Source: Macrostomum lignano
Lineage: Eukaryota
NCBI GenBank assembly: GCA_002269645.1
Contig: NIVC01000152.1
Span: forward strand, 1 to 64,000
DNA length: 64,000 nt
Reading direction: 5' to 3'
Of this stretch, positions 1-64,000 are shown piece by piece (the stretch's first letter is position 1; each line of letters begins with the position of its first letter). The notes under the pieces are model-generated. The model saw nothing but the letters and a program-made list of their open reading frames with translations, made no database searches and was not told the origin of the DNA. A program made the position numbers and the translations under genes.

Positions 1-693
1 TCCTTTGGATGTTCACTCTGTTAGAGTCATGCTTGGGCCGCAACCTAGGGATTCACTCGGCCGTTTCTATTGGCAACACACACATGTAAGTCGCTATTTG
101 GACCGAATAGCAGTCCCGTGACTGCTCTCTCAGCCAATAGCGACTTACATGTGTGTTTGCCAATAGAAACGGCCGAGTGATTCCCAAGGTTGCGCATGTA
201 TGTTAGAGTGCTTCCATCACAAGCCAATGGCATTTGTTCGACAGCCTAGCATATGGTCCACAATTCTGGGGCTGAACTTGCTCCTCCGAAACAGTTAAGT
301 TACAATTAAATGCCGCTGTGCCAGCCTTGCTACCATAGACAAAAGCTTTGTTACATTGACAAACGTATCTTGGATTAAATTAAATGCGTGTAAGCCCAAA
401 CGGGCTGAAACAGCTATACTGACTTTTTGTCTTAAATATGATTCAAAAGTTAATGGAAAGTGTTTGTGCCTGAATCCCAAATTACATTTTTCCTTTATTT
501 ACTGTTGCCAAGTGTCTGCATTTATTCAATATTTTCTGCTACCCGCCACTTATGGTTGATATATTTACAAAAACTATTTTGCCCGTATCATACTGCTTCC
601 GGTTGCTAAACAGCTGTAATTCAAGTACATTTAGGGCTAGCCAAATCCATCAGTCTTCCATTACTAAAAGAAAAACAAAAACTCTGAACTCAC

Positions 694-3600
694 TCTCAAC
701 GTGTAGCCGATTAACATCGCTTTTTAATTTCAATTGGATTCGGCCACGTCGCTCTGTGTGATCAATGCCGCACAGGCCTGGGACGTTCTTCTCGCAGCGC
801 TTGTGCACGTTCATGTCGCAGCCTTGAAGAAATTGTTTGCGGGCGAGCGCGACTTTTAATTATTCGAGCTCGGGACCTCCTAAATACCCACCTCCAAAAA
901 CTAAGACTTACTCTCGCACTTGAGGCCCTGGTGGAACAGGCCGTAGAGCAGTGAGCCACAGTGGTCGCAGAATGTTGGACTCGTATAGCTGATCACCCTG
1001 AACCTGTGACTGTTCTGGTACTGTAATTGGGGCGAGCGTTTCATTAACTCGTGAATTTTCCGTCAGGCTTTGTCTAAAAGCTATTTTTAATTACGAGTGC
1101 GGAACCATACTATGATAGCAATGATTCCCAATATGACCTTAATGATGCTTTTTTCAATTATCTCGATTTCTCTTACTAAGGACTTGATGACTCTCATTAA
1201 TAAGTATTAGTTCATTATTCGCACGAGTCTTTTGAGCTACCTGGCGCAACGCATGTTCCACAACGACACAGCGGCATCGTCCTAAATTCAGCGATCAGCA
1301 ATAAGGCAATTCTGCGCATTCCGCTGACTCCTGAGCACATGGCAGCGCGCAAATACTGTATGCAGTCACGCACTCATGCACACGCTCTCACAGGGTGTAC
1401 AGCGGTCCTGACTTTCTAATCGTCAGGCATGTACACTCTCTGTGCCTTAGGGGTTGGCCCTCATGGTTGAGAATCGCACGACACCCTCCGGCCCATTTTC
1501 GTGCACATGCACACAAGCGTTCACCGCTGAGCTGCTGTAACCTAATCATTCTCATTGTTTTATTGATGATTCACCGATGATCTCAACGTTTATTAATTTT
1601 GAATCCAATATTTTTACTTTCGAATCTCACTAACTCATAATTCATGATTAGTCGCTCTAAGACCTCTCCGAATTTCACTTTGACCTTGGAGTCTCACTAC
1701 GATCTGTTCGTGAATTTATTTTTTACAGGAGAACTTAAAATAATGCACTGTAATTCATTGTGCTCAGGTACTTTTAATTTAGAGCTTCAGACTGATAATG
1801 GCAGTACAGTGTGCTCTGATAAAGAAGGATTCATACTCGAAAAACGGAATCGCCCCTACATATTCAACCCTTAGAAGCAGTACCGAGCTCTCGATGAACC
1901 GCCTCGACCTGTCAATCAAGCAGGTGCTTCTCAAACGGGACAGCAGCAGACGAGGCAGACAGCTGCCTTAAATAAAACAGCAGGCTTCTCTCTATGCAGC
2001 CTTACATGGACAAGACCAGGAGGAAAAAGGAAATTGAAAATGTGGGAAGAGAGACAGATGGCCCGGTGGATACAATCGAAAGGCGTAGTTGTTGTGGGGA
2101 CTCCTGCTAAAACCTCCGCTAAAAGGACAGAGACACGCATGCAGACGCTAAATTAGTCATTTTTACTGCATTGCTAAGACTAAAGAGACATTTTAAAATG
2201 ATATGAACTCGAGGGAAAATATACATGACAAGTTTGATCTCATCGGGTAATTAAGATTAGGTGACAGTCAGTGGCTGATCAGGTAAGATTCACTCACGTC
2301 AGAGTCGGGGCCCCGGTCGGCACCAGGGCAGGCGAATGTCACGAGCTCATGGCAGCGCTTGTGAACGGCGAATGAACAGACTGTGGGATGAAAAATGAAG
2401 GCAAACAGTTTTTCTCCCAAACTCCTAGTACACTTCAAGCTTTCAGCCGTGTATTACTCTTATGTACTCGTAGAACAAAATTCTCGATTAAACTTACTTT
2501 TGCATTGAAATCCTTGCTTGCCGAAGCCCCTAAAAACAAGTGAGAAAGACAGTGTTTCATAAACTGCGATTGAAATGTGTTCATGGCGACTGTCTAAACA
2601 CAACTGGATAAACTGAAACACATAAATTTGCATACGAGTGTGGTTACGCCCTTGAGCGAAAGTTGGTTGAGCTCACAACCATATAAATTAGCATGGTAAC
2701 TAAGCGGAACGGGGCTAAGCTGATGGATCCATCGGAATAGAAAAACAAAATAATATTTAACAGGCTAGTCAAATTTCATCAACGAGTGGCGAGGCCTTGC
2801 GTGAGCACACTCGAGCTAGGAAGAGCCTCACTACTAGCTCTATCCATTTTTCCTCCCTGTCTCTCTGTGTCGTTCGTCTCCCTCTTAAAGTCCCATCCTA
2901 GGCGACATAGCGGACTAGACCCCTGAAACAATTCTACTGCAGCAAAATAGCGGGTTTCTAACCGACGGGGGACGGGGAAGAGAGGGTGGGGTAGGCAGGA
3001 TGAGGGAGAGAGGATAAATGCCAGACCTACGCAGTCGGTTGCGAACCGAGGCTATTATTCCCAACTGTCTGTTATTCCTGCCCTCCCACTCTGCACCCCT
3101 TAATGCAGTTCCTCGCTCATACACTCGCGATTTTTCGCTGCAGTCAGCCACTAATTTTAGTCGGCCCATGCTATAGTGATAGTACACACTGCTGCCCGAG
3201 AGCGTCTGGGCCTGCGGAGCCGCAAAACAGCCCGGGACCAACCGAGTTCAAACCCTGGGCTGGCTTGGGGTGCTGCAGTACTTTGGCATTTGGCCCGCCC
3301 GCTAGAGGTCATTCGCGAGATGGTAGGGAGGAGGAGCCACCCCTGTTTCTATGCCATACAATGTCCATCTACCGGTCAGTTGAACTGGCTTTGCACTGCA
3401 CTGTTGCCTGCCTATGAAGAAATACATACGAAGTAATATCTGATATATGATTCGCGCGCTAGAAACACAGATAAATAAAACCGACGTGGCACAGAGGAGA
3501 AGACGGGCCATGAGGCCATGGGGGCTGGGGACAGGAGGGCCAGCTGCAATTTCAAACTAATCAAGAACAAACAGAAGCGGGCACGCGCCTGCAATTCAAC

Positions 3601-4479
3601 ATAGCGAGACTTGAAAGCTGCTGAGCCCACCAGCCTCTAGGAAGCATCAACACCAGTGTGCTTCTGTACATTCAATGGTACATTTTGTATCCTTTCATTC
3701 AATCTAAACAGCATTGACAAAATAAGACTAAATTATTATTGGCAGTGACACTGATAAGTGAGTTATGCTTAACTAAACTAATAAAATGCTGCACTTTGTG
3801 ACAAATGCAAAATACAAGAGTTATTTTTTCATGTTGATAACTATTTAAAAATTTGCTTCACAAGATGATAAAGCTAAGATTTACTATCTATTCTTGTATG
3901 CTTAAACTAAAATATATCTATGTCTAATGTAATGCATATAACTATGTCTATATTAAAAATTCCTAAATGAATGATAAAAAATATCAAACAAAATTTAGTT
4001 AGCATTTATAGTTAAACAATAAAAGTGCAATTTTAAAATTCATTTGTGGCACTAAAAAATCTCTTGTAATTTATCTACTAAAGGGAATCATGTTATTTTT
4101 AAATTTAAATGAATAAATATAGTACAGAATAGTAAACACCGCAATATTTAGATATGGATGCAGAAAATTTATGTGATTAGGCATTTTTGCTCAATATTGC
4201 ATGCTTTAAGTTTAAAGAAAGACTAATGAAGAAAATGCTTGTTGTAATGCAACTTTAACAATTAGATATAGGCATAAATTATTTCATAAAATATAAATAC
4301 TTACAAAAAATGGAGTTAACTCACCATATAAAATCGGTGCAATGGCCACAAAATGTGGGTTGCTTAAAAAACCGCGCAACAAACTTGTGGTTTTTAACCT
4401 CGTGTACATTCTTTTGACGCAAAGCACCACGTCGAGCAAATCCTTTTGCGAGAGGCTCTTGATCATTATTTGGCTCCAT
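694..4479 (-). CDS. PRKCA: Conventional protein kinase C (PKC alpha/beta type), 5' portion (pseudosubstrate, C1A, C1B, start of C2); continues beyond the left edge of the window
   Basis: Five GT-AG exons joined in frame: 4479-4325, 2529-2498, 2380-2298, 1020-912, 822-694. Translation [157 protein letters not shown]... shows the RRGALRQK pseudosubstrate and tandem C1 zinc fingers. Absent from the ORF track. The alpha/beta/gamma distinction cannot be resolved. Confidence 0.95.
1385..1535 (-). mobile_element. tRNA-derived SINE (family 2) in PKC intron 3
   Basis: Reverse strand AGCTCAGCGGT..GTGCAC..CCATGAGGGCCAACCCCTAAGGCACAGAGAGTGTACATGCCTGACGATTAGAAAGTCAGGACCGCTGTACACCCTGTGA aligns with 60470-60540. 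Confidence 0.65.
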
Positions 4480-4863
4480 TTCTATAAGTTTAAATTAAAA
4501 TTACAGCAGCTAGTAAAGCTAAAATTTTACCCGAAAAAAATTAATCTAGATTTAAGGCGCGTCAGCGTCGCTAGTATGCTGCCGTAACATAAGATTAAGA
4601 GATAAATAATTGTGAAGCCAATGTGAATCAATGAATTTCCGGATACAAAGTCTAATATATTTTAAATAAAATAGCTGTTAAAAAATTAATACCTAGCTTT
4701 AAACGTGATACTGCGCTACGAAAAGTCTTTCTCGACTACGCCTTGCGATAAAAATGCTGCCGAAAGATACGAGTTAAAAGCACGCCACTTTCTGTGTACA
4801 TCGATGTTCCTATCGTTGATAACGAAAAATGTTAATGATTTACAGGATTTTAAAAAGCCATTG

Positions 4864-4871
4864 TGACGTCA
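4864..4871. promoter_or_regulatory. Perfect CRE palindrome (TGACGTCA) upstream of PKC
   Basis: TGACGTCA about 385 bp 5' of the PKC ATG; motif match only. Confidence 0.25.
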
Positions 4872-5087
4872 GCGCATTTTGTTTTTTTAGCACTAAACTA
4901 AACAAAAGCAAAGACTCTAACGAAAGTAACGACTACTTCATCGCTATGTATTTTGTATTTATAAATGATGTATTGTAGGAATGATTCACCCATTTCAACA
5001 CAGTGCCTAAATTTAAATCCTAGTTTTTTAAATCAAGGTATCTGAAAGCATATTAGGTTTTGAGGTTAAACAGAATCTATTACTATC

Positions 5088-5152
<65 letters not shown>

Positions 5153-5199
5153 CCATCCTTCAATAAATAGATAAATGAATGAATGAATGAATGAATGAA

Positions 5200-5230
<31 letters not shown>

Positions 5231-5234
5231 ATCC

Positions 5235-5267
<33 letters not shown>

Positions 5268-5280
5268 CCAATCAATCAGT
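5088..5280. repeat. Compound tetranucleotide microsatellite (ATCA)n-(AATG)n-(AATA)n-(ATCA)n
   Basis: Successive tetramer runs read directly. Confidence 0.95.
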
Positions 5281-5308
5281 CAGTCTATCTATCTTCCATC
5301 AATCGATA

Positions 5309-7266
<1,958 letters not shown>

Positions 7267-7514
7267 CTATATCTATTCATATAATACATACAGTATTAGT
7301 TGCACACTACTACGGGTAGCATCATTTGGCTATCTTGTCAACAAATCGCTAGAGCGGCAGTCGATTGTCCAATTAAAATACAACGTCTTACTGTACGCAG
7401 CCCTCATGTGTAAGATTGCTATAAGTGTAAGCATTGTTGCTAGCTGATTCATTTCTAGACACGGACAAACCAGTGAGTAATACGACCAACAGTTCAGAGC
7501 AATAGGTTTGCAAG

Positions 7515-16723
<9,209 letters not shown>

Positions 16724-17185
16724 AAGCCGTTCCCATGACAACCAATTTTAATTTGAATGCTGCATGGACGATAAAAACAGAATGATCAGAGTTTGCTTCA
16801 AATCGGATTGGCGCCATTGCAACTTCTGAATTGCTAGTGAATTAAGTCTGCTTTTTTCCAAGTCTGATTCCCATTTTTAAAACTAAATTTTTAAATTAAA
16901 TTCGTTAAAATGCTACCAGAGCAAGCAAGCAAAGTTTATAACTCAGTCAACCTCGAAACAAAACATTGTCTTCTTGCTTCATAAGCGATTCGTGATTTGA
17001 GTAGGTTAAATTATCTACCTTGTTATCGCTAAGAACTTTATATTTGAATTTCGTCAATGCATTGTGAAGACAAAAACCGTCACAATCGAAATTTCAACGA
17101 TTTGCGAGTGTAGCTCATTATCTGTGCTTCAGTTGTCCATGAAATGAGTCATCTCACTGCGACAAAACTCAGGTTCGAGCTCTTT

Positions 17186-17310
17186 CACAGGGTGTACAGC
17201 GGGCTATTTTTTGTGCACAATTCTCAAAATTATCGCCGCGAACGGAATCGAATCAGGCATCGCGAGAGTCAGAGGCGCTACCGCTCGCTCAGTCACTCTG
17301 TGTCCTGAGA
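17186..17310 (-). mobile_element. tRNA-derived SINE (family 2), internally deleted copy
   Basis: Reverse strand GAGCGGTAGCG...TTCGATTCCGTTCGC...TTGTGCAC...CCGCTGTACACCCTGTGA, shared with copies at 1385, 20158 and 60372. Confidence 0.6.
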
Positions 17311-17549
17311 TGAAACCATAGCAACTGTATAAACAACGGCTATGTAACCTTAGCAACTGTATCTACGACACTTTGACTTTTAAAAAATTGCACTTTAATT
17401 TTTAAAAAAACGAAAAATATTTTTTGCTTTTTTTCTTGAAGCAGGCATAACTTGTTTTCTTTTCGTCTTTTCTAATTTAAAGTAAATGTTTTTTTAAAAA
17501 CTACGCATATATTCATAGCTCTATGGTAGCGTAGCGGTTCGTCTAAAAT

Positions 17550-17690
17550 CACCAGGTGTAGCTGATAGCTTAGCCAGGTGTAGCTGATAGCTTAGCCAGG
17601 TGTAGCTGATAGCTTAGCCAGGTGTAGCTGATAGCTTAGCCAGGTGTAGCTGATAGCTTAGCCAGGTGTAGCTGAAAGCTTAGCCAGCTT
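17550..17690. repeat. 22-bp minisatellite (CCAGGTGTAGCTGATAGCTTAG), ~6 copies
   Basis: Reverse complement of the array at 21920-22290. Confidence 0.95.
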
Positions 17691-17722
17691 TAAAAGCCGG
17701 CACTGACAATTGCAACACCACA

Positions 17723-17760
17723 GGCTCTACTACGGGCCAAATAACAGCACGACTCCCTGA
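17723..17760 (+). pseudogene. Degenerate inverted copy of the terminal exon of the small membrane protein gene
   Basis: CACCACAGGCTCTACTACGGGCCAAATAACAGCACGACTCCCTGA matches the exon at 21872-21826, but the acceptor TTGTAG reads TTGCAA and 2 nt are deleted. Confidence 0.7.
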
Positions 17761-18036
17761 AATGCGTCCGCCATATGCGCCATGTGTGACATGCAAGCTG
17801 CTCCACTGCACTGCACTATAAAATTTTCATTGCTTATAGAAGATATTTTTGCATTGCAAATTTGCGTGTTTTTGTCTGTATTCTTGAAGTCTTCTAAAAT
17901 CGTCTAAAACAAAAAAGATTGAAGTAATCAATAACCGCTAAAAACTAAAAACTTTAAGAAATTGTTTTCAATGCTTGGTTTGTAGATCTAAAACCCTTGC
18001 ATTGGTGTCTAGATCTGCAACCCTAGCAATGGAGAC

Positions 18037-18660
18037 TTGGTTTGCATGGGACAAGGCGGTTGGCGGCCTGGAGTCTGGCGGCCTGGATGTCGAGCTTCTG
18101 AAGTCAGAGAAGCAGCTCCGTCTGCTGAAGCTACGCAAAGAAACTGCCCTGCTACAGACGGAGGTCATACAGCTTCAGCGGCTGCCCACAGCTTCATCCT
18201 TAACCCCGGTGAATTGCTCATTAACCTGTGGTCAGATGATAAGGATGCTGCGCTGCAGGAGCCCGCTTTGGGGGCCAGCAAGGTGTATCGAATCCCCGAA
18301 TTCAGCAATAAGAGGAAGCAGCAAGACTCAGGCGTTACCCATGCAGTCAGGCAGAGTTGCATTTAAAGTGAAGAGGCTGTTGTTGACTCGCTGACGTTTG
18401 GAGACTGGATCTCTGCGAATGCCAGGATTATGCTGAGGTTGCTGGATGACGGCAGTCTGGTGAAGAGTGGTCCAGATGGCCAGCCGGATGTTTCAGAGCT
18501 GCGTGACTACCTGTGCTACACGGTGCACATTGGCGAGCTGTTTGAACTCGGGTTTGACAGGGCTCATGATATGAGGTTCGAGAATGAGTGCAGCTGAGTC
18601 AGAGAGATCGGATCTGGGACGAGTTGCCTGATGGCATCGCAGAATGCCCCAGCGACTAGG
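18037..18660 (+). mobile_element. Decayed DIRS/Ngaro-like ORF1 (gag-like) fragment
   Basis: KVYRIPEF...*SEEAVVDSLTFGDWISANARIMLRLL...LRDYLCYTVHIGELF resembles the W..AN.RI...DYL.YT..I.EL block of tyrosine-recombinase retrotransposon ORF1; internal stops present. Confidence 0.5.
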
Positions 18661-19826
18661 TAAGAAAACCTTTTCTGAGTAATGCTTTTCGAGTTAAGTT
18701 AAGTTACTAAGTTATTAATAGATCGGCCTCCAACTTTTGTAGTTTCCCGTCCCTAGTTATTGAGTAGTACATCTTTCATCTCTAGCAAAGTAAGATTGCT
18801 CTGGTCTGCCCACTCAAGTTGACTTTAAAGCCTTGCGGCGAAAAAATGCCCGCGTTGACTCGCAAAAATTGCGGAATAAAAACTATTTACATGATAGATT
18901 ATATCTGATAAGGTTGTAGTTAAAAGTTAAATGGTCCTCTCTCTGGACAAATATCCAGACTGTATGTAGAGTATCATTCATTCATAAAATGCTACTGTAA
19001 GTAGAGTAACGCAAACACGCGCAGCAAAGTAAAACAATGAATCACGACCCTGATAAGGTAAACGGTGTCCTCACACCTATCGTATTCGAGCAAATTCTAT
19101 TCAACTGTCAAAGGGTCCGTCAAGTTTCTAAGATTTGACCTTTTCACCCCATGAAACTAAACCGGAATAAACCGATTTTTGCAAAAATTGTGTATGAATA
19201 CAAGCGGAGCCTGAAAAACCTCAAACTCGGAGCAGTCCCAAAGGAGTTGGACATTTTCGAGAGGAGCGGGACGACATCTCTGAGATAAATCCGTGCCGCC
19301 TTCTGAGCCGTCATTTTCTTCGATCTTTGACAGCTGAGTTGTTATCGGCGATTTTGTTTAATTGATTTTTGTTGAACTTTGAATTAAAGGCCTCCCTATT
19401 CCTAAGGGATTGGATAGGATCCTTGGGACCGATTCCGATACTCTTAGACGTTCATTACCTTGTGGTACCCTAGAGTAGCAGATAGGGGCACACGACTCCG
19501 ATTCTGATATTTCTAGAAGAAGACGCCCTTTCTGGAGGACCTCGTTGCTATAGATTTGATTGTATTATTGGGCCGCATCTTTGATATTGATTCCGAACTT
19601 GAAGAGTATATTAACGCCGAAGAATAGAATTGTTACATTCACTAAGATGGTCTCATACGCTCCCACGCGGCCGACTTCAGAATCGACGAAGGGAATCCCG
19701 AAAGACTACGCGCTACTTAGTGAAGAATCTGCATGACAAGAAGAGGAGACCGCCGCGGTAAGTGATCACTAAATTTGCTCCCAGGCTTGCGGTCCGGAAG
19801 TGGGAGTTCGTGCGCTTAGACACGTG

Positions 19827-20112
<286 letters not shown>

Positions 20113-20157
20113 CTTCCATCTGTCTCTTGTGCCAGTAAAGTGTACTTACTAGTGAAC

Positions 20158-20305
20158 AGCTCAGCTCAGCGGTAGCGCACCCGACTCATCGCACCAAAGT
20201 GCCAGCTGGGTTCGATTCCGTTTGCGGCCATTTTGTTTGGGGCTTGTGCACTGGGGCTTGTCATGCGACGGGCCAACCCCCCAAGGCACAGTTAGTGTGC
20301 ATGCC
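20158..20305 (+). mobile_element. tRNA-derived SINE (family 2)
   Basis: A-box-like AGCTCAGCGGTAG, B box GGTTCGATTCC, GTGCAC, GGGCCAACCC..AAGGCACAGTTAGTGTGCATGCC; truncated by the adjacent family-1 SINE. Confidence 0.7.
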
Positions 20306-20597
20306 GTTGTGATTAGAGCGTCGGACTCATGACTGAAAGGCCGGAGGTTCGATTCTCGACCCATTCGGAACAATCTGTGTCCTTGAGCAAGACACTTAAC
20401 TCTGCATTGCTTCAGTTCACCCAGCTGTAAAATGGGCGCCAGCATTGCTGGGGTAATTGAGGCTGTGTGTGGCGCCCCCCAGTCTTTGGACTGAACATCT
20501 GTACGCAGGCTTCAGATGCGCCTCGTAATAGCTGCGGCTGAGCTGTCGGTTGCACATCTGCCCAAGGACAGGTGTAATCAATTATTATTATGATTAT
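20306..20597 (+). mobile_element. Near full-length CORE-type SINE (family 1) with 3' tail ending in (ATT)n
   Basis: Head GATTAGAGCGTCGGACTC..GGTTCGATTCTC, CORE-like domain, tail ..GGCTGAGCTGTCGGTTGCACATCTGCC..ATTATTATTATG. Confidence 0.8.
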
Positions 20598-20748
20598 GCC
20601 GTTGTACATCCTGTGTGATTGCGAGCCTGCTTGTACGTGTGCGTGCTCAGAGGTCAGCGGAAAGGCCCTGACTGCTCTTGATCTGCTACAGCGCCCTCCA
20701 GAGCCCCCTGCAAGCTAACTGGCACACTGAATAACCCTTATATTGCAG

Positions 20749-20928
20749 GCTCCCAGAACGGTCGGGAAATCCAGCCTCCCCAGGCTGCATCATCCCATTG
20801 GCTCCGCACTGCGTAGGCGGAGCTCGCCCGCTCAGGCTAGCCTGAGTGCGGTGCTGAGCGGGGCAGCGGCATCAGCATGGCGGAGCTGGGCGTCCGGATC
20901 TCGAGGCGTCGTGGCCGGCGGCGGCTAA
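20749..20928 (+). pseudogene. Duplicate of the GPCR terminal exon with a frameshift (pseudo-exon or alternative last exon)
   Basis: Intact TATTGCAG acceptor. APRTVGKSSLPRLHHPIGSALRRRSSPAQ matches exon 5, then a net 10-nt deletion shifts the frame to ...AAASAWRSWASGSRGVVAGGG*. Confidence 0.75.
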
Positions 20929-21109
20929 CGCAGCTTCCAGCAAAACCGTTTCCATGACAACCGATTTCTGAGACGTCTAAACCAGAAGGATCTGCTTTTG
21001 CTGAATATTGCAACTTCTGAATTATTAGATAATCAAGTATCTGCTTTGTTCCAAGTTTTGTTCCCAGTTTTCAAACAAAGGTTGTTACAATTCTACCTGA
21101 GCAAGCAGT

Positions 21110-21388
21110 AATAATAATAATAATAATAATATTAAAATACTAATGCCTCAAAGGCAGATGTGCAACCCACAGCTCAGCCGCAGCTATTGCGCAGCGCATC
21201 TAAAGGCTGCGTACGGCGTTCAGTCCAAGGACTGGGGGGTCGCCGCATACACCCTCAATCAGCTTAAGGGTTGTAGCCAAGTGGTTCGATTCTTGCCCTA
21301 CCCGGACAATTTGTGTCCTTGAGCAAGACACTTAACTCTGCATGGCTTCAGTTCACCCGGCTGTAAAATGGGTGCCAGCATCAGGGCA
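21110..21388. mobile_element. Rearranged family-1 SINE pieces: tail on - (21110-21268) next to head/CORE on + (21275-21388)
   Basis: (TAA)n plus the reverse complement of the 20455-20597 tail, followed by GGTTCGATTCTT..TGTGTCCTTGAGCAAGACACTTAAC. Confidence 0.7.
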
Positions 21389-21825
21389 AGCAAGCAAAGT
21401 ATCCACAAAAAGCACAGTTGCTCTTGTCGACATGTACGGGGCAACCCCATCAATTGTTGAGCAAAACCGCTAACAGGTCCACCGCTTTTTAGAGAGGACC
21501 ATGTTTGTAAATAAATATTATAATAAATTAATTTTTTGTTCATTTCTTGCAGCTTGCATAACCTTCTTTTGCTTTCGTCTATTCTAATTTGAAGTACATG
21601 TTTTAGAAAACTATGCATACAATCATAGTACAGAAACGTTTGCGGTTATTGATTCAATCTTTTGTATTTTAGACGATTTTCGAAAAGATCAAGAATACAA
21701 ATAAAACTCTCAAATTTACAATGCAAAAATATATTGTGTAAACAAAGTAAGTCACATCAAAATTCAATGGAGCAGTGCAGTGGAGCAGCTTCCATGTCAC
21801 ACATGGTGCAAATGGCGGACGCAGT

Positions 21826-23552
<1,727 letters not shown>

Positions 23553-24639
23553 TCAAGAAATGCTCACCTCTCACGCGCAGCAACCCCTCCGGGGTTGTGG
23601 GGGCGATAAAATCGATTTCTGCTTCTCTTGAACTGCCCAATAATTATTGATTCTCAGCGGGCGGGGTGGGGGGCATGAAATTCCAACCCAACCTCCAGTT
23701 TTTATTCTGTTCTTCTTCGTCTTTTCTTTCCCCGACATTTTCATTTCCGAGGAGAGGAAAGCAGTGCAGTGTGCATGTGGTGAACAATACGAATTCCCAA
23801 ACCCAGTACAGCCTGTTCTGGATACATGCTGCAGGCACTCGCCCCTCAGATGATCACTGTGCCCAGTAGGTCACCTTCATCAGTATTTAGTTGTCAATAA
23901 TAGCACCTGTCAATCAAATTTACAGTGACAATAGTCAAAGAGTAGTGAGATTGCCTTACACAGAGTGATAATAAGCCGAAACTTGAAACCAATTTTCGAG
24001 CCACCATCTATAGCTAACTGTGCCAGAGAAGCGATGTCCAGGTGGCCACACATAATTCAACAGAATCTGCTGTCTTTATGCAGCAAAAGTCGCGGGCCTA
24101 CGCAGAAATCTGTGCAGGAGCCGCTAGCTCCATGACAACTCGCTCGCTCTTCCGGCTCTGGTCGGTGATAGCTCGTACCTTCTGCACCAATGTCCGAGTT
24201 GGGCGCCTTAGCGCTCAGCATCTCGAGCACGGTGCAACAGAAACCCGGTTCACATGTCGATTTTTGGCTTGAGCTCAACTTTGTCCTAAGTTGAGTTTAT
24301 TTTAAATCGATAAGCTTGATTTTGCCTCGATGGGTGAGCATAACTGTTGAGAAGTTAGTGTTCCTGTGCTAGATGGCCGGTCTGTGACTTTGTGGAAATT
24401 CAGGAGGCAGGCAAATCTGCAAGTTGTTTAACAACGAGGCTTTGCTTTTAAAACGTAGCTAATTGAAAATTAGTTGCACGACTCCCGCCCTCGAGAATAA
24501 AGTCCGAGGCGGAAAACCGAAGGTCAATAACTTTGCCACCATGCGGAGAGGCAGCAGCGGGCTCAAGAAACTCTGCTTTGGATCCTCTGCGGTGAATCGC
24601 CTATTGGAGTTGCTGTTGCTGTTCAGACTGGGCTGCATT

Positions 24640-24915
24640 TCGTTCTGTGAGGGCACGCTGGCCTGCTGCGCGCCGCCTTCAAGATCAGCTACGAGCGAGT
24701 GACCAACAATAATTTTTATCACCGCGCCGGCCTGTCCCGTCCCAGCGACCTGTTGCGCCGTCGGCAACTCCAGCTGGCAGGCCACATCATCCGCGCCGAG
24801 TTGTACTGCCCAGAGCCGGTGCAGGAGGTGCTGCTGCTGACGCTGCAGGCACCCTACTGGCGGGGGCAGGCCCGCACTCGGCGTTTCGTCGACTGCCTGC
24901 TGGCTGACGCCGGCG
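24640..24915 (+). mobile_element. Non-LTR retrotransposon (RTE-like) ORF2 C-terminal remnant
   Basis: LLRAAFKISYERVTNNNFYHRAGLSRPSDLLRRRQLQLAGHIIRA...RGQARTRRFVDCLLAD matches the post-RT region of RTE-type LINEs. Confidence 0.75.
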
Positions 24916-25179
24916 CCCTCGGATTCGGCCGGTGGCGTAGCGTTCCTTCCCGACCTAGCCCTGAGGTGCACCTTGTGACGCTGAACGCGAATTCTGTTGT
25001 TTCTAATCAAAAAAATTATTAATGAATTATGCTATACAACTAAACTAGTTTTAATCTGTCTTTAGAACTTTAGATATTCGATTTTTATCTCAAAAATGAT
25101 TGAAAAATCCCCCTAAAGCTCACGCCTGCTTTGTAAACTTCATCACGATCAGCTCATCGGCTCCCGACGACTGCGCATC

Positions 25180-25720
25180 AATCGTAGAGATTGTGACCAG
25201 TGATGAGCTCGGTAATCATGAAGATCCAATCAGAACTCAGGCTTGAGGAATTGCACTATGTTTCTGTTTTTGGACATTCTTGAGCTCTTTGAATTGAGAT
25301 GTCACCGCTTGAATTGCATGTTGATATCTTATATCTTGCTACTTTGTAGAAGATCCTATGCTTCGATTAAATCGAATGCATCTATACCTTTTACACCCGA
25401 TGTCTGATGCCTGTCTGCAAATGTCTTGACCACCTGGCTAAAACAGTATGAAACATCAAGAACACAATTTCAGCCTACGCTTGAATAAACTGATCAGCCC
25501 CGATGTTTTTCAGTAGTCATTAGGTAGAAATCAGTCAGACAATTTTGGGGCACCTCTAAGACCGACTAGCTCCCTCTTGACCTCTTGACGTTCCCATTCG
25601 GAGGCAGCATCGCCAGAATCTCAAACACGGTACAGCCAAAGGCCCAGACGTCTGTCTTCTGTGAGTGAGCGTTCTCACTGCTCAGGCGAACTGCTCAGGA
25701 GCCATGTAGATAGGAACCAG
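25180..25720 (-). pseudogene. Protein kinase remnants
   Basis: YMAPEQF / frameshift / SQKTDVWAFGCTVFEIL (subdomains VIII-IX, ~25710-25570) and RNIVQFL...IFMITELITGHNLYD (IV-V, ~25265-25181); stops and frameshifts present. Confidence 0.65.
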
Positions 25721-26517
25721 ACTCAAGCCGGCTTACGACTATGTAGATATTTGAGTGCTTCACGGATCTACTACTTTAACAATTTATCATGCTGCGAAAA
25801 GGCTTAAAAACAGAAGAAAAAACTTTTAATTTCCTCATTTCACTTTCTAACTACTGACTCATCAAACGATATATTATATATGCCGCTTCGTCATGAGCTC
25901 CGAGAGGTTTTTTGGACCCCAATGAGTGCTCGAAATGCCCAAAGTGGTACATTATTAACCCGAAGACATAAATTTGGAACTCTCAAATAGTATCTGCACA
26001 GTGTTCTTAGTAAAAATATGTTAAAAATAAAAGAAAATAGACTGGTGCAGTCCTTAAGCAGCTGCTGTACTCTAAATGAGCGTGAGATGGTTTACAGAAC
26101 AGCGCTGTAAATATGGATAGTGCTGTGAATTTATTGCTAGGCTCAATTGCTATTCAAGCTCATGAAGACAATAATTTTGCCCCTTCCAGCCAAAACTGAA
26201 ACTAGATGTATCTTGTATTGTACAGAGAGCACACGAGACTCTATTTATGGCACGAATCTAAACTTGAGCTTAAGTTAAAGCTTAATGAACTTCATTAGAA
26301 ACATTCCTGCCTGTTGTTCTCAATGATTTAAATGAGTAGTAAATCAATGATCAAATCGGTCAAGCTGTCAAATTTGCTGTTAAACACTTCGATTTCTTCG
26401 CGCTATCTCCGCAATATATTTATTTATCTTTAAACCTTATCCAGGAAAAGACAACACTGCAACCAGCTCTACTACTGGCTATTAGTAGTAGTATTGTCCG
26501 TCTCTATCCGTTAGCAA

Positions 26518-29277
26518 CTAGTTGATAATGCCGTTGATCCAAGAACGGACGGTGGCCACGGTGGCATAGACTCCGGGCTTGCCGGGGCCTGCATTGAGAT
26601 GAAAAAATGGAGCACGTTTTGCATTATCCATGAGTCATTAATGAGTCTCAAAATGAGTCTATTCATTTAATATGCTCCAATACGTCTGCGCAATAAGTAT
26701 ACCAGCGAGTCTACTCAATATGTTCGATTTTTTTCAATATTTAGGCAGTAATCAATGAACCAAAATTTTATATATCAAGAACAGACACAAGTTAAACTTA
26801 CGGGCACAATCGTAGCCCCAGGAGGTGACTCCATGGACGTACCAGACGGCGCTGCTACCAGAGCCACTGGAGCACACGAATGGGCCGCCGCTGTCGCCCT
26901 GTAAGCGAATGATTTTTACGCGATGTGCCAATAATAAGATAATTATTATATGAGGATTGTTTACTACTCTTAGTTGCGAGTGTCGGAGAGTGCGCTCACC
27001 TGACAGGCATCGACTCCACCGTTGGGGTAGCCGGCGCAGGTCATGCGGGACGTGATCTGGCGCGGATAATTCACCGAATTGCAGGTGCTGCGAGCAATCA
27101 CGGGCACGTACGCCTGCTTCAGGGCGTTGGCAGAGCCGGTGCCTATTTTAAGATGGAGATTTTAGGTTCATTGATGCTGCAGATCAGCTCATTTTTCTCG
27201 GGCCAAACGCATTTATTACTGAATCGTGCAAACCCCAAAGCCTCTAATCAGCTCATGCACTACTGCCGGGTTACTTGTACACTTGTATGGGAAAGTCCCA
27301 ATTTCAGGGAGCTGCATGGCGACTGGGGGCATCACAAGGGGGAACGGAGATAACTCTTCCCCCATAGAGACACCTTCACACTGTGTCCCAAGCATTACCT
27401 ACGTCCCTGCAACTAACTTGAGTTGGTCAAGATATGAAGCCGTCTAAAAGATGTTCATTCAGATACTTAATTAATCCCCTATAGGTGACCTCAGGTCCTG
27501 AAGCAAGCATTGTCAAAGCATCTCACCGCGAGTGTCGCCCCAGCCGGTGGTGTAGCAGTACTGTCCACCGGAGGGCTCCGATGAGGGTATGCAGGCCGGG
27601 GTGATGTAATTGTTGTAACTGACTGAGGACGACAGACGGAGTAGAGCGTAGTCGTAGTCAAGAGTGCGGTAGTTGTAACTGAGGGTGGAAGAAAAGAAAC
27701 GGGGAACAGTGCTCGCTGCTTTGTTTTCTGGCCGTTAATTACTTTATGGCAAAAATTAGCGTACTTTGTAATTTATACGTTATAGAAAAACATTCTCGAC
27801 TTTTTTACCGCGAGTGCATGACAATCCGGTCGACAGCATAGTTCTTCTGAGTTGAATCGCGCGAGTTCTTCACATGGCTGCCAAGTCCGACGGTGTAACG
27901 CGAGGGCGACGGATTATCCTCCACGCAGTGGGCGGCGGTCAGCACCCAGCGATTGTTGAGCAGGGTGCCGCCGCAGTAGTGCCTGTTGGCGTAGAACAGC
28001 TGCGCCTGCCAGGGCCAGGAGCCGGGCCGGGCCTCCCGACCGCCGACGATGTAGCCGTTGCCTTCGTAGTGAGAGATCTTCTTTACGCCGCAGCCTGCAA
28101 CACAGTCAATCGGAGTGAAATATACGGTCCCTCACGCTTTGGAAATGGGCAGCCGCAGTGTGTTTCTAAGGCCTTCGGTTCACTCGCTTAGGAAACGCTC
28201 CCGGCGTACTTGACTAAATTTCTTATTGGTTTATTAAATTTATTAAAGCCATGTTCATATGACAGCGTCCATTTTTGGCGCGAATTTAAATTTGACTGAA
28301 TGTAACGAACAAAACTTTACTGATATTCTTGCTTTTGCGCGTTTAAATTTACAAAATTAGTCATACGAGTGAATATAAAGTTTCAACTGTAAACAGTACA
28401 GCTGGGAAGCCTAGTGCTCAATCCCTGATCCGCTGCATGTAATCTTACCCAATAGGCATTAGTAGGTCAATAAATACTGAGTAGCATATTTCACAGTCAA
28501 TACAATATGACATTATGACTCTCTGCACATCAGCGCATCGGAAACAGACCTGACCATCTGAAACAGACATGGAGCCCGCAAGTTTCTGTATTATTGCCCG
28601 GGAATTTCTTGCATTGATTAAGTTAGTGACCTTGCATCTTTTTATTATATAGAATTTTGCATTCCCATTCTACGTCTAGAGAATTCTGAACTTAAGCAAT
28701 CTGCCTGACCGAACTGGCCGGTGTCCGGCTTATCAACAGGAGAGCTAAAGTGGTTACATCTGAATCAGCAAATTGTTATCTGGAAGAGTTCAGCAACGAT
28801 TTTACACGAAGACTTACGAAGAAAGAAATTCCGGACGTACATGGGGATGCGCTCAATGAGCTGAGAGATCTTGAACGAGGGAGAATTCCCTTTTCTTAAG
28901 TGGCTCGGTTCCAGTCGTTCCTAACCGAAAACCAACTGCCGTCCGATCCGATTTGCGTACAGACTACTACTGGTATTATAACCAACTATTTGCGTTTCTT
29001 CCACTCACAATTAAGAACCCACGGATCCTGTCATTGATTTGCAGCATCGGTTCTTCAACATCAATCGTCCAGGTGTAAACATCATTTGACACCCCCGTGT
29101 CTACATCTGTCAATCTTGGTATTCAGTTGACTATGGAAAACTCGGGGACGAAATCTCATTCATTGATTGCCTGAAAAAGTATTGTCAGTTTGGAAAAGTT
29201 AGTGACAATCAGTTATACTTACTCTGAGCGGCCGCAGACGCCACCAGAAGAAGTCCCGCTAGCAGCAAGCTGAGCAT
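26518..29277 (-). CDS. Secreted trypsin-family (S1A) serine protease zymogen (~267 aa)
   Basis: Exons 29277-29223, 28094-27809, 27678-27527, 27142-27000, 26898-26802, 26588-26518, all GT-AG and in phase (804 nt). Signal peptide [18 protein letters not shown], mature IVGG, triad motifs TAAHC, DYDYALL, DACQGDSGGP, and C-terminal PGVYATV..WI. Confidence 0.95.
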
Positions 29278-32200
29278 ACTGTCAAACCTTTGATAGCTTC
29301 AATCGGGCTAAATACCAAATAGATGTTCTAGACTCTGCTTACATTGCATGACGGCCCGGCCGTATCCGCGTCATTTATAGGCAAGGGTTGTGACGTCCAA
29401 ACTGGCAGAAGGTATTGGAAAACCGGCAGCTGCTGCTGCTGATGGTGTGCGTTGTGTTGGTGGACAGTTTATCGCATTAGCTGTAATATGATTTCCTATG
29501 ATAAATGGTTGTTAAAACGCGCCTTCAACACGTAGGAAAACGCAGTAGGAAACGCATCGGGGACATTTGTGGATTTTCACACGGAATAAAAGCTTGGCAA
29601 GTTGTCTTCAAGTCCCTTGATATTAATAGTGCAAAGCAGTCGTAGTTCCGCTTATCAGTGCTCGAATTTCGTGATCGCAAGCTACAGCCAGGGAATACTT
29701 TATACATCGAGGAATAACTAAATTATGACTGCACCGGTGGGTACGAGTATAGCATTTGCAGATACTCGTATTTACTGGTAAATCGTGCTAGATACGGTGA
29801 ATTAATCAAAATTAGACGCAAGGCACTCGTCATAAAAATGAACGAAGTGGACGAGTATTAGTCCAACATCAAAGCTGACAAATATTTTAGCAAATACACA
29901 CTTAGAAATCAAGCGCATTAACTTAATCGATAGAAATGACAACTTGTTTCTGTTTGTTTTCTTTTCCCGACAAACCATACTTTATACTTGTAGCAGCGTA
30001 ATCAACTTATTAGTACATGGTTGTTACTCGAGTGGGTCGGCACACTCAGCACCATTCCTGAAAGTTAAAGGCTCCATGTTCACCACTGATGTACGAGCCG
30101 TGTTTTCACTATAAATTTGGCTTCATTGGATGACGGTGTGGACGAGTCTTAAGCAGATGGAGTTTGTTCCATGGTCAATACACAGCTGCTATAAATTAAC
30201 TACTAGGAGTCGCGGTAGTCTACTATATGCTTACCTCCATGTGAGTCCTAGAGTGAGAGTGGACAACTAAAGATGTGCCACGCAATTGCAGCGCCTTTGG
30301 TTGCTAAACTAGCGCCTTTCCAGAGACGGTTAAGGCTTCTATTTCTCAGGTCTGCGCTAAAAGCTAGACTATACTTATCCTGAAAAATAGATATCCGTTA
30401 AATCTATTCTCTCCATCATCTTCTGGAAACTGCAGCTGGTATCATCTGTCTGAAAGTAGCGAACTGCCTATGATGGCTTTAAGCCATCGAGATAATCTGC
30501 AAGTATAAGTCCCAGAAGTAGAATAGGATCGATTACTACTAACGAACATCTACTTTTGTCTCTAAAGCTGCGAGAAAAATTTAGGCGTACGCGTCCAATT
30601 TACGAGCGTATACTGGCTACTTGGATTTCACTGTATCGGTAATGCATCGATACTGTGTCGAGTTTCTCGGTTCGGTAACACACATTTTAGCAGTCAAAAA
30701 CATTTTGAATTAGTCAATTCTCTTTCTCTCCCATGTGTTAGTCGATCTACCCGACTAAATTCTCTCGATAATGCCAAGATTCGCGTGTCTTGTTGGTGTC
30801 GTTCTTGGTTTGGCGCCTTATCTTCCAGAGCTCGTCAGATTTTTGTCAAGCGGTCTTCCCTTGTAATATATATCGCCCATTCGTGTCACTCACGTGCTTT
30901 TTCCTCGTATCTTTATAGTCAGTCTTCGTGCAATTCCATATCTCAAACCGAAACCGATACGATACGCGCGTATAAAAATTCCTGACAGCACCCCTTGCTC
31001 CAGCTGCTACTGCTGAAACGTAGAGTGTGTGCTTGCACTTCACTGCACCGTTCGTTTCGAATTCTGCCAAATTTTTCATTGACTCCGAGTCTTACATGTG
31101 CATAATATAAGTCTGCATAAGTTTACGTTGAAGTTAGCATAAGTTTGAACTTTCTAGTTTTCAGTGGGTGTAGGCACTGTATTCAGAATATTCCCAGGGC
31201 CGGAATCATGGCCAGATCATGGATGATTCATGCATGCGCCATCCATGCATCATCCCTGATCATCTATGGACCGATCCATGTTCATAGATGGTTTCATCCT
31301 CTTTCCATGGATGGCGGAATAGCCATACATGATCATCGATGTATTAATTTCCATACATGGACATGTATGATTGTTAATTCTGGCTGTATATACTACTCGT
31401 TCTCTGTTACAAAACAGAGCCATGTAACAACCATAGTTAATGTGTCATTTGTAGCATATATTAAGGCGCATTGGAATTACTTTTTTTCCTGCGGGGGCAA
31501 GGATCGAGTCCCAAGTTCCAAGTTCCAGAAAAATACGCTTGCTTGCCGCCGGCAAGATTTTAGCGTTTAAACAGGGATAGTTGTCGTCCCTGCGTTTAAA
31601 TTAAAGTCGTGTTGTAAGATGCCACCATTTTGTTTACAGTTGTAAATAAAAAGAAAGACTCAAAATTTGGTCGGTTGGATCATCAGTTTACAGTCCAGAA
31701 GCTGAAGTAATTATATATACTCGTAAACATGTACATTATGCATGCAGGGACTGCTGAAATACGGGACGGGAAACTGGCCAAATCATGCAGAAATTAAATA
31801 GTTAGAGGCTGGTTTTTTCTAGTGCTCCCTAAAATTTATTATTGAATGTAGAAAGCGAGATTTTTCACCATCCTGTGCAGGATTCATACCTCTGCAAGAT
31901 GCACACAACTCACTTTTAATAATTTTTCAAGTGTAAGAAAAGCAGTTTTAGTAGTCCTATATATGATACATGTATATATGACTTAGGACGCAAAGGGGAG
32001 ACCCATTGCGCACGTTCTCGCAGAAAAAACGGGAGGGGCAGTCAGCAGCAGCCTGAGGGGTTAGCGCAAGCGCCTGCAAGTCAGCGATGAGGCAAATCAG
32101 TCAGAGTCAGTAGCCTGCAGTGCGGGGCCTGGCATATATGTATTGTTTCGAAAATATAATTTCAACACCTGTCATGCCACCATTATTAGCTGCAATGTTG

Positions 32201-34758
32201 CTTTTTTCTGAGTCTACTTTTCGCAGCGTACCTCAATATATTACAGATTATGCCTGAGCTCAATTATGTGTCATTGTGAATTCAAATTAAAGTAATGAAA
32301 ACTTAACGTACTAAGCTTACTAAAACAATTTTTATTAGGCAGGAAATTTTAAGTTTTATCTATGGAAGAGTCATTATAAGAATAGCTTTGCCAAAAGAAT
32401 TAAAATACAGAAAAAAAATAATTAATTGTTTCAATAACTAAAATAACAACAAGAATTTATCGCATTTTCAACTTGACTCCATCGTTTCATGTTAAAAATT
32501 CAAAAGTTAGTGTACGTCGACTCTATAATATAGCTCAATAGCTGTCGCTGTCTGTCTGTCTGACTTGAAATTGAAATCAAAATACTGATTACGGATAGAC
32601 CCTAGCTATAGTATAATAAGACTTGCGTAGTGTGGCAAACGATTTACCGCATCCTAGTTTTGTTAACTTATCATTTAGTACCACTCAAAGTAGCTGACTG
32701 GACTGCTACTGCTACTGACTCGGGTTCAAGTCTATTAGTCAAGTGAGTGTCTTAAGTTTTCAAGTGAAGTAGGCCTACAGTAGTGGATCTGGTAGGCTAC
32801 TTATAGGGATTTCAGTGAGGCCTTTAAGGTTCCTGAGGTTCCTTAAAATAAATTTAAGTTTATTTAATAAACATTAAATATGCCATAAAAAACAAACAAA
32901 ATAGAATTTTTTGCAAATGAATAGCTTTGCAAGGCAATTAGACCTACATATTAGAATAAAAGCAGATATGTATACTTATAGAAAGAAAAGAAATGGTACT
33001 TTTTAAATATATATATATATATATCTGGTTTTCATTGGCATGGCATGATAACAAACTATGTCATCTTTTCATTGAAAAAATACAAAAACTAAAGTATTTT
33101 CACAAATTAAAATTTTTTATTTTTCAAATAAAAAATTAAGCATGAAAAACAATATAAAAAAATGTGACAAAATCCAGTTCCAAGTTAAAATTTAGGCTCC
33201 ATTAAATTCTATTATATTGAAGGATCAAGGTTTCTTGTTTAAATTTAGCAAAAACCTAAAAAAATATTTTGTACACTTTATACCATTAATTTTTATTTTT
33301 ATGCAAATTTTAATTTAGAAAAGTTTATTTTTACAAAAATGACTAGCCTATGCAAGCTATTTTAGAAAAATAGAATGAAATATATAAAAAACATTCAAAC
33401 TAGGCCTTACCTTTGCCTTGCCTTATGATATAAAAATATTATTATTTAAATATTTAGATTTATAATGATTTTTACAAATAACTAAGTCTGAATTAAAAGA
33501 AAATTTTTATTATTTTTTCCATTATTGGCAACTTAAAAATTGTCTATGTGATAAAATCTTTGAAAATTACATGGTATAATTATAAATTCTAATAAACTAA
33601 TCAATGTTAATAAACTATTTATTTACTTAAATCCTTTTTATACATTTCAATATAAGTATAGATTCTTTTTATGCTTTATAAAGTATTCAATTAAACTTTA
33701 AACTTATCTATGCAGTTTCACAAGATTATAAAAACATATTTTCATAGTTAACATAATTTTATTCTGTTTTTTGTTATTCTTTGAGTAGTAATAAGCAAGG
33801 TTTTATACAATTTGAATTTAATCATTTGTCAATTTGATTTTAAACATATCAAAGTATACTAGTATGTCAATAGACTTTTTCGTCATATATATAGGATGCT
33901 GTTTGCAATTTGCATTTAATATTAATTTTTAATTTTTAATTTTAGCTAAAAACTATATCATTGGTATATTTTGTCTAATATTATAATCAATAAAGTTTTT
34001 AATTGATAGAAATTGCATATTAGCAAATTTGTTAATAGGACTATTTACTAAATAGGTGTACATAGTTGTCAAGCCTTTATACACTTCAATTTGTAGTTTA
34101 AAGCTATATAAATATAATGAACTGGACTTATGCTTGTTTCTATGCATTTTATTCACTTATTTACTACTGCCCTTCTTAGTCTTGGGTTTAATGCTTTTGC
34201 CCATAGACATATACTTAGCACTTTGCCATATTAGCATTAAGTGCATTATGTAATTTGCATTGTAAAGCAAAACAGTTCTATTGACCTTAATATTAGACAA
34301 GAGGAATCAATTCCCGAGGGGATAAAATTTGATAAAATTGTAGTTATGCCTGAATTTATGTATGTATTCAGGTGTATAACAGTCCAGATAATGCTAAGCT
34401 TAATGCTATAAGAAATTTTTTGCATTGTCCAGATTTTTGCCTCTTTTGGGAATCAATAGGATCCCAAAATTTCTATGAATTTATTCCTAATTATTATAAA
34501 ACTAGACATTGATCTAGTTTTTTGTTTTTTTAATCATTCATATTTTAAAATAGTTTATATGTACATAATTCATACACTTAGCATGTGTGGCAGAAAATCT
34601 TCCTGGCTGGAACTTTATTGTTTAGGATTTTAATTACTACAATTTTATCACAACCATAAGGTCCAATTCCCAAGGCACTGAGGCAGCCCTCCCACAAATA
34701 TTAATTTTTATCATAGGAAAATAAAGAATCCAAAATCGAAATCTTCAGTTCAATTCCT

Positions 34759-37700
34759 ATGGCAACAGCATCATCAACCTCTGGCGGCGGCAGTGGTGGT
34801 GACCCAGACTCCGCCGACCAGGAGAAGCCGTCAGCCAGCCAGCAATTCGAGTGCAACATCTGCCTGGAGACGGCCACGGAGCCCGTGGTGAGCCACTGCG
34901 GCCACCTGTTCTGCTGGGCCTGCGTCTATCGCTGGATGGAGACGCAGGGCCGCTCGCCGTCCTGTCCGGTGTGCAAAAGTGGCATTAGTCGGGACAAAGT
35001 CATCCCGCTGTATGGCCGAGGTGGCTCCGGCAATACCACGGATCCGCGCAGCAGGGTGCCGCCGCGGCCACAGGGCCAGCGCTCAGAGCCAGAGGCTGGA
35101 GGCGGCCTGCATGGCTTCGCTGACGGCCTGTTTGGCCAGCAGCACGGCGGCACTTTTCAGTTCACCTTCGGCATTGGCGGCTTCCCGTTTGCCTTCTTTG
35201 GCACTAATTTTAATATGAGTGAGTTGCTCCCGCATTGAGGCCATTAGAATCCGCATTGCGGCCATTAGAATCCGCATTGCGGCCATTAGAATCCACATTG
35301 CGGCCATTAGAATTCACATTGCGGCCATTAGAATCCACATTGCGGCCATTAGAATCCACCATTGCGGCCATTAGAATCCGCATTGCGGCCATTAGAATCC
35401 ACATTGCAACTATTAGAATCCACATTGCGGCCATTAGAATCCAAATTGCGGCCATTAGAATCCACATTACGGCCATTAGAATCCGCATTAAGGCCATTAG
35501 AATCCACATTGCGGCCATTAGAATCCACATTGCGGCCATTAGAATCCGCATTAAGGCCATTAGAATCCACATTGCGGCCATTAGAATCCACATTGCGGCC
35601 ATTAGAATCCACATTGCGGCCATTAGAATCCACATTGCGGCCATTAGAATCCGCATTGCGGCCATTAGAATCCACATTGCGGCCATTAGAATCCACATTG
35701 CGGCCATTAGAATCCACATTGCGGCCATTAGAATCCACATTGCGGCCATTAGAATCCACATTGCGGCCATAAGAATCCACATTGCGGCCATTAGAATCCA
35801 CATTGCGGCCATTAGAATCCACATTGCGGCCATTAGAATCCACATTGCGGCCATTAGAATCCGCATTGCGGCCATTAGAATCCACATTGCGGCCATTAGA
35901 ATCCACATTGCGGCCATTAGAATCCGCATTAAGGCCATTAGAATCCACATTGCGGCCATTAGAATCCACATTGCGGCCATTAGAATCCACATTGCGGCCA
36001 TTAGAATCCACATTGCGGCCATTAGAATCCACATTGCGGCCATAAGAATCCACATTGCGGCCATTAGAATCCACATTGCGGCCATTAGAATCCACATTGC
36101 GGCCATTAGAATCCACATTGCGGCCATTAGAATCCGCATTGCGGCCATTAGAATCCACATTGCGGCCATTAGAATCCACATTGCGGCCATTAGAATCCGC
36201 ATTAAGGCCATTAGAATCCACATTGCGGCCATTAGAATCCGCATTGCGGCCATTAGAATCCACATTGCGGCCATTAGAATCCACATTGCGGCCATTAGAA
36301 TCCGCATTGAGGCCAATAGAATCCACATTGCGGCCATTAGAATCCATATTAAGGCCCTTAGAATCCACAGGCCATTAGAATCCACATTAAGGCCATTATA
36401 ATCCGCACTGACGCCATTAGAATCCACATTGAGGCCATTAGAATCCACATTGAGGCCATTAGAATCCGCAATGACGCCATTAGAATTCGCACTGACGCCA
36501 TTAGAATCCGCACTGACGCCATTAGAATCCACACTGACGCTATTAGAATCCGCACTGACGCCATTAGAATCCACATTGAGGCCATTAGAATCCACATTGA
36601 GGCCATTAGAATCCGCAATGACGCCATTAGAATTCGCACTGACGCCATTAGAATCCGCACTGACGCCATTAGAATCCACACTGACGCTATTAGAATCCGC
36701 ACTGACGCCATTAGAATCCACACTGACGCCATTAGAATCCGCACTGACGCCATTAGAATTCGCACTGACGCCATTAGAATCCGCACTGACGCCATTAGAA
36801 TCCACACTGACGCCATTAGAATCCGCACTGACGCCATTAGAATCCACACTGACGCCATTAGAATCCACACTGACGCCATTAGAATCCGCACTGACGCCAT
36901 TAGAATCCGCACTGACGCCATTAGAATCCGCACTGACGCCATTAGAATCCGCACTGACGCCATTAGAATTCGCACTGACGCCATTAGAATCCGCACTGAC
37001 GCCATTAGAATCCGCACTGACGCCATTAGAATCCGCACTGACGCCATTAGAATCCACATTGAGGCCATTAGAATCCACATTGAGGCCATTAGAATCCGCA
37101 ATGACGCCATTAGAATTCGCACTGACGCCATTAGAATCCGCACTGACGCCATTAGAATCCACACTGACGCTATTAGAATCCGCACTGACGCCATTAGAAT
37201 CCACACTGACGCCATTAGAATCCGCACTGACGCCATTAGAATTCGCACTGACGCCATTAGAATCCGCACTGACGCCATTAGAATCCACACTGACGCCATT
37301 AGAATCCGCACTGACGCCATTAGAATCCACACTGACGCCATTAGAATCCACACTGACGCCATTAGAATCCGCACTGACGCCATTAGAATCCGCACTGACG
37401 CCATTAGAATCCGCACTGACGCCATTAGAATTCGCACTGACGCCATTAGAATCCGCACTGACGCCATTAGAATCCGCACTGACGCCATTAGAATCCGCAC
37501 TGACGCCATTAGAATCCACACTGACGCCATTAGAATTCGCACTGACGCCATTAGAATCCGCACTGACGCCATTAGAATCCGCACTGACGCCATTAGAATC
37601 CACACTGACGCCATTAGAATCCGCACTGACGCCATTAGAATTCGCACTGACGCCATTAGAATTCGCACTGACGCCATTAGAATCCGCACTGACGCCATTA

Positions 37701-38573
37701 GAATCCGCACTGACGCCATTAGAATCCGCACTGACGCCATTAGAATCCACACTGACGCCATTAGAATTCGCACTGACGCCATTAGAATCCGCACTGACGC
37801 CATTAGAATCCGCACTGACGCCATTAGAATCCACACTGACGCCATTAGAATCCGCACTGACGCCATTAGAATTCGCACTGACGCCATTAGAATCCACACT
37901 GACGCCATTAGAATTCGCACTGACGCCATTAGAATCCGCACTGACGCCATTAGAATCCGCACTGACGCCATTAGAATCCACACTGACGCCATTAGAATTC
38001 GCACTGACGCCATTAGAATTCGCACTGACGCCATTAGAATTCGCACTGACGCCATTAGAATTCGCACTGACGCCATTAGAATCCACACTGACGCCATTAG
38101 AATCCGCACTGACGCCATTAGAATTCGCACTGACGCCATTAGAATCCACACTGACGCCATTAGAATCCGCACTGACGCCATTAGAATCCACACTGACGCC
38201 ATTAGAATTCGCACTGACGCCATTAGAATCCACACTGACGCCATTAGAATCCGCACTGACGCCATTAGAATTCGCACTGACGCCATTAGAATCCACACTG
38301 ACGCCATTAGAATCCACACTGACGCCATTAGAATCCACACTGACGCCATTAGAATCCGCACTGACGCCATTAGAATCCACACTGACGCCATTAGAATCCA
38401 CACTGACGCCATTAGAATTCGCACTGACGGCTACTCAATGCCACATTCCCGCAGATGGGCAGAACAGGAACCGAGACGCCTTTGGTCAGGTGAACACTGA
38501 AGAAGACGCCTTCCTCAGCAAAGTGTTTCTCTACATTGCAATCATATTTGTTGTGTGGCTGCTACTAGCCTGA
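34759..38573 (+). CDS. RNF185: ER-anchored RING E3 ubiquitin ligase RNF5/RNF185 (192 aa)
   Basis: Exons 34759-35218 and 38455-38573. FECNICLETATEPVVSHCGHLFCWACVYRW..CPVCKSGISRDKVIPLYGRG, DPRSRVPPRPQGQRSEP, FTFGIGGFPF, C-terminal TM FLSKVFLYIAIIFVVWLLLA*. RNF5 versus RNF185 is not resolvable. Confidence 0.95.
35235..38430. repeat. 21-bp minisatellite filling the RNF5/185 intron (two subtypes)
   Basis: GCGGCCATTAGAATCCACATT type to ~36400, then GACGCCATTAGAATCCGCACT type; about 150 units. Confidence 0.99.
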
Positions 38574-39669
38574 ATTGAAGATTCGCAACTTCCAGCTTCA
38601 TCTAACATACATGCGCAACACCCTGATTTACACCGGCCGTGCGACTTACTTTTGATAAAAATAGCGACTTGCTTATCAAAGTTACCCTAAAGCAAAATTA
38701 ATATAATTAATTTTTTTTGGTAAACGGCAGGAGTAACTATCACAGTATCACGAGGGTAAATGCCTCGTCATCTAATTAGTTGCAAGTCTATTTTTGGGTG
38801 GGCGTTTTTGCGACTTACCTTGGCCGGGTCGGCCGGGTGTTGCGCATGTATATTCATCTAATGTCATTAACTATCCATTGATCTCGTCTCTACAGTCGGA
38901 AATATTACTAATTCATATGCACCATGAATATATTATAATTACTGATGTGTCATCACTTTTGATTGGTTAAACTTATCAGTGATAATTTGCCTGATTAGTG
39001 CAGATCCCGATTAAAAATTAAATTGCCTATTAAAAATTTATGACAAATTATCGTTGCTTTTCAAACGCTCACTGTATAATGATTTGCTTATCATTATAGT
39101 AGGTATTAAGCTATATTTATATAGATGTACTTTATCTAATCTTTGCTATAAGGATTTTGTTGTGTAATCTGTATTCTCGGCTTTCATTCATTTGGACCCA
39201 GTTTGCTTTCCTGACCAAATCTAATGGCTTCTCATATGAACAGGCTGTTCTCTCAGGTTCTTAACATTACCCTTCGGAATGGGCACGGGTCATTGTGTGG
39301 TGTCTGCTTAACGTTTGTGATTTGTAAGCCCCCCTCTTATCCAGTATGGTAACAAGAGTAACACGTTATTATCATTCACGGATTTGTACTTCTAATGATT
39401 GAACGAATGACAATTATATTCTAATTCAAGCTTACATTGCTACTGTACTAGTAGCTTAGTGATTTTTTTCTGTGTACTGAATAGTTGTCGAAACACTGCT
39501 CGACTATTACTGTTTAAATGCGATTTTTAATTAATATATAAAATGCGTATTGTTTATTGTAAATCGATTTTATCAAGCCTATCCGTCACACTATATCGCT
39601 TCTATTATTATTTTCTTATTTATTTTTCAGCATGTAGTTTCTTCACTTGTTAACAAGAGATAAATCACT

Positions 39670-40570
39670 CTTGACCAAAGTCACACTCCTGACCAAAGTC
39701 ACTCCTGACCAAAGTCACTCCTGACCCAATTCACTTCTGACCAAATTCACGTCTGACCAAAGTCACTCCTGACCTAAGTCACACTCCTGACCTAAGTCAC
39801 TCCTGACCTAAGTCAAACTCCTGACCTAAGTCAAACTCCTGACCCAAGTCACTTTGACCCAAGTCACCGTCCTGACCAAAGTCAAAGTCACTCCTGACGA
39901 AAGTCACTCCTGACCAAAGTCACTCGTGACCCAATTCACTTCTGACCAAAATCACTCCTGACCAAAATCACCCAGACCGAAATCATCACAGACCGAAATC
40001 ACCACTGACCGAAATCATCACTGACCGAAATCATCACTGACCGAAATCATCACTGACCGAAATCATCACTGACCGAAATCATCACTGACTGAAATCATCA
40101 CTGACCGAAATCATCATTGACCGAAATCACCATTAACCGAAATCATCACTGACCGGAATCATCACTGACTGAAATCATCACTGACCGAAATCATCATTGA
40201 CCGAAATCATCACAGACCGAAATCATCACTGACCGAAATCATCACTGACCGAAATCATCACTGACTGAAATCATCACTGACCGAAATCATCATTGACCGA
40301 AATCACCATTAACCGAAGTCACCACTGACCGGAATCATCACTGACTGAAATCATCACTGACCGAAATCATCATTGACCGAAATCATCACTGACCGAAATC
40401 ATCATTGACCGAAATCATCACTGACCGAAATCATCACTGACCGAAATAATCACTGACCGAAATCATCATTGACCGAAATCATCACTGACCGAAATCATCA
40501 CTGACCGAAATCATCACTGACCAAAATAATCATTGACCGAAATCATCACTGACCGAAAATCACTCCTGAC
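39670..40570. repeat. ~16-bp minisatellite upstream of FBXO8 (CTGACCAAAGTCACTC grading into CTGACCGAAATCATCA)
   Basis: Direct reading. Confidence 0.95.
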
Positions 40571-40649
40571 TCTCACTTTCATAGTAATGTCTCCCTACAA
40601 AAGCAGATAGAAGCCATGTCAAATAACAATGATTTCAGCCACAGACTAC

Positions 40650-43297
40650 ATGGGCCAGATACTAACCAGGCGCCAGTACGAAGACCTGCTGATTGACGGC
40701 TTGGCAGTCGCGGCAGTCAGCAAGGCAGCAGTCGAACAGATCCGACCGATCCCGAGCTCTGGCCCGATTTCGCGACCTATCGGAATTGCCGCCGGAACTG
40801 GCACTGGCTATTCTGAGTCACCTGGGCCCTACGGATCTGTGCCTGGCCGCCTGCGTCTGGGGCCATTTGGCTAATGACGAGCTGCTGTGGCAGGCCCTGT
40901 GCAAAAATGCCTGGGCCTATTGTACAGCTTATAGCGTGCCGGGCCGCTCCTACCGGCAGCTCTATCTGCGATTGGATGAAGCTTCACTCAGCTTCAATGC
41001 CGACTGCTTCGATGGTTTTGCCTGCTTTCTTAGGCACGAAATTCTTATTGACGAGCCGGGAGAATTGGCCCTGTTCTTTCACGGCGCTCGGGTGCTGGAT
41101 AGGCGCCAGGTTAGCCGCTTCATGGAGACTCGGTGAGACGCTGCTGCTTGGCTGGGCTATGCTGTACTGACTCACTCGCTGGGGTGTTCTGAGAGAAACT
41201 TGGGAATTGTGAAGCTTAGGATTCTGGGGGAAATTTAGGGATTCTGAAGCTTGGGTGTTCTGAAAGAAATTTGGGAATTGTGAAGCTTAGGATTCCGAGG
41301 GAAATTTAGGGATTCTGAAGCTTGGGTATTCTGAGAGAAACTTGGGGATTGTGAAGCTTGGGGGTCCTGAGAGAAACTTGGGAATTGTGAAGCTTAGGAT
41401 TCTGAGGGAAATTTAGGGATTGTGAAGCTTGGGGGTTCTGAGAGAAACGGGGATTGTAAAGCTTAGGATTCTGGGGTAAATTTAGGGATTCTGAAGCTTG
41501 AGTGTTCTGAGAGAAACTTGGGGATTCTGAAGCTTAGGATTCTGGGGGAAATTAGGGGATTCTGAAGCTTAGGGGTTCTGAGAGAAACTTGGGGATTCTG
41601 AAGCTTAGGATTCTGGGGGAAATTAGGGGATTCTGAAGCTTAGGGGTTCTGAGACAAATTTGGGGATTCTGAAGCTTGGGGGTTCTGATGGAACTTTAGA
41701 GATTCTGAAGCTTGAGGATTGTAGGGGAAATTTGAGGATTGTAGGGGAAATTTGAGGATTGTAGGGGAAATTTGAGGATTGTAGGGGAAATTTGAGGAAT
41801 GCAGGGGAAATTCAAGGATTGTAGGGGACATTTGAGGAATGCAGGGGAAATTCAAGGATTGTAGGGGAAATTTGAGGATTGTAGGGGAAATTTGAGGATG
41901 GGGTGAAGCTGGATGATTGTGACCTTTGTTATTACCTAAAGTACATTATCGATTCCCGCCCACTCAGGCCCGACGTTCTAGACAAACTGATGGAACGGAA
42001 AAGCTTCGAAAACCAGTTTTTGCCGAATGCGCTTCGTAAATTTTTCAACGAAGTGGAGGCGCCAAACGCTAGAAACGAATACTTGAGCCTGCTGCTGGAC
42101 CGGTTCAGCCTGCGCTTTGTGGCCTCCAACCCTGGCACTGGACTGAGCAAAGGTTTGTCCAGTCTGCTAGTCTGGTAGAGTAAGAGTGGAGTCTGGTGGA
42201 GTAGGTGTAGAGTCTGGTAGAGTAAGAGTGGAGTCTGGTAGAGTAGGTGTAGAGTCTGGTAGAGTAAGAGTGGAGTCTGGTAGAGTAAGAGTGGAGTCTG
42301 GTAGAGTAAGAGTGGAGTCTGGTAGAGTAGGTGTAGAGTCTGGTAGAGTAAGTGTAGAGTCTAGTATAGTAGATGTGGAGTCTGGTGGAGTAGGTGTAGA
42401 GTCTGGTAGAGTAGGTGTAGAGTCTGGTAGAGTAGGTGTAGAATCTGGTAGAGTAGGTGTGGAGTCTGGTAAAGTAGGTGTAGAGTCTGGTATAGTAGAT
42501 GTGGAGTCTGGTGGAGTAGGTGTAGAGTCTGGTGGAGTAGGTGTAGAGTCTGGTAGAGTAGGTGTAGAGTCTGGTATAGTAGATGTGGAGTCTGGTGGAG
42601 TAGGTGTAGAGTCTGGTAGAGTAGGTGTAGAGTCTGGTAGAGTAGGTGTAGAGTCTGGTATAGTAGATGTGGAGTCTGGTGGAGTAGGTGTAGAGTCTGG
42701 TAGAGTAGGTGTAGAATCTGGTAGAGTATGTGTAGAGTCTGGTAGAGTATGTGTAGAGTCTGGTAGAGTAGGTGTAGAGTCTGGTAGAGTAGGTGTAGAG
42801 TCTGGTATAGTAGATGTGGAGTCTGGTGGAGTAGGTGTAGAGTCTGGTAGAGTAGATGTGGAGTCTGGTAGAGTAAGAGTGGAGTCTGGTCGAGTAGGTG
42901 TAGAGTCTGGTAGAGTAGATGTGGAGTCTGGTGGAGTAGGTGTAGAATCTGGTAGAGGTATGGAGTCCGCGGTAGAGTACATGTAGATGTTGCCAATATT
43001 GCCAATTTGTCAGTAAAAATTGTGGGCCATGGTTTTAAATCCAATTCATCCGCGTTTAAAACTGCTGAATTCGCACAAAAATGCCCCGCAGAGATGGTGT
43101 TCATCCTGTGCTACTCGCTCATACTACTGTCAGTAGACCTGTGCAGTCCGCACGTGAAAAATAAAATGTCTAAACGAGAATTCATTCGCAATACGAGGCG
43201 AGCCACAACCCCAATTAGTGACGACTTTCTAGGTCATCTGTACGATAACATCTACCTGGTTGGACACGTGGCGCCAACCACAGCTTGCAGCTATTAG
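40650..43297 (+). CDS. FBXO8: F-box only protein 8 (F-box + Sec7 domain)
   Basis: Exons ~40650-41132, 41968-42152, 43092-43297. LSELPPELALAILSHL..DLCLAACVW..LANDELLWQALCK, FENQFLPNALRKFF, CYSLILLSVDLCSPHVKNKMSKREFIRNTRRA..FLGHLYDNIYLVGHVA all match FBXO8. The MGQ start is out of frame with the F-box (see findings). Confidence 0.93.
41180..41900. repeat. Composite minisatellite in FBXO8 intron 1 (GAAGCTT/GGGATT subunits, then 20-bp GAGGATTGTAGGGGAAATTT)
   Basis: Direct reading. Confidence 0.9.
42165..42985. repeat. 21-bp minisatellite (GAGTCTGGTAGAGTAGGTGTA) in FBXO8 intron 2
   Basis: Direct reading; source of the PDST/VESG repeat ORFs. Confidence 0.97.
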
Positions 43298-43464
43298 CTG
43301 TGGCGTGATATTGAAGTCTAGGAAACTTCTATTTAAGTCTGTGTTGTTTTGCTAGAGATATCACACCATATGTGGCTTCTTGGGGGGGGGGGTGCTTGCA
43401 GTTCTATAGTTTGTTAGCTATTATAAATTTTCTTAAAATAACACTTCCAGTCTCAAATATTGCG

Positions 43465-43950
43465 TCAGTTCACTCGGCTCCCTGTCAGTCAGAATCCCTC
43501 AGTTCACTCTGCTCCCCATCAATCAGTCAGAATCCCTCAGTTCACTCTGCTCCCCATCAATCAGTCAGAATCCCTTAGTTCACTCTGCTCCCCATCAATC
43601 AGAATCCCTCAGTTCACTCTGCTCCCCATCAGTCAGAATCCCTCAGTTCACTCTGCTCCCCATCAGTCAGAATTCCTCAGTTCACTCTGCTCCCCATCAG
43701 TCAGAATCCCTCAGTTCACTCTGCTCCCCATCAGTCAGAATTCCTCAGTTCACTCAGCTCCCCATCAGTCAGTCAGAATCCCTTAGTTCACTCTGCTCCC
43801 CATCAGTCAGAATTCCTCAGTTCACTCTGCTCCCCATCAGTCAGAATTCCTCAGTTCACTCTGCTCCCCATCAGTCAGTCAGAATCCCTTAGTTCACTCT
43901 GCTCCCCATCAGTCAGTCAGAGTCCCTCAGTTCACTCTGCTCCCCATCAA
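43465..43950. repeat. ~31-39 bp minisatellite (TCAGAATCCCTCAGTTCACTCTGCTCCCCATCAG)
   Basis: Direct reading. Confidence 0.93.
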
Positions 43951-44369
43951 TAATAGCTACTTTACTAATTCTGTGGGATAACTGCTGTTACCCTGGACTT
44001 ACGTACCATACGCTCGTACAGTACATGTACGAGTATGTAAATATAATGCGGTTACATATTTTAATATGTAGTGTGCATGATAAAGATTGCACTTTTCATC
44101 CGTTCTGTACATAGGTATTTAATTTGGGCGAATCAGTTCGTTGAGTTCGCCTTTGTCCTTGCAGTAACTATTGAGAATGGATGGAGTTACTGAGAGCTCT
44201 TTTTGATTGGCTTCGCTGATTTCTGCTCAAACTTGTTGGCATCTATTTTAGTGTGCGGTTCTTCTGTAACCTCTGATGTTATCAAAGATTTTTCAGACAG
44301 TGTTTAAGGTAGACTTTGATATTGGCGTTATCTTTTCTTCTCTTTGCATGTTTTGGACAGCTTGGATAG

Positions 44370-45875
44370 GGATCTGACATTGAATGGGGGATTCTAGTTA
44401 AATATAGGATCTGGGTAGAAATCTGACATTGAATGGGGGGGTTCTAGTTAAATATAGGATCTGGGTAGAAATCTGACATTGAATGGGGGATTCTAGTTAA
44501 ATATAGGATCTGGGTAGAAATCTGACATTGAATGGGGGGGGTTCTAGTTAAATATAGGATCTGGGTAGAAATCTGACATTGAATGGGGGATTCTAGTTAA
44601 ATATAGGATCTGGGTAGAAATCTGACATTGAATGGGGGGTTCTAGTTAAATATAGGATCTGGGTAGAAATCTGACATTGAATGGGGGGTTCTAGTTAAAT
44701 ATAGGATCTGGGTAGAAATCTGACATTGAATGGGGGATTCTAGTTAAATATAGGATCTGGGTAGGAATCTGACATTGAATGGGGGGGGGTTCTAGTTAAA
44801 TATAGGATCTGGGTAGAAATCTGACATTGAATGGGGGGGTTCTAGTTAAATATAGGATCTGGGTAGAAATCTGACATTGAATGGGGGGTTCTAGTTAAAT
44901 ATAGGATCTGGGTAGAAATCTGACATTGAATGGGGGATTCTAGTTAAATATAGGATCTGGGTAGAAATCTGACATTGAATGGGGGGGGTTCTAGTTAAAT
45001 ATAGGATCTGGGTAGAAATCTGACATTGAATGGGGGGGGTTCTAGTTAAATATAGGATCTGGGTAGAAATCTGACATTGAATGGGGGGTTCTAGTTAAAT
45101 ATAGGATCTGGGTAGAAATCTGACATTGAATGGGGGATTCTAGTTAAATATAGGATCTGGGTAGGAATCTGACATTGAATGGGGGGGTTCTAGTTAAATA
45201 TAGGATCTGGGTAGAAATCTGACATTGAATGGGGGGGTTCTAGTTAAATATAGGATCTGGGTAGAAATCTGACATTGAATGGGGGGTTCTAGTTAAATAT
45301 AGGATCTGGGTAGAAATCTGACATTGAATGGGGGGGGAGTTCTAGTTAAATATAGGATCTGGGTAGGGATCTGACATTGAATGAGGGTTCTAGTTAAATA
45401 TAGGATCTGGGTAGGAATCTGACATTGAATGGGGGGGTTCTAGTTAAATATAGGATCTGGGTAGAAATCTGACATTGAATGGGGGGGGGGGGTTCTAGTT
45501 AAATATAGGATCTGGGTAGGGATCTGACATTGAATGAGGGTTCTAGTTAAATATAGGATCTGGGTAGAAATCTGACATTGAATGGGGGTTCTAGTTAAAT
45601 ATAGGATCTGGGTAGAAATCTGACATTGAATGGGGGGGGGTTCTAGTTAAATATAGGATCTGGGTAGGGATCTGACATTGAATGAGGGTTCTAGTTAAAT
45701 ATAGGATCTGGGTAGGGATCTGACATTGAATGAGGGTTCTAGCTAAATATAGGATCTGGGTAGAAATCTGACATTGAATGGGGGGGGGGGGTTCTAGTTA
45801 AATATAGGATCTGGGTAGAAATCTGACATTGAATGGGGGGGGTTCTAGTTAAATATAGGATCTGGATAGGGATGT
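44370..45875. repeat. ~49-55 bp satellite with a variable poly-G tract, ~29 copies
   Basis: ATCTGACATTGAAT(G)nTTCTAGTTAAATATAGGATCTGGGTAGAA. Confidence 0.97.
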
Positions 45876-46534
45876 GATATTTATTAGTATTTAATTATAT
45901 AAATATTTTCGTAAGGAATGTTTTTTGAGATTAGAATTTGCATCATGGATAGAAAATAGCGCTTGTTAGCCCTAATGATATTATTTAAAAAATTGCGTTA
46001 ATTATTTTACAGACCTGTTTTCTTAGATCGATAAATGATAACCTTGTAACTATGCTAAATTGCCTATATGCTTGTACCTTAAAGATAAATGTTCTGTAAC
46101 TGCTTTATTTTTCTACACAGAATCTACAGTTAGTAATTAATGTTACTCATGTATATTCAGACTTTCTGCATGCAGGTTTGGAATGAAAATACACTACAGT
46201 AGTATTTCTTATGCACAGACCTAAATTAGGTTAAATTATATATAGATTTTGTCACCCTGTGCGCGCGTTAATCATTGGGTGTTTACTACTGAAGTTATTT
46301 TTGTAAATTTTCTTTTACAAACAATCTTGAAATGCTGTACCAGCAAGATATTTAAAGTGGGTTAACACCAGCAAGATTCTTATGTTGGCCGACTTTGTGA
46401 AGCAAAGATTAGCCTTGTTAATCCGGCTGCAGACTGCAGCTTGCTGCATCCATTCGATAGTAAGTCTAATTAATACAAATTGCAAGTTTATTTAGTCCAT
46501 TAATAATTGATTAACATGAAACTGCTCAGGAGAG

Positions 46535-46970
46535 TCAGTTAGTCTACAGTAGTCTACAGTAAGCCTACAGTTAGTCTACAGTTACTCTACAATTAGTCTA
46601 CAGTATAAGCCTACAGTTAGTCTACAGTAAGCCTACAGTTAGTCTTCAGTTAGTCTACAGTAAGTCTACAGTTAGTCTACAGTAAGCCTACAGTTAGTCT
46701 ACAGTAAGCCTACAGTTAGTCTTCAGTTAGTCTACAGTAAGCCTACAGTTAGTCTACAGTTAGTCTACAGTAAGCCTACAGTTAGTCTACAGTAAGCCTA
46801 CAGTTAGTCTTCAGTTAGTCTACAGTAAGCCTACAGTTAGTCTACAGTAAGCCTACAGTTAGTCTTCAGTTAGTCTACAGTAAGCCTACAGTTAGTCTAC
46901 AGTTAGTCTACAGTAAGCCTACAGTTAGTCTTCAGTTAGTCTACAGTAAGCCTACAGTCAGTCTACAGCA
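46535..46970. repeat. 11-bp minisatellite (AGTCTACAGTT/AGCCTACAGTT)
   Basis: Direct reading. Confidence 0.95.
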
Positions 46971-47277
46971 ATAAGAGCGAGTTACATGTCGCAATCCTAC
47001 ACGCTCAAGATTATTTTCTCTTTCTTATCTCCTTTGTTCTCTATAAATCTCATCTCCTGTCTCCTTTCATGTCAATCCCATTTATTGTCTCTCATCTCAT
47101 CTCATTCGATCCTCTTCTCTCTTGTCTATTCCCAATCCTTTTCTTTCATCTTGCCCGCAACCTAGATGCTGTAATTCCCTAATGTCCCCTCCGTCAACCA
47201 TGCTGCAATCCCATTGTTCATTTACTGAGCTCTGAGAAAACACTTCATCACACGTACAATTCACTGTTGCACGGTCA

Positions 47278-47652
47278 GTGGCTCAGTCGGTAGCAGCAGA
47301 AGCCGCGGAGGCCCGTAGCAACCAGGCCGCCCTTCGGCTGGAATCCGCTGCGACGCTGTCCCAGCCAGTGGAGCTGCGACCAGACCGTCAGGCTGGAGTC
47401 TCCGGCACCGGCGTCAATCGGCCTCCACAGGACAGCGGCTACGCCAGCAGTCTGTACACCGATTCCCGGCTCATTGAACTGCTTCCTACTGGAGATGCTG
47501 CTACACCGTCGAACACTCTTGCAGTGTCCACTCCGCCATGGACGTCGATTTCGGAGTCCGTGACCGATGCCGACTGCAACATGCTGAGCATTGGTTCCAG
47601 CGACGGGCCCGACTGCCCCGACTGCCCTGAGGCCAATGAGTCCCCTGAGTAA
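47278..47652 (+). CDS. Possible orphan terminal coding exon, Ser/Pro/Asp-rich with a DSGYAS motif
   Basis: Open GC-rich frame amid AT/repeat DNA; no upstream exon identified. Confidence 0.3.
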   Translation: MAQSVAAEAAEARSNQAALRLESAATLSQPVELRPDRQAGVSGTGVNRPPQDSGYASSLYTDSRLIELLPTGDAATPSNTLAVSTPPWTSISESVTDADCNMLSIGSSDGPDCPDCPEANESPE

Positions 47653-47691
47653 TATATGTGCACTGATGGCTTCAAATTCGCCTTTAACTGA

Positions 47692-48134
47692 CAGGGGCGT
47701 AGCCAGAGGGGGGCAAGGGGGCCGTGGCCCCCCCCCCCCAATCACCAACTCTGGCCTTAGCGCCCCCCCCCCCCTATAAGAAACTGGCGCCCCCTAAAAG
47801 AAACTGGCGCCCCCTAAAAGAAACTGGCGCCCCCCCCCTAAAAGAAACTGGCGCCCCCCTCTCTGCTGCTACCCCTATAAGAAACTGGCGCCCCCCCTCC
47901 TAAAAGAAACTGGCGCCCCTCCTCCTATAATAAACTGGCGCCCCCCTAAGAAGCTGGCGCCCCCCCCCAAAGAAGCTGGCGCCCCCCCCCCTAAGAAGCT
48001 GGCGCCCCCCCCCCCCTAAGAAGCTGGCTGGCGCCCCCCCCCTAAGAAGCTGGCGCCCCCCCCTAAGAAGCTGGCGCCCCCTAACTCACGGCCCCGCCCC
48101 CCCCCCTCAATCAAAATTCCTGGCTACGCCCCTG
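47692..48134. mobile_element. Non-autonomous DNA transposon (hAT-like MITE)
   Basis: 15-bp perfect TIRs CAGGGGCGTAGCCAG / CTGGCTACGCCCCTG; internal tandem AAGAA(A/G)CTGGCG(C)n; flanks CTTTAACTGA and CTTTAACATGA form an imperfect duplication. Confidence 0.8.
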
Positions 48135-49319
48135 CTTTAACATGACGTGTTGACTGGGTGCTGACTAGACCTGATAAACTTCAGGAGGAAGTTAGCTGTT
48201 ATACTTTAGGTTTACTTAATGGACTTCAATATACTCTGGATTGTGCTGGCTGAAATCCTAATTTAATTTGCTTTTAAAGTACTAGTGTATATAAAAAATA
48301 TTTTCTGTACAGTGTAATTGTAACTCTATCTGAGAATGCGCAGATTGTATAGAGCATAAGTTTACTTTAATATCTTTCATTCTGTTTTTTGCTTTACTGT
48401 GGAGTTAGTTATCTAAAGATGAGTAAATATGATTGGTACAGGGTCCCGCGCGCCAAGATTCGAACCCGGGATCCACGAGTTCTGAGTGCTACAACTTAAT
48501 ATGTAGCTTGTAGGCCTGATCATTTTCATGGCAGACAAAAAGTTATGCAAGCTAAAAGATTGCCTACTACGAGTAACAAGTAGCGACATTTTTTGTGAGG
48601 CCTGTCTGTTCTACGGTCCTTTATAGCGTTTTAGGGTATTGCATGAAATCCGTATTGGTGAGCACCACAAATTTTGCTCCATAGAAGTATTTAGATTTTC
48701 TTTTAAGCAACAAATGAATTAGCAAATCAGTCTAAATTTGTTTCGGTAATGATACGAGCTCAACTCGGAGCAAACTTAGTTGAAAAAAAGATGTTTATTT
48801 AAATTATTTTGTCAAGTTAATGCACTTATATTATTAACTATGATCCTAATGAAGGTACAAACTCGGGTTTAAAATTATTAGAGAAAAAAACATTGATAAA
48901 CAGTCTCTGTTAGTATTGGCGTATATATGAATAGTAATTTTCTAATGGGAAACTACGAGTAGCAAGGCCTAGCTAATATTAGAATAACAGAGCAGGTCGA
49001 CAAGAAAAACTAAAAGTATAAAAGTGAAGCTTTTAAATCTAAATATGTCAGGCAGAATTGAAGATGGGCTGAGTGGAGAACTTTATGAATTCCAAAGATT
49101 CACGTCCACGATATTTTGTCTGCAGTCTGCATTTCAGAGCTGGTTGTAAGAGCAGTTGTAAGAGTTGCTTGTATCGTCCCGTGGTCATCCCCAATTGACA
49201 AGGGAACAGTGACAATGCATCAAAATATCTAATTGTCCAACCCAACTGCAAGCCCATAAAAACCACCGAATACCGCTCACCCCACCTACTGCCTGGCTTC
49301 GGAAAATTCAATAAATATT

Positions 49320-49590
49320 CAGCAGAATCAAGCTGCATCTTAAACAAAAAAAGCAACAGCAACAGTGACGGGAAAATAAATAAATAAATAGTCAGCAGAA
49401 TCAAACTGCAAGCTTAAGCGGAGAGCACAACAGCAACAGTGACGGGAAATTAAATAAATAAATAGTCAGCAGAATCAAACTGCAAGCTTAAGCGGAGAGC
49501 ACAACAGCAACAGTGACGGGAAATTAAATAAATAAATAGTCAGCAGAATCAAACTGCAAGCTTAAGCGGAGAGCACAACAGCAACAACGT
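49320..49590. repeat. 74-bp tandem repeat, ~3.5 copies, downstream of the VLIG stop
   Basis: CAGCAGAATCAAACTGCAAGCTTAAGCGGAGAGCACAACAGCAACAGTGACGGGAAATTAAATAAATAAATAGT. Confidence 0.9.
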
Positions 49591-49809
49591 TTTACTTTGA
49601 AACTTGAATGCTTGATCGTATGATCTTAATTTTGAATTTATGTATCTTTATTTGTGTATTGTGAATTCCAAAGTTCGATCTTCAATTCGGTTTTCCGAAT
49701 TTCGAATTTCAGGATGTTGTGTGGCTACTTAGCTAATTTTTTATTTCAAAGCTTCCACTTCTCATAGTTTTGTTACGAATTTCTTAGCATTTGTTCAGAA
49801 TTACATAAG

Positions 49810-52800
49810 TCACATAATCAGACAACCACCACTGGATTCTTCTTTGAATCCGTCCTCGGTCTTCTTGATTTTTTCCCACGACTCTGGCACTTCCACTCTC
49901 TTGCCGTAGTGTTTGCTCAGCGATTCCTTGTGGTTTCTTACAAACCACCGCCATAGCAGACTGGATTCATCACCAGGAGGAGAACAGGGAGGATACCAGT
50001 GTGGAAAACATTCGCTAAGATCCTCCATTTTGTGACTCTCCTGCCGGAAGGTAAAAGTGTTCAGTTCACCACAGGTTGCCACTGACAGGTTCCCGGATTT
50101 TGGATCTGTAATTCCCGCAACGCCTGCTGGCCTGACGCTCCTACACCGTCGAGCGTTTTTATCGTACTTGTACCAGAACCATAAAAGGTATCCGCTCGTC
50201 CACACTTGACGTGTCGATGTTGGTTCTCCACACAACGGACAGTCCTGAAGGTCATTCCAATCTTTGTCGAGCAGTGAGACATGCGGCGCTTTGCCATCCC
50301 ACCTCAGTTGCTCTGGTGACGTCGGTGGATTGTGAATAAAATCCGTGACGTTTTTAAGATATTTAAGTAGTCTCTTATTGAATTTTTGCAAGTCGCTAAT
50401 CGAGTATTGGCTTGCAACTTTGAAGTCTTCCACGTGCAGACCAATCATATCACCCTGTTCGCAGAATCTTTCTATCCAAAACTGTAGCAGGTTGGTGCAA
50501 CTGTCGTGGCCACTCATCTGTTGATTAGCCATTTCACTCGCGCGGTTTTTAAGTGGCTCAAGAAGATTGTGCACCCTCTCGTTGAGAACTTTTGTGTACT
50601 TGCTGTTGCCTTCTGGGTCTGGCTTAAAAAATTGTTCTTCCATCGTTTGTACCAGCCACTTGCGTGTGAAGGCTTTACTATCTTTGATGAATTCGATCCA
50701 ATCGTCGAATTCATTTGTGTCAATCAGACTTTTCGTCACCTGCTTCACAAGATCCTCATTGCTCTCGTTTTTTTTATCCAAAAAATCTTTACTGACAAAG
50801 TTGGCAGCTTGTCGCAATGCAGTTTCGCTGACGAAGTTCCTGATGATGCCTGCGATTACACTGGCACTGCGCACATCCTGGCCCTCTCGCTTGCAGCAGT
50901 TCCTGAACTCTTCAAAGACAGTATTCTTGAATGCTTGCAGCTGAGCTCTGACCCCAAACTGCTGCTCAAATTGCTCATGTGCCGTCTTAAATTCTGCGGC
51001 TGCATAAAAGCAAGCGTAAACGCTGAAAAAATCTTTCAACTGTGGTTTTAGTGTGACCCACCGATATCCACGAGTACTTACAAGGTGCTCCTTCGATTGA
51101 TCGCTGTTGAACTCATCAATCTCTTTATCCACAAAATGTATTATTGATGAAAAGACGCCACGATCGATAATATCCATACCATTGTCTCTTTGCAACTGTA
51201 TGATTTCTTTTTCAACTTTTTTCAGAACCGAGTTGGAAAAATTGAACACCTGTGTCTTGCACTTTTCCTCGGATGGCCAGAACTTGACAGCCATATGCCA
51301 CTTTGCATCGTATTGATCATTCCCGATCAGATCGACCCTCAATGGCACACATGTTTGTGTAACTGTCATTAATTTATTGATCTCATTTTGAATATTAGAT
51401 CTTCTACTCTCAAACTCTGAGAGCAAAGCCTTCTCGGCGAGCTCAAAAAAGTTTATCGTCTGCATCGGTTTCATAGGGACTTCCTTCATCTGCTTTTCCC
51501 ACATGGTATCAAATTCTTTTCTCAGCTCGTCATCGGTAATCTGAGAGCGATTTTCAGCCACCATCTTTTCTGCCACTTGGCGCGCTTTATCCATAAACTC
51601 CTGCTTTAGCTGATCCGCTTCGCCTCTGCTCTGCAGAAGTACTCGCCTCTCCTCCTTCACCTCCGTCAGTCTCTCGTTACACTCGCGAGTAAGTGATTTG
51701 ACATCTTCCTCAAAGTTGTTAAAAGTTCTTTGTTGCCATTGAACGATTGTCTGGCTTTCTTCGTGTTTCTTGAAAAACGATTCGATTTCCTTTTGCTTCT
51801 CAGACTGATTTTCCTTGATGAATTTATTCGTTTCGGCGATCTCCGTTTTTAGCCTCTCACGCAGGCTCTGGGCATCTTGACAAGAACGCAAATTTGGGGC
51901 CGCCGTCTCTTTCACTTGCTCCCATGCTTTTTTCTCGAGATCGCGCCTAAGTTCAGAATACTTCTTGTTGACTTCTTTGTAGGCACTGAGCTCGAGTGTG
52001 TTTTGGAAACTAAATACAAAATCTTCCTTGACAACTGCTTTCCAGAAGTCAGCCGCACGAACATAAAACTCTTTGAACGTCAACTTGGAACTGTACATAC
52101 CCTTCAGGCACTGTACAATCTTGTACTTTGTACCCTGAACTCCTCTGCTGTAACCTGGATTGACAGGAGCTAACGGAGGTTCTCCCTCCCACAGGTTTGT
52201 TAGGAAAATTACGTTTTCGTTCACATCAAACTTAAGGAGATCAGCGAAGCGCTTTAAATTTGTCACTCCTTCCTCATTCGCTGCACCCTCAACTGTACTG
52301 TCCAGAGTCCGCAACAGACGATCTCTCGCTTCCTGCATTTTCTCACGTGAGTCAACAGCACAGACGTTCTGATGCACAAATAGGCAAGCCTTACCCTTGA
52401 TGAGGTTCGGTGATGCATTAGAAATTCTTAGGAAAGCGTATACAACAATTTGCAAGACGTTTGTCATCTCGTGTATATTTTCACCCATAATATTAATAAT
52501 TGTAACGTCAGCCAGTCCTACGGCCATGGTCGCGAGTTCATTGTCGCGATGTTTTCCGTCATTGCCCAGTTCGGTAGAGCGTAGGCCTTCAGTATCGATG
52601 ATCATAATGAAATCCGCATTCAGACCTGATTTTGTCCGATCATTTCGCACCATCTGAAGAAAGGCACCTCTGGTGCAGCGTCCGGCACTTACTGGCAGCT
52701 GCAAGCCGAACATCGTGTTCAGTAAAGTTGACTTTCCCGAGCTCTGAATACCTAGAACTGACACAATCAAGAGCGACTCCTTCTTAAATTTTTCCTGCAG

Positions 52801-54582
52801 CTTTTTCAGCACTCCTTCAATCCATTTAATCGTGATGGCACTAGCATCTCCGTCAATCAGCTCGAAAGGGTGGCCTTGCACAATAAGCTGAACAGCTAAG
52901 TCTAATAGTTCAGTATGACAGCTAAGTCCAGTAGGAATCCAAAGTTGTTCGGCCACACGTTCGTTGTTTAAAGTGGCTTCGTACAACTGTGATAACTCGC
53001 GAAAGATATGCTCCACGCCTAAAACTGAGGCTTGTAAATCAGCGGGTGCAACCGAATTGGACTTTTGAATTCTAGTGTTCTCGCCATCTAGAAATAGTTT
53101 TAGGCTTCTTAGAAAGATGCTGATTTGTCCGTTATCGGAGGCTTCCTTGAATAATTTTATGAAGCGGAGTATAAAGTCCCTTGAATTTCCCTTCTTAAGA
53201 AACTCAATCTGCTGTCGCCGCAGTTCCTTTATCTTCAAGTTGTCATTCTCTTCCTGCTTCACTCTTTCGTTCCCAGTCAATTTCTGGGCATCTCTGACTC
53301 TGTCCTTCTGCAGCTTCGAGATTTCGTGCCAAGGCTGACCGTGTAGAGGCAGTAGTGTTTTTTTACGATCAGTGGCATCAAAGCGAACGGCAGTATCTAC
53401 CAGTTCTTTCGCATTCGAAATAACCTGTTGCACGGCAGGCTGCCTCTCATCCACAAGCATATTGTAACTGTTTTCTGCTATCTCGCCAAGATTAGTCAAA
53501 GTCATGGACTTCTTGCTTTCGATCATCTTTATGTGAAGCCTTTTCTTTACGTCTGTCAAGAGTTCCGATGATGTTTTTCGATCCGCTTCCTTCACAATGC
53601 GTACCTTCTCTTTAAAGGTGTCTCCAAAATGGGATCGCAGTTGTCGCAGAAAGTCAGGAACTTTTGTTGAGGAGATCACCAAAATGATGTCCTGATTGTG
53701 GTGGAAAACTTTTTTAAGGAAGTCACCAATTTCACCCTGCTTGTCGGCGTCATCTGATAGAGAAACTATAATGCAGGTAGACACATCAGCAAGGAACCGC
53801 ATCTGTTGCTGACACTTCACTGCGTCTCCTCGAAGGTTGAGAACGCACACGGGCTCGTTCAGCTTTAAATCGGCGTCGTTAAGACTCGGTAGCATCCACG
53901 TCTGCTCGATACTTCCATCGCTGAAAATTCTCTCCCCCAACGATGTAGATGACTCTCTAAACACCATCTGCTTGTCGTGAACGCATCTGTTGATGAGCTG
54001 CGACTTTGAAACTGCATTGTTACCTAATCTGATCACAGAAAGAACACTAAACGAGTCTGAATTGATACACTTTTGCTTAGAAACTTTGTCTTGACCACGG
54101 TATTTTAGCTCACCCGTCCTCAGTGGCAGCGTGAAGAGTTGCGATACATAACCTCCGAACCAGGAAAGTGGTACTGCGAGTTTACAATCAAAAAGTTTCT
54201 CAGCCAGCACCTGTTTGAGCGGGGCATCGCAGCAAAGATAACAGGCCAAGAAAACGTCCTGGTGCTGCAGAAGGGCCATCGAATGCGTGCATTCTGTGTT
54301 AGAGTCTGACCAGTCATCATCTTCGTCTTCGTTGGTTGGAGCTGCAGATGATGCAAGGTTACTCAGCAGACTACCGAACAGCTGGTAGTTATTCATGACC
54401 ACTGACTTCAGCATGAGCATGGGAACGTCGGAAATACTTTGAGCAACTGCTTCCTCGCTTTCGTCTCTCAAAGTCATGACATCACTCAAAGATATTTTTT
54501 CAGGAAACTTATCGGAAAGCTGTAAAGTCTCCAGAAATTGTCTCTGCTTTTCTGTCAGAGATTTTAGAGTCACCGAGTTCAT
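49810..54582 (-). CDS. GVIN1: Very large GTPase, VLIG/GVIN1/URGCP family, intronless, 1590 aa, C-terminal CaaX
   Basis: G1 VLGIQSSGKSTLLNTMFGL, G2 AGRCTRGAF, G3 IIDTEGL, DNELAT..GLADVTIINIMGE, family motifs FELIDGD and DFVFSFQNTLE, C-terminal CPLC..RPAGVAG..W domain; ends SSGGCLIM*. Confidence 0.93.
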   Translation of the reverse strand: MNSVTLKSLTEKQRQFLETLQLSDKFPEKISLSDVMTLRDESEEAVAQSISDVPMLMLKSVVMNNYQLFGSLLSNLASSAAPTNEDEDDDWSDSNTECTHSMALLQHQDVFLACYLCCDAPLKQVLAEKLFDCKLAVPLSWFGGYVSQLFTLPLRTGELKYRGQDKVSKQKCINSDSFSVLSVIRLGNNAVSKSQLINRCVHDKQMVFRESSTSLGERIFSDGSIEQTWMLPSLNDADLKLNEPVCVLNLRGDAVKCQQQMRFLADVSTCIIVSLSDDADKQGEIGDFLKKVFHHNQDIILVISSTKVPDFLRQLRSHFGDTFKEKVRIVKEADRKTSSELLTDVKKRLHIKMIESKKSMTLTNLGEIAENSYNMLVDERQPAVQQVISNAKELVDTAVRFDATDRKKTLLPLHGQPWHEISKLQKDRVRDAQKLTGNERVKQEENDNLKIKELRRQQIEFLKKGNSRDFILRFIKLFKEASDNGQISIFLRSLKLFLDGENTRIQKSNSVAPADLQASVLGVEHIFRELSQLYEATLNNERVAEQLWIPTGLSCHTELLDLAVQLIVQGHPFELIDGDASAITIKWIEGVLKKLQEKFKKESLLIVSVLGIQSSGKSTLLNTMFGLQLPVSAGRCTRGAFLQMVRNDRTKSGLNADFIMIIDTEGLRSTELGNDGKHRDNELATMAVGLADVTIINIMGENIHEMTNVLQIVVYAFLRISNASPNLIKGKACLFVHQNVCAVDSREKMQEARDRLLRTLDSTVEGAANEEGVTNLKRFADLLKFDVNENVIFLTNLWEGEPPLAPVNPGYSRGVQGTKYKIVQCLKGMYSSKLTFKEFYVRAADFWKAVVKEDFVFSFQNTLELSAYKEVNKKYSELRRDLEKKAWEQVKETAAPNLRSCQDAQSLRERLKTEIAETNKFIKENQSEKQKEIESFFKKHEESQTIVQWQQRTFNNFEEDVKSLTRECNERLTEVKEERRVLLQSRGEADQLKQEFMDKARQVAEKMVAENRSQITDDELRKEFDTMWEKQMKEVPMKPMQTINFFELAEKALLSEFESRRSNIQNEINKLMTVTQTCVPLRVDLIGNDQYDAKWHMAVKFWPSEEKCKTQVFNFSNSVLKKVEKEIIQLQRDNGMDIIDRGVFSSIIHFVDKEIDEFNSDQSKEHLVSTRGYRWVTLKPQLKDFFSVYACFYAAAEFKTAHEQFEQQFGVRAQLQAFKNTVFEEFRNCCKREGQDVRSASVIAGIIRNFVSETALRQAANFVSKDFLDKKNESNEDLVKQVTKSLIDTNEFDDWIEFIKDSKAFTRKWLVQTMEEQFFKPDPEGNSKYTKVLNERVHNLLEPLKNRASEMANQQMSGHDSCTNLLQFWIERFCEQGDMIGLHVEDFKVASQYSISDLQKFNKRLLKYLKNVTDFIHNPPTSPEQLRWDGKAPHVSLLDKDWNDLQDCPLCGEPTSTRQVWTSGYLLWFWYKYDKNARRCRSVRPAGVAGITDPKSGNLSVATCGELNTFTFRQESHKMEDLSECFPHWYPPCSPPGDESSLLWRWFVRNHKESLSKHYGKRVEVPESWEKIKKTEDGFKEESSGGCLIM

Positions 54583-55039
54583 TTTTTTGCTTTGAGCATG
54601 TGCCCGGTTCTGGACACCTGCGTATGCTGCGTGAAGTCGTCACTCTCCGTATTCCGTTCAACCAGTCGCTTAGATTCTGATGTCGCAGAATAGCGCGAAT
54701 AAAAAAGACAAGTCTATTTGGTCTCAACTTAAAGAGCGCACCAACGAATTTTAAAGTTGTATATATAGGCGAGTTTTTATGCCCCGCGGCGTGGGGTGTG
54801 ATCACCATCCACACGTTTAATGGGTGTACACAGAGGTATTGTATGAGTGTTATTAAAAGTCGCATAAAAGCGAAGTTCTCTTTTTTGAAGCAAAGCACAG
54901 CTTTCATTAGTTCTTGCCAGCGAAAGAACACTACGACGTAGTCAACAACACGTGGCACGCGGCAGCGACTAGCTAGCACTTAGGGTGGGGGGGGGGCGGG
55001 AGTCCCGAGAGAGACCCACCCAACACGGCGACAAACAAA

Positions 55040-57654
55040 CCTTGCATGAATGGCGTCTAGACAGTTCAACAGAAGTCCGACAGACGTGTAAGAGATTGAA
55101 AAGGTTATTTGATCTAGACAGTAAACAGTCTAATGGAGACTATAGAGATCTCTAAACCTTGAGAATAACATCGCTAAACAATAACTAACTTAAAGTAAAT
55201 TCAAGTTTACGTAGAGTTCTGCGGACTGACCCTAAGCAAGCGGTGACGTCAAACGATCCTATAAATAATAAAATTGAAAGTTATTGTAATCCCAGGATCC
55301 GGCATTAAACATTAATTGAAAGGGGATATCACCTCAGTCCCGAAATGGAAGCGATGTATCAGAGTGGGAATTTTGTTGTTGGATATCCCTCTATTGAATC
55401 AGCAATCCTATGATGTAGAATCATCGAAAATCCCATCTCTCGATATCTCACTAGACCCCAGTGAGATAATCGAGGACCACTGTATATAGCAGGACGTAAA
55501 ACTCAAAGATCGTGTAAATTTTTGGAGGTCGATTTCCTGGAAAAAAAATACACTGCTGAGATAGGAGAAAATCATTTTTTCATCACAAAATCAATGATTG
55601 CATTTGATCTAGGGCAGTTGAAATAACCATTCTTTTTATTTAGCACACACAACATGTTACTCTATTGCATTTCAATATACAAAGCTGTGTAGTGAATGTT
55701 TCATTTTCATATTATTTTCTTTTTATTTCATAAGCCCAGAGTTACAATATACTGACATTATTGTAGGTATAGTTCCATTTCAATGTAGTAACTTACTGCC
55801 CTAGATCAAATGCAATCATTGATTTTGTGGTGAAAAAATGATTTTCTCCTATCTCCGCAGTGTATTTTTTCCAGGAAATCGACCTCCAAAAATTTACACG
55901 ATCTTTGAGTTTTACGTCCTGCTATATACAGTGGTCCTTGGAGATAATTTGGGATAAATAGGGATTTATAGTGACCGTCTCCGACTGATTTTAGCCAAGG
56001 GAGTCGGCTGGATATTTCGTCTTCGATAACAGAATTGCGCAGTACACCCGAACACATAATAGATTCACACTTACCAAAAAACTTGCCACCCTCGTGGTCT
56101 GGTAAGTCGTTATTTGTGTATGGCAGCAACTTTACGAAGAGGATATTTGTCGAATTTATTAGACCCTCGTGAAGGTATTCAGTACGTCAACGATACCTCC
56201 AGAAGTGAGTCACAACATTGGATTCCAGTGGATGCAACTGATCCAGTTTCTAATTGGTTTCCTACTAGTAAAATGAGTACGCAAGCTTAGAAAAAGTTTC
56301 TGTTGGACGGGTACCACTTGAAGTAAACAATTTTGTTCAAAAGATCAAAGTCCAGCATGTCTTGGACGGCTTTGAAGGCAACATGTGGATGGATTTCGAT
56401 CAACTGGCTTCTCAACTTCCTCGGAAAATAAAGTGTTGTAAGTTCTGAGCAGCCTGAAAATTGTTCAGCAGGTTTGGAACTTGGACACTTTTATGGATCT
56501 ATGAATCTACTCGTACATAGCCGCTGTATTTTCCCGGAACTCATAATTAACACTTTTCACGTAATTCTGCGGATTAGTGATTCGTTTAAAAATAATTATT
56601 TTGAATTTCTCGACAAAGGACTCCAACAGAGACTTTTCATCTTCAAAGGCTGGAAGCCGAACAGCCGGTTAACATTACCATGTGATGGCAGTACAACTTT
56701 TTTAAGGCCCCTATGCCTACGCTGGTATGTTTCTGAAAGCTTCGAGAAGGCTTATCCGAAGCACCGATTCGTGGAGACTATGCTGCCTCATAAGCTGAAT
56801 GAAAGGCTGATTCTCTGCATTAAGGATAACAGAAAATCCTGACTTACGTGCAAGGAAAGAGGGCCAAAAAGTTTTCGAACAAAATCTTCGAACAGTAGGC
56901 AATCTCGACAAAAGCTGAACTGCGGACTTCGAAATACCGGCTATGGTAACTCCACAGTGCACGTGCCGTACTGGTTGCAGCAAAAAGGATCGATATTGCA
57001 TTCCTCCGGTCAGATTCATGATGCCCAGCGATCACTGGAGCAGTTGCTTAATAGAATGACTATAGATCCAACTCAGAGTTTGCTGAAGAGTTCCTATCCA
57101 GTGTAAGACGAACATTCACGGTTTAATCACGGGAAAGAGCATTGCTGTCTTGAGTTTTCTAGGTTGTTTTCTCTGCTATCGCAGTTCGAGACGTGTTTAC
57201 TGCGAAAATTACGCATCGCACGCCCAAGCATCCTCACCGTCATCCTCACCGACAGCGGTGGTGATTCACACACCATTGATGAGCTGTTGATTAGAGCGCT
57301 GTCACCGAAAAACGTTCAGTTCGAAACGTGAGATTGTGGCGGCAGCTGTGAAGAGACGATTGCTGCTGCAGCTAGAGGATTTACCATCTTTCATTTCGGT
57401 GGCACTAATGCTATTAAGAAGACCGAAAAAATTCTACGCCCATTTGACATTCTTTACGCAATGCCTCTGCAACTGCGCACGGGCATCCAGTTATTGTTGT
57501 TTTCCACAATGGCAGAAGCACTACGTCAGGGCACTATACATTCAGTGTCAATCGCCAAGGCGTCTGGTGGCAAATCAACGATAAGAAAATACAGCAGTCG
57601 CGAAATCCCTTCGAAACTGGTCTACAAGACAATTGTGCTTGTTTTAAATATTGA
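55040..57654 (+). pseudogene. Decayed intronless long ORF ending in a ubiquitin-specific protease (USP/C19-like) domain
   Basis: Cys-box-like CGLRNTG---YGNSTV (56921-56960), FNHGKEHCCLEF, LEDLPSFISVALMLLRR, His-box VVFHNGRSTTSGHYT..WWQINDKKI (57499-57590). The upstream frame includes ORF 56474-56842. Many stops and frameshifts; interrupted by a MITE. Confidence 0.6.
55471..55940. mobile_element. MITE with ~147-bp TIRs and an 8-bp TSD (hAT or P superfamily)
   Basis: Arms 55471-55618 and 55795-55940 are near-perfect reverse complements; perfect TSD GAGATAAT at 55463-55470 and 55941-55948. Confidence 0.88.
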
Positions 57655-59847
57655 GTAAGCGTCACGAGCACGATACAGCCAAAGTAGCTCGTAGCAAATA
57701 TCGTAGTTCAGTTATTCATGAAAACATTAAAAGCTGGTCTGACAGCAAGTAATCCATTGCGATTTTCTGTTCATTAATTTGCATTTTACTTACCGACAAG
57801 TTTTACTTGATTTTCTATCCTCTACTTGCTAGTTACAAATTATAGTTACAAAAATGACTGAAAGCGCTGAAAGGCATGAACAAGGTTTGCTGCTCCTTAC
57901 ATTGCTGGTGCAAAACGAAATCGATAAAAACCAGATATGACACAAAATGAATGAGACTTTCATGAAGGAGACGAGTTGGGCAGCTGGGCAGCAAAATACG
58001 TTGGATGCGCGTTTGTTCCCGCCGGTAGGCTACTTACAGCGTTAGCAGCAGCACCTCCTGTGTGAGAAGTACGACTCGGAACCCGATGATGTTAGCTCGT
58101 AGATGCTTTCTAACACCTCGAAGCTGCTGCTGCTGCAAAGACAACAATATTTGAGGGTTGGTTTAGGGGCGGCTTATCTGGGTCAGGTTGAGTAGCTCCA
58201 GCTGTGGCCTTTTGACTACATGTAAAAAGCAGTAGCGTTTTGTGCGCGACTCATCTCTCATCTCATCTCTTCTCTCTCCTTTCCTCACTCAATCTGGCCC
58301 GCAGCCATGAGCTGGATTCTTTTCCAGGCACTTCAAGTAAAAGAGTTTTCCGCACCCTACTCAAAGAGGATTGCCTAAAGTTTGAAGTCAACATTGAAAG
58401 GCCGGTAGGTAACTCTACTAAGCATTAAATGCCAGGGTACTATGCTTGTATAAGCTACTGTCTTAACTCTCATGTTTGCTTAACTCTTTACCAAAATCTA
58501 ACGCTTCATATGCTCTCCTGTGCAATCATTATTCCGCGTACATAATAGGCCTTATTGATCTGCATGGCTTGGACGCAGCTGTGCCTATAGTAGGGCAATA
58601 GAGTGAGAGCCAGACAGGGACGGAGAGAAGGGGAGCTGACTTGACTCCCTCCAGACTTCCCAGTCGCCCTCGAAGACATTCTGTCGCCGCTTCCCTCATG
58701 TAGCCGCGTGGGCAGCTGCCATCATTATTCCTCTCTCCCTCCTAAACCTCATGCACCGGCGTCCACTGTGGGGACCCCCAGGCCATCGGTTTTGCGTGTC
58801 AATTGGGTTGCTGGTTGGTCGGTCGCCGTGTGTTCCTGTCTAGCCTCCCCTCCTCCTCCCGGTGTTTCACTTCTGCCATGGCGTGGCGTCAGCGTGGGTG
58901 TCCGGCCAAGGACTTCTACAATAAAGCATCTGGAAAGAAGAGTTTTATAACAAGACTCAACCCCCGAAAGCAGAGATTTGGACCAATTATTCAATAGTAG
59001 TTTGAGGAAGAGCCGGAATGCAGCTTATTCAACTATCAAGGTTTAACTCTCCCAAGTTATACTGCTTTTAAGACTTTCCTTTCCAGACTGTCTAACATTA
59101 GAACTCCATGGCTCGGCCATTGAAAGCTCGCTTAATATTGACTGCGCCTCCGCCAGTTGAGCGCCTCTTTTCTTGGCTCAGGAAAATCGTGTTGGAGGAA
59201 AGAGAAGAGAGAGGGGAGGACAGAGACGGCGTGTGCAGGCCCGTGTCCGCCTGTGCACCTCCATGCCGCTCCCGTCCCGCAGACAAGGACAAGCTAGGTC
59301 GGCTTCCTTTCAGGGCCTCCATTAAAAATTGCACCTTTGTCTGACTGCTCGTCTTCCCACTCTGTTCCCTTCGCATTTCTGTCCCCATTCTGTTGCAGTC
59401 AATTCTGTACTTCAGAGCACGGTTTTCGGCCTGAGTGTGCGTTATTAAGGCCATGAGATCGTGAGGCAGAGCTTGATTGGCAATTGCAATTTAAGTCATT
59501 GTGGCATCATAGGACGCTTCAGCATGCGTACAGATCGGTGTACACTGATAGGATAGAGCGATCGTGTCACCGTCAGTTCTAGAAAACAGAAGCAATCAGC
59601 GAATTAGCTCGTAAAACAGATTCATCTATTTGACGGATTTAACTCAATATGCCACCTTTTAGCGTGAATCATCCAGTGCAATTTTGATACAAAAGCTACT
59701 GAACAGCTAGCTACCCATCAACCCTCTGTGCGAACTGCAGTCAGAGAGCAACGTTCGGGAAGAATCTCCAGCGAAGAGAACTCAAATCGGGAAGAATCTT
59801 CCAAGTGCTATAACATAATATATCGATTCTGGAGCGAGACATTCGAA

Positions 59848-62047
59848 ATGTCACTCATGGAATCTCCAGGCCAGCGGATGCCGAACGGTCACTGCACTGA
59901 CGCAGTCCCGGACGAAGCTGCAGTGGCAGCTACGAGCTTCGAACAGCTGCAGCTCGAGAATCGACAGCTGCGCGCCCAGCTGGACGACCTGACCGACGCC
60001 TGGGAGGGCGTCCGGGCGGAGGTCAACGACGAGTGCGCAGCCAGGGAGCGACTGCAGGCCGGCCTGATGGCGGCTCGAGCCGAGCTGGAGGCGGAGCGGC
60101 GCGGACGTCTGGCGGCCGAAGCGCAGTTGCAGAAAGACGCTTCTGAGGCGGCCGCGCTCAAAGAGAGATGCGAGCGGGCGCTGCGAGAGAGAGCCGAGCT
60201 GCGCACAGGGACGGCCGAGCTAAAGGCCAGGCTTGAAGCTGCTGTCAGGTGGAATTTTATATTAGCTAGTTCTCATCTGATGCTTACTCTGAGCCGAGAC
60301 TTTGGTGTTGAAAATGTGATTTGGTGTCTACTGATCTATGCTCCAGTGTTTGCTGGTATCTGTAATCGGAGCATCTCAGAAGTGGACGCGTCTGATTCTC
60401 GACCCCCTGGTTCTATTCCGTTCGCACACTCATCGAAAAACTGACCGGGGGTTTTCCGTCCGTGTCACACCCATGAGGGTCAACCCGAAAGCACAGAGTG
60501 TACATTCCTGACTTAGAAAGTCAGTGCCGCTGTACGAGCTACACCCCGTGTGAGAGTACGAGTGTGTGCCTGTGTACAGTACGAGTACCCAAACAGACAC
60601 TTTTAAACACTCGTATTTTGTCTGTTTGTTAATGCCGGCTTATATTATCGCCAGTAGTTCCGCAGGTTAAGGATTGCTCAAATACATTTACAATGGGTCT
60701 GAACCAACTAAACATTGTTTTGAGCTGTCTTTAACCCGCAAAGAGAGTAGCGGCAATGCAAACCGACCTTTAATACGACGTATTTGACAGTATATCTCCT
60801 GTCTATTTACCATAAGCTATGTTAGTGTTCGGCCAAAGTTCCTAACCTCGCCACTTTCTCAGAGATTTGGAGGCGTCTCGAGCTGAGATTGCAAGCCTTT
60901 CTGAGCGTCTGCAGGCTGCTCAAAGACGGCCTGACGAGGAAGCCATTGAAACTGGAAGACTGCTGGAACAGCAACCGAAAGAATGTCAGTGTTCAACGAA
61001 GATAGCAAAACCCATGATCAAACGATCAGCAGATGAAATTTCCAAGTCAGACCATCCAAACAGTCGGTCCAGTCAGCGCGATAGAAACTCATCGATTAGG
61101 CGATCGATTTTAGCAGCTGACACCGGCAGCAGCAGTACTTTCAAACCCAAACTAACAGATGACGGAGTCCTAAGCGGTGGTAGTGCCATAATAGTTCGGC
61201 TGCACAGGTTGGAACGAGAAAACTCGGCGCTTAGACGGCAACTGGGCATCCCTGAGGACTCTGATCTCCCTGCTAATGTGTTCTATGGTAAATAATTTAG
61301 AGAGTTTAATAATTATCATTACAACCTCACTCTCTGCCCCAGCACCCCAACTTTAACAGCCACCTCACTCCCTGTCCCAGCACCCCAACTTTAACAGCCA
61401 CCTCACTCTCTGTCCCAGCACCCCAACTTTAACAGCCACCTCACTCCCTGTCCCAGCACCCCAACTTTAACAGCCACCTCACTCCCTGTCCCAGAACCCC
61501 AACTTTAACAGCCACCTCACTCCCTGTCCCAGAACCCCAACTTTAACAGCCACCTCACTCCCTGTCCCAGCACCCCAACTTTAACAGCCACCTCACTCCC
61601 TGTCCCAGCACCCCAGCTTTAACAGCCACCTCACTCTCTGTCTCAGCACCCCAACTTTACCAGCCACCTCACTCCCTGTCTCAGAACCCCAACTTTAACA
61701 GCCACCTCACTCCCTGCTCAAGCACTTTTAACAGTGCTGACTTTAACAGCCTGCCACTCCAACACCTACTTATGTGCTACCATAGTAACTATAGAACTTG
61801 CTTTTTTCAGCCCATGCTGCTATAGTTCAACAACATGTACATGTAGAAGTCAATTTTTGGACACATTTAACTTTACTCAACAGGCCGAAGTGGCAGTCCC
61901 GGCCGGTCGTCGAAAATGAATAGTACTTCAACCGCCCATTCAACGTCCTTGCAAAGTAGAAATCATGGGCGCCTGGACGTTGCACAGTGGACGGCGAGAC
62001 ACGAGCAGCTAAAGCGCTTGCTGGAACAGCGTCTTGGCAATGCTTGA
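59848..62047 (+). CDS. Uncharacterised coiled-coil protein (3 exons)
   Basis: Exons 59848-60248, 60863-61287, 61884-62047 with matching phases: heptad-rich LQLENRQLRAQLDDL..AELKARLEAAVR|DLEASRAEIASLSERLQ..LERENSALRRQLG..|GRSGSP..WTARHEQLKRLLEQRLGNA*. Start codon uncertain; exon 2 could instead end at the stop at 61295. Confidence 0.72.
60372..60560 (+). mobile_element. tRNA-derived SINE (family 2), near full-length, in coiled-coil gene intron 1
   Basis: B-box-like GGTTCTATTCCGTTCGC, body CCATGAGGGTCAACCCGAAAGCACAGAGTGTAC, hairpin CTGACTTAGAAAGTCAG, tail CCGCTGTAC. Confidence 0.65.
61325..61720. repeat. 38-bp minisatellite, ~10 copies, intronic
   Basis: CACTCCCTGTCCCAGCACCCCAACTTTAACAGCCACCT. 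Confidence 0.95.
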
Positions 62048-63344
62048 CTTCAGGTCTTGTTGATACTCGTATAGAAGCAACTCAAAAATCGTATTTATAC
62101 ACCTTTCTATCATATTGGAAAGCTGTCTGGTACAGCTGTAATTATCATTCCAGCTCAAAGTTCGGTCCGGCCAGTTACTGAACAGATTTCTTATCGAATT
62201 TCACAACATATAGCTTTCCAAATAAATATGTTTCAGGTTAAAAATTTGTTAGAAGTGTCGCATACTGCATATAGAAATGAGAAAAGTAAGTGAACCAGAG
62301 CTGGCTATATACGTGGATTATTTATCAAATCGTGTCCTTGTTTATTATTTGAAAATCAACAAATACATGACATTTCATGACATTGTTAGCAACTAGGAGG
62401 CTAAAGATCAAGCAAATGATAAGCATACCGGTTTCATGTTATACATACAACCACTCCTGCAATTGTTTATTGGCTAGTTAAGTCAAAGATTACGGTACTT
62501 AATTATCTCTTCTAGCAACTGGGCTAAATAATGTTTTATTTTGGGGGGAAACATGTAAGTGTTGCTTGCTGTCCATAATTGAATCGTTAGCAGCTGCTGT
62601 CAGGTAAAGGGCAGCAATAATTACCAGATTCTCTCAGGTAGAGAGCGCGGCGATTGCTTGGCTGACAATGGTTGTTGATCTGGACAGTCACAGAATTGCC
62701 GTTGCCGCAAATATTAACCAGAGAGCCGTACTGACTGATACTACTGGCAATAGTAGAATCTCTACTAATACCATTAGTACGGCGGGCTTCGGTTCGAGAC
62801 TCTCTGACACTGCTGTTCGTGATGTTGTCTGACGTCTGTCTGGCGAGCTGTTTCCGACCGGCCTGACTTCGCATGGCCACATTCTGACTGTCGCTCTCGA
62901 TTGGCTTTGTTGAGGTCTCCATTAGGTTTGGCTTTCTTTAGAGTAATTGCGACGCAGTTGCCGCAAATGTCGTGTTTATAGCAATTAAAGTGCCTAGTTA
63001 ATTTACACTTATTTCAGCTATTTGCTACACTAGCTCTGAGTTGAGAAACGAGGTCCTAAGAGCGTATATTGTGCTTTGAAAAGTTTGAGTCATCTTTAAA
63101 ATTGTACTAGCAAGAATTGCACCCGATGGCTTTGCCAGTACGTCAATTATGTCTTGAGCAGAAAGAATAAAAGTTTCTAATGAAGAATAATGGGTTTGTG
63201 CAATTTCTATTTTTACCCAAGCTTCTCAAGCTAGCTTCAATAGAACTCTTCACATTTGGTGTCGAATCACTATTTCATACTTACGTTGATGAAACCTGAT
63301 TAAATTTTAGTGCTTAAAACTAAGAATTTCTTGCCTCGCTTCGC

Positions 63345-63610
63345 ACTCTTCTCCCTCCTCTCTCATTTCTCTCCCTCTCCTCTCATTCGATCCTCTCCCT
63401 CCTCCCCCATTCCTATCTCTCCCTCTCATTCCTCTCCCTCCCCTATCCTTCCTCTCCCTCCCTCTCATTCCTCTCCCTCCCCTATCCTTCCTCTCCCTCC
63501 CTCTCATTCCTCTCCCTCCCCTATCCTTCCTCTCCCTCCCTCTCATTCCTCTCCCACTCCAATCTTACTGTATACCTCTTCCTCCTGTTGAATCCCTCTC
63601 CCCTCTTATT
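63345..63610. repeat. CT-rich low-complexity tandem repeat
   Basis: CCTCTCATTCCTCTCCCTCCCCTATCCTT-type units. Confidence 0.85.
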
Positions 63611-64000
63611 CCGATCTTCTATTTATTGTACTACATGTAGATATACATTAGCCGAGAAATATTCAAGATACATGTAAAGTAAATGGAATATGGAAGCTAG
63701 GTTTTGTTAATATAATCAGAGGTTTCATTAAGGTTTCGCTTTCAGTATTTTTTTTTCATTGAAATTACGAGCATACAATTTTCATTAAATTCCTAAAACA
63801 TGAATTGATTTCGAACGAGGATCCAAAAGTCCCGAAGCTATTTAGCTTTTTGCTTCGGTTGCCTACAATCTTCCTGTCAATTACAGCTCTGCATCTCTTC
63901 CATTTTTTAATTGAATATCTCATTTTAGCATAAAAATGAAAGCTTTACTTCAAAACCCTAATTTTTATTTCGGTCAATTTTGCAGTGTTTGTGTTGGCAA

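What the first reader, a model, noticed from the sequence alone, without database searches (positions are those of the whole stretch)
49810..54582. Invertebrate very large GTPase (VLIG/GVIN1) ending in a CaaX prenylation box
Seen: an intact, intronless 1590-aa ORF with all VLIG GTPase motifs, ending ...EESSGG-CLIM-stop, after a flexible acidic/Gly-Ser linker. Known: CaaX with X=Met is a farnesyltransferase substrate; some vertebrate GBPs (GBP1/2/5) use CaaX to reach pathogen membranes, and I do not know this as a general VLIG feature. Inference: a membrane-targeted giant immune GTPase that acquired GBP-like lipid anchoring independently. The C-terminal Cys/His cluster keeps CPLC, but the His residues I would expect downstream appear replaced by an aromatic stretch (SGYLLWFWYKY).
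Basis: partly seen in the sequence, partly recalled or inferred. Interest (0 to 1): 0.75.

Follow-up and report, generated by a model that had tools for sequence, protein, structure and literature searches.

The report
Flatworm giant GTPase with lipid-anchor tail
An intact gene of the flatworm Macrostomum lignano encodes a giant VLIG-family GTPase ending in a lipid-attachment signal (CLIM); this signal is kept in its sister gene family but is almost absent from other VLIGs, so it looks like a separate origin of the membrane anchor that vertebrate GBP immune GTPases use.

Summary
Window 49810-54582 (minus strand) is one uninterrupted 1590-codon ORF. It has strong URGCP and URGCP_GTPase Pfam hits and intact G1 and G3 motifs, and it ends ...EESSGG-CLIM-stop. 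The window is Macrostomum lignano contig NIVC01000152.1.

M. lignano VLIGs form one clade, (D,(C,(A,B))). Subfamily A is this gene plus a 97%-identical copy. Its sister subfamily B has three loci at about 39% identity. All five loci end in a CaaX box: CLIM in A and CNIL in B. The linker before the box has diverged and changed length. Subfamilies C and D have no CaaX box.

Among about 125 representative VLIGs with a complete C-terminus, only one other lineage has a canonical box (CIIL). CLIM is the human PEX19 box, which is fully farnesylated in reporter assays. No paper in the library links VLIGs to prenylation.

The zinc-type Cys/His cluster is degenerate. An aromatic stretch sits in its place and is the most membrane-interface-prone 11-residue segment in the whole family sample.

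Caveats:
- Prenylation, membrane targeting and an immune role are all inferred.
- The public gene model stops at residue 1046 because of a 32-nt non-canonical gap, probably an annotation artefact.
- The sister copy carries two premature stops.

Verdict: a new variant of a known kind, of moderate interest.

The parts
49810..54582 (-). Complete intronless ORF of 1590 codons plus TGA stop (stop at 49810-49812). This is VLIG/URGCP-family GTPase subfamily A of Macrostomum lignano.
   Evidence: organism and contig
53401..54267 (-). URGCP domain (residues 106-394)
   Evidence: Pfam PF25496, E=1.6e-55
52147..53283 (-). URGCP-like (VLIG-type) GTPase domain (residues 434-812)
   Evidence: Pfam PF25683, E=3.2e-101
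52726..52752 (-). G1 / P-loop, GIQSSGKST (residues 611-619)
   Evidence: matches the family consensus
52585..52596 (-). G3 motif, DTEG (residues 663-666)
51425..51456 (-). 32-nt segment (ATAAAC...GGCTTT, not GT-AG) that the public gene model skips. Skipping it creates the artificial ending ...MQT-ALRV* at residue 1046.
   Evidence: comparable 10- and 12-nt gaps in a paralogue's model; annotation method
50221..50241 (-). CPLCGEP, the remnant of the family's CPFCGxxC zinc-type knuckle. The third Cys and the downstream His residues are lost.
   Evidence: alignments; canonical form seen in L008 and P0070
50164..50196 (-). Aromatic stretch SGYLLWFWYKY (residues 1463-1473), in place of the His-containing part of the cluster. 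It is a candidate membrane-interface loop (inference).
   Evidence: WTSGYLLWFWY scores -9.4 on the Wimley-White scale, the lowest 11-residue score in this protein and in all 157 family proteins
49825..49866 (-). Flexible linker KKTEDGFKEESSGG (residues 1573-1586), not conserved in subfamily B
   Evidence: The AlphaFold2 model gives pLDDT below 50 for the last 8 residues
49813..49824 (-). CaaX box C1587-L-I-M1590, a predicted farnesylation site
   Evidence: CLIM fully farnesylated in reporter assays (PMC11152559)
49740..49745 (-). AATAAA, a likely polyadenylation signal about 65 nt after the stop
54761..54767 (-). TATA-like element about 180 nt upstream of the ATG (consensus match only)

Best explanation
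This is a functional, intronless, cytosolic VLIG/URGCP-family GTPase gene of the flatworm Macrostomum lignano. It belongs to a short subfamily (A) that lacks the long N-terminal extension of its paralogues.

Proposed mechanism. Farnesyltransferase modifies Cys1587 in the C-terminal CLIM. The -LIM residues are then cleaved and the new C-terminus is carboxyl-methylated. The farnesyl group sits on a flexible acidic/Gly-Ser linker. There is no polybasic or palmitoyl second signal, so the anchor should be weak and reversible. GTP-driven self-assembly of the G domain, as in GBPs and dynamins, would turn this weak anchor into stable coating of a membrane. The target is most plausibly a pathogen or a pathogen-containing compartment.

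The CaaX box arose once, in the common ancestor of M. lignano subfamilies A and B. This happened after the ancestral zinc-type Cys/His knuckle had begun to decay. The box has been kept in both lineages, as CLIM (farnesyl type) in A and CNIL (geranylgeranyl type) in B.

Shown: the ORF, family membership, the motifs, the conservation pattern, the rarity of CaaX in the family, and that the CLIM tetrapeptide is a good farnesyltransferase substrate. Inferred: prenylation in vivo, membrane binding, oligomerisation and an immune role.
For: - The ORF and domains are intact.
- Overall dN/dS against the 97%-identical copy is 0.44. It is 0.09 in the URGCP domain and 0.22 in the GTPase domain, and the last 41 residues are unchanged.
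- All five genomic loci of subfamilies A and B end with Cys at -4, Ile at -2 and a stop exactly three codons after the Cys. This holds although the linkers differ in sequence and length and the proteins are only 39% identical.
- The NJ tree (928 columns, 200 bootstraps) supports M. lignano monophyly at 100% and A+B at 99.5%. Subfamilies C and D lack CaaX.
- Among 125 family sequences with a complete C-terminal domain, canonical CaaX occurs only in M. lignano A/B and in P0070 (CIIL). The Cys frequency in these tails is 1.1%.
- CLIM is the human PEX19 box. It is fully farnesylated by human and yeast farnesyltransferase and is cleavable by RCE1 or ZMPSTE24 (PMC11152559). CNIL is the box of human GBP2 (PMC11846989).
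- There is no signal peptide or transmembrane segment, and the tail is unstructured in the AlphaFold2 model.
- The M. lignano annotation is entirely transcript-derived, so the locus is transcribed (PMC5730564).
Against: - There is no direct evidence of prenylation, localisation or induction by infection.
- The only public gene model ends at residue 1046, before CLIM.
- The sister copy L003 has two in-frame premature stops, and other M. lignano VLIG loci carry frameshifts. The family is therefore turning over, and this copy could be recently disabled at the level of expression.
- dN/dS in the last 290 codons is about 1 (16 non-synonymous against 4 synonymous changes, small numbers).
- Human GVIN1 works with a C-terminal HA tag, so it needs no CaaX. 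Lipid anchoring is thus not intrinsic to VLIG function.
- No orthologues from other flatworm species could be retrieved.
Confidence: 0.6

Rival explanations
1. The locus is a decaying or silent duplicate, or it makes only truncated transcripts. In that case the C-terminal 548 residues and the CLIM box are never produced from this copy, and the open frame persists only because the duplication is recent.
For: - The public model P0001 ends at residue 1046.
- The 97%-identical copy has stops at codons 559 and 677.
- Subfamily D and one subfamily-B locus carry frameshifts.
- The DV1 line has large recent duplications (PMC5730564).
- C-terminal dN/dS is about 1.
Against: - The window copy has 1590 codons open with no stop or frameshift, while its twin acquired two stops within 123 substitutions.
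- dN/dS is 0.09-0.22 in the N-terminal domains.
- The 32-nt gap is not GT-AG. It belongs with the 10- and 12-nt gaps in another model, which are too short to be introns. Those gaps come from BLAT mapping of de novo transcripts at 80% identity or more.
- Even if this copy were silent, the CaaX conservation across subfamilies A and B would stand.
Confidence: 0.15
2. The box is prenylated, but the lipid is not a membrane anchor. As in PEX19, which has the same CLIM box, the farnesyl folds back into the protein or mediates protein-protein contacts or assembly. Alternatively, the protein has a housekeeping, non-immune role.
For: - CLIM is identical to the PEX19 box, and PEX19 needs farnesylation to interact with its client proteins (PMC11152559).
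- There is no polybasic stretch and no nearby Cys to act as a second membrane signal.
- Flatworms have no interferon system, so the immune role rests on homology alone.
Against: - Subfamily B switched to the longer, more membrane-avid geranylgeranyl type. That fits selection for membrane affinity rather than for a specific farnesyl-binding pocket.
- The G domain is related to membrane-active GBP and dynamin-class GTPases.
- An exceptionally interface-prone aromatic loop lies about 120 residues upstream.
Confidence: 0.15
3. The terminal CLIM is a chance tetrapeptide with no modification and no function.
For: About 1-2% of eukaryotic proteins end in CaaX-like sequences (PMC11152559). Two other family members have non-canonical endings with Cys at -4: CTDA and CTAK.
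Against: - The Cys at -4, the Ile at -2 and the position of the stop are conserved in five loci of two subfamilies at 39% identity, while everything around them changed.
- Both boxes are textbook substrates.
- Cys frequency in family tails is only 1.1%.
Confidence: 0.07

Closest known systems
VLIG / GVIN1 / URGCP family (very large inducible GTPases; Pfam URGCP PF25496 and URGCP_GTPase PF25683)
   Same: Same domain order: URGCP domain, VLIG-type G domain with GxxxxGKS and DTEG, a long helical region, and a C-terminal domain with the conserved W-x-W-F and (I/V)P-x-x-W motifs. The gene is intronless and belongs to a lineage-specific multigene expansion.
   Different: - It ends in a CaaX box, which 122 of the 125 sampled complete C-termini outside M. 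lignano A/B and P0070 lack.
- The CPFCGxxC...H...H zinc-type cluster is degenerate and partly replaced by an aromatic stretch.
- It lacks the 740-1240-residue N-terminal extension of its M. lignano paralogues.
- Human GVIN1 functions with a C-terminal tag and needs interferon-induced cofactors.
Prenylated guanylate-binding proteins (human GBP1 CTIS, GBP2 CNIL, GBP5 CVLL)
   Same: A large GTPase of the dynamin/GBP class carrying a C-terminal CaaX box. The sister subfamily's box, CNIL, is letter-for-letter that of human GBP2. It is expected to work in the same way: a lipid plus nucleotide-driven oligomerisation gives a membrane coat.
   Different: It is not a GBP. The Pfam GBP domain is not hit at E<=0.01. 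The best PDB similarity, to the GBP1/GBP2 LG domains, is marginal at E about 0.009. The protein is about 2.7 times longer, and there is no Arg-rich patch before the box. The CaaX box arose inside a flatworm VLIG clade, so it is convergent.
PEX19 (farnesylated peroxisomal chaperone, CaaX = CLIM)
   Same: Identical tetrapeptide CLIM, proven to be farnesylated and cleaved by CaaX proteases in reporter systems.
   Different: There is no sequence or domain relationship. The resemblance is limited to the four terminal residues.
P0070, a VLIG from an unidentified invertebrate (ENA ERZ25069296 contig; groups with nemertean and sea-urchin VLIGs)
   Same: It is the only other VLIG lineage in the sample with a canonical CaaX box (…STRKCIIL).
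   Different: Its zinc-type cluster and canonical C-terminus are intact. The box sits on a roughly 40-residue appended tail with Arg-Lys next to the Cys. It lies in a different clade, so it is a separate acquisition.

Membership tests
VLIG / URGCP giant GTPases | URGCP domain (PF25496) N-terminal to the G domain | tested here: met
   E=1.6e-55, 189 bits against a cutoff of 27, residues 106-394
VLIG / URGCP giant GTPases | VLIG-type G domain (PF25683) with an intact P-loop and DxxG | tested here: met
   E=3.2e-101, 339 bits against a cutoff of 55, near full-length profile match; GIQSSGKST and DTEG present
VLIG / URGCP giant GTPases | C-terminal GVIN1_C-type domain with a CPFCGxxC...H...H cluster and W-x-W-F / P-x-x-W motifs | tested here: inconclusive
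   The W-R-W-F and VPESW motifs and the overall alignment are conserved. The 95%-identical copy has a weak precomputed PF26772 hit. The Cys/His cluster is degenerate. The local Pfam copy lacks PF26772.
VLIG / URGCP giant GTPases | Induction by interferon or infection | not testable with these tools
   No expression data could be reached, and no paper mentions these gene identifiers.
CaaX-prenylated proteins | Cys exactly four residues from the C-terminus, aliphatic a2, and an X residue that specifies the enzyme | tested here: met
   C-L-I-M followed by TGA. X=Met is the farnesyltransferase type. CLIM was fully modified by human farnesyltransferase in reporters.
CaaX-prenylated proteins | Cytosolic protein with an accessible, flexible C-terminus | tested here: met
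   No signal peptide or transmembrane segment (maximum 19-residue Kyte-Doolittle score 1.37). The linker is rich in Gly, Ser, Glu and Lys. The last 8 residues have pLDDT below 50 and no secondary structure, but the model is low-confidence overall.
CaaX-prenylated proteins | Covalent isoprenoid on the Cys in vivo | not testable with these tools
   Needs labelling or mass spectrometry.
Guanylate-binding proteins (GBP, PF02263) | GBP N-terminal LG domain and GBP C-terminal helical domain | tested here: not met
   No Pfam GBP hit at E<=0.01. There is only a marginal phmmer similarity to the GBP1/GBP2 LG domains (E about 0.009). It may work like a prenylated GBP but is not a member.

The most novel reading that the evidence does not exclude
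In this flatworm lineage the ancestral zinc knuckle of the VLIG C-terminal domain was converted into a membrane-interface aromatic loop (WTSGYLLWFWY). That loop and the farnesylated CLIM tail would together form a two-signal membrane anchor. This would make subfamily A a giant GTPase that coats lipid membranes directly, without the cofactors that human GVIN1 needs. Its sister subfamily would combine a geranylgeranyl anchor with an N-terminal perforin-like (MACPF) domain, that is, a lipid-anchored pore-former and GTPase in one protein.
Probability: 0.15. Interest if true: 0.75.

Novelty: new variant of a known kind. Interest (0 to 1): 0.5.

Why it matters
Of the four classes of large defence GTPases, VLIGs are the least understood. 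A mechanism has been reported only for human GVIN1, which coats a cytosolic bacterium, and how GVIN1 attaches to its target is still unknown. Here a VLIG clade has acquired the same lipidation signal that lets GBP1, GBP2 and GBP5 lead the way onto pathogen membranes. The clade has kept the signal, and it has diversified into farnesyl and geranylgeranyl types. That points to convergent evolution towards lipid-anchored GTPase coats. It also offers a simple experimental system: M. lignano can be made transgenic, and the C-to-S mutant is obvious. This system could test whether direct membrane anchoring is sufficient for VLIG function. The work also exposes systematic errors at the C-termini of the public M. 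lignano gene models, which hide this feature.

Tried and rejected
- **Frameshift as the origin of the aromatic stretch or the CLIM end.** Rejected. The region is in frame with subfamily C on both sides (TRQ / C-x3-RPAGVAGI), and the whole ORF is one frame.
- **The 32-nt gap in the public model as a real intron.** Rejected as unlikely. It is not GT-AG. The same annotation has 10- and 12-nt gaps that mis-translate a paralogue's CNIL tail as ...YATI. The annotation method explains such gaps.
- **CaaX as a general VLIG feature.** Rejected.
- **Independent gains in A and B.** Less parsimonious than a single gain, because A+B are sisters at 99.5% bootstrap.
- **Searches that returned nothing useful.** These were the word-indexed protein searches with the C-terminal alignment and with the P0070 tail, a metagenome contig scan, literature searches for the gene identifiers and for Macrostomum together with VLIG, and a sequence search of solved structures, which gave only marginal GBP hits.
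- **Structure prediction.** The AlphaFold2 model of the last 560 residues was too poor (mean pLDDT 53.6) for a fold search, so I ran none.
- **Remnants of the paralogues' N-terminal extension in the window.** None found.

Full report
**Observation**

Window 49810-54582 on the minus strand is a single ATG-to-TGA reading frame of 1590 codons ending ...KKTEDGFKEESSGGCLIM*. Pfam places a URGCP domain at residues 106-394 (E=1.6e-55) and a URGCP-like GTPase domain at 434-812 (E=3.2e-101). The P-loop GIQSSGKST, GRCTRG, DTEG and VHQNV all match the family consensus.

An in-frame stop lies 21 codons upstream of the ATG. A TATA-like element lies about 180 nt upstream, and an AATAAA about 65 nt after the stop. 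The ORF is the only VLIG copy in the window. It sits alone in DNA that is rich in satellite repeats.

**Origin and the public gene model**

The window is contig NIVC01000152.1 of the Macrostomum lignano assembly GCA_002269645.1, and window coordinates equal record coordinates.

The deposited protein (BOX15_Mlig020665g1, P0001) has only 1046 residues. It is identical to the ORF up to Thr1042 and then reads ALRV*. The model skips 32 nt (51425-51456; ATAAAC...GGCTTT, not GT-AG) and so shifts the frame.

I do not think this gap is an intron. In the same annotation, a paralogue's model contains gaps of 12 and 10 nt. The 10-nt gap turns a genomic ...NRSCNIL* into an annotated ...YATI*. The annotation was built by BLAT-mapping de novo transcripts at 80% identity or more onto a highly duplicated genome (PMC5730564). 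That procedure explains such micro-gaps. It also means that the locus is covered by transcripts. Whether full-length mRNA of this particular copy exists could not be checked here.

**Relatives and the distribution of CaaX**

An exhaustive HMMER search with residues 391-1590 found 1868 family members at E<=0.001. I tabulated the best 150 representatives. Using an HMM of the C-terminal domain, 125 sequences have a complete C-terminus. Canonical CaaX boxes occur only in three places:
- this protein and its near-copy P0007 (CLIM);
- the M. lignano paralogue P0002 (CNIL);
- P0070 (CIIL), a VLIG from an unidentified invertebrate that groups with nemertean and sea-urchin proteins.

Two further sequences have Cys at -4, ending CTDA and CTAK. 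These are not canonical boxes.

**The M. lignano family**

I fetched the loci of the M. lignano family and read their genomic C-termini directly.
- **Subfamily A** is the window gene plus L003. L003 is 97% identical in DNA, has only in-frame indels and carries two premature stops, at codons 559 and 677. Both copies end in GGCLIM*.
- **Subfamily B** (L002, L004, L009) ends in NRSCNIL* in all three loci. L002 and L004 carry uninterrupted ORFs of about 2370 codons.
- **Subfamily C** (L006, L007) ends in ...AASHL*.
- **Subfamily D** (L008) keeps the canonical cluster CPEQCSFCGEPC...H...H...HRP and ends in ...SLEHA*.

A neighbour-joining tree (928 columns, 200 bootstraps) makes the M. lignano proteins monophyletic (100%) with topology (D,(C,(A,B))). 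The A+B node has 99.5% support.

The most parsimonious history is one gain of CaaX in the A+B ancestor. A and B are only 39% identical. Their linkers before the box differ in sequence and length (KKTEDGFKEESSGG against SRHELQAEEPVNRS). Yet the Cys at -4, the Ile at -2 and the stop three codons after the Cys are retained in all five loci. That is the signature of selection on the box, not of chance. Cys frequency in family tails is 1.1%. P0070 keeps its zinc cluster and carries the box on an appended tail of about 40 residues. It is a second, independent acquisition.

**Is the box a plausible substrate?**

CLIM is the CaaX box of human PEX19. In a humanised yeast reporter system it was fully farnesylated by human and yeast farnesyltransferase, about 50% modified by human GGTase-I, and cleaved by RCE1 or ZMPSTE24 (PMC11152559). 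CIIL was fully geranylgeranylated in the same study. CNIL is the isoprenylation site of human GBP2 (PMC11846989).

The protein has no signal peptide and no transmembrane-like segment. Its tail is rich in Gly, Ser, Glu and Lys. In an AlphaFold2 model that is low-confidence overall, the last eight residues are unstructured. No polybasic patch and no second Cys lies near the box. A farnesyl alone would therefore give weak, reversible membrane affinity, as is known for GBP1.

**The Cys/His cluster**

The family's CPFCGxxC...H...H...HRP motif is reduced here to CPLCGEP...C...VRPAGVAG. This stretch is in frame with subfamily C on both sides. The decay is progressive along the tree: the cluster is intact in D, partly lost in C and degenerate in A and B.

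In A the gap is filled by WTSGYLLWFWY. On the Wimley-White interfacial scale this is the most membrane-prone 11-residue segment of this protein, at -9.4. It is also the most extreme in all 157 family proteins sampled, where the median protein minimum is -5.7. That it acts as a second membrane-binding element is a hypothesis only.

**Selection**

Against L003, dN/dS is 0.44 overall. By region it is 0.09 in URGCP, 0.22 in the G domain, 0.43 in the helical region and about 1 in the last 290 codons (16 non-synonymous against 4 synonymous changes). The last 41 residues show no change. dS is very uneven, at 0.016 against 0.112, which suggests a mosaic history or gene conversion. These numbers fit a constrained enzymatic core with a fast-evolving C-terminal part. 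They cannot be polarised between the intact copy and the copy that carries stops.

**Comparison with the known**

The protein is a member of the VLIG/URGCP family by its two defining domains. It is not a GBP: there is no Pfam GBP hit, and only marginal similarity to the GBP1/GBP2 LG domains in the PDB.

No paper in the searchable library connects VLIG, GVIN or 'very large GTPase' with CaaX or prenylation, other than by listing VLIGs beside GBPs. The study of human GVIN1 mentions no lipidation and used a functional C-terminally tagged protein. A prenylated VLIG clade is therefore a new variant of a known kind. It would work like a prenylated GBP but reached that state convergently.

**Verdict**

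Prenylation, membrane targeting and an immune role remain untested, and the transcript question is open. Interest is moderate at 0.5.

Noticed in passing
L003:7091-11875 (NIVC01001556.1, Mlig019691): A 97%-identical second copy of the gene. It keeps the frame and the CLIM end but has two premature stops: GAA>TAA at codon 559 and GGA>TGA at codon 677. It is annotated as two separate genes of 558 aa and 624 aa. It is probably a young pseudogene from the recent chromosome duplication in the DV1 line.
   Followed up: yes
window 51425-51456; L004:9716-9727 and 10028-10037: Public M. lignano gene models contain micro-gaps of 32, 12 and 10 nt with non-canonical ends. These gaps shift the frame and mis-annotate C-termini. 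The window protein is truncated to 1046 aa, and Mlig002090g1/g2 are annotated as ending YATI although the genome encodes CNIL.
   Followed up: yes
L002:10001-12300 (N-terminal 766 aa of Mlig012665g1): The long N-terminal extension of subfamily B, which the window gene lacks, has a weak sub-threshold MACPF/perforin hit (E=0.01, residues 232-380). If this is real, the protein would combine a perforin-like domain, a VLIG GTPase and a geranylgeranyl box.
   Followed up: partly
L005:1212-6536 and 13867-16536 (ENA ERZ25069296 contig): An unidentified invertebrate contig carries two tandem VLIG genes. The first ends ...STRKCIIL, an independent CaaX on an appended tail with an intact zinc cluster. The C-terminus of the second gene lies beyond the fetched DNA and was not seen.
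   Followed up: partly
window 35230-38429: A 3.2-kb satellite of a 21-nt unit (about 152 copies, 94% matches). It produces spurious ORFs of up to 1063 aa in several frames on both strands.
   Followed up: yes
window 5284-7276; 39665-46968; 49310-49586: A (TCTA) array of about 498 copies spans 2 kb. A dense block of different tandem arrays (units of 11-398 nt) lies just downstream of the gene region. A 74-nt repeat of 3.8 copies starts about 225 nt after the VLIG stop codon. The gene is an island in satellite-rich DNA.
   Followed up: no
window 49810-54582 compared with L003: Synonymous divergence between the two copies is very uneven: dS is about 0.016 in the URGCP and GTPase domains and 0.112 in codons 813-1300. 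This suggests gene conversion or a mosaic origin.
   Followed up: partly
L008:6001-13430 (Mlig024456): The most canonical M. lignano VLIG (intact CPxxCSFCGEPC..H..H cluster, no CaaX) has a frame change near 11772-11898 and an in-frame stop in the C-terminal part. Its annotated protein is therefore truncated at 1982 aa.
   Followed up: partly
window 59728-60444 (+): A 238-aa ORF with a sub-threshold match to the intermediate-filament rod (E=1.2e-4, 22 bits against a cutoff of 40). It is probably just coiled-coil-like sequence or an exon of a neighbouring gene.
   Followed up: no
window 41410-43297 (+): The public annotation places the end of a Sec7-domain gene here. The stretch overlaps 20-36-nt tandem arrays.
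   Followed up: no
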